The notes: a model not told the origin generated them from the letters alone. A DNA stretch of 64,000 nt from a bacterium (GCA_037130265.1 JBAXTI010000001.1:32418-96417), one strand, 5' to 3'. Numbered from the stretch's first letter, positions 1-64,000 are shown. Translations and numbers: made by a program.

Positions 1-487
1 CTTCACCTCCTCGAACGCCTCGCTCTTCTGTGCCGCCTCCTTCACCCTGTCTTTTTTGGCAAACAAACCAGAGGCGCTGTCCTTGTTGAGCATGGAAGAG
101 CTGTACGGCACGACCACGAAGAAGCTCTTGGTCATGATGTTGGCCGATTCGGTGAATTTCTTGATGAATTCAATGTACTCACGAGTTTGCAGGCGGAGCA
201 ACTCCCCTGTCTGCTCCTTGTATCGATTTTCGAGCAGCGCGATGTATGGGCGGATGTCGAGTCGGCGTGAGCTCACGAAGATCTGCACGGTGAAGTCGAG
301 AGAGTTGAGGAAATTTTGGAATTGGTAGATGATCGCCTCCTGACTCTCGGTGGATTTGAGAGCAAAGTTGAGAGAGGAAGTGAGAAGGAGTGCACGCATC
401 GAGCCATCTTTGAGAATGGCAATGCCATCCCTCACCTCTTTGAGAGGGACAAATTGCTGGCTCGGTGCTGATTTGGTGAGGGCCATG
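1..487 (-). CDS. VirB4/TrbE/PrgJ-like T4SS ATPase, N-terminal fragment (gene continues beyond window start)
   Basis: Manual translation of the reverse strand from the ATG at 487-485 gives MALTKSAPSQQFVPLKEVRDGIAILKDGSMRALLLTSSLNFALKSTESQEAIIYQFQNFLNSLDFTVQIFV... with no stop before position 1. This matches the N-terminus of Gram-positive-type VirB4 homologues (DUF87). It lies immediately downstream of a PrgI-family gene. It is absent from the ORF track because it is truncated at the window edge. Confidence 0.6.
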
Positions 488-507
488 TTTCGCTTTATTA
501 TACCCGA

Positions 508-957
508 TTATACTTGTTTGTTGTCCTTCGTGACGGGATTCGTAAGATCTTTCGTGGTCACATCCAGACTCCAAGTCATGTCTTTCAGCTTGCTATCGGC
601 CAAGCGCGGGACGTATAGATTGTCGAGGTCACTTGAAGATTCGCGTTCCTCGGTCGTTCTCGCCACCGGTTTTTTGTCCTGTTTCTTCCAGATATATAGC
701 TTCTCCCCAATGTAGTATTTGAAGACGTTTTCGACGAAGAGGATGAACGTTTGGCGCTCATTTGGGTGATAGAAGGCGAGAGCGAGGGCAAAGGCCCCGA
801 CAGGAAGTGCCGCCATGACGCCAAAGAGCAGGCCCAAGTATCGGATGATCACGAAACACATCCCCGCCCCACCAGCAATATAGACGAACTGCTTGATCGT
901 GAGAGGACCAATAATCTTGTCTTCCACCTCGATGAATTGTGGAACTTGAAACCGCAT
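508..957 (-). CDS. PrgI family protein (T4SS-associated small membrane protein)
   Basis: The N-terminus MRFQVPQFIEVEDKIIGPLTIKQFVYIAGGAGMCFVI followed by two TM helices is characteristic of PrgI-family proteins. ATG start. Sits directly upstream of the VirB4-like gene. Confidence 0.6.
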   Translation of the reverse strand: MRFQVPQFIEVEDKIIGPLTIKQFVYIAGGAGMCFVIIRYLGLLFGVMAALPVGAFALALAFYHPNERQTFILFVENVFKYYIGEKLYIWKKQDKKPVARTTEERESSSDLDNLYVPRLADSKLKDMTWSLDVTTKDLTNPVTKDNKQV

Positions 958-1020
958 ACGGATATTATACCGCAGGCACGCGAAATGTCGGTGGGATTAG
1001 TGGCACTGGTCGCCGACGGC

Positions 1021-1635
1021 TTAGTTGATTGCTTCTCGGTACGGGTCTGGTTCGGTGTTAGTGCGCGAGATCTGCGGCGGCAAGCTGGTTGGTCGGCTCA
1101 TCTTCTGCTCCGCGAGGGTCTTTGGAGCGAAGGTGGGTGCAAATGGTGTTGGTTGCGATGCTGCGGGTGTGGAAGGGGTTGTGGGCGTGGCGGTTGTGGC
1201 GCGGGGCGACATATCGCCGGTGAGTGCGATCTTCCCTGGCGAATGGACCTCGAGGAGATGCTCGAAATGTGTCTCTACCGCAGGAATCTCTGCCTGTTCG
1301 CTCTGTGGAATCTCGTGGATGAGGATGAGGGACTCTCGGACCGGTCGGAAGATATTTTCGTTGATCTCGTCGGCGATTTTTTGGGCTGTCGTCGTCGGAA
1401 TATTTGCCAGCTGTGCGATGCGTTGGGAAAACCCTTTTATTGGGTCGACTGCCATGAGGATGTTGCAGGTTAGAGAATTGAGTTGCCACAACAGGCTGCT
1501 GACGACTCGGTGCTCCGTTCCGATTCGTTCGGTAGTCATCCTTGTTTTTTCATCAACGATGACGTCCTGAAGATCCTCAGGGATCTGCCAGAAGCGCTCA
1601 TCCAATTCTTTTTCGGTGCTGATAGAGTATTTCAT
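1021..1635 (-). CDS. hypothetical protein (T4SS-like operon member)
   Basis: 204 aa ORF with ATG start, tightly packed in the minus-strand operon. P/T-rich C-terminus. No recognisable domain. Confidence 0.5.
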   Translation of the reverse strand: MKYSISTEKELDERFWQIPEDLQDVIVDEKTRMTTERIGTEHRVVSSLLWQLNSLTCNILMAVDPIKGFSQRIAQLANIPTTTAQKIADEINENIFRPVRESLILIHEIPQSEQAEIPAVETHFEHLLEVHSPGKIALTGDMSPRATTATPTTPSTPAASQPTPFAPTFAPKTLAEQKMSRPTSLPPQISRTNTEPDPYREAIN

Positions 1636-1640
1636 TGGTG

Positions 1641-4175
1641 CTATTTTTTATCTCCGACTTTCGCTTCACCCCCACCCCCCTCCTTTTCCTTACCCTCCTT
1701 CTCCTTTTTATCAGACTCCTTTTCTTCACGTTTTTCACGACTCTCTTCTATTTTTTCAAGCTTCTTGTGAAGTTCGTTACGAGTTTTCTGTGATTTTAAT
1801 ATACGGCGCTTCTGGATCTGCAGCGAGTGTCTTGATTCTGGGGACAGTTTAGGGTCTGCAAGGTCATCTGCGATTTCTTCCAGAGTGACGACTTCTTCCT
1901 CGGCAAGCTTCTCACGTGCCTCCTTGTATCTCTTAAACATCTTTTCGAGCTGTTCGGCCTTCTTTTCCTTGTCAGCCATTGCCTCGATCTTCGACAATTC
2001 ATCAGCAGCTCCTGCGGATATATCGGCCTGAAGCGTTTTCCACTTCCTCCCCTCCTCAGTGCTCTCGTCATGTGCCTCAGGAAGCGCAGGGCTTAGTGCA
2101 GAATTTCTTGAGCTCTTGATCTCGGCACCAATGTTCTGCATATACGCGAGTATTCCCTTCTCCCAAGCCGCACCTTCTTCTGTCTTCTTCGCGTCCTTCT
2201 TCGTGTCCTCCTTGATTTGTTTATTAACAGCAGCAACTGCAGCAACATTCTCTTTGAAGCTTTCGCCAACACGGTATGGTTGGAAGTTCACCTTGGTGTT
2301 TTTGATGTTTTCCTTGGTCCAGGTTTTAGGATCAAGCGCCTTCAAATTAGTTGCGACATTCAAGGCTGGGGCGACAGGAGTGCCCGTCTTAATTGCCTCA
2401 ACATATCCCTGTTGTCGCTTTGGCTTTGCGTCGCCCTCCTTTTTCTCGAAGTCTTTCTTCTCACTTTCATATTGAGCCTCCCGCATTGCAAATGCCTCGG
2501 CACTTTCAAATGTTTTTCTGTACGGCTTCGGCTGGTTCCATTCAACAACCTTAGACATTCGTCCGTATCCTTCCTTGGCATTTTTCTCCGACTGTTTTAC
2601 GGCCCCATCAAACCCACCTTTTGCGCCACCAAAATCGGCACCAGCGACATTTTTAAGACTACTGTTCATGAGGCGACCAGCCAAAGGACTGACTGATTCG
2701 ATGTTCTTGGCAAAACCACTGTCCCGCGCTGCTGCGGCAGCTCTTCCGAGGGTATTCCTGCCAACCACGCCTTGCAGCTGCCCCTTCTTCTTTTTGAGGT
2801 AGTCGGTGAATACCTCCCCTCCTTCGATACCCACTTTACTTGCGCTCTTCAGAGCGTAGACCATCATTGCAATAACGATGATGAAGCGGAAAACGATGTT
2901 CACGGTCGTGCCGCTCAATGTTGAAAACAAACCAGAAAACCCGTCTGCCCCAGGTGCAACTGTCTGAAAACCAGGACTCTGCAGGATTTTGAAGGTGATC
3001 CACATCATGGCCATGTAGACGGGAGGAAATACGACATTTGCTTGAAGTTCTTTCCACCAATTGCTTTGATACTCGCCCAACTGTGGGAGGACAAAGCCAG
3101 CAAAAGCAATCGGTGAGCGAATCATGAGGAAAATGATGTCAATGAATCGCTTGAGGAAGAGCCAGCACGCCGCGACCATCACCACGATAGTGACACAGAT
3201 GAAAATGCTGCCCATGACAGTGGAAAGGATGTAGGCGAAGGTAGTCACTGGACTGTTAGCTATGTCGGTAACCACTCCACCGTATTTTGGCTTGTAAATA
3301 GTTTCAAGCTTCAGCGATTGCATAATACTGTTTGAGATGCCACCCGCACCGGATGTGCCGGTTGCAATCGAGCCGGGATTAATAGCCCCGGCCCCAACTC
3401 CAGGAAGCTGACTGTAGAATCCAATAGTGACAATGTTTGAAAGATCGAGCGCGACCTTGGTGATGAAAAGACTGAAGTTGATGAGTAGTGCCGCGAGTAC
3501 CAAGTTCCCTACCGTCTTTTTCCAATCGACTTTTTCCAAACCAAGAATAGTGCCTACTGCGGCATAGAGCAATGCAAAAATAAAGAAGAGGTTGATGAAG
3601 TCGCGGATCACTTTCCAGATGTCGGTGATGACGCCGAGACTGTCGATGGTGGTTTTGAGATTGACAATTGTCTTGTCGATGATGAAGTTGAAAACCAGGC
3701 CGACCAAGCCAAGTACCCAGCCGAACATCATCAGGATGGTGTTGCCAATGATTTTCATCGCGACAGGAATCCAGTTGTACGGATTGAGCATTCTCAAAGA
3801 AAAAACCGTGTCCTGATTTCCACTCCCCCCAGCCTGCTTCGGGTCGGTGTTATTCTGGCTCTGCGTGTTTGCTGAGGTGTTGCCGGAGCTCTGTTCAAGG
3901 GCGTCGGTGGCCGCATTTGGGTTGGCAGCCTGATTGATATTTGAAGTCTGCTCGAATGAATTGGTGTCCGCGTTTGGATCGGCTGGCGCTGTAGGCGGTG
4001 CGGTCTCGTTGGTACCCTCTTCCGGTGCGACATTTTGTGCCGGCGGAGTTACGGGAGGTGGCGCTGTCTCACTGCTACCTTCCTCAGCCGAAACGACATT
4101 TGCAAAGATTGAGCAAGTCAAAACCAGTACCATGAGTCCGGCCGCTATGTATTTGTACACAGAGTTGGTTTTCAT
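1641..4175 (-). CDS. large polytopic membrane protein, VirB6/TrbL-like candidate
   Basis: 844 aa. N-terminal signal peptide, then a low-complexity P/T/N-rich region, then about 8 hydrophobic helices, then a long K/E-rich hydrophilic C-terminal tail. This architecture and its operon position match VirB6/TrbL-type channel subunits. Domain call is by composition and topology only. Confidence 0.5.
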   Translation of the reverse strand: MKTNSVYKYIAAGLMVLVLTCSIFANVVSAEEGSSETAPPPVTPPAQNVAPEEGTNETAPPTAPADPNADTNSFEQTSNINQAANPNAATDALEQSSGNTSANTQSQNNTDPKQAGGSGNQDTVFSLRMLNPYNWIPVAMKIIGNTILMMFGWVLGLVGLVFNFIIDKTIVNLKTTIDSLGVITDIWKVIRDFINLFFIFALLYAAVGTILGLEKVDWKKTVGNLVLAALLINFSLFITKVALDLSNIVTIGFYSQLPGVGAGAINPGSIATGTSGAGGISNSIMQSLKLETIYKPKYGGVVTDIANSPVTTFAYILSTVMGSIFICVTIVVMVAACWLFLKRFIDIIFLMIRSPIAFAGFVLPQLGEYQSNWWKELQANVVFPPVYMAMMWITFKILQSPGFQTVAPGADGFSGLFSTLSGTTVNIVFRFIIVIAMMVYALKSASKVGIEGGEVFTDYLKKKKGQLQGVVGRNTLGRAAAAARDSGFAKNIESVSPLAGRLMNSSLKNVAGADFGGAKGGFDGAVKQSEKNAKEGYGRMSKVVEWNQPKPYRKTFESAEAFAMREAQYESEKKDFEKKEGDAKPKRQQGYVEAIKTGTPVAPALNVATNLKALDPKTWTKENIKNTKVNFQPYRVGESFKENVAAVAAVNKQIKEDTKKDAKKTEEGAAWEKGILAYMQNIGAEIKSSRNSALSPALPEAHDESTEEGRKWKTLQADISAGAADELSKIEAMADKEKKAEQLEKMFKRYKEAREKLAEEEVVTLEEIADDLADPKLSPESRHSLQIQKRRILKSQKTRNELHKKLEKIEESREKREEKESDKKEKEGKEKEGGGGEAKVGDKK

Positions 4176-4176
4176 G

Positions 4177-5082
4177 TTATTTCAGCCCACTACTCATGAT
4201 CTTGCTAATGCCCAAGTTGGCCAAAGCGATCACGATATCGTCGAATTCTCGGGCGAGGTTCAGGTAGTCGAGCTCGTTTCCCGTCGCTTTGCTGAGCTGA
4301 TCATTGATAAGGTTTCCGGGGGTCTTGATTGTGCCGTCGCTTGAAAGAAGCGACTTGAAGCCCTTGCCCCAATCAAGCGTGACCTTCGCCGTGTTCTGTC
4401 GACTCGTCACTCGAGCAGCGACGATCTCCTCGCCCATGAGCTGCGAGCCGAATGGGTTGTTCTGCGCCTGGCTTGTCATGGAGATCCAGCCCGGCCAACC
4501 ACCCTGACTGAAATCACCACCCACGAAACCTTGGAGATTTTTTACGATGCCGGTGATACTACATCGAGATGGTGCAGTGTAGCGATCGCGTTCCCGCAGG
4601 AATGAAAGTTGGAGTTGAAGGCGGAATGGGTCGCAGACGAAACCAAGCCCCGACCCGTCAATCATACGACCGATTTCTTGATCGGCGATCTTCCCGAAGA
4701 AGCCGGCTGGATCGGTGACGAAAGTTGGCCCTCCCTCAAAACCGCGATTGATCCAGTCAATGATCGATGATACGAGGGCGTGTACGACGGCCCTTGAGAG
4801 TGTTTTTACAATGAAGTCGAGGAAGCATTTTCGGTCGGTGATCTGATTTTGCGCAAGACCGATCTGCGTAGTTATCGTAATGACCCCGAGGTCGAGTACC
4901 GGTACAGCGATCGGAATAACTGCAGGGACAGGTGGTCTTGGAATACAACCAAAGAACGCCTCAGCTTTTTGTGGCGCAACAAGGGGTAGATCACTCGGTA
5001 CAAGGGTAACGAGGAGAATGGCAGTCACAAGAAAAAAGCATATCGCGTTTTTTCCTGCATTAGCAATGCGAAATCGCTTCAC
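4177..5082 (-). CDS. hypothetical secreted/membrane-anchored protein (T4SS-like operon)
   Basis: 301 aa with an N-terminal hydrophobic anchor. GTG start. The 2 nt gap to the 844 aa gene suggests translational coupling. Confidence 0.5.
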   Translation of the reverse strand: MKRFRIANAGKNAICFFLVTAILLVTLVPSDLPLVAPQKAEAFFGCIPRPPVPAVIPIAVPVLDLGVITITTQIGLAQNQITDRKCFLDFIVKTLSRAVVHALVSSIIDWINRGFEGGPTFVTDPAGFFGKIADQEIGRMIDGSGLGFVCDPFRLQLQLSFLRERDRYTAPSRCSITGIVKNLQGFVGGDFSQGGWPGWISMTSQAQNNPFGSQLMGEEIVAARVTSRQNTAKVTLDWGKGFKSLLSSDGTIKTPGNLINDQLSKATGNELDYLNLAREFDDIVIALANLGISKIMSSGLK

Positions 5083-5096
5083 CTCACAATTTTATC

Positions 5097-6014
5097 TCAC
5101 TGCCCTATAAGGGTAAAGGCATAACCCGGATCTTTTGTGGAGAATACAATGCCTTTTTTGGTGAAGTACTGCCCGACTGATTTCAGTGCGGCATTAAGTG
5201 CTGTGACATTTTGATCATAGGCCGAAAGGTGCGAGATGGCGGTGGCCGGATCGCTCTCGAATACCGCGAAGTGTGCGATGTTGACGCCGATCCGGCCAGT
5301 GACATTGGCGAGGACCACCTGGAGGGGTTTTGCATCACTCGGGATAGTCATTTGTACGAGCTTTTGGCCAATCTTCTCATATGCATCAGCCAATGCTCTC
5401 AGATTGTCGAGATCTTCTGAATTAGCGCCGCCCTCGGCCATTTTGGCGAGCAACGAAAGCTCGTTACCAGCAAGGTTTTTGGGAGAATTTTCCACAATCA
5501 GAGTAGCTAGGGCGTTGCCGTAGGTGCGAATTTGATCTGGGGTGGGGCTGGAAATAAGCCCAAGATTGGCCCCTGTGTAGGTAATGTACTCGATTTTCTT
5601 GGTATTTTCCTCGATAACGTTGTTCACGAGATTCGCTTGGAGTTCTGGGGTGATTTCCTGGCCGTTATTCTTCAAAATCAAGTATTTGGCGAAAAGATCA
5701 ATGGAAATGCGCTCAGTGAGGTTGCGTTGATCGAAGCTCTTTTCAGCATCAGAAACCTTGGATTCGGTCGTTGAAACGCCAGTTTCGCTGCCAGAAGTGT
5801 TAAAAGTGTCTCTGAAAAGGCCGGAATTGCTGCCGGAGACTGCCTGAATCTGTGCGCCACTGCCCACTTCCCCATTTTCAGGGCTGTTCCCAAGCTCGAT
5901 ACTCTTACCGGTCCGGCCAAGCAACACTATCCCCGCCACGGCAGCGAGTACGACGATTCCGAAAGCAATTTTTTTATAAAGAGGTTCCATAAAAGAGTAC
6001 GATCGGTCCGCCAT
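5097..6014 (-). CDS. hypothetical membrane-anchored protein (T4SS-like operon)
   Basis: The ORF track gives 5097..6038 with a GTG start. In-frame ATGs at 6014 and 5990 are more likely starts. Has an N-terminal TM helix. Confidence 0.45.
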   Translation of the reverse strand: MADRSYSFMEPLYKKIAFGIVVLAAVAGIVLLGRTGKSIELGNSPENGEVGSGAQIQAVSGSNSGLFRDTFNTSGSETGVSTTESKVSDAEKSFDQRNLTERISIDLFAKYLILKNNGQEITPELQANLVNNVIEENTKKIEYITYTGANLGLISSPTPDQIRTYGNALATLIVENSPKNLAGNELSLLAKMAEGGANSEDLDNLRALADAYEKIGQKLVQMTIPSDAKPLQVVLANVTGRIGVNIAHFAVFESDPATAISHLSAYDQNVTALNAALKSVGQYFTKKGIVFSTKDPGYAFTLIGQ

Positions 6015-6357
6015 AAGTGACACAAATATGAGTACCACAGTAGAAGTAGCAGTTCATGTACCCCGAAGCTTCGCCGAGGATAAACTGCCCCTCAGATATC
6101 AGCGGTCCGACAGCAAATGGCACAGATACATAGGTCACGAAATAGTAGGTGGTAAGAGATGGCGGTCCAGGTGGTCCGATGATGAATCGTTCGCCCCCAA
6201 GACAGACACCGGGTGGTTCGAGATAGAGTACCGGTCCACCAAAAGGGATCACTTGTGCATCCACTGGCGCTGGCGAGACGGAAGTAACAAATAAAAGACT
6301 AAAGACCAGCAATGCGGGAATATAGCGTAGCACTTTTTGTTTTATTTGAAACCTCAT
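5974..6357 (-). CDS. small secreted Cys-containing protein (T4SS-like operon)
   Basis: The ATG at 6357-6355 overlaps the stop of the upstream gene (ATGA coupling). Signal peptide present. Five Cys in the C-terminal half. Confidence 0.45.
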   Translation of the reverse strand: MRFQIKQKVLRYIPALLVFSLLFVTSVSPAPVDAQVIPFGGPVLYLEPPGVCLGGERFIIGPPGPPSLTTYYFVTYVSVPFAVGPLISEGQFILGEASGYMNCYFYCGTHICVTYGGPIVLFYGTSL

Positions 6358-7256
6358 CACGGTCGATTGAAAATAACCCCGGCCTCCCCAGCCCCGAATC
6401 GGATCCCTTTGTCTTTAAAAAATTGCATCAGAGCAATAAGCACCTTTGCATTTTCTATCACGGTATCATTATATCGCATCATGGACTCCGCGGTGATTGT
6501 CGTGCCAGATCGTCCGCTCCAAATGCTGTTCAGAGTATCCGCCTGTGTCGCGTAACTCTCTGAAATTTTCTTGTGAATTTCTGTTACTGAAGAGGCCTCT
6601 TGTTCGAGTGATATGCTGGAAACTTTCTTCGCAAACGAGTCAACTGTTTTTGCGAACGCCCCCAGTGAGTCGATCTTCTCTTGGCTCGGACTGTTTATCG
6701 TATCTACCAAAAGGTGGCCTATTTTATAGGTTTCTATGCTTTTGGTGTATGCGAGAATCGCTGTTGCGAGATCGTTGCCGTATTTTCTCAAGGCCTGTTC
6801 CGTGCTGACTGTAGCACTTTTTTGGGTGGTCGTTGCGACACCTTTGTTTTTCGTGGTCGTTGGTTCAGGCGCACTAGCTTCAATGTTCACCGTGCGAATC
6901 CTAAGAAGTTTTTCTCGTGTGAGTTTTCCAACAAAACCGGTTCCTGCGTTTAGACCGGCGGGCACGAGAACTTCCACGGGGTATTTTTCCTGGAAACGGA
7001 TGACCGCAGCAAGTGTCGCCTTTCCAAAGAAATCTGTTTCAAAACCAGCTGACCCTGCCCCACTCTCGGACACGATAGTATCGGCGTCGACATTCAAGAG
7101 TTGTTGAAGTGAGCGGACTTCTGGGTCGTGCATGCCAATGAATAGATTTTTTGACAGCATGCCTGCCTCAGCTTGCGCGACGGACGAGCGGGTCGTCGTA
7201 AAAAAAAGAAAAAACAGACAAAAAAATATGAAAATGGTCGAGGATCGGAAATCCAT
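6357..7256 (-). CDS. peptidoglycan-binding domain (PG_binding_1-like) protein with signal peptide
   Basis: The motif LQQLLN...FGKATLAAVIRFQEKY matches the putative PG-binding domain. N-terminal hydrophobic signal. Start taken at the ATG encoding MDFRSS (7256), just below the rsmA stop. Confidence 0.6.
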   Translation of the reverse strand: MDFRSSTIFIFFCLFFLFFTTTRSSVAQAEAGMLSKNLFIGMHDPEVRSLQQLLNVDADTIVSESGAGSAGFETDFFGKATLAAVIRFQEKYPVEVLVPAGLNAGTGFVGKLTREKLLRIRTVNIEASAPEPTTTKNKGVATTTQKSATVSTEQALRKYGNDLATAILAYTKSIETYKIGHLLVDTINSPSQEKIDSLGAFAKTVDSFAKKVSSISLEQEASSVTEIHKKISESYATQADTLNSIWSGRSGTTITAESMMRYNDTVIENAKVLIALMQFFKDKGIRFGAGEAGVIFNRP

Positions 7257-7258
7257 CC

Positions 7259-8065
7259 CTAAATCATAGCACACAGCTTCCCCCAATGTTCGAGCGTCAC
7301 CTCTTCCGCGCGCACTTTTTCGCCTAGGCCGAGCGTGGCGAGAGTTTCCGCACGTTTTTCAGCAGGAATTTCCAGGTTGCTCGCGAGGATTTTGCGTTTA
7401 TGTGAGAACCCCTTCTTCACGACTTCAAAAAATGCGGTTTCTGTAAGCAAACGGTCGAGGAAAAACTGTTTCGAGATCTTGTCGATGAGCAAAATCGCCG
7501 AATCCACTTTCGGTTCCGGAGAAAAATACTTGGCCGGCACCTTTGCGATGTATTTTGGCGTGCCGTACGCCTTCACACTGATTGAAAGAATGCTTTCCTT
7601 GCCGTCGCGGGCCACGATACGCTGTGCCACTTCTTTTTGGAGCATCAACACCATTTTGCTTGGCTGGTATGCCGACTCGAGGAACATGCGGAGGAGTTGG
7701 CCGGTGATGTAGTAGGGGATATTGGCGATGATCTTGTACTGCCCTTCGCGCAGGCCGCACTCCGCGAGCTTTTCGAGGGTCATTTCCAAGATGTCGCCGT
7801 GGATGAGGATGAGCTTGCCCGAGGCGAGCGAACCGGCAAACGCCTCTCGCAGCAGAGGGATCATGCGGTCGTCTTTTTCGATGGCGATGAGGCGGCCACC
7901 GGAGGAGAGTTTTGCGAGCAGTGCTTCGGTCAAAACCCCTTTTCCTGGGCCAATTTCAAGGATATTGTCGCCCGGCTGGATGTCTGCTGCAGACACGATA
8001 TCTCGCACTGCCTCTTTTGACTTGAGGAAGTTCTGGCCGAGCGATTTTTTGGCAGGGAGATGCAT
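7259..8065 (-). CDS. rsmA: 16S rRNA (adenine1518/1519-N6)-dimethyltransferase RsmA/KsgA
   Basis: Begins KKSLGQNFLKSKEAVRDIV...ILEIGPGKGVLTEALL. The full length matches KsgA. Confidence 0.9.
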   Translation of the reverse strand: MHLPAKKSLGQNFLKSKEAVRDIVSAADIQPGDNILEIGPGKGVLTEALLAKLSSGGRLIAIEKDDRMIPLLREAFAGSLASGKLILIHGDILEMTLEKLAECGLREGQYKIIANIPYYITGQLLRMFLESAYQPSKMVLMLQKEVAQRIVARDGKESILSISVKAYGTPKYIAKVPAKYFSPEPKVDSAILLIDKISKQFFLDRLLTETAFFEVVKKGFSHKRKILASNLEIPAEKRAETLATLGLGEKVRAEEVTLEHWGKLCAMI

Positions 8066-8092
8066 TGTTTTGTTCCTCTACCCTACCCGAAA

Positions 8093-10102
8093 TTAGTCGA
8101 AATAGAAAGAGCGGCCGGTGCGCGCGGGCCGCTGGTATTCGTACGAGGCCGCTTCAACATTGTGGTCGGCGATGTCGCCGAGAAATTCCGAAGGCACGTT
8201 CATGCGTTTGCTGCCGAAGATCGTGCGCACGCCAGCGAATGTGAGGTAGAGGCGCTTCTTCGCGCGAGTGAGGGCGACGTAGAAAAGTCGGCGCTCTTCT
8301 TCAGATTCGGACTCGCTCATACGTTCCTCGCTGAGTTTCAGGTGCGGGAAGAGATCTTGTTCGAGGCCGGTGATAAAAACGTGTTCAAATTCGAGACCTT
8401 TCGAGGCATGGACGGTCATGAGCTTCACGGCGTTCTTCGCTTCTTTCATTTCGTCTTGGTCAGATTGCAGCGCGGCTTCCTCGATTAGTTTTTCGAGGCC
8501 AGAAGCCGCGCTGGTTTCTGTGCCAAGCGTCACCGGCGGCAAATGATCGTACTTTGTCGAGAGTGTCACCAATTCCTGCAAGTTTTCGAGGCGCTCGAGG
8601 TCCTCATCGGTGCCTTTTTTGTATTCGGCCTCAAGACCGCTCGCTGAAACCACGAAGCGCATCACCGAAGATGGCTTCTCTCGAGTCGCGAGATCGCGGA
8701 TCTGTGTCAGTACGTTGCGGAAGCTTTGGATTTTGTCGCGCACTGCCCCACTCAGGCTCTCTTCCTGTCCGCTAAAGATCTTCAGCAAGGTCACTTTGCC
8801 AATGCCGCGCGGCGGTTCGTTGATGATGCGCTTCAAGTCGGCCAAGCCTTGCGGATTCAACGCCGCACGCAGATACGACAGTGCATCTTTGATTTCTTTG
8901 CGTTCAAAAAACTTCGTACCGAGTAGCTGGTATGGCACACTGTGCGCCAAAAAAGCTTCCTCGAGAATGCGCGATTGGAAGTTGGCACGAAACAGCACAG
9001 CGATCTCGTTTGGCTCTACTCCGCCACGGATTAGCTCATTGGATTTCTCCGCGATGTAGTGCGCCTCCTCGACTTCGTCATATCCCTCGAACATCACGAT
9101 CTTCTCCCCTGCTCCCTGACGAGTGAAGAGATTTTTCTCGCGACGCTTCTTGTTTTTCTTGATCACCGCGTTGGCCGTATCCAAAATAGTCTTGGTGGAG
9201 CGATAATTTTCTTCGAGCGTCACGACTTTCGCTTCTGGATAGTCTTTTTCGAAATCCATGATGTTCTTGATATCCGCGCCGCGCCAGCTGTAGATGTTTT
9301 GGTCGATGTCGCCGACCACGCAGAGGTTGCGGGTCTTGCTTGCGAGCAACTTGGCGATCATGTACTGCACTTTGTTGGTGTCCTGGTACTCGTCGATGTG
9401 GATATATTTCCAAATACCCTGATACCGCTCGAGCACTTCTTTGTGATCGCGCAACAGCAGCGCGCTTTTCAGGAGAAGGTCATCGAAATCGAGTGCCTGC
9501 TCTTTCTTTAGATGCTCCTCGTACTTTTTCCAGACGGTCGCGACGATGTTGGAGAAGTATTCGTTGCTGGTGAGTCGAGTAAACGCTTCGACGGTGGTGA
9601 GATTGCCCTTTTCGCGCGAGATAACACGGAGAATTTTGGCCGGCTCGAATTGTTTTGGATCAAGGCCAGCTTCAATGACCGCTGCTTTCACCGCGCTGGT
9701 AGCATCGGTCTTGTCGAAAATAGTGAAATGTCGATTGAGACCGATGAGTCGGCTGTTCTCTTTCAAAATATGTACCCCGAGCGCGTGAAAAGTGCTCACA
9801 AAGGGTTTTTCCTCAAAGCTCACCGGCATGTTGAGGCTCTCATCTTCCCGGATCAGCTTCAGCACGCGCTCGCGCATCTCCTTGGCTGCTTTGTTGGTGA
9901 ACGTGATCGCCAATACCTGGTGTGGCGCAATTCCCTGCTTTACGATGTGCAAAATACGATGGGTGACGGTCTTGGTTTTGCCTGCTCCTGCACCGGCGAG
10001 TATCAAAAGCGGTCCTTCAATCTGCAAAACCGCCGATTTTTGTTCGGAATTAAGACTCTCGAGATGTTTCACCCGAATACTATACCATGGGGACAGCGCC
10101 AT
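8093..10102 (-). CDS. pcrA: ATP-dependent DNA helicase PcrA/UvrD family
   Basis: Carries GAGAGKTKTVTHRI (Walker A), TFTNKAAKEMRERV and the later UvrD motifs. 669 aa. Confidence 0.9.
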   Translation of the reverse strand: MALSPWYSIRVKHLESLNSEQKSAVLQIEGPLLILAGAGAGKTKTVTHRILHIVKQGIAPHQVLAITFTNKAAKEMRERVLKLIREDESLNMPVSFEEKPFVSTFHALGVHILKENSRLIGLNRHFTIFDKTDATSAVKAAVIEAGLDPKQFEPAKILRVISREKGNLTTVEAFTRLTSNEYFSNIVATVWKKYEEHLKKEQALDFDDLLLKSALLLRDHKEVLERYQGIWKYIHIDEYQDTNKVQYMIAKLLASKTRNLCVVGDIDQNIYSWRGADIKNIMDFEKDYPEAKVVTLEENYRSTKTILDTANAVIKKNKKRREKNLFTRQGAGEKIVMFEGYDEVEEAHYIAEKSNELIRGGVEPNEIAVLFRANFQSRILEEAFLAHSVPYQLLGTKFFERKEIKDALSYLRAALNPQGLADLKRIINEPPRGIGKVTLLKIFSGQEESLSGAVRDKIQSFRNVLTQIRDLATREKPSSVMRFVVSASGLEAEYKKGTDEDLERLENLQELVTLSTKYDHLPPVTLGTETSAASGLEKLIEEAALQSDQDEMKEAKNAVKLMTVHASKGLEFEHVFITGLEQDLFPHLKLSEERMSESESEEERRLFYVALTRAKKRLYLTFAGVRTIFGSKRMNVPSEFLGDIADHNVEAASYEYQRPARTGRSFYFD

Positions 10103-10140
10103 TGACTTCTAGGGGGTATCCGATAGACTTTAATTGACCC

Positions 10141-11307
10141 TTGCAGGGTAGGTCTACGGGAATACAGAATGGCTCTACACAGCCATCTAATGACAGAAAC
10201 GCGTGTTTAGTCTCTAATTCGAAGCGTATTTTTAAGAACCTCAAAAAAACGGCTCTACTTAGGCTTTTTTCTACGAAAGCTAGCCTCGCCGTACCTGTAG
10301 GCGTTTTCCTAGTGGGAATCGCTGTCTTTCCACAGCCTTTACTCGCGAAGGCTTTTTCGATTTTTGCCGATCTTTTCGCCGCTGAAAAGTCATCTGCAAA
10401 AACAATAGTACTGGTCCGAAATTCCCAAAACATGGCTCTGTTGAGTGCTGAAATGAGCCCAGAGCCCGGTTTTGCTCGTGGCGGCGGGGATATTACTGTT
10501 GTGAGTGGTAATACCTTGGTGGCCGAGAGCGGTCCTTTGGGTACCATGGGAAACATCGATGACTTTCCTCTCTATCAGCGCATCAGTTTGTACACTGTTC
10601 GCGAGGGCGACACCTTGACACAGATCGCTAAAATGTATGGTATTTCGGTAAACACCATCGTGTGGGCGAACAGTTTGAGCGGAAAATCTATCCAACTTGG
10701 ACAGACACTCACCATCCTCCCTATTTCCGGCATCGCGCACACTGCAGGCAAGGGTGATACCTTGAAGAGTATCGCCAAGAAATACAAAACTGACGTCGCC
10801 GAACTCGCGCTTTTTAATGATCTTAGCGAAGACAGCGTGATCACTGAAGGTGTGGTGGTCACTATTCCCGAAGGAGAGACTGTGGTGGTGCCTGCGGCGG
10901 TCGGCAAGACTCCTGCCAAGGCCACCAAACCGAATGGCGCACATGACACGAATGGTCCAGAATACCCGGGATATTATTTGCGTCCAACCAACGGTATTAA
11001 GACTCAAGGCCTCCACGGTTACAACGGCATCGACATTGGTTCCTCTATCGGTACGCCAATTCGAGCATCTGCAGCCGGAGACGTCATTATTTCTCGCAAT
11101 AGCGGTTGGAACGGTGGGTACGGCAACTATGTGGTGATCAGTCACTCAAACGGTACTCAGACCTTGTACGCACACATGAAGCAGACTGTCGTATCTGTCG
11201 GCGAGCGAATTTCTCAGGGGGATATCATCGGTTCGGTCGGTTCCACTGGTAATTCGACCGGGCCACACATCCACTTTGAAATTCGAGGTGCACACAATCC
11301 GTTCTAA
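10141..11307 (+). CDS. LysM-domain M23 family metallopeptidase (peptidoglycan hydrolase)
   Basis: Two LysM repeats (YTVREGDTLTQIAKMYGISVNTIVWAN..., HTAGKGDTLKSIAKKYKTDVAELALFN). C-terminal M23 signature (HGYNGIDIG...GYGNYVVISHSNG...STGPHIHFEI). Start is uncertain: a TTG at 10141 gives an N-terminal TM anchor, and the next in-frame ATG is at 10432. Confidence 0.8.
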   Translation: MQGRSTGIQNGSTQPSNDRNACLVSNSKRIFKNLKKTALLRLFSTKASLAVPVGVFLVGIAVFPQPLLAKAFSIFADLFAAEKSSAKTIVLVRNSQNMALLSAEMSPEPGFARGGGDITVVSGNTLVAESGPLGTMGNIDDFPLYQRISLYTVREGDTLTQIAKMYGISVNTIVWANSLSGKSIQLGQTLTILPISGIAHTAGKGDTLKSIAKKYKTDVAELALFNDLSEDSVITEGVVVTIPEGETVVVPAAVGKTPAKATKPNGAHDTNGPEYPGYYLRPTNGIKTQGLHGYNGIDIGSSIGTPIRASAAGDVIISRNSGWNGGYGNYVVISHSNGTQTLYAHMKQTVVSVGERISQGDIIGSVGSTGNSTGPHIHFEIRGAHNPF

Positions 11308-11347
11308 ATCGTTTTTTCAGAGACGGTCTGTAGTGTAAGATATCAAT

Positions 11348-12406
11348 ATGAACGCTGATGTACGACCTAAGGAAGAATATCAAATTGAATTTTTGGCGGA
11401 CGATGTAATGTTTGATCCGCTCTCTTTGTGTACGGAGGCGTTGTTTACGCAATCGGATCTGTATTACCGCTGGCAGTTATCGGCAGGAAAAGTCGCAAAA
11501 CATTTTTTAGTGAAGGACGGCTCTCGAAATGTGGCCTATGCTCAGTGTTTCTTCACCCCCGTTAGATTTTTGGGAGGGCGTGGGTATTGGTATGCTCCCT
11601 ATGGACCGGTGTGCGCCGTTGGTGCCGACAGGGCACGAATTATCAAGGCTGTCTCGAAGGCTTTTTCAGTGCTTGTTTCGGAGCCTGCCACACGCTCTGC
11701 GTTTTTCCGATTTGATTTTTACCCGGCTATTCCTCAACAGATTGTGTCGCCTACCTTTCGATTCTTGATGGACGGTTCGCTCCAGCCGCGTTCAGAGTGG
11801 TTGTTGGCATTGCAAAAGGATGAAGCCGGGTTGCTCGAGGGTATGCACCCGAAAGCGCGTTACTCTATCCAACATGCCCAGCGCAAAGGTGTCTCCATCC
11901 AGATCATCTCGGAGAAATATAGCGACCATCTCGAGACATTTTGTGCGCTCATGCAACAGACTGCGCAACGTGACGGCTTCACTCCTCATGCTGATGCGTA
12001 CTACCAAGCACTTTTTTCTGAACTTGATCGCTCGAAACAGGGATTTTTGGTAATCGGTTCATATGTAGGAGAGCCGGTATCGGTGGCACTGATGCTTGGG
12101 TACGGGAAGACTGCAACCTACGTCTTCGGGGCATCTTCCGACGCTCATCGAAACGTTTCGGCCCCTGCATTGGTACAGTGGGCTGCAATTTTAGAGGCAA
12201 AACGCTGCGGGTACGCTGAATACAGTTTTGGCGGTGTCTCTTCTGAGCGCTTTCCTGTGAAGACTTGGGACGGTATCACTATGTTCAAGCGACGTTTCGG
12301 TGGACACGAGCAGGATCATTCTCTCATCGTTGATGCGGTGTTTCAGCCGATTTGGTACGGGGTGTTTGTGGCTCGAAAATGGGCAAAGCGCTATCTTCAT
12401 ATATAA
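11348..12406 (+). CDS. FemAB family peptidoglycan interpeptide-bridge aminoacyltransferase
   Basis: FemAB-like length and motifs (GYAEYSFGGVS, FKRRFGG). Confidence 0.75.
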   Translation: MNADVRPKEEYQIEFLADDVMFDPLSLCTEALFTQSDLYYRWQLSAGKVAKHFLVKDGSRNVAYAQCFFTPVRFLGGRGYWYAPYGPVCAVGADRARIIKAVSKAFSVLVSEPATRSAFFRFDFYPAIPQQIVSPTFRFLMDGSLQPRSEWLLALQKDEAGLLEGMHPKARYSIQHAQRKGVSIQIISEKYSDHLETFCALMQQTAQRDGFTPHADAYYQALFSELDRSKQGFLVIGSYVGEPVSVALMLGYGKTATYVFGASSDAHRNVSAPALVQWAAILEAKRCGYAEYSFGGVSSERFPVKTWDGITMFKRRFGGHEQDHSLIVDAVFQPIWYGVFVARKWAKRYLHI

Positions 12407-12413
12407 TTCGAAT

Positions 12414-13769
12414 ATGAAAACGTTTCTCAAACGCATTATTCCGCTGCAGATCTTTTCTGCGTATTATTGGCTGTTTTCCGTGTTGGGTGCATTGCTATAC
12501 GGCTTCCCTTCGCGAAAAATGATTGTCGTCGGCATCACGGGTACCAAAGGCAAGACATCGACGGCCAATTTTATCTGGTCGTGTGCTATGGCGGCAAACA
12601 TGAAGGCCGGGATCATCACTACTGCCAATATCCGTATTGGCAATGAAGAGTCGATGAATCACTACCACATGACCATGCCTGGCCGCTTCGCTATTCAGCG
12701 CACAATGCGAGAAATGGTGAAAAAGGGTTGCAAGGTCTGTGTTGTTGAAACGACCTCAGAAGGTTTGAAGCAGTGGCGGCACGCGGGTATCGACTACGAT
12801 GTGGCGATTTTCACCAATCTCACCCCTGAGCACCTTCCTTCTCATGGCGGTAGTTTTGAGGCATACAAACGGGCAAAGGGAGCACTTTTTAGCTCACTTC
12901 ATCGGTCGAAGCATAAAGTGCTCGACGGTGTGTCTGTGCAGAAAATCGTCTTGGCAAACAATGACAGTGAGCACGCACCCTATTACTTGAGTCTGGCTTC
13001 AGGTATTGCACATACTTTTTCTATACATGCAGCCTCTGATACAAAGGCGGAACGCATTCTCGAAAGTCATGAGGGTGTGACATTTGATGTGTGCGGTGCA
13101 GGGAATCATAATTGCGTTTCATATCGACTCTCGGTACTAGGTGCATTCAATGTATACAATGCACTCCCCGCTCTCGCTTTGATGAAACTTTGGAATGTTT
13201 CAGAGGAGCAAGTTCAGGCTGGATTGAAAGCACTTACTCTTATCCCAGGTCGGATGGAAGTTGTGTGTTCCCCAGTTGTTACGCACAGCGACAAAAGTGT
13301 CGTCTTCCCTGCGACCGTGATCGTGGACTATGCTCACGAGGGTCAAAGTATGGGCGTTGCAACAGATGCTTCGCGCAAGATGCTTGGCGTAGGCGGCAAA
13401 TTAATCGTCCTCCTTGGTGCTGAGGGTGGTGGACGAGACAAAGCGAAGCGAAAGGATATGGGTGAGGTGGTCGCAAAGAATGCGGATATCGTGGTGGTGA
13501 GCGATGTTGATCCCTACGAAGATGACCCTGTCGAGATTTGTGAAGATATTGCGAAGACGGTGGAGGCTGCTGGCAAAAAGCGTGGCATGAATTTGTTTGT
13601 GATCGGCGATCGTCGTGCTGGTATCGCTAAAGCTTTGTCTCTCGCCGAGACAGGAGATATTGTACTTGTTACCGGTAAGGGTGCGGAGCAGTCGATGGTG
13701 ATAAAAGGCGGTTCGATTCCCTGGGACGATCGTGTTGTGGTGCGTGAAGAATTTGCGAAGCGCGTGTAA
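12414..13769 (+). CDS. murE: Mur ligase, MurE-like (UDP-MurNAc-L-Ala-D-Glu:L-Lys/DAP ligase) with N-terminal TM helix
   Basis: Carries VGITGTKGKTST, TNLTPEHLPSHGG, GRMEVV, DYAHEG, LLGAEGGGRDKAKR and VLVTGKGAEQ. The order and spacing match MurE. Start at ATG 12414. The track's GTG at 12300 overlaps femAB. Confidence 0.65.
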   Translation: MKTFLKRIIPLQIFSAYYWLFSVLGALLYGFPSRKMIVVGITGTKGKTSTANFIWSCAMAANMKAGIITTANIRIGNEESMNHYHMTMPGRFAIQRTMREMVKKGCKVCVVETTSEGLKQWRHAGIDYDVAIFTNLTPEHLPSHGGSFEAYKRAKGALFSSLHRSKHKVLDGVSVQKIVLANNDSEHAPYYLSLASGIAHTFSIHAASDTKAERILESHEGVTFDVCGAGNHNCVSYRLSVLGAFNVYNALPALALMKLWNVSEEQVQAGLKALTLIPGRMEVVCSPVVTHSDKSVVFPATVIVDYAHEGQSMGVATDASRKMLGVGGKLIVLLGAEGGGRDKAKRKDMGEVVAKNADIVVVSDVDPYEDDPVEICEDIAKTVEAAGKKRGMNLFVIGDRRAGIAKALSLAETGDIVLVTGKGAEQSMVIKGGSIPWDDRVVVREEFAKRV

Positions 13770-13790
13770 TTTTCTGACCCCCGGCCTTTC

Positions 13791-15329
13791 TTATTTGAGG
13801 GGTGTTTGTCGATATTGTAAGGCTTCGAGAATATGCCCTTCTTCCACTTGAGTCGATCTTTCTAGGTCTGCAATGGTTCTGGCTACTCGTAACGTCCGAT
13901 GAAAACCACGTGTAGAGATGGCGAGTGAGTTTGCTTGTTTTGTCAGCAAAGCGATGGCCGTGTCGCTGGCATTGAGGTGAGTACTCTCTGTGCTTGCTTT
14001 CTGTTTGCGCTCCAGGTGCTTCACTCGGACTTCTGAGAGCGCCTTTTTGATGTCTCTGGCTAGAGCTGTTGTGTCGACAGGCTTTTTCTCAGTCATTTCT
14101 ATGTACGAATGTTTCGGCTGCTCTACGCGTACCCAGATATCGATACGATCGATGATCGGTCCTGAGACTTTCTCAGCGTATTTTCGTAGCATTGGTTGGC
14201 TACAAGTGCATGGGTGGGTGCTCGTGCCACGGTATCCGCACGGGCACGGATTCATGGCGAGGATCACGATACAGTCGGCTGGTAATTCTCTATGTTGTTC
14301 GGCTCTCGCAATCCGCACTACTCTTTCTTCCATCGGTTGGCGTAAGGCCTCCACTACTCGACGGTCGAATTCTGGAAATTCGTCCAGAAACAAAATACCT
14401 TTGTGTGCCAAGGTGATCTCGCCGATTGGCTGCTTGTTTCCCCCACCGATCACTGCTGCATACGACGCGCTATGGTGTGGTGCTCGAAAGGGCGGCCGTT
14501 GTGAATCTTTACTGAGCGAGTTTCCGAAAGAATGTATTGCAAGCACCTCGAGCTTTTCTGGGTCGGTGAGATCAGGAATGATGGAATGTGCGCTGCGAGC
14601 TAAAAGAGTCTTCCCTGTTCCTGGTGGGCCGACAAAAGCGATGGAGTGCCGGCCCGCCAATGCAATCTGCAACGCACGTTTCCCTGCCTCTTGCCCGACG
14701 ATTTTTTCAATAGAAAAATCCGACATATTATCTCCGACAGGCCCTGTCGGTACCGCTACTATCGGTGCTGGTATCGATACTGGAAGTGATGCCTTCCCTT
14801 CCAAGTGTTGCACCACCTCACGTAATGTCGCGGCTCCATGAACGGAAAGGTTGGCCACGAGACAGGCTTCGGTGGCATTGTCCTTCGATACAAATAGATG
14901 CGTGATACCCTGCTCTTTGGCTGTCTTGGCAATCGACAAAATACCGCGGATTCCTCGAATGTTGCCATCGAGTGCTAGTTCGCCAATGAATAGCATTTCT
15001 TCAGCACGAGCGCAGGCTTCGCTGCTCGGCCTCAGGTCTTGAGTGGCGATGAGGTAGCCAATGGCCATGGCGAGGTCGAAACCGGTCCCTTCTTTTGGCA
15101 ACTGGGCGGGAGCAAGGGATATTACCACCTTTTCGTTGCGGCTTTTCGGAGATTTGTACCCGGAATGCTTGATGGCCGCGGCAATTCGATCTTTCGCTTC
15201 GGCCAAAGCTTTGTCAGCCATTCCAACAATCGAAAAAGCATGCAAGCCACGAGAAATGTCCACTTCTACATGGATGATCTGTCCGTCGAGGCAATCGTTT
15301 TGTGCGCTTAGTACTTTTGCAATCTTCAT
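13791..15329 (-). CDS. comM: YifB/ComM family Mg-chelatase-like AAA+ ATPase
   Basis: N-terminal Lon-like domain, GPPGTGKT Walker A and C-terminal ChlI-like region. 512 aa. Confidence 0.85.
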   Translation of the reverse strand: MKIAKVLSAQNDCLDGQIIHVEVDISRGLHAFSIVGMADKALAEAKDRIAAAIKHSGYKSPKSRNEKVVISLAPAQLPKEGTGFDLAMAIGYLIATQDLRPSSEACARAEEMLFIGELALDGNIRGIRGILSIAKTAKEQGITHLFVSKDNATEACLVANLSVHGAATLREVVQHLEGKASLPVSIPAPIVAVPTGPVGDNMSDFSIEKIVGQEAGKRALQIALAGRHSIAFVGPPGTGKTLLARSAHSIIPDLTDPEKLEVLAIHSFGNSLSKDSQRPPFRAPHHSASYAAVIGGGNKQPIGEITLAHKGILFLDEFPEFDRRVVEALRQPMEERVVRIARAEQHRELPADCIVILAMNPCPCGYRGTSTHPCTCSQPMLRKYAEKVSGPIIDRIDIWVRVEQPKHSYIEMTEKKPVDTTALARDIKKALSEVRVKHLERKQKASTESTHLNASDTAIALLTKQANSLAISTRGFHRTLRVARTIADLERSTQVEEGHILEALQYRQTPLK

Positions 15330-15435
15330 GCAAAAAGTATCGCATAGTGACGATAGAGAAACTGCTAAGAAAGGATAAAGAAATCGCTCATTTCCGATAA
15401 GGAAATTCTAAAGAAAATGTTCGCGTAATAGAGAG

Positions 15436-15786
15436 CTACTTCATGTGCGCCACACAAGTAGTGGCGGCGACATTTGCACTCAATCGGCCGTCTTCAATCG
15501 GTCCCTGGCAGACTTCACACTTACCGTAAGAACCGTTCTCGATGTTGCCTAGTGCATGTCGAAGGTCACGAAGTCGCATCTCGAGCGTTGCGGCAATTGC
15601 CTCATGACCCTCCATCTCCTCTAGGTCTTCAGCGGTTTCAAGCTCGTCCGCCTTGTCGGTGTCGAGATTTTCGCGTTTTGCGATCCATTCCCCTGGCCTT
15701 GCAGGGTCTGGTTGAGCAACGCTATTGAGCTCGCTTTCTACCTTCTCAATCTCCGTTTCAATCAGTGTTTTTGGGTCGTTTTTCAT
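15436..15786 (-). CDS. DksA/TraR family C4-type zinc-finger protein
   Basis: Acidic coiled-coil N-terminus. C-terminal CxxC...CxxC (CEVCQGPIE...CVAH). Confidence 0.7.
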   Translation of the reverse strand: MKNDPKTLIETEIEKVESELNSVAQPDPARPGEWIAKRENLDTDKADELETAEDLEEMEGHEAIAATLEMRLRDLRHALGNIENGSYGKCEVCQGPIEDGRLSANVAATTCVAHMK

Positions 15787-15793
15787 ACGAATA

Positions 15794-17128
15794 TTATCTC
15801 ACAAATTGCGCCTTAATCAAACGAGCGGATACGTCCTTTAGTGTGGCCTCATCACTCGTGATGAGTATTGTTTTTGTATCTAGAAAAGCATATAAAAGGA
15901 CCACGTTTCCCTTTAGGTCGCGCACTGCACGGATCTCCTTGTTCTGCAGGATCGCGTCCTCGAACTTATAGGTAAGATTTCCACCACCGATAGTGTAAAG
16001 TGGTGGGGCCACACGGTCCGCTGTACGTAAAAAGATGCTCTGTAGGTCACGGATCATCATTGGTTCCCAACGGAACATGCCAGACAGGGCCACCTCAAAG
16101 GAGTTGGTCTTCACGATTAGAAATGGCTGATTGCCGTGCACAGCATTGATGCCAAAATAGAAACTTTGGTCGAGTGATCGTAGTAGGGTGTCGGGAAGAT
16201 TGGCATTGATTTGGCGAAAAAATTCTTCAGTGGTGAGGGGTACTGTTTTTTCGCTGCCATCAGCCAATGTAACGGTGTCTTTTGAGATTGGAATCAGACG
16301 TTCCACAGAACTGAGTGGTGCAGTGGAATTTTGTACAGTCGAATAGAGCTGCGTAGATAGGCCGCCTGAGCCGCCGCTCGCTACGAGTTCAGTAATCTTC
16401 TCAGCCTGTACTGGGTCACGCTGTTTCTGCTCGATAATCACTCGATTCTTCGCTTTGTACGTCGAATACGCATACCAGCTGCCGATACTGCCAATAAGGA
16501 TGAGTGAGACACTGATCGCAATGATAATGACGTTACGGGAGGTCTCGGTAATTCCGCCGGCATCGCCGGTCTGCGAGACACGGCGGGCATTTTCTGCTGC
16601 TGCGATAGAGGTGATTGACGCGCCGTTCCTTACACTCGATGCAATGTCTTCTTTGTACGTATGAATCGATTTTATTTGCGACGGCGCTGGTTTTTTATCC
16701 ACAGCGACCGGGATTGCAGGTTGTGGTGCGGCCTCGGGTATACGCGGCGCTTCAACGACTGGGTCAATTTTTCGATACACGGCCCGCTCGATCACTTCAC
16801 GGTTGCTGCCAGTATAGGGATTGATTGTTGGCCGAACTGGGGCGAATTGTTCGAGGCCCGTGATTTCCCTCGGTTCAGAGAGAATGTGCTGTTCCAGGGG
16901 GCTTTTTGCTCGTAAAACTGCTTCAAACGGCTTTCCTTGGGCACGAGCAGCGTCTTGCTGAAGTGTGCGGATTGAGTTGAAGGCATTGCCTGTTGGACGT
17001 GGAGAAGATGGAGCGGCTGCTGTCGACAACGTGGAATTTTGCGCAGAAAAAGCTGCTGAGGCGCGCTTTTCGTCGTTCGCCCTCTTGATTTCTTCGAGAT
17101 CAATGATGCCAGGGTGCGGAGCTTGCAT
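15794..17128 (-). CDS. hypothetical single-pass membrane protein
   Basis: 444 aa with one central TM helix. No recognisable catalytic motifs. Confidence 0.5.
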   Translation of the reverse strand: MQAPHPGIIDLEEIKRANDEKRASAAFSAQNSTLSTAAAPSSPRPTGNAFNSIRTLQQDAARAQGKPFEAVLRAKSPLEQHILSEPREITGLEQFAPVRPTINPYTGSNREVIERAVYRKIDPVVEAPRIPEAAPQPAIPVAVDKKPAPSQIKSIHTYKEDIASSVRNGASITSIAAAENARRVSQTGDAGGITETSRNVIIIAISVSLILIGSIGSWYAYSTYKAKNRVIIEQKQRDPVQAEKITELVASGGSGGLSTQLYSTVQNSTAPLSSVERLIPISKDTVTLADGSEKTVPLTTEEFFRQINANLPDTLLRSLDQSFYFGINAVHGNQPFLIVKTNSFEVALSGMFRWEPMMIRDLQSIFLRTADRVAPPLYTIGGGNLTYKFEDAILQNKEIRAVRDLKGNVVLLYAFLDTKTILITSDEATLKDVSARLIKAQFVR

Positions 17129-17153
17129 ATTGAGCTATTATAGCAAAGATTTT

Positions 17154-19076
17154 CTAACGCAGGACAGATAAAATGAGTGCTTTGGCTTTTTCTGTCGAGT
17201 CATTTTCGCCAACAAGCATCACTTCCCCGTTGTCTGAAACATCGATATTTTGTAAACCAGATTGTTTTTTGATGCCATTGATGGTTTTTCCGCCTGGGCC
17301 AATGAGGATGCCGATGTGTCGTTGGTCGATCAGCATTTTTTCAATGCGAGGAGCGTAAGGTGAGAGTCGTGCCCGTGGCGTGGCAATTGCCTTCTCCATT
17401 GTTTTCAGTATTTGCAACCGAGCAACTCGTGCACGCTCTAATGCTTCGACGAGTAATGCTACGGGCATCCCCTCGGTCTTAATATCCATTTGTACTGCGG
17501 TAATGCCTACTGTTGTGCCGGCCACTTTGAAATCCATGTCGCCATAGTGGTCTTCCGGCCCCTGAATGTCAGTGAGAAGAACGTATTTTAGAAATGCTTG
17601 ACCATGTTGGTCTTTTTCAATGCGTGTCATGGCGCCACAAGAGATACCCGCCACTTGTCGGGTAATAGGTACCCCACCATCCATGAGTGCCAATGTTGAG
17701 GCGCAGACCGATGCCATGGAAGTCGAACCGTTGGATGAAAATGCTTCGGAGACAAGGCGAATGGTGTATGGAAACTGTGCTTTTGTCGGGAGTACCGCTG
17801 CAAAAGATTTTTCGACGAGGGCGCCATGGCCGATCATGCGGCGATTGGTGCCGCCAAGTTTTCCTGTTTCACCCGTCGAAAATGGTGGAAAGTTGTAGTG
17901 ATGAATAAACTGCTTACCTTCATCATCGGCAGAGTGCTCGCCTTCAATGATTTGCCCTTCGTGGGGTCCGCCGAGCGTGAGTGCGGTAAAGATGTGGGTT
18001 TGTCCGCGATAGAAGAGTCCTGAGCCATGGAGCCGAGGCGAAATACCGCCAGCTTCAGCAAAAAGAGGACGAATATCGGTGAGTTTGCGTCCGTCGGTGC
18101 GTCTCCCCCGCTCGATTGCTTCTGCATGAATTGTTTCATTTACTGCTTCTTCGAAAAGGGCGCTTGCCAATAGGCGAATATTCGAGAATTTTGTGTTGCT
18201 GCCGCTGCCGACAGTATTTCCAGTGAGGATACTTTCAGCGGTCGCGAGCCATTCACTACGCAGAGCATCCATGTGTGAATCCCCTGCACTGCCAGTAAAT
18301 AGTCGCTGAACAAGCTTTGGCGCAATTTCACTCGTGAAAGTGTTGCGAAGCGTCGATGGTATTGCCATCGCTTCTATCACGCGCTTCTCTACCCCAATCT
18401 CCCGGATAATTTTTGCCTGAAATGCTTCGATTCGGCTGACCTCCTTCTGTGCGGCGGCGAGTGCGTCAGACACCTCTTTTTCACTGAGCTCGCTTGGATT
18501 TTTTGTTGCCAGGCCGGCAGCATCCGTAGACGCTACTTTTGTGGAACACTCAATCATGTTCAATGTTCCACTTTTGCCGCAGGCGACGAGTTTGAATCGA
18601 TCTGTTTCGACAAGCGAGGCCCCAACAGGACCACTCCATGGAATATTTGAAGTGCTGAGTGCGAGGGATGCGGCAATCACCGCGAGACACGGCATCCGGT
18701 CGGTGTCGGCAGGGTCTGTTGCCAAGGTGGTGATCACTACCTGTATTTCGTTGCGAATATGTTCGGCAAAAAGCGGACGAATGGTCCTGTCGACCACGCG
18801 TCCGCACAGTATTGCCGCGTCGGAAGACTTCCCTTCGCGCCGCTGATATCGATTGCCCAGGATTTTTCCAACTGCGTAGTATCGCTCTTGATACTCAACA
18901 GTGAGCGGCAGAAAATCTGCCGATTCCTTTTTGTATTCCGACATCACGGCTGTCGCGAGGAGTGCAGTGGTGCCGTACCGAAGGATAACTGAGCCATTTG
19001 CACGCTCAGCGAGCGTTGTAAATGATGCGGTAAGCGTCTTGTTTTCGATGGAAAGAGAAAAGTCTCTCTTGGTCAT
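17154..19076 (-). CDS. pnp: polyribonucleotide nucleotidyltransferase (PNPase)
   Basis: Two RNase PH domains and a KH domain (IGPGGKTINGIKKQSG). Short C-terminus after the KH. Confidence 0.9.
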   Translation of the reverse strand: MTKRDFSLSIENKTLTASFTTLAERANGSVILRYGTTALLATAVMSEYKKESADFLPLTVEYQERYYAVGKILGNRYQRREGKSSDAAILCGRVVDRTIRPLFAEHIRNEIQVVITTLATDPADTDRMPCLAVIAASLALSTSNIPWSGPVGASLVETDRFKLVACGKSGTLNMIECSTKVASTDAAGLATKNPSELSEKEVSDALAAAQKEVSRIEAFQAKIIREIGVEKRVIEAMAIPSTLRNTFTSEIAPKLVQRLFTGSAGDSHMDALRSEWLATAESILTGNTVGSGSNTKFSNIRLLASALFEEAVNETIHAEAIERGRRTDGRKLTDIRPLFAEAGGISPRLHGSGLFYRGQTHIFTALTLGGPHEGQIIEGEHSADDEGKQFIHHYNFPPFSTGETGKLGGTNRRMIGHGALVEKSFAAVLPTKAQFPYTIRLVSEAFSSNGSTSMASVCASTLALMDGGVPITRQVAGISCGAMTRIEKDQHGQAFLKYVLLTDIQGPEDHYGDMDFKVAGTTVGITAVQMDIKTEGMPVALLVEALERARVARLQILKTMEKAIATPRARLSPYAPRIEKMLIDQRHIGILIGPGGKTINGIKKQSGLQNIDVSDNGEVMLVGENDSTEKAKALILSVLR

Positions 19077-19080
19077 CCTT

Positions 19081-19776
19081 CTATTGTATCACTGGTCCGT
19101 CGTTTTCCGCTCGGGAATGTTCCGGAGACGGAGTGGTTGCTGCATTGTCCAAAATAGTATTGTTCACGTCTGAGTGGGTACGATTGAGATGTGGTCGATT
19201 GTCGCTAGCTGCCGCACCACGTCCTCTGCCGCCGCGTAGTCCGCGACCACCACCTCGTGTGGCAGTGCCGGCACCGATGAGGTACTTGCGAGCATTGGTG
19301 TCGAGGTCGATGAATTCGTCCACTGCTTCCTTCAGCTTGAGTGAGCTAGATCGGCCGAATGAGACGACTTCCACCTGACATCCTTCATTCATCTGGAGGT
19401 ATTCGACGAGTGGCACGAAGTCGCCATCACCGGTCACGAGGATCACGGTGTCGAGCTTCGGTGCCATTTTGATCGCGTCTACTGCAAGACCCACGTCCCA
19501 ATCGGCTTTCTTGCTGCCGCCAGCGAAGATCTGGAGGTCTTTGGTCTTCGCCTCGATACCCATTTTAGTGAGTGCTTCGAAAAAGGCTGACTCTTCCCCG
19601 CTCTCCGTGGTGATCACGTAGGCGATGGCGCGAATGAGGGCTCGGCCCGCGAGTGCGTCTCGCACTACCTGTCCGAAATTGACTCGAGCCTGGTAGAGAT
19701 TCTTGGCTGAGTGATAGAGATTTTGTGCATCGATAAAAATACCGACACGCTGTTCTTTGTGTTTAATGACTGTCAT
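19081..19776 (-). CDS. NYN domain (LabA-like) protein with Gly/Arg-rich tail
   Basis: Starts VGIFIDAQNLYHS...VILVTGDGDFVPLV, the NYN/LabA signature. Confidence 0.8.
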   Translation of the reverse strand: MTVIKHKEQRVGIFIDAQNLYHSAKNLYQARVNFGQVVRDALAGRALIRAIAYVITTESGEESAFFEALTKMGIEAKTKDLQIFAGGSKKADWDVGLAVDAIKMAPKLDTVILVTGDGDFVPLVEYLQMNEGCQVEVVSFGRSSSLKLKEAVDEFIDLDTNARKYLIGAGTATRGGGRGLRGGRGRGAAASDNRPHLNRTHSDVNNTILDNAATTPSPEHSRAENDGPVIQ

Positions 19777-19964
19777 AAAAATAAATTAACTGCTACTAAA
19801 GTATACCGTATATCGGCACACATGACTGCTGATGATTGCTAGAGAAAAAAGCGAAAACGAAGTGAAAGGGCACGAATGCCAAAACATATGAAAATGGTCG
19901 ATGGAGTCAAAAAGACAAAAGAGAGAAAAGAAGAACGAGGCTTTTCGCCCCGTTTCTCGCCGTA

Positions 19965-20243
19965 TTAGGCCTTCTTGGTCTGCTTGAGGTCGAGCTTCTT
20001 CATTAAACTGTTGTATCGCTTGGTGTCCTTCTTCTGGAGGTACTTCATGTGGTTCTGTCGATCAGCAACCATCTGGAGGAGACCTCGTCGAGAGTGTCGG
20101 TCCTTTGCGTGCTTCTTCAAATGGCCAGCCAATTCTTCAATTCGCTTGGTCAAAATGGAAATCTGCGCCTCAGGAGAGCCAGTATCCGTGTCGTGGAGCT
20201 GGACTGCTTTGAGTATCTTGGCTTTTTTCGTTGAAGTAATCAT
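19965..20243 (-). CDS. rpsO: 30S ribosomal protein S15
   Basis: Reads MITSTKKAKI...HLKKHAKDRHSRRGLLQMVADRQNHMKYL. Start taken at the internal ATG (20243). The track ORF extends to a spurious upstream start. Confidence 0.85.
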   Translation of the reverse strand: MITSTKKAKILKAVQLHDTDTGSPEAQISILTKRIEELAGHLKKHAKDRHSRRGLLQMVADRQNHMKYLQKKDTKRYNSLMKKLDLKQTKKA

Positions 20244-20400
20244 CCCAAATAGGATAGCATGAAAGCCTAAAAAATGCAAGGGTTGAGCGACAAAGCGGCT
20301 GTTTCAGGAGTAAATTTCGTTTTTAAACGGCCTACATAAAGGCTGGTTCCGAAAATGGGCTTGTCGGCGGGATATTGTGCGACATTGGTGGGTAGTCGCG

Positions 20401-20418
20401 TGATATAATTGAGCGATC
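20401..20418 (+). promoter_or_regulatory. extended -10 promoter (TGATATAAT) abutting the xerC start codon, implying a near-leaderless transcript
   Basis: TGATATAAT at 20401-20409. ATG at 20419. Confidence 0.35.
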
Positions 20419-21411
20419 ATGTCCGACCTCCATCAGCTCAAGCGCGAGTTTCTCGAGTACACCGAGATCGAAAAGGGTCGCAGTTTGAAAACGGTGGCCA
20501 ACTACGAGCGTTATTTGGATCGATTTTTGTCATACAGCAAGCTGAAGGATCCTGCGGGAGTGACGGACGATGTGTTGCGAGAATATCGATTGTGGCTCAA
20601 TCGACAGGCGGCAACGAAGACCCGCGACGGGCGCGTGGCCACAACGCTGAAAAAGAAGAGTCAGAACTACTATTTGATCGCGCTGAGGTCTTTTTTGAAA
20701 TATTGCGCCCGTCGCGGGGTGAAATCATTGGCTCCGGAGCGTATTGAGCTCGCCAAGGTGGCTGAACGTTCACTAGATTTGATCAGTGCCGACGAACTCA
20801 AACGATTGATGCATGCCGCCGATGATGCGGCCAACAAGGGCGACTTGAAAGGTTTGCGTGACAAGGCGATGATGGAGCTACTCTTCTCTACTGGTCTACG
20901 TGTGTCTGAGCTCTGTTCCCTCTCGCGCGATCTCGATCTCCGAGCAGACGAATTTTCTGTGCGAGGCAAGGGTGAGAAGGTGCGCGTCGTCTTTTTGTCC
21001 GAGTCGGCGCGCCAGGCGGTGAAGAAATACCTCGATAAGCGCGTCGACATGGACGACGCGCTATTTGTCCAGGCTGCAGGACCAATTGGCTTGAAAAAAT
21101 GGAAGGAAGATAAGGCTTCGAAGGACAAAAAGGCTGGCAAAAAGGATTTTGGCTCGAACACCACACGCCTCACTGCCCGCTCGGTGGAACGCATCGTCAA
21201 ACATTATGGAGTGAAGGCCGGTATTTCAAAAAAAGTTACTCCGCACGTAATTCGCCACTCCTTTGCCACCGACCTCCTCCAGAACGGTGCTGATCTTCGC
21301 TCTGTGCAGATGCTCCTCGGTCACGCCAACATCGGTACCACCCAGATCTACACACACGTCACAGACAAGCAGCTCCGCGAGGTACACAAGAAGTTTCATA
21401 ATCGGAAGTAA
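20419..21411 (+). CDS. xerC: tyrosine site-specific recombinase XerC/XerD family
   Basis: The C-terminal catalytic region (HVIRHSFATDLLQNGADLRSVQMLLGHANIGTTQIYTHV) and the N-terminal SAM-like domain are typical of Xer recombinases. Confidence 0.85.
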   Translation: MSDLHQLKREFLEYTEIEKGRSLKTVANYERYLDRFLSYSKLKDPAGVTDDVLREYRLWLNRQAATKTRDGRVATTLKKKSQNYYLIALRSFLKYCARRGVKSLAPERIELAKVAERSLDLISADELKRLMHAADDAANKGDLKGLRDKAMMELLFSTGLRVSELCSLSRDLDLRADEFSVRGKGEKVRVVFLSESARQAVKKYLDKRVDMDDALFVQAAGPIGLKKWKEDKASKDKKAGKKDFGSNTTRLTARSVERIVKHYGVKAGISKKVTPHVIRHSFATDLLQNGADLRSVQMLLGHANIGTTQIYTHVTDKQLREVHKKFHNRK

Positions 21412-21500
21412 TCTCCCGTAGCAGTGTAAATAGCGAGGAAGAGATAGGTGCGATATGCTTTGGGTACGTTATTACATTACATATATAATCCACGAACACT

Positions 21501-21983
21501 ATGGCAATTGAAGGAGAAGAAAGAAGTTTCGAACAGAGTGACGTGACGTCTCTCGATGCGGTCCGGCGAGAAGTTGCTGAAAAATTTGATAATAACCCAG
21601 AAGGCGCGTATCAAACGCTCAAGCGGTATCTTGATGCTGCGATAGATAAGCGAAGGGCTTCGCTCAAGCAAGGTCTTCTCTCAAACCCTGATATTTCCGC
21701 AGACGATTCCCTTGCCTTTGATGACTTGGTAAACGAGGCTCTGCGTCGCGCCTGTGCCGATGATGTGGAGATTGCTGGTATCACCGACGATATGCGTGCT
21801 ATTCGGAAAGCGCAGGCTGTAGAGGCTGCAAATGAGAAGCGAGCACGAAATGGTGAGGTGGAGGAGTCGAATCTGCAAGCGGCAATCGCAAAACTGCGCG
21901 ATTTTCGAGACAATCTTGAGAGGCTCGGGCTCGACACTGTTCAGGAGGATGCCGCGCTGGCTTCTTTGAAGCGGGTGAAATAA
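21501..21983 (+). CDS. hypothetical acidic helical protein
   Basis: 160 aa ORF downstream of xerC. No recognisable domain. Confidence 0.4.
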   Translation: MAIEGEERSFEQSDVTSLDAVRREVAEKFDNNPEGAYQTLKRYLDAAIDKRRASLKQGLLSNPDISADDSLAFDDLVNEALRRACADDVEIAGITDDMRAIRKAQAVEAANEKRARNGEVEESNLQAAIAKLRDFRDNLERLGLDTVQEDAALASLKRVK

Positions 21984-22007
21984 TTTCCGCAACAAAACGA
22001 TCTGCGA

Positions 22008-22037
22008 GAAAAAGGCGCACTAGTTGCGCTTTTTTCT
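22008..22037. terminator. bidirectional rho-independent terminator candidate
   Basis: AAAAAGGCGCACTAGTTGCGCTTTTTT, a GC stem flanked by an A-run and a T-run. Lies between convergent genes. Confidence 0.5.
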
Positions 22038-23357
22038 TTACTTTGCAATAACACTTCCCTCAAAAGCAGTTCCAATCATTGTCGAGCCACCGAACTTAAT
22101 TCCCCCCACAGAAGAGCTCCCTGCTGGCATCGTCACATTTATTGTGCAAGCATTACGACCAAGTCCTGTTCGGTTGACTACAGAACCTCCCCACGAGTTC
22201 ACCAAAGAACAGTCAAGGTCTTGTGCTCCATGATTGCTGGAGTTAGAAATGGTTCGTTTTGATGCAATAAAATTTGCTGAGGCTACTACCTGTGATGCAG
22301 GTGCTTTATCGAGTTTAATCCAGAAAGAATTTGAAATTATTTCCGAAGGGCGACTGCGTTGATATGTTGTACCACTCACATGTTGTTCCGTGTAATGCCC
22401 AGCTGATAAATTACCGTTCATTTGCTCAGCATCACTAGTGCCTGTATCTATCCCCACTTCTGGTTTGCTCGTGAGGAGTGTCTGTACTACTGCTCCCCCA
22501 TTGTTTACATCCATTTGATATAGTTTTCTCGTACCGCCGCTAAGAATGTCGTCCTTCACTGTTCCACCGACTGTTTCAAGGCACTGTATCTGTCTCCCGT
22601 TTGTGCGACTGACATAGGTGGTTTTGTATGATGAGGAGTAGTTGTAAGTGCCGTCATGGTCTGAATCATCAAGTTGAATTTGGACAAAAGTACTTATCGG
22701 CAAAAATGGTTTAATCACAATCCCTACACAAGTCGACGCAGGAAATGGGCCGTTTAGTCCTGGAGCAACCTTCGTGATGAGAACATTAAGTGGTCCGAAG
22801 ACGCCATTATTTGGTCCGCCGTCAAATTCTGCATAGTCGTACCTCATGTCATTTCCATAAGAAAACTTTTCCGGAAAGATCTTGCCGTTTATTATCTGGG
22901 GTAAAACGACAACACCCGTGCCTTTGTCATTGTAGCTGTAGCTCGTGAGGTTAAATGTTCCAGGACCAGTGATTGTGGGGCCAGCAGGCTGAACCTGTAC
23001 GGTGTCGGAGGTTGTCAGTTTAATACTACTCAAAGCGCAAATTGTGTTTGCTGGAGAATCAAACATCTGTGTCGGAGCACCTTTCCTCGCAGTAATAATT
23101 ACCGGAGAATTACCGCATGTTGTGCTGCCGAGTTTCCCGTCTTTTGCGTCTGAGTGATGATGCATTGTTCCAATAGGGATGTTGCCGCTAGATGCCATTG
23201 TTGACGCCTCTATTACCGCAGCCGGTTGACCCATTTCACCCACGGCCCCCTTATTGTTTGTCCACTGGAGTGTAACCAGTGTCAATATCCCAGCAACCAC
23301 AACGATGAGGCCTGTTTGCAAGAGAGACTTCCCAACCTTTTTGTTTTTTGGAATCAT
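22038..23357 (-). CDS. hypothetical membrane-anchored extracellular protein
   Basis: 439 aa with an N-terminal TM anchor and a G/T/S-rich beta-type composition. No recognisable domain. Confidence 0.5.
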   Translation of the reverse strand: MIPKNKKVGKSLLQTGLIVVVAGILTLVTLQWTNNKGAVGEMGQPAAVIEASTMASSGNIPIGTMHHHSDAKDGKLGSTTCGNSPVIITARKGAPTQMFDSPANTICALSSIKLTTSDTVQVQPAGPTITGPGTFNLTSYSYNDKGTGVVVLPQIINGKIFPEKFSYGNDMRYDYAEFDGGPNNGVFGPLNVLITKVAPGLNGPFPASTCVGIVIKPFLPISTFVQIQLDDSDHDGTYNYSSSYKTTYVSRTNGRQIQCLETVGGTVKDDILSGGTRKLYQMDVNNGGAVVQTLLTSKPEVGIDTGTSDAEQMNGNLSAGHYTEQHVSGTTYQRSRPSEIISNSFWIKLDKAPASQVVASANFIASKRTISNSSNHGAQDLDCSLVNSWGGSVVNRTGLGRNACTINVTMPAGSSSVGGIKFGGSTMIGTAFEGSVIAK

Positions 23358-23680
23358 GATGAGTATATATTAACATACAGATTAAGTGTCGACAGCTAAT
23401 GGATTAGTGGGATAATGTTCCAGACTTGTGACATCCGCTGTCTCTGCTGAGCTGAACGAAGTATGTTGTTTGGAGGTTGTCGACCTACTGTCGATGGCTG
23501 TTCGGTCCACTCCACTCCCCATCATTCGTTGAGGCTGATCGCATCGAGCATTCTTTATAGTAGATCCGCTACATCCCCACACCCCCCCCCGCCAATTTGG
23601 CCGGGGTGTTTTATATTCAAAAATCACCAGAGGCTCGGAAAGATTTTGCGTTCCTTCCTTTTTCCGCTACACTTCCCTAC

Positions 23681-24475
23681 ATGCGAATCATCTCCTGGAA
23701 TGTGAACGGTATCCGTGCGGTGCATAAAAAGGGACTATTTGTGCCGTTTATCGAAAAATATCAACCGGATATTCTTTGTTTGCAGGAAACGAAAGCACAG
23801 GAGGAGCAGTCTGATGTGGATTTGGCTGAATACAGTGAATATTGGAACTCTGCGGTGAAGAAGGGCTATTCTGGCACGGCAATTTTCACCAAGGAGAAGC
23901 CGCTGGCAGTGCTCAATGGCTTGCCCGAGGCTATTGTGAAGAAACACGGCCTCTGTGCGGATGAGTATGGCGACCCCTTGAGCGAAGGTCGTGTCATTGC
24001 TGCTGAGTATGCTGATTTTTATGTGGTCACTGTCTATACGCCGAATGCCAAGGATGATTTAAGTCGTGTGCCGTTGCGTCACAAGCAATGGGACCCCGCT
24101 TTTCTTTCATACTGCAAGCTGCTCGAGAATAAAAAGCCGGTGATCTTCTGCGGCGATCTCAACGTGGCTCATACTCCAGATGACCTCGCTCGTCCAAAGG
24201 AGAATGTTGGCCTGAAGGGTTTTACCGATGAGGAGCGCGCTGGTTTTCAGGCTTTTGTCGATGCTGGATTCGTCGACACCTTCCGCGTCTTTCACAAAGG
24301 CAACGGTTTCTATACTTGGTGGTCCCATTTTGCCAATGCCCGAGAGAGAAATGTTGGTTGGCGTATTGATTATGTGTTGATCTCCCCTGCCCTGCTGCCA
24401 CGTTTGAAAGTCGCCGAGATTCTTCCCGAAGTGATGGGGTCTGATCACTGTCCGGTGATGGTTGAGGTGGAATAG
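23681..24475 (+). CDS. xth: exodeoxyribonuclease III
   Basis: MRIISWNVNGIRA...CLQETK...GDLNVAH...WWS...SDHCPV, the ExoIII/APE family signature. Start taken at the internal ATG (23681). Confidence 0.85.
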   Translation: MRIISWNVNGIRAVHKKGLFVPFIEKYQPDILCLQETKAQEEQSDVDLAEYSEYWNSAVKKGYSGTAIFTKEKPLAVLNGLPEAIVKKHGLCADEYGDPLSEGRVIAAEYADFYVVTVYTPNAKDDLSRVPLRHKQWDPAFLSYCKLLENKKPVIFCGDLNVAHTPDDLARPKENVGLKGFTDEERAGFQAFVDAGFVDTFRVFHKGNGFYTWWSHFANARERNVGWRIDYVLISPALLPRLKVAEILPEVMGSDHCPVMVEVE

Positions 24476-24539
24476 CAAAAAGAAAAAGACGAAGTCTGCG
24501 GAGTTAGAAGGTATAAAAACAAAGCGGCGTCCGTGGGGC

Positions 24540-25145
24540 GCCGCTCTTCGTTTCGTATGGGCAAGAGGGGTCTAGTCTCTGCAGTGAATGGGTGCATGTG
24601 ATGGTTCTCGAGAACCTGCACGCAGCGCGAGTATCCACAAGGGACTTCGGGGGATGCAGGCCTTTTTTTTCGCGCCTACAGGCTTCTTTACGAGTTTTTT
24701 CGCCATAGTATCCTCCAGTGTTGACCGACTACGACTAATTGTACGCTGGATAAAGGACACAACAAGTAAGTTATCCACAGTATGTCCTTTACAGCATTTT
24801 ATAAAGGACATACAATCATCTCAGGCCAGAAATTCAATGGGACAAAACAGATTGGGAACCAAGGTCCGAATCTCACCCAGAACTGGCAAATGTTCTTCTA
24901 CAACTAACGAGTAACAACGCTCGTAATCTAGAAGACCAAACGGAACTCTAAGAGACATTTTGAAGTCGTCAATCGCAGCGCACAAGTATCCTTCTACAAC
25001 CTTTTTAAGTCCTTTAAGGACTAATTTAACCAAAGAAGGCGATCACTTTCGCAGCAGAATCAACTTCATTTTCAGTCTCAACACTGTTCGTAGCGGTCTT
25101 CGAACCGCATACAGTACTCTCGCTGTGGCGGTTTTTTTGTTTGTA
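24540..25145 (+). other. ~600 nt ORF-free structured region, candidate ncRNA locus; identity unresolved
   Basis: No convincing ORF. Nested perfect hairpin GTGCA...GGTTCTCGAGAACC...TGCAC at ~24592-24628. TAAAGGACA/TGTCCTTTA motif at 24751, 24783, 24802 and 25008. Terminator-like hairpins plus a T-run at ~25095-25145. Confidence 0.25.
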
Positions 25146-25185
25146 TAAAACACCAAAACGTTGATATTTGTACTCTCTTTTCCCT

Positions 25186-26658
25186 CTATTCAACCCAGTG
25201 TTTCTTGCGGATTTCAGCTACCACTTCTTCATCAGCCTGCATTTTGGAGTCTTTTCCGGCAGCACCGAGCTTTCGGAGGTCAGCTTCAGGCAAGAGAGCT
25301 AGCTTTTGAGCCTTTTCTTTCAGATATTCGGCTGTATTTAGCTGAGGATCCTCAAGCACTTCCTCTAGGAGGGCATGCAAAATGAAGCCGATCATTGGTC
25401 CTGGTACCAAACCGAGGTCTTTTATCAGAATTCCGCCGTTGATTTTCAACATTCCCACTGAAATTGGGTCGCGCAAGGCCTCTTCAATCATCGCGTGATA
25501 CTTTCGAAGGCGATACGGGTTCTCTTTTGGTCGTCCGGTGCCGATACGATCGCAGATTCGGACATTCATGAGGTCCCAAATATCCTCCTTCCCCACGTTA
25601 TTCACCATTCGACGCACGGCAGAAAGGCTAATCTGTTCGGTATCACTGAAAAACATGTGCCAACGCACGAGTTTAGTGACTTTTTCGATAATATTGTTGG
25701 AGTACTTGAGTCTTTCAAGGATTTTCTTGGTTACACGTGAACCAATCACCTCGTGGCCATAGAAGGTCCACTCCCCTTTTGGCCCCTTCCGGCGAGTCTC
25801 TGGCTTTGAAATGTCGTGAAACAGAGCCGCGATACGGATTTCAAGTGGCCATTTCTTGTCAGCAGCATGCTGCATTGATCGAAGAAGGTGTTCCCAGACG
25901 GTATAGGCATGGGCCTGGTTTTGCTCGATGCCGATGGCAAGCTCGAGTTCGGGGGTGATATATTTCAAAATACCCATGTTTTGAGCCATCACGATACCCT
26001 TCATTGGCTCCGCAGACATGAGGATTCGGTTGAACTCATCGCGAATTCGCTCCTGGGAGATGTTTTTCAGCATATGGACATCGGCACGGATCGCATTTTC
26101 AGTGTCCTTTACAATGCTAAAATCATGCTCAGTCGCAATTCGTACTGCGCGCAAGATACGAAGTGCATCTTCCTTGAAACGCTCGTCTGCGTTGCCTACA
26201 GCTCGAATGGTGCGAGCTTTTAGGTCGTCCTGTCCATTAAAGAGATCCACAATCTCCCCTTTTGAACTGATTGCAATCGCATTGAAGGTAAAATCACGGC
26301 GTCTGAGATCGTCTTCGATGTTTTTGCTGAAGGTCACGTGGTCCGGGCGGCGACCATCTGAATATTCTGCCTCGAGTCGGAATGGTGTCACCTCAACTAC
26401 CTTGAGCGTCTCGTCAATCCCATCTTCCTTGTTCACGACGCCCACTGTTCCAAAGGTATTTTCGTAAAAAGTGTCAGGAAAGAGTGCGATGATCTGCTCC
26501 GGAGTCGCATCAGTGGTCACGTCCCAATCCTTCGGTTTCTTTCCAATCAATAAGTCGCGCACGCAACCACCTACTAAGAAAGCCTTATAATTAGCCTTTT
26601 CTAGCGTCTCTGTGACACGTGAAACTTCTTTTGGAATCGAAAAGGAGGTGTTTTTCAT
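25186..26658 (-). CDS. cca: CCA-adding tRNA nucleotidyltransferase with HD domain
   Basis: Pol-beta nucleotidyltransferase head (GGCVRDLLIGKKPKDWD...RRDFTFNAIA) and a C-terminal HD domain (HDISKP). Confidence 0.85.
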   Translation of the reverse strand: MKNTSFSIPKEVSRVTETLEKANYKAFLVGGCVRDLLIGKKPKDWDVTTDATPEQIIALFPDTFYENTFGTVGVVNKEDGIDETLKVVEVTPFRLEAEYSDGRRPDHVTFSKNIEDDLRRRDFTFNAIAISSKGEIVDLFNGQDDLKARTIRAVGNADERFKEDALRILRAVRIATEHDFSIVKDTENAIRADVHMLKNISQERIRDEFNRILMSAEPMKGIVMAQNMGILKYITPELELAIGIEQNQAHAYTVWEHLLRSMQHAADKKWPLEIRIAALFHDISKPETRRKGPKGEWTFYGHEVIGSRVTKKILERLKYSNNIIEKVTKLVRWHMFFSDTEQISLSAVRRMVNNVGKEDIWDLMNVRICDRIGTGRPKENPYRLRKYHAMIEEALRDPISVGMLKINGGILIKDLGLVPGPMIGFILHALLEEVLEDPQLNTAEYLKEKAQKLALLPEADLRKLGAAGKDSKMQADEEVVAEIRKKHWVE

Positions 26659-26772
26659 AATGTGTAAGAGGAAAGGCGGCGAGCAAACAGAACTGTTCCC
26701 TCTCGGATTTGTCTCTATATTTTAGTATAGCTTTTGTGTTTTAGCTAATTTTAGAGTATGATGCATTTGTTT

Positions 26773-26844
26773 GCACCTATAGTGAAACGGATATCACAAC
26801 GGTCTTCGGAACCGTTAGTTCAGGTTCGAGTCCTGATGGGTGCA
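26773..26844 (+). tRNA. tRNA-Arg (anticodon TCG)
   Basis: Manual cloverleaf: acceptor GCACCTA/TGGGTGC, anticodon stem ACGGT/ACCGT with loop CTTCGGA, T-arm TCAGG-TTCGAGT-CCTGA. Confidence 0.75.
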
Positions 26845-26942
26845 CCTGTAGCGCGTCGCCTCTATCCCCTTTGCGGGAGATATGTGCTCGACCAACACGG
26901 ACTTGTTGAATTTTTTCACAAGTGAGGTAAAATAGTCGCATT

Positions 26943-27013
26943 GCGGTCATGGTTTAGTGGTAGAACACGACCTTGCCAAGGTTGAGATGAGAGTTCGATT
27001 CTCTCTGACCGCA
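26943..27013 (+). tRNA. tRNA-Gly (anticodon GCC)
   Basis: Acceptor GCGGTCA/TGACCGC, anticodon arm CGACC-TTGCCAA-GGTTG, T-loop TTCGATT. Confidence 0.8.
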
Positions 27014-27390
27014 CAAAGTAGAAGGTCTCGATGAGATGTGTTATGTGTCCAAAAGATGCTGTTCTGTCCTATATTCATAGCACCACGAAGAATCCTCGAA
27101 GTGTTGAGTTCGGTAATGTTTCCCAAGAAATAAGCAGGCGGATCTAGGGGTATTCAATCCCCATGATTGACAGAACTGGGGATAACTATGTGTACACTGT
27201 GTATAAAGGACAGCATTTTTATGGCTCAAAATCGTCCCTTACGCACTGTCTCACGGGTCCTTTTTCATTTAAATGGCTCTAATTAGCCCCATTCTAGATT
27301 TGATCCCGAATATCTGTAAAAGACGTAAAAGCAGCGCTATTTTAGAAAAAGGTTTCACGTGAAACAACCTATCTATGTGTAACAAAACCA

Positions 27391-27762
27391 ATGAATACAA
27401 CGGAAATCGGTAAAAAGGGCGAGGAAATCGCCAAAATGTTTCTTGTGAAACGAGGTTTTTGCCGTTTCGAGGCTAATTTTCGTGAAAAGTGCGGGGAAAT
27501 AGACATTGTTGCACATGAAACATCTACCTGTACTCTCTGGTTCTTTGAGGTGAAGACCGCCTCTGTGAGATCTTTTTACGATGAATTTCGCCCAGAAGAG
27601 AAAGTTGATCGCCGAAAACTGGCAAAGATATATAAGACAATTGAGCTGTACTTGATACGGAAAAGGGTTTCACAAGAAACACCTTGGCAGGTCGGTGTCA
27701 TTTCCGTGCTTATGAATGCGGAAAAGGGGATTGCGAGGGTGTCGTTCATCCCCGTGCATTGA
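27391..27762 (+). CDS. YraN family (UPF0102) endonuclease-like protein
   Basis: GEEIA..FL...G..I...N.R...GEIDIVA...FFEVKTA, the YraN pattern. 123 aa. Confidence 0.75.
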   Translation: MNTTEIGKKGEEIAKMFLVKRGFCRFEANFREKCGEIDIVAHETSTCTLWFFEVKTASVRSFYDEFRPEEKVDRRKLAKIYKTIELYLIRKRVSQETPWQVGVISVLMNAEKGIARVSFIPVH

Positions 27763-27822
27763 AGTTGTAATACTCCTGTGCTAGTATGGTGAAACTCGGT
27801 CGCAGAAAAGTGTTGAAAATAT

Positions 27823-27895
27823 CGGGGCGTGGTGTAACGGCTAACATTCCTGTTTTGGGAACAGGCGACTCAGGGTTCGAATCCCTGCGCCCCGA
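27823..27895 (+). tRNA. tRNA-Pro (anticodon TGG)
   Basis: Acceptor CGGGGCG/CGCCCCG, anticodon arm CCTGT-TTTGGGA-ACAGG, T-arm CAGGG-TTCGAAT-CCCTG. The index was cross-checked against an overlapping spurious ORF. Confidence 0.85.
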
Positions 27896-27909
27896 CAATA
27901 GACTCAGTT

Positions 27910-28785
27910 TTGATGGTGGACACAAGAAAAAAGCTGTCTCCGAAGGAAGTATCTCTGTTTCAGAGGGATGTGTGGGCCTACTATGCCAAAAATAGGCGTT
28001 ATTTCTCGTGGCGAGAGGCAAAACACTACGATGATCCATACAAGATCGTTGTGTCGGAGGTGATGCTACAGCAAACGCAAGCGAGCCGTGTGGTGGGGAA
28101 GTACGAAGAATTTCTGCGAGCGTTTCCGGACTTTACATCGCTTAACCGTGCAACTGTCGCCCAAGTACTCGCTACGTGGCGCGGTCTTGGCTACAACCGC
28201 CGAGCCATTGCGCTGAAAAAGATCGCTGAAATAGTAGTGGAGAAATATGGACGAACGCTCCCGCAGGTCTCTATCCAGGAGCTCGACGCACTGCCTCATA
28301 TTGGGCCTGCCACTGCCTGCTCGATATCAGCCTTTGCCTGGAATACACCAGTGTCTTTTATCGAGACAAATATACGCCGCGTCATCATCCATCGATTCTT
28401 TAAAGACAAAGAAAAAGTGTCCGATAGGGAGATATTGGCCCTGGTTGAGGAAACCCTACCGACTGAGCGCTCTCGAGATTGGTACTACGCCCTTATGGAT
28501 TATGGGTCAATGCTGAAAACGACAATCGAGAATCCAAATCGAAAGAGCGTTCATTATAAAAGACAATCCGCGTTTGTGGGATCGAATCGGCAGGTGAGAG
28601 GGGCGATTCTCGCTGTGCTTGGCGGACCATCCGCAGCGCCATGCACCCAAACTGTCCTTTTGCGAAACGTGCAGAAATACATCGGTATTAAAACAATTTC
28701 TCAAAAGGACATCAATCAAAATATAAAAGTTCTTGCCAAAGAGGGGTTTCTTGCGATCTCTGGGAAACACGTCTCAATCATGTAA
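27910..28785 (+). CDS. HhH-GPD base-excision DNA glycosylase, MutY-like, apparently lacking the Fe-S cluster motif
   Basis: The N-terminus (W..Y....RR.FSWR......PYKIVVSEVMLQQTQ) and an HhH region (LPHIGPATACSI) match MutY/EndoIII. No C-x6-C-x2-C-x5-C cluster is present. Confidence 0.7.
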   Translation: MMVDTRKKLSPKEVSLFQRDVWAYYAKNRRYFSWREAKHYDDPYKIVVSEVMLQQTQASRVVGKYEEFLRAFPDFTSLNRATVAQVLATWRGLGYNRRAIALKKIAEIVVEKYGRTLPQVSIQELDALPHIGPATACSISAFAWNTPVSFIETNIRRVIIHRFFKDKEKVSDREILALVEETLPTERSRDWYYALMDYGSMLKTTIENPNRKSVHYKRQSAFVGSNRQVRGAILAVLGGPSAAPCTQTVLLRNVQKYIGIKTISQKDINQNIKVLAKEGFLAISGKHVSIM

Positions 28786-28843
28786 CCCTTGTGTGTGGTG
28801 GTAAAAAGTTGAGAAAACACGCTGATTAGGATATGCTCGCTGT

Positions 28844-29161
28844 ATGGCAAAAATCTTTATCCGAAAAATTGAGGACTTCACCTGCGAACACTGCGCCGCT
28901 GCAGTGAAGGGGAATGGCTATACCAATCATTGTCCAGCATGTTTGTGGGCCAAGCATGTCGATATTCAACCGGGGGATCGTGCGAATCCATGTCTTGGTA
29001 TGATGAAGCCCGCGCGCATCGAAACGCAAAAAAGCGAATACGTCCTCTATCACGTCTGTACTCGTTGCGGTAGCGAACGTCGAAATCGAACTTCTCCCAA
29101 CGATTCATTCGACGAAATCCTCCGCATTCAAAAGCAATTTGTAGACTCACAGAAAAAGTAG
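28844..29161 (+). CDS. RNHCP domain protein (Cys-rich zinc-ribbon-like)
   Basis: The YTNHCPACLW motif plus CEHC and CTRCG pairs fit the RNHCP domain. Confidence 0.6.
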   Translation: MAKIFIRKIEDFTCEHCAAAVKGNGYTNHCPACLWAKHVDIQPGDRANPCLGMMKPARIETQKSEYVLYHVCTRCGSERRNRTSPNDSFDEILRIQKQFVDSQKK

Positions 29162-29167
29162 TCGCCG

Positions 29168-30511
29168 CTAGTATCTCGCCGGTGTGTTGGTATTGATCGA
29201 CTGCATAAGAATGTCCACAAGTGCTGGAGCGATGAGCGAATTAAACTGCGTGGCCTTTTCCGCTAGGTCTGTGTTCAAGAAAGAGGGGACATCGGAACCG
29301 CTTTGTCTCAGGAGGCTGTCGTTGATATGTGAGAGAGCGATGCCGCCGAGCTCTCGGGTGTCTGTCTGTGCTCCAGAAGACACGGTGCCAATGATGCCCA
29401 CCAAGGCACCCTTGTTATCCACCACCGCACCGCCGGAAGAACCGCGCTGCGCGACTGCATTTCCGCTGATATTCAAATAGTCGAGCGTAACGCCGTTGTA
29501 GCTCAACATTTCTTTTACTGTAGCAATCGCCGAAATGCCGTACAGGTTTCTTTGGATTTCCTCGCCGCCGAGAAACCCTGCACCATAGCCGGCGACAAGG
29601 ACTGACTCATTGGCGCGGTCACTTTCAACGGTGTTGATGTGGAGGTAGGGGAAGGTTGCGGGAAGTTTTTGTTCTGCGTTAAGGCCGCGGTCGATGATGA
29701 GAAAGGCAAAGTCATCTTCGCCAGTGCCTTTTGCTTCCTGTCGCTTAATATTATCGGAATTGTATTTCACCCAGCGCGGTGAAATGTACAAAAGGGTGGC
29801 TTTGTATTTTGGTACGGCCGGATTACCGGTGCGGATATTGCAGGAGACGTAGTCTTTCACCCCGTAATCTTTTAGTAAAAAGTATTGAGCGATATGTGCG
29901 TTGGTGAGGATCACGCCGCGAGGGTCGATGATCACACCAGAGCCGGTGATCGGGCTGATTGGACCACTGCTTTGCGTGTAGCAGAGAACGTTCACGAGTG
30001 CGTCGCGGGTCAGAGTGTTGATGTCATCAAAGGTGAGAGGTCCGGTCTTTAGCGAGGTAGTGGCAAGTGCAGTAATGGCCGGATCCGTGAGTGCGGTGTT
30101 CTTTGGCAGGGGAGCTGTAGGGATCGAAGGAGGATTTGCAGATTTGGTCGGCACTACAGTTTTTACCGGTATCGCAATTGTAGCTGGTGCTGCGGGCGTC
30201 GCAGGTACGGAAGGTGTGGCAGGTGTAGCGACCACGATTGGCGCGACCTCGATGACCGCTTCCGATGTTGTCGAAGTGGTCATTGTGGATGTTGCTGTTG
30301 TTGTAGCCGCGGTTGTACTCGCAGTTCGTGCCATTTCTTTTACCGCTATCGCCGGTGTCTTTATTGTCGGCGCACTAGATGTACTTGAAGCGTGGGGAAG
30401 TGTATTCGGCAGACCAGTTGTCGCGATCGGTAGTGCAGAGTGCACGAAAGCGGCCACGGCCAAAACAAGAGATACGAGCGCTCGGCCAGCTTGATCGATA
30501 AAGCCTTCCAT
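29168..30511 (-). CDS. trypsin-like serine protease (S1C/HtrA-like, no PDZ) with low-complexity T/A/P-rich N-terminal region
   Basis: GSGVIIDPRGVILTNAHI (His region), an Asp region and GSSGGAVVDNKGALVGI (the Ser motif). Confidence 0.75.
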   Translation of the reverse strand: MEGFIDQAGRALVSLVLAVAAFVHSALPIATTGLPNTLPHASSTSSAPTIKTPAIAVKEMARTASTTAATTTATSTMTTSTTSEAVIEVAPIVVATPATPSVPATPAAPATIAIPVKTVVPTKSANPPSIPTAPLPKNTALTDPAITALATTSLKTGPLTFDDINTLTRDALVNVLCYTQSSGPISPITGSGVIIDPRGVILTNAHIAQYFLLKDYGVKDYVSCNIRTGNPAVPKYKATLLYISPRWVKYNSDNIKRQEAKGTGEDDFAFLIIDRGLNAEQKLPATFPYLHINTVESDRANESVLVAGYGAGFLGGEEIQRNLYGISAIATVKEMLSYNGVTLDYLNISGNAVAQRGSSGGAVVDNKGALVGIIGTVSSGAQTDTRELGGIALSHINDSLLRQSGSDVPSFLNTDLAEKATQFNSLIAPALVDILMQSINTNTPARY

Positions 30512-30615
30512 TCATCCATTATATCCTACCTCCTTTTCATGCGCCTCTTTTTTTGCTAGTATCAGGGTCAGTTCTTCGAAATCAGTCTTAAATAGTATTC
30601 GAACAGGCATATGGT

Positions 30616-31314
30616 ATGTGCTATGCTGTATATCTAATGAGTCACAAAGAGGCACACGACTTAGCTGTTGAGCTCAGAAGAAAGGGCTATTCGTATAGCT
30701 ATATTTCTGAGAAGACCAAAAAGAGTAAAGGCACACTGAATTATTGGCTGTCCGATGTTCCGTATGTGCCAAACCACGAGACAGTCGAGAAGATTGGTAG
30801 GGCTCGTGTGGCTTCCACACTCACAAAAAGCCGAATTAGAAAGGCTTCACTTGAGGATGCGAAAAGCTATGCTGAGACGGCTGTGGGTACGATGTATCGT
30901 CGAGATGTCTTCATGCTTGGTCTCGGGCTATACCTCGGTGAGGGTACAAAGACTCACAACATTGTGAGAATGATCAATTCGAACCCAGACATTATCCGGT
31001 TCTCGATCAAGTGGTTTCGGGAGGTGTTCGGGATCACCCGAGATCATTTTAGAATCCGTCTTCACCTGTACCCTGACTCGGATGTCGATGCGTCAATACA
31101 ATTTTGGTCATCTCAAGTTGGTCTCTCGAAAAAGCACTTCTATCCGGTACATGTCGATCGGCGAAAAGACAAAAAGGCGTCAAAGAGAGGAAAGACTCCG
31201 TATGGGACCGCCCACCTCAGTGTGATTTCTCATGGGAAAAGAACCTTGGGTGTGACGCTTTTCAGAAGGATAAATGCGATGATCGAAACTGTTTTGATGA
31301 AAGAGAAAAAGTAG
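30616..31314 (+). CDS. hypothetical HTH-containing protein, possible LAGLIDADG-like endonuclease
   Basis: N-terminal resolvase-like HTH (YSYISEKTKKSKGTLNYWL). MLGLGLYLGEGTKT loosely resembles a LAGLIDADG block. Ends 5 nt before tRNA-Gly(TCC). Confidence 0.4.
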   Translation: MCYAVYLMSHKEAHDLAVELRRKGYSYSYISEKTKKSKGTLNYWLSDVPYVPNHETVEKIGRARVASTLTKSRIRKASLEDAKSYAETAVGTMYRRDVFMLGLGLYLGEGTKTHNIVRMINSNPDIIRFSIKWFREVFGITRDHFRIRLHLYPDSDVDASIQFWSSQVGLSKKHFYPVHVDRRKDKKASKRGKTPYGTAHLSVISHGKRTLGVTLFRRINAMIETVLMKEKK

Positions 31315-31319
31315 TAAAT

Positions 31320-31390
31320 GCGGGCATGGTATAGTGGTAGAACAACACACTTCCAATGTGTAGACGAGAGTTCGATTCTCTCTGCCCGCA
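31320..31390 (+). tRNA. tRNA-Gly (anticodon TCC)
   Basis: Acceptor GCGGGCA/TGCCCGC, anticodon arm ACACA-CTTCCAA-TGTGT, T-arm GAGAG-TTCGATT-CTCTC. Confidence 0.8.
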
Positions 31391-31415
31391 CAAACAACAA
31401 AGTATTCATACAAAG

Positions 31416-31441
31416 CAAAAACCGCCCTTGGGCGGTTTTTG
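31416..31441. terminator. rho-independent terminator (bidirectional)
   Basis: AAAAACCGCCCTTGGGCGGTTTTTG. Confidence 0.55.
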
Positions 31442-31534
31442 CTTCTCGAGAAGAGATGTCGGTGCTTGTGGAGGGCTCCGACGAATTTGGCTGAGGCGGA
31501 ATTATCAGCTGGGCTGATAAGAGCTTGTTGCTCT

Positions 31535-31807
31535 TTATTTTACCGCATCCTTCAGCGCCTTTGCTGCTCGGAACTTTGGAACGTTCATCGCTGGAACCTT
31601 GATAGTCTCACCGGTTCGAGGATTTCTTGCGTCTCGCGCTGCTCGCGCCTTCACTGAGAATATACCGATTCCTGCGATAGATACTTCGTTGCCACCCTTC
31701 ATGGTGTTGACGATAGATTCCACCACTACGTCCATAGCTTGCTCAGCCTGAACCTTGGTGCCTCCGATCTTCGCGTGGATTGCGTCGACGATAGATGCTT
31801 TATTCAT
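31535..31807 (-). CDS. hup: HU family DNA-binding protein
   Basis: MNKASIVDAIHAK...GFGKF...RNPRTGE, the HU signature. 90 aa. Confidence 0.85.
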   Translation of the reverse strand: MNKASIVDAIHAKIGGTKVQAEQAMDVVVESIVNTMKGGNEVSIAGIGIFSVKARAARDARNPRTGETIKVPAMNVPKFRAAKALKDAVK

Positions 31808-31968
31808 ATGAATGAAAATTACGAAATAAAATACATTCTCCGAACTTTTGCTGTCGCTGCTTTTTTATTCTCGACTTATTTTCCAACTCACTTTCACAAG
31901 GAATTGGTTTAACCCAGGATAATTATATAGTAGGCCATTTTTTACGCAACTAGCATCTGTTTACAACT

Positions 31969-32004
31969 AAAAAGCGCCGTGATGTCAAATTCAGCGCTTT
32001 TTAC
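31969..32004. terminator. terminator candidate downstream of rny
   Basis: AAAAAGCGCC...GCGCTTTTT. Confidence 0.4.
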
Positions 32005-32041
32005 CCACTTTTTCTGTCGGTTTTGCCGATCGTTTTTGTGC

Positions 32042-33571
32042 CTACCGCGCCACTTCGATCACTCGGGTCTCACGAATAACGGTAATTTTAATCTCGCCAG
32101 GGTACCGAAGCTCCTTTTCGATACGCAAAGCGATCTCGCGTGCAATTCGCTTGGCCTCGAGGTCATTGATATCGGCTGGAGTCACAAAAACCCTTATTTC
32201 TCGGCCTGCTTGGAGAGCGTAGGCTTTCTCGACACCCTTAAATGACGTCGCAATGGCCTCCAAATCACCCAAGCGTTTCAAATAGTTCTCAATGCTGTCG
32301 CGTCGAGCACCTGGTCGGCCACCGGAAATAGCGTCTGCTGTCTGCACAATACGCGATTCCACGGTTTCGTACGGATATTCCTCATGATGCGCCTCCATCG
32401 CCTTCACGATCTGATCACTTACCCCGAATTTCTGCAAAATACGTCGGCCAATCTCCACATGGGTGCCTTCCACCTCGTGGTCGAGGGCCTTGCCAATGTC
32501 GTGGAGGAGCGCTCCGGCCTTCGCTACAGCCACATTGGCGCCGATCTCCTCTGCGATCATGCCTGCAATGTGCGCCATTTCCACTGAGTGAGCCAACACA
32601 TTCTGGCCGTAGCTGGTGCGGAAGTGCAAACGGCCCAATATCTGCAACACGCGAGGGTCGATATTGATCACACCCACCTCCTGAGCAGCCTCGACGCCCT
32701 TATCCTTGATAATCTTGTTCAATTCGCTCTGCACCTGTTCGACCTCCTTTTCGATCTTGGCTGGCTGAATACGGCCGTCTGCCACGAGGCGCTCGAGGGC
32801 GATCTTGGCCACTTGGCGGCGTACTGGGTCGAAAGAGGATACTACAATGATGCCTGGTGCATCATCCACGATGAGCTCTACACCAGTGATGCGCTCAAAA
32901 GCCTTGATATTTCGACCTTCTTTACCAATAATCTTGCCCTTCACCTCGTCCGACGGAATAGTGACGCTGGTGGACATCATGTCGGCAGGTACTGCTCCTG
33001 CGAGACGCTGAATACAAGCACCGAGGATCTCCTTTGCCTTATCCTCAAGCTTTTCCTCACCAAACTGCTCGAGTTTGCGCATGCGGCTCATGATATCGTC
33101 CTCATTGGCCTTCTCTACGCTTGAAATGATCTGGTTTCGCGCATCCTCGCTGGTCAATTTCGCAATTTTTTCCAATTCCGAGAGCTTTTGTTTCTCCATG
33201 ACCTCAACCTTGTCCTTCATAATGCGAACTTCGTTGATTTTCTGCTTGATACTCTCGACTTCCTTGTCGAGATCGCTCTGGCGGCGGTCGAGCAAGTCCT
33301 CCTTCTTATTGAGGCGCTCTTCCGTCTTCTTGAGAGACTCCTCCTTGTCCTTCGAAGACGCGCGAATATCACGGAGAATGTCAGCGGCCTTAGTCTCGGC
33401 GTCACTGAGCACTTTCTGCGACTTCTCCTCGGCTTCGAGGTGGAGTTGCTTAAGCTGGAGCTCAACAGAGCCCTTTTTCCCAAGCGAAATGAGCACTCGG
33501 AGATAATATCCAAGTGCAATACTGATCAAGCTGGCCATACTAGCGGCCAGGGCAGCGAGTTTTAATGACAT
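32042..33571 (-). CDS. rny: ribonuclease Y
   Basis: N-terminal TM helix, coiled-coil, KH domain (GKIIGKEGRNIKAFE) and HD domain (LHDIGKA). Confidence 0.9.
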   Translation of the reverse strand: MSLKLAALAASMASLISIALGYYLRVLISLGKKGSVELQLKQLHLEAEEKSQKVLSDAETKAADILRDIRASSKDKEESLKKTEERLNKKEDLLDRRQSDLDKEVESIKQKINEVRIMKDKVEVMEKQKLSELEKIAKLTSEDARNQIISSVEKANEDDIMSRMRKLEQFGEEKLEDKAKEILGACIQRLAGAVPADMMSTSVTIPSDEVKGKIIGKEGRNIKAFERITGVELIVDDAPGIIVVSSFDPVRRQVAKIALERLVADGRIQPAKIEKEVEQVQSELNKIIKDKGVEAAQEVGVINIDPRVLQILGRLHFRTSYGQNVLAHSVEMAHIAGMIAEEIGANVAVAKAGALLHDIGKALDHEVEGTHVEIGRRILQKFGVSDQIVKAMEAHHEEYPYETVESRIVQTADAISGGRPGARRDSIENYLKRLGDLEAIATSFKGVEKAYALQAGREIRVFVTPADINDLEAKRIAREIALRIEKELRYPGEIKITVIRETRVIEVAR

Positions 33572-33772
33572 ATTTTAGCGGCTTTTCCGAACAGAGTCTG
33601 CGATGGAAAGGGAATGACTTTATTGAATGGGGCCGTATTGGAAATTCAGAAGTGCGAAGTGTTTCAGGGGTTCAGGAAGTCGGTCGTGTCTATCGTGTCG
33701 GCTGTCCGAAGGAAGCGATTAACAATTAAAAGGGAACGAGGTCATAGTATAACGGATCGAGAGGTTTGTAAA

Positions 33773-33805
33773 GAAAAACAGCGACCGTTGCTGGCCGCTG
33801 TTTTT
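33773..33805 (-). terminator. rho-independent terminator downstream of clpP
   Basis: AAAAACAGCGACC-GTTGCT-GGCCGCTGTTTTT. Confidence 0.5.
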
Positions 33806-33812
33806 CTTGTCA

Positions 33813-34394
33813 CTACTCCTTCGCTGGCAACACTTTGTCGACGATTCCGTACTTTTTTGCTTCCTCAGCAGACATGAAGAAGTCTCGGTCAACGTCTTTT
33901 TCGATCTGAGCGAGCGATTGTCCGGTATTCTTGGCGAGCATTTTGTTGAGATTTTCGCGAGTCTTCAAAATGTGCTTTGCAGAAATCTCAATATCAGAGG
34001 CCATGCCCTCGGTGCCGCCCGATGGCTGATGGATCATCACTTCGGCGTTTGGCAGAATCATACGCTTGCCTTTTTTGCCGCAAGAGAGGATCATCGCGCC
34101 CATGGACGCAGCGATACCGACGCCCACGGTCGAAATGTCCGGCTTGATATGTCGCATGGTGTCGATAATGGCGAGACCAGCGGTGACAGAGCCGCCCGGA
34201 GAGTTTACATAGAGGAAAATATCCTTCTTCGCATCCTCAGATTCGAGGAAGAGGAGCTGGGCGATGATGATGTTGGCCATGTGGTCGTCTACTGGGCCGC
34301 CGAGGAAGATAATGCGATCACGAAGCAGGCGTGAGTAGATATCATACGCTCGCTCGCCAAACTGCGACTTTTCGATAACGGTTGGGATTAACAT
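33813..34394 (-). CDS. clpP: ATP-dependent Clp protease proteolytic subunit
   Basis: MLIPTVIE...[18 protein letters not shown]...[12 protein letters not shown]. Ser/His/Asp triad context. Confidence 0.9.
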
Positions 34395-34502
34395 GCGCTT
34401 ACTATAATGAAATTGTGGCAATTTCGCAACTTTTGGTCACCGTTCGCCACCTTTCTTTTTCGTGCCATTTGCCATACACTAAACACGAAACATACAACAT
34501 CT

Positions 34503-35255
34503 ATGAAACTCCAGCGTTTTTTCGTTCATAAGTCACTAAACGAGCCAATCGGCGACCGTCGCGAGCTACACATCCACGACGAAGCTCTTGTTCACCAGCT
34601 CAAGCGTGTTTTTCGTTTGCATGCAGGTGATTCAGTGATTTTGCTCGACAATACCGGCTTCCAATACACGGCGGAGATTGTTTCTCTCGAGAAGACTGAG
34701 GGGGTGTTCCATGTGCTTGAGAGACACGAGGCTCCCTCCGCACGGGCTGGTTCAGGTTTGTCGCAGGTGATTCTGTTCCAATCACTCCCAAAGAAGGACA
34801 AATTCGAATATGTACTCGAAAAGGGGACCGAAATCGGCCTAAGTGGTTTTGTGCCAGTACTTTCGGACCGTTCGGAGAAGCTGGCGATCAATGAAGAGCG
34901 CTGTCAAAGGATCCTTGTTGAAGCTTCCGAGCAATCCGAGCGTGCTAGGGTGCCAACGCTCGCGCCAATTTGCCCAATTGATGAATTGTTTGCGAAGTAC
35001 GGCGCCGATACTGAATTCGTCGCTTTTCACCTCACTGGCAAACAGTGGTCAGTGGAGTTGCGTGGCGAGATTTTTGGCCAGGCGACAAAAGCAGGGAGGG
35101 GCCTCGGCATTCTCGTTGGCCCAGAAGGTGGCTGGACCGATCGCGAGCTCACTCTCTTTAAAGGCCGCGGTGTACAGATCGTGACTGTCGGCTCGCAGGT
35201 GCTCCGAACTGAAACGGCGGCCATTGTTGCGGCGGCGTTGGTGGTGATGGGGTAG
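34503..35255 (+). CDS. rsmE: 16S rRNA (uracil1498-N3)-methyltransferase RsmE
   Basis: MKLQRFFV...HLRDVLRL-like N-terminus (HIHDEALVHQLKRVFRL). C-terminal SPOUT motif GPEGGWTDREL. Confidence 0.8.
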   Translation: MKLQRFFVHKSLNEPIGDRRELHIHDEALVHQLKRVFRLHAGDSVILLDNTGFQYTAEIVSLEKTEGVFHVLERHEAPSARAGSGLSQVILFQSLPKKDKFEYVLEKGTEIGLSGFVPVLSDRSEKLAINEERCQRILVEASEQSERARVPTLAPICPIDELFAKYGADTEFVAFHLTGKQWSVELRGEIFGQATKAGRGLGILVGPEGGWTDRELTLFKGRGVQIVTVGSQVLRTETAAIVAAALVVMG

Positions 35256-35302
35256 ATATTTTGAGTTTGCTCCGTGATTGTCTTTGGTGCTAGTATGGAC
35301 AA

Positions 35303-35764
35303 ATGAAGAAGAAATTTTTTATAATGACGGTATTAGCTCTAACCTCGATTTTCATTGTTGTAGGTATTCTTCAAAAAATTACGAAAGAGGAGGAATCACT
35401 GGACCTTGGCTGTGCCAAGTTGGGGATGTTAGCAAGGAGTGATTTTGAATCAAAACACACAAGAGAAGAAGGATTTCTCAATAATGTTTCTTATCACTAC
35501 AATGCTCGTCTGAAGAAATGTCTTTTTGGTAGGGAAATTCACTCAGGTGGCGGTAAGGGCGAGTCGTTTAATGTATGGAAGGGTATAACAGATCTATCTT
35601 CGAATAAAGAGATCCTGTACTCCCTGAGGTTTTATTCGTCCGACACCCCACCAAAAATGATAGGAGAGTTTTCGGCCATTAATTATTTAGATAGCCAGAG
35701 CGGCGTTGTTATTAAGGGTGAGGCAGAATTCGAATCTCTCTATAATCGAGCTTTGGAAGAATAA
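35303..35764 (+). CDS. hypothetical membrane-anchored protein
   Basis: 153 aa with an N-terminal TM helix. Confidence 0.4.
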   Translation: MKKKFFIMTVLALTSIFIVVGILQKITKEEESLDLGCAKLGMLARSDFESKHTREEGFLNNVSYHYNARLKKCLFGREIHSGGGKGESFNVWKGITDLSSNKEILYSLRFYSSDTPPKMIGEFSAINYLDSQSGVVIKGEAEFESLYNRALEE

Positions 35765-35825
35765 CAAGACATGTTGAAATCATCTACGCTCGAGACTAAA
35801 AAGACTAGCTATTTTATTTGAGTCG

Positions 35826-36893
35826 CTACTTCTGCTCCTCCAAGAAACGAAAGGCTTTTTCGTTGCCAAGTACCATTTCTACATATGCTCGAGCACGTTC
35901 AGCGTCGGCATCCTTGTGTTCTGCGAGAATTTTCTCAACTTCCGCCGTCACTTCTGCGTCACTTGGCAGGAGCTTTTCCTCACTGACAATACGATTGAGG
36001 GCAATCTGCAGGCTGACGCGCTTTTCGGCATCTTTTCGCCACTCTTTGCTGAGCTCTTCGCGGGTCTTTTTGATATGCTTCAAGTAATCTTCAATCTTGA
36101 GGCCCATGCGAGAGATGTTGTGCTCGAATTCGCCCCACATCTTTGCGAGTTCGCTTGAGACGAGTACTTCTGGAAGGTCAGCCGTCATTTCCGCGACGAT
36201 ATTTTCACCGATTTGGAGTCGCTTCTTCTCTTTTGCACGATACTCCTTCTCCTTGAGCATGTTTTCCTTCAGCTTTGTCTTGAACTCAGCAAGATTCTTG
36301 AAATCGCCAAGAGTCTGTATGAGTGCGTCATCAAGCGGGGCGAGAGGGGCGTCCGCCGTTGCCCCCTCCTTCTTCCCGTACGTCTTGTGAATTTCGTCGA
36401 TGGCACCGTCGAATTCCTTGTCGGTGATCTCGATCTTCTCCTCCTTTTTCATCTCGGTCTTTGCGATCTTCTTGTAGTCGGGCATCTTCACCTCGGGAAA
36501 GACGGCAACAGTGATCTTAAACTCAAGCGGTGCATCCTTCGCAATCTTGGTGAGCTCAATCTGCGGACGGCTGATCGCTTCGATCTTGTGGTCCACCACA
36601 ATGTGCATGTATTCGTGCGACAGCACACCCTCTGCAGCGTGCTCAAGCACGGCCATCTCACCCATTTTATTCAAAATAACATCCGCTGGTACATGACCCT
36701 TTCGGAATCCTGGCACAGAAGCCTGCTCAGAAAACGCCTTCAAAGATTCCTTGAATGCACGCTTCATCTCCGCAGCGCTAATCTCGCCAGTGATCTCTAC
36801 TTGAGAACCAACGACCTTCTTGGTCTTGATATTTGAATAGTGTCGCGGATGCTCCCCGTGGCTGTGGCCATGGGTGTGGGTGGTGTTGCTCAT
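35826..36893 (-). CDS. tig: trigger factor (short form) with His-rich N-terminal extension
   Basis: The GFRKGHVP signature of the trigger-factor ribosome-binding domain, plus a PPIase-like/C-terminal arm. The N-terminus reads MSNTTHTHGHSHGEHPRH. clpP lies downstream (conserved neighbourhood). Confidence 0.75.
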   Translation of the reverse strand: MSNTTHTHGHSHGEHPRHYSNIKTKKVVGSQVEITGEISAAEMKRAFKESLKAFSEQASVPGFRKGHVPADVILNKMGEMAVLEHAAEGVLSHEYMHIVVDHKIEAISRPQIELTKIAKDAPLEFKITVAVFPEVKMPDYKKIAKTEMKKEEKIEITDKEFDGAIDEIHKTYGKKEGATADAPLAPLDDALIQTLGDFKNLAEFKTKLKENMLKEKEYRAKEKKRLQIGENIVAEMTADLPEVLVSSELAKMWGEFEHNISRMGLKIEDYLKHIKKTREELSKEWRKDAEKRVSLQIALNRIVSEEKLLPSDAEVTAEVEKILAEHKDADAERARAYVEMVLGNEKAFRFLEEQK

Positions 36894-36950
36894 TGAAAAA
36901 AGTAAATATAGTAAATTCCGACTGCTGTTTCGCGACTGTTCTGTCGTCGC

Positions 36951-37595
36951 TTATCTGCTCTCCTTGCGAACCTTCATTGCGAAGTCGCGAACCTTGGTCT
37001 TCGCTGTCGCTACTGACTGGCTGGCAGTACGGACGCTCTCATCCGCAGCCTTTAGGGTGATTCGGATGTCTTCGTTGGTAGACTGTTCGTCCTCAGCGAT
37101 TGTCACCATGGCCGATGCAGCGAGTTTGATATCGTACCCAGCTACTGCCAATTTGTCCTGAGCGAGGTCAGTAAACACCTTTACCTTCGAAGTGTCAAAG
37201 CCTCGTGCGGTAAAGTCGTCTACCTGCTTGCTGAGCTGGCCCACCACATTACTTAGATCGTCGTGTTTATCGTTGAGTCGATTGAGGACGTTCTGGCCGT
37301 GGCGGATGTTTTTGAGAGGATCCTCATCTGACTCTGGTGTTGTAGCTGCAGGTGTCGGAGCCACAAATACACTTTGAGCAGGGGTTGGGGCCGGAGAAAG
37401 GCTATTTTTGAACTGAGTGAACCATGAAGAAAATCCTTCAAACATGGCCAATTGTGGTCGAAAAGCCTGATTTTGAGCCGTCGTAGCAGATGCCGAGGCT
37501 GTCTGCGCAAAAACAGGGCTTGCGGAAAGGAGAAGGGTGAGCGCAATTCCGGCGGTAACTACTTTTGCGGCAGTTATTGTTGGTTTTGTGTTCAT
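36951..37595 (-). CDS. hypothetical secreted protein
   Basis: 214 aa with a signal peptide and a helical acidic C-terminal region. Confidence 0.5.
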   Translation of the reverse strand: MNTKPTITAAKVVTAGIALTLLLSASPVFAQTASASATTAQNQAFRPQLAMFEGFSSWFTQFKNSLSPAPTPAQSVFVAPTPAATTPESDEDPLKNIRHGQNVLNRLNDKHDDLSNVVGQLSKQVDDFTARGFDTSKVKVFTDLAQDKLAVAGYDIKLAASAMVTIAEDEQSTNEDIRITLKAADESVRTASQSVATAKTKVRDFAMKVRKESR

Positions 37596-37671
37596 GTGGG
37601 TAGGCAGATACTATAGCATATTTGTGCAATAAAATCGAGCTTTTGGAGGGGTTTTGCGACTAAAATGTAAG

Positions 37672-37695
37672 AAAAAAGCCCTAAACAGGGCCGTT
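37672..37695 (-). terminator. rho-independent terminator downstream of ppa
   Basis: The minus strand reads GGCCCTGTTTAGGGCTTTTTTC. Confidence 0.5.
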
Positions 37696-37764
37696 TTCGT
37701 CAAAAGTACAATTTTGGACAAAAGGGGGATAAGTGAGATAGACGACACTATGTCGTCCTGCGCA

Positions 37765-38310
37765 CTATTTCGTACCTTTCGGGGCGCCAAACTTGGCGTT
37801 GTAGATCTCAATGCCTCGAGCAAATGCCTTCTCGGCATCGCTTCGGCCCTTGAAACCGAGAACTTTCACCTCTTTCTTCTGAATCTGCTTGTAGGTTGAG
37901 TAGAAATGCTCGATTTCTTTGAGGGTGTGAGGGTTAACATCCTGCAAATCCTTCACATTGGCCCATCGAGGGTCATCTACTGGCACTGCGATAAGCTTCG
38001 CGTCTGAATCGCCGCTGTCAATCATCTCCATCACGGCTACCGGTCGCACACGGACCAGAAGCCCAGGGAACAATGGGTAGGTGGTGAGGACGATCACGTC
38101 GAGCGCGTCGCCATCTTCCCAGAGGGTGCGAGGGACGAAGCCGTAGTCGAAGGGGAAGTCTTGTGCAGTATGAGACACTCGGTCGAGGGCGATAAGGCCG
38201 GTCGATTTGTCGATTTCGTACTTATTCTTTGAACCACGGTTTATCTCGACGATTGTATTGATCGACTCGATGCTGCCTGGTTCGATGTCATGCCACAAAT
38301 TCATGCTCAT
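37765..38310 (-). CDS. ppa: inorganic pyrophosphatase
   Basis: Family I PPase motifs (DGDALDVIV, EMIDSGDSDAKLIAV). Confidence 0.9.
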   Translation of the reverse strand: MSMNLWHDIEPGSIESINTIVEINRGSKNKYEIDKSTGLIALDRVSHTAQDFPFDYGFVPRTLWEDGDALDVIVLTTYPLFPGLLVRVRPVAVMEMIDSGDSDAKLIAVPVDDPRWANVKDLQDVNPHTLKEIEHFYSTYKQIQKKEVKVLGFKGRSDAEKAFARGIEIYNAKFGAPKGTK

Positions 38311-38375
38311 GGGTTTGTGATTATTATTTTGAATAATTGCGCGCGGGCCAATCGCCCTTGCACTGCTCGCTTCGA

Positions 38376-39551
38376 TTACTTCTCCTCCGCTACCGCTTCG
38401 CTCTCTGCTCCCTCCGCTACCTTCGCTGGTCCATCAGACTGAATGTCGATCTTCCAACCAGTGAGCTTTGCGGCGAGTCGAACATTCTGTCCGCCTTTGC
38501 CGATCGCCAAAGACTGCTGATCCTCCGCCACCTTCACGGTCGCCTTGGTATCTCGTTCATCAAGAGAGACACTCACCACCTTCGCAGGAGAGAGGGCGTC
38601 CTCGATGAACTTCTTTGGTTCAGCTGACCACTCAATAATATCAATTTTCTCACCGCCGAGCTCGCTAGATACAGTGTTCACACGCACACCTCGCTGGCCA
38701 ACCATAGAGCCGATAGGGTCGATGTGGCTGTCGTGAGAGGTGACCGCAACCTTTGAACGAGATCCGGCTTCACGGGCAATCGCCTTGATTTCTACAGTGC
38801 CAGAAGCGATTTCAGGTGCTTCCACCGCAAACAACTTCTCGAGAAACTTTGGATGCGCTCGAGACATTCGCAAAAAGACACCCTTTGCGCCGTCTTCTAC
38901 CGAGGCGAGGTAGCCTCGCACACGCTCTCCCTGCTTGTATCGCTCTCCCGGAATCTGCTCTTCGTATGGCAAGATTGCCACCGTTCGTCCCAAATCAACA
39001 AAGATATTTCCGCGTTCAATACGCTGTACGGTGCCGGAGATCACTTCTCCCTGGCGCTTGCCGTATTCTCGGAGTACAGACTCCTTTTCTGCTTCGCGGA
39101 TCTTCTGGATGATCACTTGCTTTGCTGTTTGTGCAGCAATGCGTCCGTAATCGTCCTTTGCATCGAGAGGGAAGACCACTTCGTCATCGAGGGCGACGCC
39201 TTTACGCATCTTCTGTGCGTCTTCGATCATGATGTGATGCTCCGGGTTGAATCGGGCACGCTCATCCACCACGCCGTCGGTGGTCTCGTCGATGTCTGCG
39301 GCATTTTCGGTCGTCGCAGGATCTTCAATGATGACACGAGAGTCGTCCACTACCACCTTCACCTGAGAGAACTCAGTTTTGCCGGTGTTGAGGTCGAATT
39401 TCGCTCGGACGATTTGACCTTTCTTGCCGTACTCTTTTTTGTACGCAGTCGCGAGAGCCATTTCAATGGCCTCGATGATCTTTTCCTTTGGAATACCGCG
39501 CTCCTCTTCGAGCTGCGCGAGGACCGAGTTGATTACTTTTAAGTCGAACAT
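38376..39551 (-). CDS. nusA: transcription termination/antitermination factor NusA
   Basis: An S1 domain plus two KH domains. MFDLKVINSVLAQLEEERGIPKEKIIEAIE is the canonical NusA N-terminus. Start taken at the internal ATG (39551). Confidence 0.85.
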   Translation of the reverse strand: MFDLKVINSVLAQLEEERGIPKEKIIEAIEMALATAYKKEYGKKGQIVRAKFDLNTGKTEFSQVKVVVDDSRVIIEDPATTENAADIDETTDGVVDERARFNPEHHIMIEDAQKMRKGVALDDEVVFPLDAKDDYGRIAAQTAKQVIIQKIREAEKESVLREYGKRQGEVISGTVQRIERGNIFVDLGRTVAILPYEEQIPGERYKQGERVRGYLASVEDGAKGVFLRMSRAHPKFLEKLFAVEAPEIASGTVEIKAIAREAGSRSKVAVTSHDSHIDPIGSMVGQRGVRVNTVSSELGGEKIDIIEWSAEPKKFIEDALSPAKVVSVSLDERDTKATVKVAEDQQSLAIGKGGQNVRLAAKLTGWKIDIQSDGPAKVAEGAESEAVAEEK

Positions 39552-39747
39552 ATCTTTGTTGTTGGGCGAATAATGTTGCGGACGAGCCGATGTCTTGCCG
39601 GCGTTGTCCACGCTTTTAAAAAATAAAGCCCGCCGGGAGGCGAACTTGGACCTACATACTATAGCGGAAATGGGGAGGGACGTCAACAGAGTGTCGATGG
39701 GGATGAAAAAAGCCGAGCCACCTAGTGGCGCGGCTCTGATGTGCGAG

Positions 39748-40266
39748 TCACTCTTTCGTGATCAATTCGTCCATTAAATGTGGCGGGAGTAGAAGTTGGC
39801 CCACATGAGGCCAGGAAGCGACGATTTTGATGTTGCCAAGCTTGCTCTCCCACTTAGCCATGTCGCCGCTGTCGGGATTGAAAAGAAGGCGATTGGGGAC
39901 GAATGGAAGGTGATACATCACTTCGGGCCGGTCGTCGATCATGTGAGTGGCACCGAGCCGCTGGCAGATCGGTGCTTGCCCCTCGCGTTCGCGGCAGAAG
40001 TGCACATTTTCACGGCGCAGGTCGGTGAGCTTGTAGATACCGTTTTCGCTGAACCAATCCTTTGTCCGCTTCTCTTGGTCGGCGTCGACCCTGGAGACAA
40101 GATGGACATTTTCCGGCCCGAAAATGCCGTGGATGAGGAACCGGACCACGATGGCTGCGCTAGGTTGGATGTAGGGAATGCCGCCGTGTTTCACCATGAA
40201 GGTGTTGCCGAGGTCGATGCAGAGCACTCCTGGATCGGGCGCTGGGGACGGTACGATGACATTCAT
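39748..40266 (-). CDS. hypothetical protein
   Basis: 172 aa ORF with an ATG start. No secure domain call. Confidence 0.45.
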   Translation of the reverse strand: MNVIVPSPAPDPGVLCIDLGNTFMVKHGGIPYIQPSAAIVVRFLIHGIFGPENVHLVSRVDADQEKRTKDWFSENGIYKLTDLRRENVHFCREREGQAPICQRLGATHMIDDRPEVMYHLPFVPNRLLFNPDSGDMAKWESKLGNIKIVASWPHVGQLLLPPHLMDELITKE

Positions 40267-40394
40267 AGGTTTTTAGGAGGACTAACTAAGTATTTTTTAA
40301 CACATCAAAGTTTAAAAGTCGACAAGGTGAGGGGTCTGTGTATAAGATCGCTTGTGCTAAGGCAGGTCAGTGTTACAATACTATGTAAGCGTAA

Positions 40395-40430
40395 ACGAGA
40401 GCTGCGGTCATTTTTGACCGCAGCTCTCGT
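40395..40430. promoter_or_regulatory. perfect 16 bp stem / 4 nt loop hairpin in a divergent intergenic region
   Basis: ACGAGAGCTGCGGTCA-TTTT-TGACCGCAGCTCTCGT. Lies downstream of an extended -10 (TGTTACAAT, ~40370). Confidence 0.4.
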
Positions 40431-40483
40431 ACTTTATGCGCTGAATTATTTATTCGTCAATTATTATGTATCATTCCCACCCC

Positions 40484-42622
40484 ATGTCATCACTCTTCAG
40501 CAAAAAAATCCTCAGCTTTTTTATGGCAGCAGCAATGCTTCCGTTTTTTGCTCATGGGACGACGACTATATTGGCCAATGCATACTATGCGACAGGTGTT
40601 CAGCCTCATGCTGATGCAAGTATTTCTCAGATTGCATCGGCACAGGCTGCGGCTGTCTCATCTTCTCTCGCAGTTTGCCCAATCGGGACCATGCCTACAG
40701 GCTCTGCAGTCGTCACTTCGACGAATGAAGATTTCGCCGGCGTGTGGGGTGTGTTTGCTCCGGGTCGCGGCAATGTAAACGCTGCATCCAAAGGAGGCTC
40801 GAATGATTGGGGGATCACTCTCAGTGTTATTGCGCCGGGCACAAAAAATGTTAGCGCCGTGCGCCTCGACCATAGTTATGGCAATGAACGTTGGTCGACC
40901 AATAATCCGAGCGAATACCCACTTGTTGTGTACGAGGCTGACAAAAAGTTGGTGAATAAGAGCGCTGACACGTTCCTTCTTTGGGCAGGAACCCACACGT
41001 TTAAGATCTATGCTCAGTCCGAAAGTCAAAGTTTTGCCGGAGCGAAATTGACATTCATTTTTGATGACAATTCCACAGTGGCGTTTGATGTACCAGCTGT
41101 CCCAGTTGCTCCAGTTAAGCCTGTTGTGGAAATAAGCGTCGCTTCTTCCTCATCACGAACGGTGACTGGGGGCAGTGTCCAGGCGTTGATTTCTTCATAC
41201 ACAGTAGACACCTCAAAGTCGACATCGCCAGAAGGTGTTCGAATGAGTAATCTCGCTATAAACTACAAAACAAATTCAATTGCTCGGCCGAGTGACCTCA
41301 CAAGTTGTGGTCTCTATGACGGCAGTGTTGCTCTCAATAACGGTGCAAATATTCTCAATCCTATAAGCGCAAACGGTGCTTCCACGACAATCTCATTTAA
41401 TCAACCCATCGTGATTCCACGCGGTGTCATTAAGACATTTGCACTTAAATGTAATGTATCATCGAGTGCGCAAGCTGGCGCTACCTATGCATTCGATTTG
41501 GCGAGTCCCGCAACCACAGGTCTCACCAGTGTAACTTCTTCACAGAACGTGTTTCCTGCTCAGCCAAATAACACCAGCCAGCCTGTGGCTGTTGGCGTAA
41601 CCACCCTCTCTGTCTCATCCGATGCTTCAGCCCCAGCACTTAAGAATGTCTCAGCTGGTTCTGCTGGTGTAGTCCTCAATGCTTTGAAGGTTTCAGCTGT
41701 CGGTGAAGCTATTCGCCTCGACAGAATCGGACTAAAGCTCACATCCGGCAACTCAGGCAACCTCTCTGCTGTGACTATTTGGGACGGCGCCACTCAGGTG
41801 GGGCAAATGATGTTTGTTGGTTCCAATACCACAGGTACAACATCTCTATCCACCCCTGTGATTATTCCTAAAAATAGCGACAAGGTTCTTGTTGTGAAGG
41901 CGGATATTTCATCTGTTCTCGTTCCTGCAAACACAAGTGATTTGGTGCGAGTGGATTACAACGGTGCCGATGGTGCCCGTGGTGTCGGTGTAGATTCTGG
42001 CGTAACTCTCTACACTATCGGAACATTTACGAATTCCACAGGAATTCGCGTGTTTCAGTCGTTGCCTTCGGTGACTATTGATTCACTTAGTTCATCAGGT
42101 GTTTCAGATGGCAAGTTGCTGCGATTTAAGGTCACCGCAAGTGCAGGTGGTCCAATCAGCTTGGCCAAGGTCGGCCTTGTCGTAAGCGCTACTTCAGGTG
42201 TCACGGTCTATGGCATGAATATCTACGGATATCAGGATGCGTCCTACACTCAGCCTGTTTCCACAGCATCGGGCAATGGAGCTCTCGCACTCAGCACTAC
42301 TACGGTGAGTGGCAGTAGTCCTGTGAGCGTCATTGTCGCTGCGACCGGCACATCAACGGCGCTACTTATTCCGGCGGGAACTACCCGATACTTTGAGGTG
42401 CGTGCACTCGCTATTCTTGGTATAACAACCGGATCTTCGATAACGACCACTTTGGTAGGTGATTCCACCTATACCGTAGGTTTGAGCAGCGGAGCTTTTG
42501 TATGGTCACCATTCGGACGTGTCTCACAGGTACCTCTCAATGCAAATGATTGGGTGAACGGCGTCGGTGTCGTCGTTGGTCAAAATGGCAGCAATCAATT
42601 GGTTCAGATGAGGGCAATGTAA
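40484..42622 (+). CDS. large secreted S/T-rich beta-type protein (possible pilus-associated or surface adhesin)
   Basis: Signal peptide (MSSLFSKKILSFFMAAAMLPFFAHG). ~700 aa of repetitive S/T/G/V-rich sequence. Immediately upstream of pilB-pilC. Confidence 0.55.
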   Translation: MSSLFSKKILSFFMAAAMLPFFAHGTTTILANAYYATGVQPHADASISQIASAQAAAVSSSLAVCPIGTMPTGSAVVTSTNEDFAGVWGVFAPGRGNVNAASKGGSNDWGITLSVIAPGTKNVSAVRLDHSYGNERWSTNNPSEYPLVVYEADKKLVNKSADTFLLWAGTHTFKIYAQSESQSFAGAKLTFIFDDNSTVAFDVPAVPVAPVKPVVEISVASSSSRTVTGGSVQALISSYTVDTSKSTSPEGVRMSNLAINYKTNSIARPSDLTSCGLYDGSVALNNGANILNPISANGASTTISFNQPIVIPRGVIKTFALKCNVSSSAQAGATYAFDLASPATTGLTSVTSSQNVFPAQPNNTSQPVAVGVTTLSVSSDASAPALKNVSAGSAGVVLNALKVSAVGEAIRLDRIGLKLTSGNSGNLSAVTIWDGATQVGQMMFVGSNTTGTTSLSTPVIIPKNSDKVLVVKADISSVLVPANTSDLVRVDYNGADGARGVGVDSGVTLYTIGTFTNSTGIRVFQSLPSVTIDSLSSSGVSDGKLLRFKVTASAGGPISLAKVGLVVSATSGVTVYGMNIYGYQDASYTQPVSTASGNGALALSTTTVSGSSPVSVIVAATGTSTALLIPAGTTRYFEVRALAILGITTGSSITTTLVGDSTYTVGLSSGAFVWSPFGRVSQVPLNANDWVNGVGVVVGQNGSNQLVQMRAM

Positions 42623-42648
42623 AGATACTGGTAAAAACAAGACAAAAC

Positions 42649-42677
42649 AAAAAACCCGGGCATGCCCGGGTTTTTTG
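42649..42677. terminator. rho-independent terminator
   Basis: AAAAAACCCGGGCATGCCCGGGTTTTTTG. Confidence 0.6.
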
Positions 42678-42731
42678 TTTTCACACAACAGTGGATACTC
42701 CACCGTTCTGTTGGTGATATAATACACAGCA

Positions 42732-44486
42732 ATGTTCATCGAACCGAAACAGCTGAAGGAGCTCATTCTCGACTCCGGATTGGTGTCTAAGAAGGATTTC
42801 GAGGTGGCTGAGACCGAGGGTGCTGAGAAAGGCGTCGGTGTCGGACAGCTTTTGGTGACTGCTGGAAAGCTTTCAGAAGACGACCTGCGTCGTATGCAGG
42901 CATATGTGCTCGGTATTCCGTTTGTGGACCTAAAGGGACAGAAGATTGATTTTGATGTGTTGTCGATGATTCCTGAGCCAATCGCACGCAATCACAATGT
43001 GATCGCGTTCAATAAGAGCGAGGAATCTCTTGAGGTGGCAATGACCGACATCGATGACCTCGCGGCTATCGATTTCATTAAAAAGAAGACGAAGTTGAAG
43101 ATTTTGGCGCGTCTCACTGATGCCGATTCCATAAAGTCAGGTGTTTTGCAGTACCAGAAGAGTCTCAAGGCGGAATTCGGCGATATTATTCAGAAAGACA
43201 CCGCAAGTCTGAAGACTTTGGCTGACCAAGTGGGTGGAGATGCTGCTTCTGAGGGTGATTTGAAGAAAATGGCGGAGGAATTGCCGGTGATTCGTATCGT
43301 AGAGACCCTTTTGAAGCACGCGATCCTACAAAATGCGTCCGATATCCATATTGAACCGATGGAAGAGCAGATGCTGGTGCGATATCGTATCGACGGCATG
43401 CTCCACGATGCCATGGTATTGCCCAAAAACGCTATTAGCAGCGTGACCGCACGTCTCAAGGTGCTTGCCAACCTCAAGCTCGACGAGAAGCGTCTGCCGC
43501 AAGACGGCCGTTTCAAGGTGGATGTCAACAACGAGCGGGTTTCCTTCCGTGTTTCGATGCTTCCGACATATTACGGTGAAAAAACGGTAATGCGACTCCT
43601 CCGCGAGAGCGTTTCAGGCTTCACCCTCGAGGGAATGGGCTTCCATGGTCGTGGCTTGGAGTTTGTGCATCAGGCGCTCAAGCAGACTACCGGCATGATC
43701 CTCACTTCTGGTCCTACAGGCTCCGGAAAGACCACCACGCTCTACACAATGCTTGATATTGTGAATACGGCGGATGTGAATATTTCGACTATTGAAGATC
43801 CGATTGAATACCAGATGAAGCGTATCAATCAGACTCAGGTGCGTCCGGAAATTGGCTTCACTTTTTCGAGCGGTCTGCGTACCTTGGTGCGACAAGACCC
43901 GGATATCATCATGGTCGGTGAAATTCGCGACAATGAGACGGCATCTCTGGCGATCAATGCTTCGCTCACCGGACACTTGGTGCTTTCAACGCTCCACACC
44001 AACAGTGCGGCTGGTGCGATCCCTCGATTGCTTGATATGAAGGTTGAACCGTTTCTCGTGGTGTCGACGGTAAATGTCATTATCGGCCAACGTCTCATCC
44101 GCAAGCTCACCGAGAGCAAGGAGAAATACCTTTTGACGAAGGCTCAGCTTGAGTCTCTTGGCAAGAAAGTGGATCTCGACCATGTTCTTGCTCTGTTGAA
44201 GGAAGAAAAGATTATTGACCAGGCAGCTACATGGGAAAAGATTCCGTTCTACAAGCCAAAAGCCTCGAAGGATTCCGAAGATGGTTTCCATGGTCGTCTC
44301 GGTATTCATGAAGTGTTGAAAGTGACCAATACGATTCGTGAATTGGTGATGCAGGAGAAAAGTGCGTCGGAAATCGAGGCACAGGCTCGCAAGGAAGGGA
44401 TGATGACAATGCTCGAGGATGGTATTTTCAAAGCGGTAGAGGGCAGGACAACGATCGAGGAAGTGCTTCGAGTGATTTCCGAGTAG
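42732..44486 (+). CDS. pilB: type IV pilus assembly ATPase PilB (GspE family)
   Basis: N-terminal GspII_E domain, Walker A GPTGSGKTTT, Asp/His boxes. 584 aa. Confidence 0.9.
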   Translation: MFIEPKQLKELILDSGLVSKKDFEVAETEGAEKGVGVGQLLVTAGKLSEDDLRRMQAYVLGIPFVDLKGQKIDFDVLSMIPEPIARNHNVIAFNKSEESLEVAMTDIDDLAAIDFIKKKTKLKILARLTDADSIKSGVLQYQKSLKAEFGDIIQKDTASLKTLADQVGGDAASEGDLKKMAEELPVIRIVETLLKHAILQNASDIHIEPMEEQMLVRYRIDGMLHDAMVLPKNAISSVTARLKVLANLKLDEKRLPQDGRFKVDVNNERVSFRVSMLPTYYGEKTVMRLLRESVSGFTLEGMGFHGRGLEFVHQALKQTTGMILTSGPTGSGKTTTLYTMLDIVNTADVNISTIEDPIEYQMKRINQTQVRPEIGFTFSSGLRTLVRQDPDIIMVGEIRDNETASLAINASLTGHLVLSTLHTNSAAGAIPRLLDMKVEPFLVVSTVNVIIGQRLIRKLTESKEKYLLTKAQLESLGKKVDLDHVLALLKEEKIIDQAATWEKIPFYKPKASKDSEDGFHGRLGIHEVLKVTNTIRELVMQEKSASEIEAQARKEGMMTMLEDGIFKAVEGRTTIEEVLRVISE

Positions 44487-44516
44487 ATATGGAGGGAGCT
44501 TCGGCCAAAAAATATC

Positions 44517-45734
44517 ATGCCACTATTTTCATACAAAGCAGTCGATCCAAATGGCGTTTCCAGAGAGGGAACGGCTGATGCTGCGGATCGCTTTGCAGTG
44601 GCCCGTGAGCTGAAAGAGAAGGGGCTCATGCTCGTGAGTGCCGAGGAGACTCTCGAGAAGCATTCTGTGCTCGATGAGAAAATTCGTCAGCTTTTTGGTC
44701 GCATTAGCATGCGCGAGAAGATAATGTTTGCCCGTAATACGAGCGCGATGCTCGAGGCGGGCCTCACTTTGTCTCGCATCCTCTCTGTAATCGAGCGTCA
44801 ATCGAGAAATCAGAAATTCAAAGAGGTCGTATCGACGATCAACAATGAGATTCGCGGCGGCAAGACGCTGAACGAGGCCATGGTGGGCTTTCCGAAGGTA
44901 TTTTCGCCACTTTTCGTCTCCATGGTCCGCTCCGGCGAGGAATCGGGTAATCTTTCTGGTGCACTAAAGACTTTGAGTGGGCAGATGGAGAAGAGCTATT
45001 TGCTCCAGAAGCGCTTGCGGGGCGCACTTATCTATCCAGTGATCGTGATGTGTCTGATTGCTGTTATCGGTGTGCTTATGTTTATCTATGTAGTGCCGAC
45101 TCTTACGAACACATTCAAAGAGTTGCATGTGAAATTGCCATGGAGCACGCAACTCATCGTTTCGACGAGTGATTTTCTTCGATACCATACGATCGCTTTC
45201 ATTTTGGCCGTTGCCGCAGTTATTTTTGGCATCATTTTCTTCAAGCGCAGCGCTTTTGGTGGTAAGCTTATCGACAAAGTCATGCTCCGCCTACCGATTG
45301 TTGGTGTCTTGGTGAAAGAGTCCAATTCGGCTCGTACGGCCCGCACCTTATCTTCATTGCTTTCAGCCGGTGTGTCCTTTTTGGCAGCCATGGAGATCAC
45401 TCGTGATGTTGTGCAAAATATTTTTTACAAAGAAGTACTTGAAAAGGCGCGGCTGAATGTGCAGAAAGGCGACCCGATTTCAAGTGTGTTCATCGAAAAT
45501 GAGCATTTGTATCCGGCTTTTGTCGGCGAAATGACCAGTGTGGGCGAGGAAACAGGCCAATTGGCCGAAATGATGCTCGGTATTGCGACTTTTTATGAAG
45601 GAGAAGTGGAACAGAAGACGAAAGACATGTCCACAATCATTGAGCCGTTGCTCATGGTACTTATCGGTTCCGCAGTAGGATTCTTTGCCGTCTCCATGAT
45701 TAGTCCGACGTATTCACTTCTCGACAATATCTAG
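44517..45734 (+). CDS. pilC: type IV pilus inner-membrane platform protein PilC (GspF family)
   Basis: Two T2SSF repeats and three TM helices. 405 aa. Confidence 0.85.
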   Translation: MPLFSYKAVDPNGVSREGTADAADRFAVARELKEKGLMLVSAEETLEKHSVLDEKIRQLFGRISMREKIMFARNTSAMLEAGLTLSRILSVIERQSRNQKFKEVVSTINNEIRGGKTLNEAMVGFPKVFSPLFVSMVRSGEESGNLSGALKTLSGQMEKSYLLQKRLRGALIYPVIVMCLIAVIGVLMFIYVVPTLTNTFKELHVKLPWSTQLIVSTSDFLRYHTIAFILAVAAVIFGIIFFKRSAFGGKLIDKVMLRLPIVGVLVKESNSARTARTLSSLLSAGVSFLAAMEITRDVVQNIFYKEVLEKARLNVQKGDPISSVFIENEHLYPAFVGEMTSVGEETGQLAEMMLGIATFYEGEVEQKTKDMSTIIEPLLMVLIGSAVGFFAVSMISPTYSLLDNI

Positions 45735-45842
45735 AACAAGAGGGTGTGAGTAAGTGGGAACTGCGGAGGCCGACGGGCCGAGCCCGAGCGAAAAGCCTCC
45801 AGGCTTTTGCGTGTGTCCCACTTACTCGCACTCTCTTGTTCT
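45733..45842. repeat. structured intergenic element, copy A: 27 nt inverted-repeat arms around a 56 nt GC-rich core with internal hairpins
   Basis: Arms AGAACAAGAGGGTGTGAGTAAGTGGGA (45733-45759) and TCCCACTTACTCGCACTCTCTTGTTCT (45816-45842). The core is homologous to the reverse complement of 56849-56904. Confidence 0.5.
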
Positions 45843-45861
45843 GAGGTGCTATACTATCGAA

Positions 45862-46635
45862 ATGAAAAAGAAGCGAATGCAATCATTAATCGTCGGAAAC
45901 TGGAAGATGAATCCAGGAAGTGTATTGGAAGCAAAGGATATTGTGGCGAAAGTGAAGCGTGGAACCAAGAGTTTTTTGAAGGCGAAAGTGGTGCTTTGTC
46001 CGCCCTCCTTGTATTTGTCGGAGGTGCAAAAGGCCCTGAATGGGACACGTCTGGCTGCTGGAGTGCAGAATGTGTTTACGGAAGAAGGGGGTTCGTATAC
46101 CGGAGAGGTTTCAGCAAAGCAGGCGGCTTCGTGCGGGGCGACTTACGCTATTATTGGTCATTCTGAGCGCCGAAAGATGGCTGAAACAGATGCTGTTGTC
46201 ACCAAGAAGGCACTTTTGGCGATTCGCAATGGTCTCACGGCGATTGTTTGCATTGGTGAAGCAGAGCGTGACACTCAGGGGAAGTACTTGGCGTTCTTGA
46301 AAGAGCAGATCACGCAGTCGCTCGCTACTTTGTCTGTCGGCGAGTTGAAAAAGCTTGTGATTGCATATGAGCCTGTCTGGACAATTGGCGCGAGTGCCGC
46401 AATGTCACCTGGACAGGTGCATGAGACCGGTATTTATGTCCGCAAGGTACTTTCCGATCTCTATGACCCTGTGTCTGCTTCAAAAGTACCAGTTTTGTAT
46501 GGCGGCTCAGTGAATGCGGAGAATTGTGAGGCGATTCTCAAGGAGGGGGAAGTGGACGGTCTTTTGATTGGCCGAGAAAGCCTTGTTCCTGCCGACTTTA
46601 TTGCTATCGCCAAGATTGCCAATGAGCTCAAATAG
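45862..46635 (+). CDS. tpiA: triosephosphate isomerase
   Basis: NWKMN, IGHSERR, VIAYEPVWAIG-like motifs. Start at the internal ATG (45862). Confidence 0.9.
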   Translation: MKKKRMQSLIVGNWKMNPGSVLEAKDIVAKVKRGTKSFLKAKVVLCPPSLYLSEVQKALNGTRLAAGVQNVFTEEGGSYTGEVSAKQAASCGATYAIIGHSERRKMAETDAVVTKKALLAIRNGLTAIVCIGEAERDTQGKYLAFLKEQITQSLATLSVGELKKLVIAYEPVWTIGASAAMSPGQVHETGIYVRKVLSDLYDPVSASKVPVLYGGSVNAENCEAILKEGEVDGLLIGRESLVPADFIAIAKIANELK

Positions 46636-47776
46636 CTACAAAACACTCGACCAAGCTGGTTCGCTCGCTGGGAAGCGAGTTCTTTTGCGTGCGGATTTAA
46701 ATGTGCCGATTGTAAAAGGGAAGGGTGGTCAATTGGAGGTGCGAGACGATTTTCGAATTCAAAAGTTGCTGCCCACCATCGAATGGTTGAAAAAAGCAGG
46801 TGCGAAAACGGTGGTATTGGCACATATTGAGAGTGTTGAGACTGTGTCGCTTCGGCTCGTGGCTGAGTATGTGAATGAAAAGACCATGGTGACTTTTGTC
46901 GAATCCTTCGACGCACTTTCTGCTCATGCGACGCAGATGAAGAATGGAGACGTCACAATATTGGAAAATCTTCGCATGCTTGATGCAGGTGAGAAGGAAA
47001 ATTCTGTCGATTTCGCCAAAAAGCTCGCACAGTTTGGCGATGTATATGTAAACGAGGCTTTTTCCGTGTCACATCGGCCGCATGCCTCTATTGTTGGACT
47101 GCCGAAGCTCCTCCCGCACTTTGCTGGCCCGCTGCTTGATAGCGAGGTGATGCATTTGTCGCAGGCCTTTCAACCGTTGCGCCCGTTTATTTTCATCCTT
47201 GGTGGTGCGAAATTTGAGACCAAGCTGCCATTGGTCCAGAAATTCCTCACCAAAGCAGATCTTGTGTTTGTCGGTGGTGCCTTGGCGAATGACCTTTTTG
47301 CTCAACGTGGTCTCGAAGTGGGGCAGTCTCTCCGTGCGAAGGGTGCTATCGACCTATCGGCCATCGCTGCGCACCCACGCTGCGCTACACCCGTTGATGT
47401 GTTGGTGAATACACCTGATACATACCCAAAGCTCCCGACCGAGGTGTCTGCGACTGACCGCATTCTCGACTGCGGTCCTGAAACAGTGGATTATTTGAGC
47501 CGCATGCTTCGCACGGCAAAGCTCGTGCTGTGGAATGGTCCACTCGGCGACTATGAAAAAGGTTTTGAACAATCGACCATCGACCTCGCGAAGGCGGTGA
47601 TGAAAAGTTCAGCGCGCGCAGTGCTTGGTGGGGGAGATACGATCGCTGTGCTCTCGAAGGCGGGTCTACTTGAGGCCTGTCTCAGTAACGAACAGATTTT
47701 TGTGTCTACTGGCGGTGGTGCAATGCTCGACTTTTTGGCGAACGGCACGTTGGTGGGCGTTGAGGCGCTTGCGTAG
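46622..47776 (+). CDS. pgk: phosphoglycerate kinase
   Basis: KRVLLRADLNVP, NLRMLDAGEK-like and GGGA...GG motifs. Start ATG 46622 overlaps the tpiA stop. Confidence 0.9.
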   Translation: MSSNSYKTLDQAGSLAGKRVLLRADLNVPIVKGKGGQLEVRDDFRIQKLLPTIEWLKKAGAKTVVLAHIESVETVSLRLVAEYVNEKTMVTFVESFDALSAHATQMKNGDVTILENLRMLDAGEKENSVDFAKKLAQFGDVYVNEAFSVSHRPHASIVGLPKLLPHFAGPLLDSEVMHLSQAFQPLRPFIFILGGAKFETKLPLVQKFLTKADLVFVGGALANDLFAQRGLEVGQSLRAKGAIDLSAIAAHPRCATPVDVLVNTPDTYPKLPTEVSATDRILDCGPETVDYLSRMLRTAKLVLWNGPLGDYEKGFEQSTIDLAKAVMKSSARAVLGGGDTIAVLSKAGLLEACLSNEQIFVSTGGGAMLDFLANGTLVGVEALA

Positions 47777-47784
47777 TAGCCGTA

Positions 47785-48156
47785 CTATTTTCCCATAACT
47801 TCTCGAATCTTTCTTGCGTTTCCTGCGATGTCACTCTTTTCAAATTTCGCACTTGCAACATTGTCTGGAAATACCCAAATATGTGCGTGTGGCACTTCTT
47901 CGCCTACGATCTTCGAAAGCACCATTTCCACGCCAAAGGCTTTTTTCTGGGCCTCAGCTACCTTTTTTACCACTTCAAAATATGCACCAGCATTCGGTAC
48001 GTCCCACACCCATCGGTAGTGTTGCTTTGGGATGACCAGTGTGTGGCCTGGAGATAGAGGACGGATATCGAGAAAGGCGAGAAAGTCCACGTCTTCGTAG
48101 ACAATCTCGGCTGGCACCTCTTTGGCGACAATCTTGCAGAAAATACAGGCATTCAT
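47785..48156 (-). CDS. HIT family (histidine triad) protein
   Basis: CIFCKIV...HTLVIPK...HAHIWVFP. Start at the internal ATG (48156). Confidence 0.8.
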   Translation of the reverse strand: MNACIFCKIVAKEVPAEIVYEDVDFLAFLDIRPLSPGHTLVIPKQHYRWVWDVPNAGAYFEVVKKVAEAQKKAFGVEMVLSKIVGEEVPHAHIWVFPDNVASAKFEKSDIAGNARKIREVMGK

Positions 48157-48238
48157 GGGCAAAAGTATACCATTTTTGGCGACGCTCTGTGGTGGCCGAT
48201 GGTCAATTCGCCAAATCCTGCGTGATATACTTTCCATT

Positions 48239-50080
48239 ATGACTGCTACGGCTGCTAAGGCGAAATACACTGTCCGTCCACCTGTTCCTGCGAAGGTAAA
48301 GAGCGAGCTTGCGGCGTATCCAGACTTTCTTCAACACCTTTTATTTCATCGAGGGATCACGGAGGCAACGGCTGCCGAAGCATTTCTCAATCCCAGCTAC
48401 GAAACCCACACCCATGACCCTTTTTTGCTGAAAGACATGTCAAAATCGGTAAAGCGCGTGCTCGCAGCTATAGAAAAGGGTGAAAAGATCGTTATTTTTA
48501 GCGATTATGATGCCGACGGTATTCCGGGCGGTGTTGTCTTGCATGATTTTTTCAAAAAAATCGGCTACACCAACTTCTCCAACTACATTCCACACCGTCA
48601 CAACGAGGGTTTCGGGCTCAATACTGAAGCCGTTGAAGGTTTTGCGAAGGATAGGGCGAAATTGGTGATCACGATCGACTGCGGTATTGCCGATATTGCC
48701 GAGGTGAAGCGTGGACAGGAGCTGGGAATGGACATGATCGTCACTGACCATCATTTGCCGCTCACGGAAATGAACAAAAAGGGCCAAGAAGTGCCAATGT
48801 TGCCGCCCGCCTTCGCAATTTTGAATCCAAAACAGGACGACTGTGCCTACCCGGAGAAAATGCTCTGTGGTTCAGGGGTGATTTTCAAGTTGGTACAGGC
48901 ATTGGTGAAGGAGTGGCAGAAAAAGGCCAAAAAGGCTGGAAAAGGGGTATCTGATGAGGTTGAAATTGTCGATGGTTGGGAGAAGTGGCTGCTCGACATG
49001 GTCGGAATGGCCACGCTTTCGGATATGGTGCCGCTGACCGGAGAAAACCGTGTATTCGCCTACTATGGCCTCAAGGTGCTGCGAAAGTCACCTCGCGTCG
49101 GTTTGATGAAATTGTTGAGGAAGATCAAGACCGACCAGCGAAATCTCACCGAAGATGATATTGGCTTTACGATCTCCCCACGCATTAACGCAGCTTCTCG
49201 TATGGGCGTGCCGCACGACGCCTTCCGCTTGCTCTCCACGACCGATGAAACGGAGGCAGACCAGCTCAGCGATCACCTGAACCGCATAAATGACGAACGA
49301 AAGGGGATTGTGGCCGCTATGGTGAAGGAAATGAAACATGCTCTCGAGGCTCGGTGGGCGAATGAGGGTGGTGTGGAGCGTCCGAAACCCAAGCTTATTG
49401 TCCTCGGTAATCCAAAATGGAAGCCTGCACTGCTTGGTCTGGCGGCTAATACGCTCATGGAGGCATATTCTTGTCCAGTATTTCTTTGGGGTCGCGATGG
49501 TGAGAATGTTTTGAAAGGTTCCTGTCGGTCCAATGGGGTGAGCCTGCAGGCGTTGATGTGCAAAGTGCCCGGAGCTACCTTGTCTGCCTATGGTGGACAT
49601 GCGTTGGCCGGAGGTTTTGCGGTGACGAATGAAGAAGTGCACAAGCTCGAAGCGGATCTATTGGCAGCGTACGAGATGGTGGATGGTGCAGGCGAGGCGG
49701 ATGGTGCGGAAGATGGTTCTTGTGTAGACGCTTTGATCGCGTTTGATGATGTGAACTGGCAGACTTACGGTATTCTCGAAAAATTAGCGCCATTCGGTAC
49801 GGGCAATCCGAAGCCACTCTTTCTGTTTGAAAATGCGTTGCTACGCGAAGTGAAAGCGTTTGGGAAAGAACGAAACCATATCGAGCTTGGGTTCAGCAAG
49901 ACAAATGGCAACAAAGTTTCGGCAATTGGTTTTTTTAGCACGCCAGAAGATTGGCAGGCCCAATTGGGTGTTGGCCGGAAATTGGCGGTGGGCGAAAGGG
50001 TGCATCTGGTGGCGACTTTGGAAAAATCAACATTCCGTAATTTCCCAGAACTACGTTTGAGGATTGTGGATATATTTTGA
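48239..50080 (+). CDS. recJ: single-stranded-DNA-specific exonuclease RecJ
   Basis: DHH motifs (IFSDYDADG, TDHH) and a DHHA1 domain. Start at ATG 48239, since the track start would overlap the HIT gene. Confidence 0.85.
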   Translation: MTATAAKAKYTVRPPVPAKVKSELAAYPDFLQHLLFHRGITEATAAEAFLNPSYETHTHDPFLLKDMSKSVKRVLAAIEKGEKIVIFSDYDADGIPGGVVLHDFFKKIGYTNFSNYIPHRHNEGFGLNTEAVEGFAKDRAKLVITIDCGIADIAEVKRGQELGMDMIVTDHHLPLTEMNKKGQEVPMLPPAFAILNPKQDDCAYPEKMLCGSGVIFKLVQALVKEWQKKAKKAGKGVSDEVEIVDGWEKWLLDMVGMATLSDMVPLTGENRVFAYYGLKVLRKSPRVGLMKLLRKIKTDQRNLTEDDIGFTISPRINAASRMGVPHDAFRLLSTTDETEADQLSDHLNRINDERKGIVAAMVKEMKHALEARWANEGGVERPKPKLIVLGNPKWKPALLGLAANTLMEAYSCPVFLWGRDGENVLKGSCRSNGVSLQALMCKVPGATLSAYGGHALAGGFAVTNEEVHKLEADLLAAYEMVDGAGEADGAEDGSCVDALIAFDDVNWQTYGILEKLAPFGTGNPKPLFLFENALLREVKAFGKERNHIELGFSKTNGNKVSAIGFFSTPEDWQAQLGVGRKLAVGERVHLVATLEKSTFRNFPELRLRIVDIF

Positions 50081-50892
50081 AACAGTATAATCATTTGAAT
50101 ACAACATCATCACGACCCATGATTATCACTATTTTTACCGATGGCGCATCGCGAGGGAATCCAGGTCCTGGAGGGTGGGGGTTTGTGTCGGTGTATGAGA
50201 AGGCAGATGCGTCGGGTGTTGTTGGACGCTGTGTGAAAGAGGGGGGTGGCGCGGAGCGTGTTGCAACAAACAATCAGATGGAATTGCTCGCTGCGTTGCG
50301 CGCGCTGGAGTATGTATCGACGCAAAAAAAGTCGGGCGCTGTTGTCGCGGACGATGTTGTTGTTCACTCGGATTCAAGCTACATGATCAACGGTATCACC
50401 AAGTGGGTGGCAGGCTGGAAGCGAAAGGGTTGGATCACTTCTACAAAAACTCCCGTAGAAAATCGTGAATTGTGGGAGGGTTTAGACGCAGTCACTGCAC
50501 ACCTAAATGCAGATGGAATACAAGTTCGTTGGCAGTATGTTGGCGGACATATTGGTGTGAAGGGGAATGAACGATGCGATGTGATCGCGACTGCTTTGGC
50601 GACCGGAAAGGAGGTAGTCCCCGCACTTTATAACGGACATTTTTCTGCATACCCAATCGCCGATGTCCTTGATATTTCGCACAGCATGGAAAAGAAAAAA
50701 GATAAGGGTGCTGATCGGTCGCGCAGCAAGGCCACGGCGTACTCATATGTGAGTGCGGTGAATGGAGATGTGCAAACCCATAGGACATGGAAGGAGTGCG
50801 AGGCTCGCGTCAAAGGGGTGCGTGGCGCCCGGTTCAAGAAGGCATTATCGGCAACCGAAGAATCGATTATTTCAACGGAATTTTCAGCATAA
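50077..50892 (+). CDS. rnhA: ribonuclease HI with C-terminal hybrid-binding-like (RNase H1 N-terminal-type) domain
   Basis: RNase H fold (FTDGASRGNPG...NNQMEL...DSSYMINGI). The C-terminus (YSYVSAVNGDVQTHRTWKECEARVKGVRGARFKKALSATEE) resembles the dsRNA/hybrid-binding domain. Confidence 0.75.
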   Translation: MKQYNHLNTTSSRPMIITIFTDGASRGNPGPGGWGFVSVYEKADASGVVGRCVKEGGGAERVATNNQMELLAALRALEYVSTQKKSGAVVADDVVVHSDSSYMINGITKWVAGWKRKGWITSTKTPVENRELWEGLDAVTAHLNADGIQVRWQYVGGHIGVKGNERCDVIATALATGKEVVPALYNGHFSAYPIADVLDISHSMEKKKDKGADRSRSKATAYSYVSAVNGDVQTHRTWKECEARVKGVRGARFKKALSATEESIISTEFSA

Positions 50893-50904
50893 AAGCTCCG
50901 ATTT

Positions 50905-51075
50905 TTGGGCACGTTTTTCCTTTAGAATTTCTTCATAATTTCTTCATAATTTCTTTAGAACTTTTTCATTTTTTCTTCATTTTAATTTTATTCTTTCTTT
51001 AGAATTTCTTTATCTGAAATGAGCGATTTCTTTATCGTTTCTTAGCAGTTTCTCTATCGCCATTTTTGTATACTA
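50905..51075. repeat. AT-rich direct-repeat tract upstream of comEC
   Basis: TTTCTTCATAA x2, CTTTAGAATTTCTT x2, TTTCTTTAGAA variants. Confidence 0.3.
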
Positions 51076-51081
51076 TTTGTC

Positions 51082-52539
51082 ATGGAGTTGGATCCACGAC
51101 TTTGCCTCTTCGGCTTCTTTCTTGGGGTGGCGATTCACTCGCTGACACCGACTCCGTGGTGGCTCGGCATACTCGGTCTATTTGTCTTTGGATGCGTTAC
51201 TCTGGTTATTCAATTCGGTCGAACACGTTGGTCTGGGCGAGTCGTGCACGTGACCGCAGCGTTATTCATCGGTGTTTCACTTGGTGTCATTCGTTACGAT
51301 CTCGCCCGCATGTATGCTCCGAAGAGCGAACTAGACCAGTATCTTGGCCATTCTATACAGCTCACCGGTACGGTGGTCCAGCCTCCTGAAGAGCGCGGTC
51401 AGGTCTGGCGTACCCTGTTTCATCCGGACGGGGCGCGGACCAATATCAGTGTTTCAGTTCCGCTCTATCCGCCGATCAGGTATGGTGACCGTCTTCGACT
51501 TTCTGGAACACTTGTGAAACCAGAAGCCTTTCTTTCTGAAAACGGACGCACTTTCAACTATCCTGAGTACCTCGCGCTCAGTGGGACGTACTACCAAATG
51601 AAGAGAGTTAAGGTGACACATATTGGACATGGAAAAGGGAGTTGGGTGAAAGAAAAATTGTTCTCAATTCGCGAGACTTTTCTTCGACGGATCAGCTCTC
51701 GATTTGCTGAACCGGAGAGTGCTCTTTTGGCAGGTCTTTTAATTGGCGAAAAAAGTTCGCTAGGAAAAGCCCTTGAGGAAGCTTTTCGCAAGGCTGGCGT
51801 GATTCACATTGTCGTATTGTCGGGATTCAATATCACCATCATCGGACAAGCGGTGATGTACCTGCTATCCGGTCTACCGCGTCGGCTCGGTATCGTTTCC
51901 GGCATCGGTTTCATTGTGTTGTTTTCGGTGATGACTGGGGCGACGGCGACCGTGATGCGGTCGACCATTATGGCAGTCATTGCACTGCTTGCTGCCTTTT
52001 TCTATCGAACATACGATGTGCCGCGAGCGCTTTTCTTGGCCGCATTTCTGATGGTGTTATTTGAACCACAAACACTTATGTTTGACCCTTCGTTTCAGTT
52101 GTCCTTTTTGTCGACTATCGGTCTTGTCTATCTATCGCCGATGATCGAGCGGCGTCTCATGTGGTGCAACAAAACGCTACGTGCAATCCTTGTTGCGACA
52201 CTCTCCACACAACTCTTCGTGCTGCCGTATTTGTTGTACTCGATGGGGGACATATCGCTCGTGTCGGTCTTCACCAATCTTGCGATCCTACCAACCATTC
52301 CGTTTGCGATGCTGTTTGGTTTCATTGCGACACTGCTGCCGTTCTCGATTGGTTTATTGCCGACTTCAATCGCCCACGTGTTGCTCGCATACATCTTCGT
52401 GGTTGTTCGATTATTTTCTGATCTGCCACTTTCCACTGTTTCCATACCGTACTTCCCAGGCTGGCTGGTGATAGTATGGTATGGCGTCACTGGCGGATTC
52501 TTGTGGTGGAAATATGGAAGACAACATGAGACAGACTGA
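51082..52539 (+). CDS. comEC: ComEC/Rec2 DNA internalisation channel, membrane (competence) domain
   Basis: Multi-TM protein with the Competence domain (VLSGFNITIIGQAV...MTGATATVMRS). Confidence 0.8.
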   Translation: MELDPRLCLFGFFLGVAIHSLTPTPWWLGILGLFVFGCVTLVIQFGRTRWSGRVVHVTAALFIGVSLGVIRYDLARMYAPKSELDQYLGHSIQLTGTVVQPPEERGQVWRTLFHPDGARTNISVSVPLYPPIRYGDRLRLSGTLVKPEAFLSENGRTFNYPEYLALSGTYYQMKRVKVTHIGHGKGSWVKEKLFSIRETFLRRISSRFAEPESALLAGLLIGEKSSLGKALEEAFRKAGVIHIVVLSGFNITIIGQAVMYLLSGLPRRLGIVSGIGFIVLFSVMTGATATVMRSTIMAVIALLAAFFYRTYDVPRALFLAAFLMVLFEPQTLMFDPSFQLSFLSTIGLVYLSPMIERRLMWCNKTLRAILVATLSTQLFVLPYLLYSMGDISLVSVFTNLAILPTIPFAMLFGFIATLLPFSIGLLPTSIAHVLLAYIFVVVRLFSDLPLSTVSIPYFPGWLVIVWYGVTGGFLWWKYGRQHETD

Positions 52540-53482
52540 ATGGAAAAAATGGGCAGCAAGTTTTCTTGGTATTGCAACGATACTGGCACTTGTGTTAATT
52601 GTTTGGTTTTTTCTTTTCTACACACGCGGTCCAGAGAAGCAGATTACTCGTGATGTTGGAGTTGAAAATATTGCTGCGCCGACAGGCATACTTAAGATTG
52701 CGTTTCTCGACGTTGGGCAAGGGGATGCGATTTTGGTGATTGGTCCAGACGGTACAACCGTACTGTTTGATGGTGGGCCCGATCGTACTTTACTTGCACG
52801 TCTGGGTGAAGTACTCCCATTTTGGCAACATTCAATCGACATGATCGTGATCACTAATCCCGACAAGGATCACATTGCTGGATTCGTCCCGCTGTTGCAA
52901 ACAATGAATGTTGGGGCCGTGCTTGAGCCGGGCACATCGTCTGTTTCCGCGACATATCACACGTTGAAAGACGACATCGTGCTCGCCCAAAAAGAAAATG
53001 GCACGAAGACGCTTATTGCGCGAAAGGGAACTCGTTTCCCGATCGGTGATGGTGCCGAGATCGATATTTTGTTTCCTGATAGAGATGTGTCTGGTTGGAA
53101 AACAAACGATGGTTCGATCATTGCCCGGGTGGTGTATGCGAGTACCTCGGTGTTGCTCACCGGCGACGCTACAAAAAAGACTGAGTCACTTCTCGGTGCG
53201 CTCGATCCCGTCGATATCCTCAAGGTCGGCCACCACGGCTCGCGCACCTCAACCGGTGAGTCGTTTGTCTCTCAACTCACGCCAAAATGGGCCGTCATTT
53301 CTGCCGGATTCCAAAACAAATATGGTCATCCGCATCAGGAGACGCTGAATACGCTCAAGAAATTCGACGTCACTCCGCTCATCACCTCCGAAAAAGGTAC
53401 GATCATCTTTACCTCAGACGGCCGCACCTTCTCTGAGCCGACATTTATTCGTACCAATATTCCGATAAGCAAAAACCGCTGA
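52514..53482 (+). CDS. ComEC C-terminal metallo-beta-lactamase-fold domain encoded as a separate overlapping ORF
   Basis: TM helix then MBL motifs (LDVGQGDAIL, HHGSRTS). Overlaps the end of the preceding ORF by ~26 nt in a different frame. Confidence 0.7.
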   Translation: MEDNMRQTEWKKWAASFLGIATILALVLIVWFFLFYTRGPEKQITRDVGVENIAAPTGILKIAFLDVGQGDAILVIGPDGTTVLFDGGPDRTLLARLGEVLPFWQHSIDMIVITNPDKDHIAGFVPLLQTMNVGAVLEPGTSSVSATYHTLKDDIVLAQKENGTKTLIARKGTRFPIGDGAEIDILFPDRDVSGWKTNDGSIIARVVYASTSVLLTGDATKKTESLLGALDPVDILKVGHHGSRTSTGESFVSQLTPKWAVISAGFQNKYGHPHQETLNTLKKFDVTPLITSEKGTIIFTSDGRTFSEPTFIRTNIPISKNR

Positions 53483-53520
53483 CGAAGCGGTCTTGCATGA
53501 GTAGCGGTCGCGCGTGTATC

Positions 53521-54126
53521 TTATTTAGCCGCTTTCTTAAAATTCTCCTCGATCACTTGCCAATTGAGGTTGGCAAAGAAATCCTCGACGTACTGCTTCT
53601 TGCCGCTCGGCTGATAGTCGGCGACAAAGGAGTGTTCCCACATGTCGAGCGCGAGAACAGGGGAGAGGCCGGTGAGGTGGCCGAGATGTTGCTCGTCCAC
53701 CCAGGCGTTCAAAAGTCGCTTGGTGACAGGGTCGTAGTACATCATTGCCCAACCGATACCTCGAGTGAGGGCGATCGCTTTGAAACGCGCGATCCAGCCG
53801 TCCCATGAACCCCACTCCTCCTCAACGGCTTTCTTCAATGCACTTGCGCCAGCTGTCTCGTCGAGACCCTTCGCACCACCCTCAAATGATCGGAAATAAT
53901 ATTCGTGGTTACGCATACCATCGAATTCAAAGCCAAAGCGGCGCTGCAATTCGCCCAAGGCGTACGCATGCTTTTCACTGTCAGCGCCATACTCTGCAAT
54001 CTTTTCGAGGATAAGGTTCGCGTGCTTTACGTAGCCCGCGTAGAGCTTCAAATGCTCCTCGATAGTTTTTGCCGATATGCCCTTGAGGGCAGGGATGTTG
54101 AATTTTGCTTCTTCAAATTTTTTCAT
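53521..54126 (-). CDS. Fe/Mn superoxide dismutase
   Basis: Spacing of HLKLYAG...NHEYYF...DMWEHSFVADY, the Fe/Mn-SOD signature. Confidence 0.9.
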   Translation of the reverse strand: MKKFEEAKFNIPALKGISAKTIEEHLKLYAGYVKHANLILEKIAEYGADSEKHAYALGELQRRFGFEFDGMRNHEYYFRSFEGGAKGLDETAGASALKKAVEEEWGSWDGWIARFKAIALTRGIGWAMMYYDPVTKRLLNAWVDEQHLGHLTGLSPVLALDMWEHSFVADYQPSGKKQYVEDFFANLNWQVIEENFKKAAK

Positions 54127-54232
54127 ACGGTGATTGTATCATTGTTGAGGAGAGAAATAAAAAAGATGGCACGCGCTGCGCGGGCCACCTGGTTTGCTGG
54201 GAAATCCCTGAACGTGAAAAAGGACGGGCGGA

Positions 54233-54688
54233 TCAGTTTTGATTTCGACGAATCTCGTTGGCGTAGGCAATCCACTGCTGCACCTCGAATTGTTCCCACT
54301 CCCTTTGAAATGTGTCGGTGTGTTCGTCGAGTGCATCGGAGAATCGGTTGAAAATCTGGACGGCTTCAACATGATCCCAACTCGCGTAAGGGTTCTCCTG
54401 CTTCCAGGTTTTGACCTCTTGGTAGAGCGATCGGCACAAATTGCGGGAGTGTTCGGTAGCGTCTGATGCGCTCTTTGTAGTCGAGGGCTTGGGACTGTTG
54501 AGATACACCTCCCGCTTCCGTGTCTTCGGTAGCTTCGGTTCCGTCGGAAACGCGAGCATGGTGAAGCAAAATACCACTGCTATCCGAAGTAGGCTGTTGA
54601 CCCAGCTGGGAAGGAGCTGTCCGCTGTCAGCGAACACCATCAACATTGCCATGCAAACATAACCGCCTACCACGTAGTTGGTTCTCAT
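54233..54688 (-). CDS. hypothetical membrane protein
   Basis: 151 aa with two N-terminal TM helices. Confidence 0.45.
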   Translation of the reverse strand: MRTNYVVGGYVCMAMLMVFADSGQLLPSWVNSLLRIAVVFCFTMLAFPTEPKLPKTRKREVYLNSPKPSTTKSASDATEHSRNLCRSLYQEVKTWKQENPYASWDHVEAVQIFNRFSDALDEHTDTFQREWEQFEVQQWIAYANEIRRNQN

Positions 54689-54756
54689 GATTTGTGGGCT
54701 GTATGGAGTTTTTCCGTCGTTGACCGTCTGAGGTCTATCCTAAACCTGTGTGGAGA

Positions 54757-54999
54757 TTAAATCAACCCCGCTTTCTTCAATGTTGCGTACGCGCCGTTCT
54801 TGTTGATGGTCTTGATCGCCTTGGTAGAAATAGTGAGTCGAATAGACTTCTTCAATTCAGGGATGTAAATAGTCTTCTTCTGGAGGTTCGGATACTTTCG
54901 CACCATTCCGGTAGGGTTGTACTGGGTGGCTCGAGTACGGTTTGAATAACCGCCAGCAACGATTGAGGTCTTTTTAGTGATTGGGCAGATTTTTGCCAT
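54757..54999 (-). CDS. rpmB: 50S ribosomal protein L28
   Basis: MAKICPITKK...GYSNRTRATQYNP. bL28 family. Confidence 0.85.
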   Translation of the reverse strand: MAKICPITKKTSIVAGGYSNRTRATQYNPTGMVRKYPNLQKKTIYIPELKKSIRLTISTKAIKTINKNGAYATLKKAGLI

Positions 55000-55086
55000 G
55001 GGGTTGATTTAGTTCAGCTATGCTATCATATATTGACAAAAGCGCAAGTTTTCACGGCTCTGTGCGATAAATCCGCTCAAACCAAT

Positions 55087-55698
55087 ATGCTAAACCTCTT
55101 TTCTTTAGCCGTTCTTATCCTGTCTGTCGTGATCCATGAGGTGTCTCATGGCTATATGGCGTTGCGCCTGGGTGATCCGACTGCTAAATACGCCGGCCGC
55201 CTCACACTCAACCCGTTGAAACATCTCGACCCGATCGGTTCCGTGATCGTGCCGATTATCACGACCTTCTTGGGGGTGTCTTTTGGTTGGGCTAAACCAG
55301 TGCCATTTAACCCTGATAATTTCCGCAAAAGCACCCTCAATCTCCGTTGGGGAGAAGCGCTCGTTGCGGCGGCCGGTCCAGCCTCCAACTTCATCGTTGC
55401 CATCGTTTTTGGCACCGCAGCGCATTTTGTGACCAATGAGACAGTGTTCTCCCTCTTCGGGCTTATCGTATTGGTGAATATTACTCTCGCTATTTTCAAC
55501 CTCGCCCCGATTCCGCCGATGGATGGTTCAAAGATCTTGTTTGCCTGTATCCCGGCTCGGTACAGCCATATTCGAGCACAATTGGAGCGCAATCAGCTCA
55601 TTTTGGCGATCATTTTCATCTTCTTCCTGTGGCAATTCTTTGAGCCAATCATTTTCAAGTTGTTTGCCTTGCTGATGGGGGTGCCGTTGGGGATGTAG
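55087..55698 (+). CDS. site-2 protease family (M50) membrane metalloprotease
   Basis: HEVSHGY (HExxH) in a TM helix and a downstream LDG motif. Start at ATG 55087. The track start 55033 leaves only 33 bp to the divergent rpmB. Confidence 0.7.
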   Translation: MLNLFSLAVLILSVVIHEVSHGYMALRLGDPTAKYAGRLTLNPLKHLDPIGSVIVPIITTFLGVSFGWAKPVPFNPDNFRKSTLNLRWGEALVAAAGPASNFIVAIVFGTAAHFVTNETVFSLFGLIVLVNITLAIFNLAPIPPMDGSKILFACIPARYSHIRAQLERNQLILAIIFIFFLWQFFEPIIFKLFALLMGVPLGM

Positions 55699-55923
55699 AG
55701 GCATTCTTGCGCAAAACGATTCTCTATAGTAGAGTACGGGAACGCTTTTTCTCGAGGTGGGGCGCGGTCAAAAGCCTGCTCGACCTCAAAAAGCTTCATA
55801 ATTCAGCCACAACCATCAGGAATCTGTGAGTAATCCTCGGAAGCAAAGGGTGAAGCAACACAGACCTCCGCGCGGCCAAGCAGAATTTTATTATTCAATC
55901 GGTTTATTTATTTGCATTTCACT

Positions 55924-56340
55924 ATGCCAACCATCAATCAATTGGTGCGCCGCAAGCGAGTCAAGCTCTACCGAAAGTCAAAGGCGATTGCCTTGACCAA
56001 GAGCTTCAACACACTCAAGAACAAGCCTCGATTCTTCTACTCGCCATTTAAACGAGGAGTATGCGTTAAGGTTACGACCAAGACTCCAAAGAAGCCAAAC
56101 TCAGCAATCCGAAAGATTGCCCGAGTGCGACTTACCAACGGAATGGAAGTTACCGCATACATCCCAGGTATTGGTCACAATCTCCAGGAGCACTCAGTGG
56201 TGCTTCTCCGAGGCGGACGAGTAAAGGATGTCGGTCTCCGATACACTATCGTGCGAGGCGTGCTCGACTCAGGTGGTGTAGAAACACGACGAAAGGGTCG
56301 AAGCCAATACGGTATGAAGAAGCCAAAAGCAGCTAAATAA
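55924..56340 (+). CDS. rpsL: 30S ribosomal protein S12
   Basis: [12 protein letters not shown]...[58 protein letters not shown]. Confidence 0.9.
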
Positions 56341-56351
56341 TCCATACTCCA

Positions 56352-56822
56352 ATGAGACGAAAAGCAAAAAATCGTAATATCGTATCTCCAGACAGCGTGT
56401 ACAGCTCCCAGAAAGTAGGGAAGCTTATCAACTATTGTATGGAGCGAGGCAAGAAGAACGCCGCTCGAAAGATTGTGTACGGAGCATTCGACACTATCAA
56501 GGAGACTGCCAAGATAGAAAATCCTTTGGAGTACTTTGAGAACGCTCTCAAGAACACCGCCCCTATGGTGGAGGTGAAGTCTCGACGAGTGGGAGGTGCC
56601 AACTATCAGGTGCCAATCGAAGTCCGACCAGATCGACGACAGGCACTTTCTATCAAATGGATTGTTGATGCTGCTCGAGCAAAGAAGGGCAAGCCAATGC
56701 ATTTGAAGCTCGCAGAAGAGATCATGCTCGCTGTGAAGAACGAAGGTGAGGCCGTAAAGAAGCGTGAGAACACTCACAAGATGGCAGAGGCAAACAAGGC
56801 GTTTGCACACTTTGCTTGGTAA
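56352..56822 (+). CDS. rpsG: 30S ribosomal protein S7
   Basis: uS7 motifs. Confidence 0.9.
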   Translation: MRRKAKNRNIVSPDSVYSSQKVGKLINYCMERGKKNAARKIVYGAFDTIKETAKIENPLEYFENALKNTAPMVEVKSRRVGGANYQVPIEVRPDRRQALSIKWIVDAARAKKGKPMHLKLAEEIMLAVKNEGEAVKKRENTHKMAEANKAFAHFAW

Positions 56823-56829
56823 AGCGCTC

Positions 56830-56923
56830 AGAGAATTTTTTGGAAGGATACGCGTAAAAGTCTGGCGACTTTTCGCTCCGGCTCGGCCCGTCGGCCTGCG
56901 CAGTTCCTTCCAAAAAATTCTCT
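56830..56923. repeat. structured intergenic element, copy B: 19 nt perfect inverted-repeat arms around a 56 nt core homologous (inverted) to copy A
   Basis: Arms AGAGAATTTTTTGGAAGGA (56830-56848) and TCCTTCCAAAAAATTCTCT (56905-56923). The reverse complement of the core aligns with 45760-45815, with compensatory stem changes. Confidence 0.5.
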
Positions 56924-56933
56924 TCGCTTAGTG

Positions 56934-56960
56934 AAAAAACCGCTCAGGGAGCGGTTTTTT
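56934..56960 (+). terminator. rho-independent terminator after rpsG
   Basis: AAAAAACCGCTCAGGGAGCGGTTTTTTCTTG. Confidence 0.65.
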
Positions 56961-56999
56961 CTTGTTAAAACTAAATTTACCACGTACAATGTTCCTATC

Positions 57000-57521
57000 A
57001 TGAAAACAATTCAAAATGTTGCCTCAGGGATTTTTATCGGCGCGGTGAGTATCCTCTCTCTTATTTCGATTCTCGGGGTCTGGGACATTTTCAACAAAGA
57101 CGTTATCTCGAAGTCATTTGCAACACTTGGAATTTTGGCTGCGGTAGCCGTGGTGGTGATGGTCGCGGGAAAATTTGTTGGTGGCGGCGAAGCTGTTGAT
57201 CCAAGCGTGCCAAACGTTCCTGCTCTACCAAATCCAGCCTTCAGAATTATCCGCATTGCCACCCTCGGAGCACTTATTGTGTCGGCGGTCCTCCTCGCTT
57301 TTCTCGGGGTGTGTAGTATTTGGGAGATTATTACCGATAAGGCGATTCTCTATAAGTCACTCAGCTCCCTTGCAATCATTGCATTTTCTTCGTTCGTCAT
57401 TGTTCTCAGTTGTTTGGAGCGCGAAGACAGTCCTCTTTTGAAGCGCGGTGGCCGACTTTCTCCGGGTCTTATCCTCGTTCTCATCATTATCTTTGTCTGG
57501 ATGTTGGCTGCTCTTCTCTAA
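57000..57521 (+). CDS. hypothetical polytopic membrane protein
   Basis: About 6 TM helices. Start at ATG 57000, because the track start would read through the rpsG terminator. Confidence 0.5.
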   Translation: MKTIQNVASGIFIGAVSILSLISILGVWDIFNKDVISKSFATLGILAAVAVVVMVAGKFVGGGEAVDPSVPNVPALPNPAFRIIRIATLGALIVSAVLLAFLGVCSIWEIITDKAILYKSLSSLAIIAFSSFVIVLSCLEREDSPLLKRGGRLSPGLILVLIIIFVWMLAALL

Positions 57522-57597
57522 TCGCACCGTCTTCTCGTCTGGTGATGTCGTAGATGTCCGTTCCGCATTTTGCTGTGGCGCGGTAGAATAGGGAAGT

Positions 57598-59454
57598 ATG
57601 TGGAAGGCATTTCTTTTTGTCGCACTCGTTGCTTTTTCTGTGCTCACTCCGCACTCTCTTTTGGCTTCGGCAACTGACGGTACGATTGATGGAACAAATA
57701 AGTATGCTAAGGCTGTCGATGCCAATTTTGGTACGTTTAATTTCGGCACAACCCAAGGTGCGGTGCATGTTACGGACACCCAGCTTTCTGGCTATGCATG
57801 GAGCGACTACTACGGTTGGGTAAACTTGCGCCCGACCGGCTACGGGGTGATAAACGATGGTTCCGGTAATCTATCTGGCTACGCTTGGGGTCAAAACACT
57901 GGCTGGATCAATTTTCATCCAAGCTCGAGTAGTGTGCGCGTAGTGATCGACTCATCTGGGGATTTTTCTGGCTATGCTTGGGGGCAGAATATTGGTTGGA
58001 TCGTCTTCAATTGCACTACCAATAGTTCGTGCGGCGGTGGGTCATTCAAAGTGTCCACCGATTGGCGCCCAGCCAGCGTACGTAACGTATCTTCCGGCGG
58101 CGGTGGGGGAGGTGGTAGTGGCAGCGGCGCGCCTTCTGGGGGGACTCCACCAAGTACGCCGGCACCGACCCCTGCACCAACCCCTACGCCGACAGAGCCA
58201 CCAGCTCCGCCGCCAGAGTCTGTGCCTGAACCAACGCCTCCTCCCCCAGTCACTCCACCAGAAGTAACCCCTCCGGCACCACCGGTACAGACGCCTCAGA
58301 CAGCGCCGCCGACGCCGAGTGTTCTTAATTCAATTGCTAATTTCTTCTCTGGCTCCGGTTCTACTGGCGGAGGTTCGTCTGCAGTTGTTGATGTGGTGAG
58401 CGGTGCGGTTCAGCAGGTGAAGCAAAGTTACGAATTTGCTCAAGAGATTGCGAAAGTGGCTGCCAAAGAGACCAAGGCAGCCGTCCAAAGTCCTACTGGT
58501 TCCGTAATTACTAAAACAGTTTCAACTGTAGGTGTCATCGGTGGAGGCATTGCCTCGGCTTCTTCGCTGTTTCTTAATCCACTTTCGTTTTCAGAACTCT
58601 TTCTCATCCCGTTTCGATTGTGGGGCTTGCTCCTTGCAGCTTTCGGCTTGAAGAAGCGCTCGCGACCGTGGGGAACGGTGTATGATAGCGTCACTAAACA
58701 GCCACTCGACCCTGCCTATGTCGTGCTTCAGAATGAGAAAGGGGAGGAGGTAAACACTTCGATTACTGACCTTGATGGTCGTTATGGCTTCTTGTTGGCG
58801 CCAGGCACCTATACGATGGTGGCGAATAAGACCAACTACACCTTCCCGTCGAAGAAGCTCGCCGGACAGACTTCCGACGTCCTTTATTCTGATTTGTATT
58901 TTGGCGAGCCGATCGCAGCTTTGGAGGCCGGTGTTGTGCTCACGAAGAATATTCCGCTTGATCCGGTGAATTTCGACTGGAATGAATTCGCAAAATCGCA
59001 GCAGCAGATCTCGCGTTTCTACTCGAAACGTGATTTGATCAAGAAGCGAATTACTGACGGTGCTTTCTCAGCTGGTTTCGTGGTGGCAATCATCGCTTTC
59101 TGGGCTGCGCCGGCGCCGTACAACATTGCGATCTTCGCTTTGTATATTGCAATGCTCCTTTTGCGCATTTTTGGGGCCAAAAAGAAGGCTTTTTCAAGTA
59201 TTGTTGATGGAACAACACAGATGCCGCTCGCTTTCGCGATTGTCCGTGTCTACCTCGCTGGATTGGCTGGAGAACCACAGGAGTTGTTGCATAAGGTGAC
59301 GGATCATTTGGGTCGATTCTATGCCTTGGTGCCACCTGGCGACTACTACCTCACTGTTGAAAAGAAGAATCCTGATGAAACGTACACTTTAGTCCATAAA
59401 TCGGAGGTGTTTTCAGCGAAAAATGGAGTCATCGAAAATCATATCGTTTTGTAG
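57598..59454 (+). CDS. membrane protein with triplicated SGYAWGxNxGWIxF extracellular repeats, Pro-rich linker, TM region and two CarboxypepD_reg-like beta-sandwich modules
   Basis: Signal peptide. Repeats LSGYAWSDYYGWVNL, LSGYAWGQNTGWINF and FSGYAWGQNIGWIVF. PT-rich linker. TM helices. TDLDGRYGFLLAPGTYTM and TDHLGRFYALVPPGDYYL motifs. Confidence 0.55.
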   Translation: MWKAFLFVALVAFSVLTPHSLLASATDGTIDGTNKYAKAVDANFGTFNFGTTQGAVHVTDTQLSGYAWSDYYGWVNLRPTGYGVINDGSGNLSGYAWGQNTGWINFHPSSSSVRVVIDSSGDFSGYAWGQNIGWIVFNCTTNSSCGGGSFKVSTDWRPASVRNVSSGGGGGGGSGSGAPSGGTPPSTPAPTPAPTPTPTEPPAPPPESVPEPTPPPPVTPPEVTPPAPPVQTPQTAPPTPSVLNSIANFFSGSGSTGGGSSAVVDVVSGAVQQVKQSYEFAQEIAKVAAKETKAAVQSPTGSVITKTVSTVGVIGGGIASASSLFLNPLSFSELFLIPFRLWGLLLAAFGLKKRSRPWGTVYDSVTKQPLDPAYVVLQNEKGEEVNTSITDLDGRYGFLLAPGTYTMVANKTNYTFPSKKLAGQTSDVLYSDLYFGEPIAALEAGVVLTKNIPLDPVNFDWNEFAKSQQQISRFYSKRDLIKKRITDGAFSAGFVVAIIAFWAAPAPYNIAIFALYIAMLLLRIFGAKKKAFSSIVDGTTQMPLAFAIVRVYLAGLAGEPQELLHKVTDHLGRFYALVPPGDYYLTVEKKNPDETYTLVHKSEVFSAKNGVIENHIVL

Positions 59455-59507
59455 GTTGGAAAGGGAAAAGTTATGCACATTTTAAGCCACATTTTGGCTA
59501 TTTGACA

Positions 59508-59527
59508 TGATATAATTACTCTCGTTC
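59508..59527 (+). promoter_or_regulatory. extended -10 promoter (TGATATAAT, with TTGACA 3 nt upstream) 11 nt before the ATG of the giant ORF
   Basis: TTGACA 59502-59507. TGATATAAT 59508-59516. ATG 59528. Confidence 0.35.
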
Positions 59528-62500
59528 ATGAGCCGCTTTCTTTTTACAAGCGTTTATAGTCTTTTGGCGCAGAGAAAATACATCTTTTCCGCCTTTTTTC
59601 TTCTCTCCTTTGCGTTGTTTTTTGTCTCTCCAAACACTGTATCCGCAACTTTCGCGCCGGGCGAGACGCTTGATCCAGGCTGCTCGCCGACGGATTCGAA
59701 TTGCACTGTTTTGCAAGTTACGGCTTCGCCTGCGACAGGTAATTTTGGCATCTCGACCACCACGCCTGGTACTATTTTTTCAATAGGCAATATTGCGAAC
59801 TTTGCTGTTTCTACCACGAGTATCTATTCCACCGGCGGGTTGGATATTATCGGTTCGGGTTGTTACGCGATCAACGGTTCCTGTGTACTCGGTGGACCGG
59901 GGTCATCTCAGTGGACTACTTCCGGTTCAAAAATCTACTACAACATTGGCAATGTCGGTATCGGCACCACCACTCCAGGTCAGAAGCTGAGCGTGGCAGG
60001 AGATATCTTGGGTAACAACATCATCGGCTCATATTTCACTGGTACTACTACAGCCACTTCCACTCTCGTCGGTGGATTGGCGACCAATCTTCTCAATGTC
60101 ACTTCGACAACAGCTTCTTCTACTTTCGCTAATGGCATCAATATCACCGCTGGTTGTTTCTCTGTAAACGGTAGCTGTCTCTCTAGTGGCGGCTCCGGCA
60201 CCGTCACCTCCGTCGCTCTCTCGGGCGGCACAACTGGCCTCACTACTAGTGGGGGACCGATCACTGGTTCAGGCACCATCACGCTTTCTGGAACTCTCGC
60301 CCTCGCGAACGGCGGTACGAACGCAACCTCCTTCACCACCTCCGGAAATGCCGTCTACTACAACGGCACATCGCTTGTGACTGCGCCGACCAATAGTGCG
60401 GTCACCACGCCGTACGCTTCGTCGACCGCAATCACTTCTAGTGGGTCAGCGTATTTCGCCGGCAGCACTGGTGGCGTGGGTATCGGCACAACGGCAATCG
60501 ACACCGACACCATCCTTTCACTCAACAGGACAAGCGGCACCGCAGGTATTTCATTCATGAATAACGGCTCAACAAAGAGCTATATCGGTACAGATATCAC
60601 TGCTGGAAATCTCATCACCGGCGATTCTGCCAACGATATGGTGCTTCGAACTGCTGCTTCAACAAACATGCTCTTCGGCATCGCTTCTGTTGAAAAGTTC
60701 CGTATCAACAGCACTGGCAAGGTAGGTGTTTCCTCGAGCACCCCTTGGGGTCTCTTCTCAGTGAATCCGGACTCGCTCGGCAATGGAGTGCCTGAATTTG
60801 TCGTCGGCTCATCGACAGCTACTCATCTCGTGGTGACTGGTGGCGGCAATGTCGGCCTCGGCACCGCTAGCCCAAGCTCGATGCTTACTCTCAATCCAAA
60901 CAGCAATAGTGCAAACGGCATCCTTATCAAGCAGCTTTCAAACACTGGCTCTGCACAATCCGTCGTCCGCATTCAGAATAGCGATGCTTCAGTAGACGCC
61001 TCACTCACAGCGACCGCAGCTAGCTTCACTCCAGTGGGGATCATTGCGGCAAGCTCATTCAGCTTCACTGGCACGGCGCCGGGTGGTTTAAATATTATCA
61101 ATGAGTCGGCGGCAAATGTGACGATCTCCGCCGGCGGCACAGCAGCTTCCAATGTTGTTGCTACCTTCAAGAATGGTGGCAACGTCGGTATCGGCACCAC
61201 CACTCCAGGTCAGAAGCTGAGTGTTGCAGGGGATATTCTTGGTAACAACCATATCGGTTCGTACTTTACCGGAACTACCACAGCCACTTCCACTCTCGTC
61301 GGCGGACTGTCGGCAAACATCCTCTATGTCAGTTCGACCACTGCTTCTTCTACCTTCGCCAATGGAATCAATCTCACCGCAGGTTGCTTCTCGGTGAATG
61401 GTTCGTGTATTTCATCTAGCGGTTCTGGTACAGTCACCTCTGTCGCTCTCTCTGGTGGCACCACTGGTCTCACTACGAGCGGCGGTCCTATTACGAGCTC
61501 GGGTACACTTACGCTCGCCGGCACGCTCGCCCTCGCGAACGGTGGTACCAATGCGACTTCTTTCACCACGTCAGGCAACTCCGTGTATTACAACGGTACG
61601 GCCCTGGTGACGGCGCCAGCTTCGACGGCAGTGGTCACTCCATATGCTTCGAGTACGGTAATGAGTGCTTCGGCTTCTGCTTACTTTGCAACAGCGAGTG
61701 GTAGTGTTGGTATCGGTACCACTACACCACAGTGGTTGCTCAACTTGCAGTCCTCAACCGCTTCGCAGCTCGCGCTTTCGGCTGGAGCAGGTGTTGCACA
61801 GTGGGCATTTAGAAACGCCGGTGGCAACCTCTACTTCTCGACCACCACTACAGCTGGCACTGCCACCACTTCGACCGCAGCTTTCTCAATTTCTGGTTCT
61901 GGTTTCGGCACCACAACACTCCGCGGTTTGACTATTAGTGGCCAGGCAACTTCGACTTCGAATGTTGGCTTCAACCTCACTGCCGGCTGCTTTGCGGTGA
62001 ACGGCACCTGTGTTGGCGGTAGTGGCGGTTCGTCTCAGTGGACGACTTCCGGCTCAAATATTTACTACACCACCGGCAAGGTCGGCATTGGTACTACTTC
62101 ACCATATGCAGCACTCTCTGTACTTGGAGAGGGTGTATTCACCAATCTTTCAGCAACCTCTACCACCGCCACTTCGACCTTCGCGGGTGGATTGAATGTT
62201 GGATCAGGTGCGCTCACGTATGACTTTTCGAGCGGTGTGACCTCAATCTCAAATCTTGAGCTCGGTGCCATGTCCTTCGATACCAACGCCGGAGCAGTTT
62301 CTTGGGCCGACATGCCAGTCACTTCAGCCGCTTCTGCAGGTACTGTTCAGAGCTACGGCGCTGCTCTCGATGGCAACGAGCTTCTCACCGTGTACGGCGA
62401 GTCTGACGGTGCTGGTGGTGTGCAGAACACCGCAGTCGGTATCGCTACGACCACTCCTGGTAGTCTCTTTGCGATCGGCGGAGTTGCCAACTTCACTACG

Positions 62501-64000
62501 GGCACTACCACTTTCTCAAGCACCGGCGGCCTCGAACTCACTGGCGGTTGCTTCTCTATAAATGGCACCTGTGTTGGCGGCGGCGGGGGAGGTGGCGGGA
62601 TTTCAGCGATCGGTGACCCGGTCGGTAGTGGCACTGCCGGCTCGGCCCTCTTTGTCGACGGCAGTGGTAATCTCGGTCAAGACAACGACAACTTCTATTG
62701 GGATGCTACAAATCATCGCCTTGGAATTGCGATGGGTCCTTCGCCAAGCCTGACACATTCATTGGAGGTCGGCGGTGATTACTACAGCTCAGCTGGCAAT
62801 ATTACGCTTTCTACAGGAACCGTTTCGGCTAGTGCCGGTACATTTACTGGGACTGTGGGCGCTGGCACCCTCACGGACAACACTCTCACAATTACTGGAG
62901 GCGCCATTACTGGGGCTAGTAGTATTACCTCAAGTACGTTTACCGACGGCAGTGCTTCGTGGGCTGGCGGGACATTGAGTGGACTCATGTCGATCAGTGG
63001 TACAACCCTCACAGATGGCTTCTTTTCGGTAAGTGGAGGTACGATTAGTGGGGCTACTTGGAATGGAAACGCTATTGCAAGTCAATACGGTGGAACGGGT
63101 GCGGACACGAGCGGCGCAAGCGGCATTGCGCACGTCTCGGCCGGCTCATGGTCTTTCGGTGCCGTTGATTTGAGCTCGAGTGATGTTACCGGTACATTAT
63201 CAGTGTCAAAAGGCGGTACAGGATTGACGACGTTTGGTGGCACTAACACTATTTTGTACACTTCATCGGCTGATTCTCTCTCTTATCTTGCCTCAGCCGC
63301 TGACAGTGTTTTGGTCACCGATGGTGCCGGGACGCCTTCCTTGTCGTCTACTCTTCCAAGCGCAGTACAGGGGAACATCACGGCGCTTGGGGCGGTTTCA
63401 ACTCTCACCTCACTCTCTGACGGTGTTGCGACGTGGAGTGGTTTCACGAACGCTCTCACCGGTTTTTCATCAGTCTCTGCTACAACGCTTACAGATGGTA
63501 CATTCTCCGTGTCTGGCGGTACGATAACTGGAGCGACCGGTATCACATCTAGCGGTACAATCACTTTCTCAGGCCTTGGGGGTGTTTCCGGCGGAGAGAC
63601 GGCTGTGTGTATTGCGGGAGGTGTATTGTATGACGGTGGCGGCACGGATTGTACGTCATCGTCTCGTCGTTTCAAGCACGACATCGAAAGCCTTACTGCC
63701 GCTGACGGTCTCGCTTTGGTAAAGGCGCTTCGCCCGGTAAGCTTCAAGTTCAATAATGACAATTCAGAGCACGTCGGCTTTATTGCTGAAGAAGTTTCAG
63801 AGCTTGAGCCACGTCTCACCGTATACGAACCAGCATCAACGACTCCTCATGGTGTTCGATATGCTGAAATGACCGCTGTTCTTGCCAAGGCGATTCAAGA
63901 GCAGCAGGTGCAGATCGACTCGTTGCAGGCTCGAGTGGGTTCTACTACCGACGCCGGGGTGGGTAGTGTAGCGAGCGTTATTTCGGCGCTGCAGTCCTTC
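59528..64000 (+). CDS. giant secreted tail-fiber-like repeat protein with C-terminal S74-type (intramolecular chaperone) domain; runs off the window end
   Basis: Manual translation from the ATG at 59528 has no stop through 63999 (>1490 aa). Signal peptide. Repeated W..SGS.IYY..G.VGIGTT.P...L.V.G modules. C-terminal SSRRFKHDIESL...LRPVSFKFNNDN...GFIAEEV...P motif as in Peptidase_S74 tail-fiber domains. Not in the ORF track because it has no stop within the window. Confidence 0.7.
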   Translation, partial: MSRFLFTSVYSLLAQRKYIFSAFFLLSFALFFVSPNTVSATFAPGETLDPGCSPTDSNCTVLQVTASPATGNFGISTTTPGTIFSIGNIANFAVSTTSIYSTGGLDIIGSGCYAINGSCVLGGPGSSQWTTSGSKIYYNIGNVGIGTTTPGQKLSVAGDILGNNIIGSYFTGTTTATSTLVGGLATNLLNVTSTTASSTFANGINITAGCFSVNGSCLSSGGSGTVTSVALSGGTTGLTTSGGPITGSGTITLSGTLALANGGTNATSFTTSGNAVYYNGTSLVTAPTNSAVTTPYASSTAITSSGSAYFAGSTGGVGIGTTAIDTDTILSLNRTSGTAGISFMNNGSTKSYIGTDITAGNLITGDSANDMVLRTAASTNMLFGIASVEKFRINSTGKVGVSSSTPWGLFSVNPDSLGNGVPEFVVGSSTATHLVVTGGGNVGLGTASPSSMLTLNPNSNSANGILIKQLSNTGSAQSVVRIQNSDASVDASLTATAASFTPVGIIAASSFSFTGTAPGGLNIINESAANVTISAGGTAASNVVATFKNGGNVGIGTTTPGQKLSVAGDILGNNHIGSYFTGTTTATSTLVGGLSANILYVSSTTASSTFANGINLTAGCFSVNGSCISSSGSGTVTSVALSGGTTGLTTSGGPITSSGTLTLAGTLALANGGTNATSFTTSGNSVYYNGTALVTAPASTAVVTPYASSTVMSASASAYFATASGSVGIGTTTPQWLLNLQSSTASQLALSAGAGVAQWAFRNAGGNLYFSTTTTAGTATTSTAAFSISGSGFGTTTLRGLTISGQATSTSNVGFNLTAGCFAVNGTCVGGSGGSSQWTTSGSNIYYTTGKVGIGTTSPYAALSVLGEGVFTNLSATSTTATSTFAGGLNVGSGALTYDFSSGVTSISNLELGAMSFDTNAGAVSWADMPVTSAASAGTVQSYGAALDGNELLTVYGESDGAGGVQNTAVGIATTTPGSLFAIGGVANFTTGTTTFSSTGGLELTGGCFSINGTCVGGGGGGGGISAIGDPVGSGTAGSALFVDGSGNLGQDNDNFYWDATNHRLGIAMGPSPSLTHSLEVGGDYYSSAGNITLSTGTVSASAGTFTGTVGAGTLTDNTLTITGGAITGASSITSSTFTDGSASWAGGTLSGLMSISGTTLTDGFFSVSGGTISGATWNGNAIASQYGGTGADTSGASGIAHVSAGSWSFGAVDLSSSDVTGTLSVSKGGTGLTTFGGTNTILYTSSADSLSYLASAADSVLVTDGAGTPSLSSTLPSAVQGNITALGAVSTLTSLSDGVATWSGFTNALTGFSSVSATTLTDGTFSVSGGTITGATGITSSGTITFSGLGGVSGGETAVCIAGGVLYDGGGTDCTSSSRRFKHDIESLTAADGLALVKALRPVSFKFNNDNSEHVGFIAEEVSELEPRLTVYEPASTTPHGVRYAEMTAVLAKAIQEQQVQIDSLQARVGSTTDAGVGSVASVISALQSF

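Follow-up and report, generated by a model that had tools for sequence, protein, structure and literature searches.

Locus, gene start and genomic context

The analysed window, a contiguous stretch of 64,000 nt (GCA_037130265.1 JBAXTI010000001.1:32418-96417), ends within a very long gene that follows ribosomal-protein and envelope-protein genes:

55912-56340 (+): rpsL, upstream of the fibre gene
56352-56822 (+): rpsG, upstream of the fibre gene
57000-57521 (+): upstream neighbour, 173-aa multi-pass membrane protein
57598-59454 (+): upstream neighbour, 618-aa envelope protein
59502-59507 (+): TTGACA hexamer, seen on sequence inspection; promoter scan silent
59508-59516 (+): TGATATAAT, putative extended -10 element, 11 nt upstream of the ATG
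59528-64000 (+): coding sequence of the giant fibre protein, aa 1-1491 of 1659 (NCBI protein MEI6345703.1)
L001:16993-19137: fusA, downstream of the fibre gene

Frame 1 is open for 1491 codons from the ATG at 59528 to base 64000, the end of the window, as the sequence-only reading had stated, and re-inspection revealed neither a frameshift nor a stop within it. The parent contig L001 (ENA contig ERZ4222710 NODE_94), which shows 100% identity to the last 1001 nt of the window, allowed the gene to be followed to its stop at L001:16910, 507 nt past the window. The complete gene (L001:11931-16910, ending at what would be window position 64507) encodes 1659 aa, and the amino acid composition (T 15.5%, G 14.7%, S 14.2%, A 10.5%) agrees with the G/T/S-rich giant protein described before. 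The protein is the single member of its 90% identity cluster, and its gene has a GC content of 0.54 compared to about 0.50 in the surroundings. Two antisense ORFs (59980-60339 and 63283-63819), suspected from the beginning to be artefacts, are regarded as spurious because they have no Pfam match and overlap a strongly homologous frame. The fibre gene is real and complete, and it belongs to an ultra-small (Patescibacteria/CPR) bacterium.

The three envelope genes interrupt the str operon, since they lie between rpsL-rpsG and fusA. Genes for ComEC, RecJ, SOD and RNase H are found near the locus, and none of the fibre gene's neighbours has a PHROG match. In the 618-aa neighbour, a signal peptide is accompanied by three 'SGYAW..GW(I/V)NF' repeats, a linker rich in Pro, TM helices and a CarboxypepD_reg domain, and its adjacency to the fibre gene suggests a functional link, possibly with joint expression. 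A paralogue in the same MAG (P0060) is located among genes for aaRS, ScpAB, FtsW and MurG, and a homologue from Giovannonibacteria (P0053) follows rpsP and trmD. The nearest genome locus stems from a Ca. Parcubacteria MAG; 697 homologues were found, and the source names given for the 120 listed ones point to Patescibacteria lineages or to an unclassified 'bacterium'. The host genome is cellular and belongs to the Patescibacteria.

Transcription had been attributed to a TTGACA-driven promoter. Both hexamers and the TGATATAAT element are present, but only 3 nt separate TTGACA from TATAAT (59511-59516) instead of 16-18 nt, so they do not form a -35/-10 pair and TTGACA was rejected as the -35 of the adjacent -10; the sigma-70 scan did not call the pair either. 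From its position, TGATATAAT would give a leader of about 4-5 nt and hence a near-leaderless mRNA. No Shine-Dalgarno sequence precedes the fibre ATG, and SD-like motifs occur at just 3 of the 71 first-ATG ORFs of the window. Window-wide, TAnnnT at -17 to -5 was found at 26/71 first-ATG ORFs versus 18/230 internal ATGs, and TGnTAnnnT at 10/71 versus 4/230. The putative element fits this extended -10, leaderless pattern enriched at gene starts, which makes it a better promoter reading than the TTGACA/TATAAT pair.

Architecture of the fibre protein

The following features were assigned to the N-terminus and the long central part of the protein:

59528-59647 (+): predicted Sec signal peptide, aa 1-40 (hydropathy; conserved motif directly after)
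59648-59713 (+): conserved N-terminal cap motif (T)FAPGETLDPGCSPTDSNCTVL with the first Cys pair, C52/C59
59861-59884 (+): Cys-x6-Cys loop 1 of 5, sequence motif 'GC(F/Y)x(V/I)NG(S/T)C'
60155-60178 (+): Cys-x6-Cys loop 2 of 5, sequence motif
61385-61408 (+): Cys-x6-Cys loop 3 of 5, sequence motif
61988-62011 (+): Cys-x6-Cys loop 4 of 5, sequence motif
62549-62572 (+): Cys-x6-Cys loop 5 of 5, sequence motif
59942-60490 (+): repeat copy A, aa 139-321, one module of about 180 aa
61172-61720 (+): repeat copy B, aa 549-731, 85% aa and 74% nt identity to copy A
59954-59991 (+): 38-nt identical tract, first copy, encoding VGIGTTTPGQKLS, a capping-loop-like motif
61184-61221 (+): 38-nt identical tract, second copy, identical to 59954-59991
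60818-61231 (+): fibre-body segment aa 431-568, similar to the beta-helix and capping-loop region of Bd2133 (phmmer against the PDB)

In the N-terminal segment, R3, R16 and K17 are basic, aa 19-33 form a hydrophobic core and V-S-A directly precedes the predicted cut, which was placed after aa 40; the segment is the sole part of the protein with a 19-aa hydropathy above 1.6. The cap motif directly follows hydrophobic N-termini in P0011, P0012, P0022 and P0050 as well, that is, in five proteins. This signal, together with the fact that all 16 Cys sit in close pairs, suggests that the fibre is extracellular and that the pairs form disulfide bonds. The giant exported fibre-like protein proposed earlier is thus far supported. 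In 23/120 homologues an HTH domain and a TM helix replace the signal peptide, an arrangement that puts the N-terminal end next to the cell and S74 at the distal end. As to a cell anchor, both LPXTG and a C-terminal TM helix are absent from the protein.

Repeated IYY..G.VGIGTT.P..L.V.G modules had been described; eight VGIGTTxP...L-type motifs are indeed present, but 'IYY' precedes only two of them. The eight motifs resemble the capping loops of mosaic adhesive trimer (MAT) fibres, whose published consensus is V-G-G/N-pi-x-x-P-x-x-x-L (PMC10769870), and the homologues are each composed of several copies of one shared module. When aa 41-1377 were searched against the PDB by phmmer, the sole match was 8OND_A, the Bdellovibrio MAT fibre Bd2133 (E=3.3e-7). 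The AF2 monomer model of the fibre is poor (mean pLDDT 42, and below 50 for the 120 residues preceding S74), so that the assignment of a triple beta-helix derives solely from the sequence similarity to Bd2133; the shaft is probably a trimeric beta-helix.

The internal repeats 59954-60415 and 61184-61645 start with exactly 38 identical nucleotides, as first noticed, and belong to a somewhat larger in-frame repeat of 183 codons whose copies are offset by 1230 nt. The copies differ at 96 synonymous versus 46 nonsynonymous sites (dN/dS 0.096), in line with strong constraint at the protein level, as suggested. Recent gene conversion can be maintained for a part only: 12 identical codons in a row are more than chance would give (permutation p=0.0005) and consistent with conversion of a short homogenised tract, but the remainder of the repeat is saturated (dS 1.32), which indicates that the duplication is old. 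The same pattern of an old duplication with a short homogenised tract was observed in the paralogue. The only other assembly, Logan assembly L002, ends inside the 38-nt tract at about 59983.

Towards the end of the window, the following features were assigned:

62867-63961 (+): distal region and chaperone, aa 1114-1478, matching PHROG phrog_1980 'tail fiber protein' (E=3.7e-13)
63608-63652 (+): conserved Cys pair C1361...C1375 directly upstream of the cleavage motif (columns across 55 homologues)
63659-63943 (+): S74 intramolecular chaperone/autocleavage domain, aa 1378-1472 (Pfam, alignments, AF2, Foldseek)
63659-63661 (+): codon of Ser1378, predicted nucleophile and first residue of the Pfam S74 match
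63674-63676 (+): codon of Lys1383, predicted general base of the Ser-Lys dyad (S-x4-K motif)
63944-64000 (+): start of the post-chaperone module, aa 1473-1491, with the remainder beyond the window at L001:16347-16907

The S74 motif recognised from the sequence was confirmed by an HMM search, in which aa 1378-1428 matched Pfam PF13884 (Peptidase_S74; E=4e-11, 43.4 bits, cutoff 22). The domain aligns with the terminal chaperones of the solved phage fibres 8jov and 6f45, and its AF2 model (pLDDT 72-93) matches the ICA domain of MyRF (7dc3; Foldseek E=2e-4, TM 0.64); homology and model together show an S74 chaperone domain. In the model it ends in a long helix (approximately aa 1445-1471), predicted to form a coiled coil. 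Of 52 homologues picked solely for the core downstream of the dyad, 50 have the S-x4-K motif ahead of that core, and one (P0027) lacks the dyad. The dyad and the cleavage rule are established for MyRF/endoNF (PMC8326128), and Bd3182, an S74 MAT fibre, cleaves itself at its Ser (PMC10769870). By the same rule, autocleavage is predicted between S1377 and S1378.

The chaperone, previously described as C-terminal, is followed by 187 residues: aa 1473-1537 comprise a helix and the 'KLCVDDVCIDKAQLKTLL' Cys hairpin and lead into an S/T linker, then come an Ig-like PF16403 domain (aa 1565-1635; Pfam 62.8 bits, AF2 pLDDT 82-95) and a Pro/Glu/Thr-rich tail. This embedded position of S74 is a family trait, and the layout recurs in most homologues, where the median distance from the Ser to the C-terminus is 291.5 aa and 45/50 have at least 200 aa. 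The approximately 65-aa CxxxxC hairpin extension is clade-specific and was found in 59 representative clusters; its cysteines C1517/C1522 are invariant, and among 44 proteins carrying this element S74 is present in 36 and the Ig-like domain in only eight.

Proposed maturation and alternative readings

The gene probably encodes a giant surface fibre of a Parcubacteria-like member of the Patescibacteria, a cellular relative of phage receptor-binding and Bdellovibrio MAT fibres, that is exported via Sec as a trimeric beta-helical adhesin and cut by its internal chaperone. Transcription from the extended -10 promoter would yield a near-leaderless mRNA, and the 40-aa signal peptide would direct Sec export. 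About 1,300 residues would then build the shaft from roughly seven divergent modules of about 180 aa that contain VGIGTTxPxxxL 'capping-loop' motifs and Cys-x6-Cys loops of the disulfide type, while the S74 chaperone (aa 1378-1472) would nucleate folding and trimerisation from the C-terminal side. Once the trimer has formed, the conserved Ser1378/Lys1383 dyad would cut between S1377 and S1378, free a 282-aa fragment and expose a distal tip, similar to phage tail fibres, of the mature fibre (approximately aa 41-1377). By analogy, this tip might bind a surface ligand, probably on a host or partner cell, and the fibre might thereby serve host recognition.

In this scheme, the Cys-hairpin extension, the linker, the Ig-like domain and the P/E/T tail would all leave with the fragment. 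Loss of so well conserved an Ig-like domain could perhaps indicate that the protein remains uncleaved or retains the fragment. S74 would then be an internal trimerisation hub, and three Ig-like domains on flexible S/T-rich linkers would form the true distal binding tip. The Ig-like domain, with its 62.8-bit match and 70-80% identity between the paralogues P0001 and P0060, resembles modules of Gram-positive adhesins and S-layer proteins (SraP, Rib, SlpX), more than 200 aa extend beyond the dyad in most homologues, and the ICA domain of MyRF is embedded too, with cleavage that can be regulated (PMC8326128). We nevertheless consider this hub unlikely, as retention of the dyad in 50/52 homologues argues for selection on catalysis, the dyad cleaves in every characterised S74 protein (PMC10769870, PMC8326128), and the occurrence of the Ig-like domain in 8/44 proteins marks it as optional rather than as the core function.

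Equally doubtful is a structural envelope component, either S-layer-associated or a sheath/spacer fibre, which would have no specific ligand and whose length would be set by the repeats. The highly repetitive, low-complexity shaft, the envelope proteins encoded next to it, the vicinity of strongly expressed ribosomal-protein operons in three genomes and the likeness of the Ig-like domain to those of S-layer proteins would suit such a role, and Pfam and PDB searches found no recognisable lectin or enzyme tip. Against it, the characterised relatives considered (phage fibres, endosialidases and MAT fibres) use S74 to mature a distal tip for binding or enzymatic activity (PMC10769870), and the distal 260 aa resemble phage receptor-binding fibres. 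Moreover, the genome holds at least two highly diverged paralogues that have only the terminal module in common, and from this divergence diversified specificities are expected.

A phage or prophage tail-fibre gene, a view close to the sequence-only reading, whose product would be a virion receptor-binding fibre with a cleaved-off terminal chaperone, is highly improbable despite the S74 domain, the PHROG tail-fibre match at aa 1114-1478 and tblastn matches to annotated cyanophage and Roseobacter phage tail fibres: phage similarity, with identities of 31-40%, does not extend beyond some 120 aa in the chaperone, rpsL, rpsG and fusA flank the gene with ComEC and RecJ nearby and neighbours devoid of PHROG matches, the paralogue and the examined homologues all lie among housekeeping genes, the protein has a predicted Sec-type signal peptide of a kind absent from virion fibres, the GC difference is slight and could be explained by a G/T/S/A-rich protein, and capsid, portal, terminase and baseplate genes as well as attachment sites are absent (100-kb contig, four independent loci).

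Comparison with known fibre and chaperone systems

The Patescibacteria surface fibre is an uncharacterised variant within a known kind of fibre. As reference we used the MAT fibres of Bdellovibrio bacteriovorus, namely the S74 subgroup with Bd3182 and, for the shaft, Bd2133 (Caulton et al. 2024, PMC10769870). Like these, it is a cellular, non-viral protein that carries a signal peptide, and its beta-rich shaft is very long and repeats the V-G-x-x-x-x-P-x-x-x-L capping-loop motif; aa 431-568 are directly similar in sequence to Bd2133 (E=3.3e-7), an S74 chaperone with S-x4-K lies on the C-terminal side, and each genome has several diverged paralogues. Like Bdellovibrio, its organism plausibly lives on other cells. 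In contrast to MAT S74 fibres, which end in S74, it continues for 187 residues, its motif has one extra residue (VGIGTTTPGQKL), the dyad context is SSxxxK rather than SDxxxK, and its size is 1659 aa versus about 1000 aa. Since the first fibre motif begins at aa 73, there is seemingly no space for the conserved MAT N-terminal domain of about 130 aa. Unlike Bdellovibrio, the phylum Patescibacteria is not known to possess an outer membrane. No member of the phylum figures among the MAT-like proteins that have been published for other lineages.

With phage tail fibres, tailspikes and endosialidases (K1F endoNF, T5 L-shaped fibre; 8jov, 6f45) the protein shares the S74 homology detected by Pfam, PHROG and PDB alignments, the Ser-Lys dyad five residues apart and a helix at its end that could form a coiled coil. 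Unlike them, it is neither virion-associated nor encoded in a phage genome, it has a Sec signal peptide, and its chaperone is embedded instead of terminal, with a domain identity of only 31-40%.

The structure that best matches the chaperone model is that of MyRF, which likewise has its ICA domain in the middle of the protein, followed by further domains; cleavage by the Ser-x4-Lys dyad of MyRF requires the trimer (PMC8326128). MyRF, a eukaryotic transcription factor of the ER membrane, has a TM helix behind the ICA domain, whereas the fibre has none after its chaperone, and the N-terminal product is a DNA-binding domain in MyRF and a presumably extracellular fibre here. Finally, aa 1565-1635 have the Ig-like fold of PF16403/Big_3-type modules (2kpn, SraP, Rib, SlpX; Pfam, Foldseek), which in Gram-positive adhesins and S-layer proteins are mature stalk or binding units, whereas that of the Patescibacteria fibre lies downstream of the predicted self-cleavage site.

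Extent, start region and genomic setting of the fibre gene

The sequence-only reading had described an open reading frame without a stop in the window, and frame 1 was indeed open for 1491 codons from the ATG at position 59528 (forward strand) to the last base. The missing stop was located on the longer parent contig (ENA ERZ4222710, NODE_94, 99.7 kb; L001), which was reached via the complete upstream neighbour and is identical to the window across the final 1001 nt (window position = L001 position + 47597). The frame remained intact for 168 further codons and ended at L001:16908–16910, yielding a protein of 1659 aa. An identical protein is deposited as NCBI MEI6345703.1 under the label 'MAG: immunoglobulin-like domain-containing protein [bacterium]'. 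Thr, Gly, Ser and Ala account for 55% of its residues, and an NCBIfam scan of the protein assigned no family. The fibre gene is real, complete and well supported.

The proposed promoter could not be retained in its original form. Two hexamers are found upstream of the ATG:

59502–59507, forward strand: TTGACA
59511–59516, forward strand: TATAAT, 3 nt behind TTGACA

As a gap of 3 nt does not make a −35/−10 pair, a canonical promoter was ruled out, and a consensus scan made no call. The sequence TGATATAAT represents a perfect extended −10 element whose end lies 11 nt upstream of the ATG; between this element and the fibre ATG, no Shine-Dalgarno sequence was found. Judged from these signals, the fibre gene is probably transcribed from a promoter of its own, of a type common in the window, and its mRNA would be near-leaderless.

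Elements upstream of first-ATG ORFs of at least 120 aa and of internal ATGs
TAnnnT at −17 to −5: first-ATG ORFs 26/71; internal ATGs 18/230
TGnTAnnnT: first-ATG ORFs 10/71; internal ATGs 4/230
SD-like: first-ATG ORFs 3/71; internal ATGs 19/230

TGnTAnnnT or TAnnnT elements ending about 6–12 nt before the ATG, with no Shine-Dalgarno sequence, precede many genes of the window (e.g. 20419, 42732 and 45862, and on the reverse strand 54126, 19076, 17128 and 7256), which points to leaderless transcription and translation being widespread in the source organism.

The genes upstream of the fibre gene encode RecJ, RNase H, ComEC, a metallo-beta-lactamase-fold protein, Fe/Mn-SOD, L28, an M50 peptidase, rpsL and rpsG, and fusA is located downstream. 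The str operon is interrupted between rpsG and fusA by the fibre gene together with two genes for membrane proteins. Four tRNAs and genes for NusA, RNase Y, PNPase, CCA-adding enzyme, UvrD, TIM, PGK and type IV pili are found elsewhere in the window.

Window 55912–59454 and L001:16993–19137: split str operon (rpsL-rpsG, three envelope genes, fusA)
57598–59454, forward strand: envelope protein of 618 aa, directly upstream of the fibre gene
40466–45734, forward strand: cluster for a type IV pilus or secretion system, with TIM and PGK directly downstream
L004:5565–8135 (Ca. Parcubacteria MAG JBDKKW010000011.1): vault-like protein of 856 aa with Major Vault Protein shoulder (PF11978, E=4e-23) and Vault_3 repeats

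The 618-aa protein carries a signal peptide, three 'SGYAW(S/G)xxxGW(I/V)NF' repeats, a long Pro-rich linker, TM helices and a CarboxypepD_reg (transthyretin-like) domain. The pilus or secretion cluster comprises a 718-aa protein, a PilB-type ATPase (T2SSE, 42732–44486) and a PilC-type platform protein (T2SSF, 44517–45734). Pfam searches at E≤0.001 gave no match for the 718-aa ORF (40466–42622, forward strand) or for an 844-aa ORF (1641–4175, reverse strand).

A first search returned 697 homologues at E≤1e-5. The sources of the 120 listed homologues were Zambryskibacteria, Paceibacterota, Giovannonibacteria, Niyogibacteria, Vogelbacteria, Taylorbacteria, Parcubacteria or unclassified 'bacterium'; the named lineages are Patescibacteria. 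Database labels of the family read only 'immunoglobulin-like' or 'tail fiber domain-containing'. As the family is widespread and already automatically annotated, it is not categorically new. The nearest reference-genome locus, searched with a five-sequence chaperone alignment, belongs to a Candidatus Parcubacteria MAG whose chaperone is 79% identical. The same MAG also encodes a paralogue of the fibre protein, P0060 (1651 aa, MEI6345989.1), on a contig equal in coverage, among aaRS, ScpAB, FtsW and MurG genes, and the homologue of a closed Giovannonibacteria genome comes after rpsP-khpA-trmD.

Homology to annotated tail fibres is present: the PHROG tail-fibre family phrog_1980 matches aa 1114–1478 (E=3.7e-13), and 43 phage records matched at 31–40% identity. 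The matches to these 43 records are confined to the chaperone, and the module downstream of it matched no phage genome. A PHROG scan of both membrane-protein neighbours gave no match, and no phage or prophage structural module was found at the locus, where rpsL, rpsG, fusA and the two membrane-protein genes adjoin. Because of these housekeeping flanks, the Patescibacteria homologues and the P0060 and Giovannonibacteria loci, a prophage tail-fibre gene was rejected; the housekeeping context is shared by the fibre gene, P0060 and the examined homologues. The source genome is cellular, not viral.

Giant fibre genes adjoin ribosomal-protein operons in three Patescibacteria genomes (L001, L004:8–5195 and L084:4671–14146), with P0060 as an exception to this neighbourhood pattern. 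In the closest relative (L004), rpsL-rpsG come directly after the fibre gene, and the vault-like gene follows about 0.8 kb downstream of rpsG, beyond a 160-aa ORF.

Domain organisation and the embedded chaperone

The following segments were assigned in the fibre protein in addition to its Peptidase_S74 (S74) chaperone at aa 1378–1472:

aa 1–40: Sec-type signal with basic residues, hydrophobic core at aa 19–33 and V-S-A at the predicted cut
aa 41–62: cap motif (T)FAPGETLDPGCSPTDSNC, common to four homologues, right behind the hydrophobic N-terminus
aa ~70–1275: shaft of about seven divergent copies (25–29% identity) of a ~180-aa module
aa 431–568: segment similar to Bd2133, a mosaic adhesive trimer (MAT) fibre of Bdellovibrio (8OND, E=3.3e-7), across two capping-loop motifs; the only PDB match of the shaft
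aa 1473–1537: helix and hairpin 'KLCVDDVCIDKAQLKTLL', directly after the chaperone
after aa 1537: S/T linker, Ig-like domain PF16403 (aa 1565–1635, 62.8 bits) and PAAPEPTPEPAPTPEPTPTEGN tail

Residues 19–33 form the sole strongly hydrophobic stretch of the protein. The placement of the cap motif directly after the hydrophobic N-terminus in the homologues supports cleavage just before this motif. The conserved short Cys-loop cap reads APGETLDPxCxPxxxNC and apparently stands in place of the N-terminal domain of MAT fibres. A search for anchoring devices revealed no LPXTG motif, no C-terminal TM helix and apparently no MAT-type N-terminal domain. All 16 Cys residues occur in close pairs, as expected of an extracellular disulfide-bonded protein.

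Each module copy of the shaft contains the motif 'GxVGIGTTxPxxxL'; the eight motifs in all fit VG(I/V/L)(G/S/A)(T/S)xxPxxx(L/F), and many copies also contain a 'GCFxVNGxC' loop. Several module copies were present in every one of the 120 listed homologues. An AF2 monomer model of shaft residues 390–739 based on a 12-sequence alignment was uninformative (mean pLDDT 42). The 120 residues before S74, where a triple beta-helix or beta-prism folded by the chaperone would be expected, are G/T/S-rich, repeat-like and inside the PHROG tail-fibre match; they scored a pLDDT below 50 in a monomer model of aa 1258–1659.

The S74 motif recognised in the sequence-only reading is borne out by Pfam PF13884, which matches aa 1378–1428 with 43.4–43.6 bits against a gathering score of 22. 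A phmmer search of the PDB aligned aa ~1376–1472 with the last ~100 residues of the phage tail fibre 8jov, to the chain end, and a five-sequence profile matched the chaperones of 8jov and of the phage S16-type long tail-fibre tip 6f45. For aa 1258–1659, AF2 reached pLDDT values of 72–93 over the chaperone and 82–95 over the Ig-like domain. In this monomer model, the chaperone consists of strands followed by a 27-residue helix and has the ICD/ICA fold, which is characterised by a small beta 'donut' and, behind it, a long C-terminal helix for a trimeric coiled coil. Foldseek with the chaperone model retrieved the ICA domain of MyRF (7dc3, E=2e-4, TM 0.64); bacterial Ig-like domains were also matched.

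The motif SSRRFK provides Ser1378 and Lys1383, five residues apart. A catalytic dyad with the same spacing is present in endoNF (S911/K916) and MyRF (S587/K592), where the cut occurs directly N-terminal to Ser and in the trimer only (PMC8326128). The Bdellovibrio protein Bd3182 is a cellular S74 fibre which self-cleaves at Ser, and its Ser-to-Ala mutant does not (PMC10769870). The apparently 'invariant' S/K of our first alignment was set aside as evidence because the regular expression used for selection had required S...K. Among 52 homologues re-selected by the core downstream of the dyad alone, independently of S...K, S-x4-K was found upstream of the core in 50; in P0098, one of the two exceptions, it is displaced by an insertion.

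The position of the chaperone differs from the earlier assignment as C-terminal, as 187 residues come after its aligned end. Canonical chaperones form the final ~110–150 residues of a protein. In the fibre protein, 282 residues extend from Ser to the C-terminus; among homologues, the median is 291.5 aa, with at least 200 aa in 45 of 50. Embedding of S74 is thus a family trait.

The 65-aa post-chaperone segment alone, searched against 1.84 billion representative proteins, retrieved 59 clusters and is nearly always situated ~100–180 aa from the C-terminus. Among 44 proteins with this element, S74 was found in 36 and an Ig-like domain in 8, and C1517 and C1522 were invariant, which identifies the Cys-hairpin extension as a clade-specific appendix of the chaperone. 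The Ig-like domain is a frequent but optional addition.

An HTH-like N-terminus ('...DYIGQLCRxGKI...GRxWYV', Pfam HTH_17 in some) was observed in 23 of the 120 listed homologues (e.g. P0003, P0005, P0013, P0017, P0021 and P0053), in which a TM helix at aa ~110–240 precedes the giant fibre. This layout would join an extracellular S74 fibre to a DNA-binding-type domain in the cytoplasm and is loosely reminiscent of MyRF.

Internal repeats and short-tract homogenisation

Two repeat units were confirmed to open with exactly 38 identical nucleotides. The in-frame repeat spans 183 codons (59942–60490 versus 61172–61720, offset 1230 nt), and its copies share 85% identity in protein and 74% in DNA. 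Their divergence is chiefly synonymous, as had been noticed from the sequence (Nei-Gojobori: 96 synonymous versus 46 nonsynonymous, dN/dS 0.096; pS 0.62, dS 1.32). A dS of 1.32 together with the low dN/dS points to an old duplication under strong purifying selection. The proposed recent gene conversion therefore holds for a short tract, a run of 12 identical codons which is non-random (permutation p=0.0005), and not for the repeat as a whole, which shows no recent homogenisation. Elsewhere in the fibre gene, the motif is encoded by different codons, so codon preference is not the cause of the identical run.

In the paralogue P0060, the 35-aa motif SGNLGIGTTTPGQKLSVAGDILGNNIIGSYFTATS occurs twice (L003:9366–9470 and 9990–10094), 624 nt apart; the two copies share a 64-nt identical run within otherwise unrelated flanks and constitute an independent replicate of short-tract identity. 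Between the two fibre genes, the motif is 88–94% identical in protein while its codons differ (e.g. Leu-Ser CTG-AGC versus CTT-TCG). At positions with identical amino acids, identical codons were used at 19/31 and 26/31 positions within the genes, against 9–14 of 28–30 between them. The differing codons in the shared 30-aa motif rule out gene conversion between the fibre gene and P0060. The codon pattern represents short-tract concerted evolution inside each gene, without exchange between the paralogues. It also points to short intragenic conversion tracts having arisen independently in both fibre genes. As in-frame direct repeats, these tracts might allow 410 or 208 residues to be deleted or duplicated.

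The 90% identity cluster of the fibre protein has one member, and no close strain variants were found in the collections. The only other assembly of the gene, the independent Logan assembly L002 of run SRR12676966, ends at codon 152 (~59983), inside the 38-nt tract. This is how a k-mer assembler behaves, and short-read assemblies fragment or could mis-join at such a homogenised motif.

Proposed maturation and relation to known fibres

The analysis established which domains are present, that the dyad is conserved, that the gene has a cellular context and that the architecture extends across the family. We propose that the fibre protein is exported by Sec and that the chaperone would trimerise via its terminal helix and template the upstream shaft. 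The Ser1378/Lys1383 dyad would then cut between S1377 and S1378 and thereby release, or at least unlink, a 282-aa fragment consisting of chaperone, extension and Ig-like domain. Cleavage would expose the distal tip of a fibre of ~1,340 residues, which may bind a ligand. Scaled from Bd3182 (922 aa, ~55 nm), such a fibre would measure roughly 70–80 nm. The N-terminus is presumed to lie at the cell and the C-terminus distally, as in phage and MAT fibres; this orientation is supported by those 23 of the 120 listed homologues in which the N-terminal HTH domain is followed by a TM helix, with no signal peptide. Weak points of the mechanism are the low-confidence monomer model of the shaft, the negative search for an anchoring device and the shedding of a conserved Ig-like domain, for which no reason is apparent.

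As to how ultra-small CPR/Patescibacteria find and attach to their partners, work on cultivated Saccharibacteria has so far pointed to type IV pili and a few predicted adhesins. The CPR papers examined for fibres mentioned none, and a full-text literature search yielded no paper connecting Peptidase_S74 or MAT fibres with Patescibacteria. Published MAT-like proteins of other lineages stem from Micavibrio, Uabimicrobium, Omnitrophica and Dokdonia, with no Patescibacteria among them.

One can speculate, while considering it rather unlikely, that Patescibacteria recognise host or partner cells by phage-style fibres in which S74 acts as an internal, regulated maturation switch: exported in a form capped by the trimeric chaperone and Ig-like fragment, such fibres would become adhesive only after self-cleavage, and short homogenised in-frame tracts at module boundaries (38 nt; 64 nt in the paralogue) would allow loss or gain of whole modules. 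If so, deletion or duplication of 410 or 208 aa would change the length of the fibre or the order of its modules and thus be the cellular equivalent of host-range switching in phages.

Were the proposed maturation mechanism true, these proteins would be concrete, clonable candidates for CPR host-specificity determinants and would provide the second cellular embedded S74 switch after MyRF; were it wrong, the protein would be merely another repetitive envelope protein. The fibre protein, with its unusual embedded chaperone, is a credible host-recognition candidate.

The fibre gene belongs to a large Patescibacteria family of giant fibres, in which a shaft like that of the prey-binding fibres of Bdellovibrio is joined to a self-cleaving chaperone of phage type. 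Phage fibres and endosialidases possess the same chaperone, but in a terminal position, as do the S74-type MAT fibres, whereas it is embedded here. MyRF offers a precedent for an embedded ICA domain, but has a TM helix after it, which the fibre protein does not. The protein is partly homologous to MAT fibres and predicted to work alike (PMC10769870). Both have a shaft with capping loops of the type V-G-G/N-pi-x-x-P-x-x-x-L, although the loop found here is one residue longer than published. MAT fibres are surface-exposed, obligate trimers throughout their length and bind molecules on the prey surface; they start with a signal peptide and a conserved, cell-proximal, beta-rich domain of ~130 aa. 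The N-terminus found here resembles a signal peptide, but a separate ~130-aa domain seems to find no room, since the fibre module already aligns from aa 26 and its first motif begins at aa 73. Taken together, the fibre protein appears to be an uncharacterised variant, from Patescibacteria, of the trimeric fibres matured by S74.
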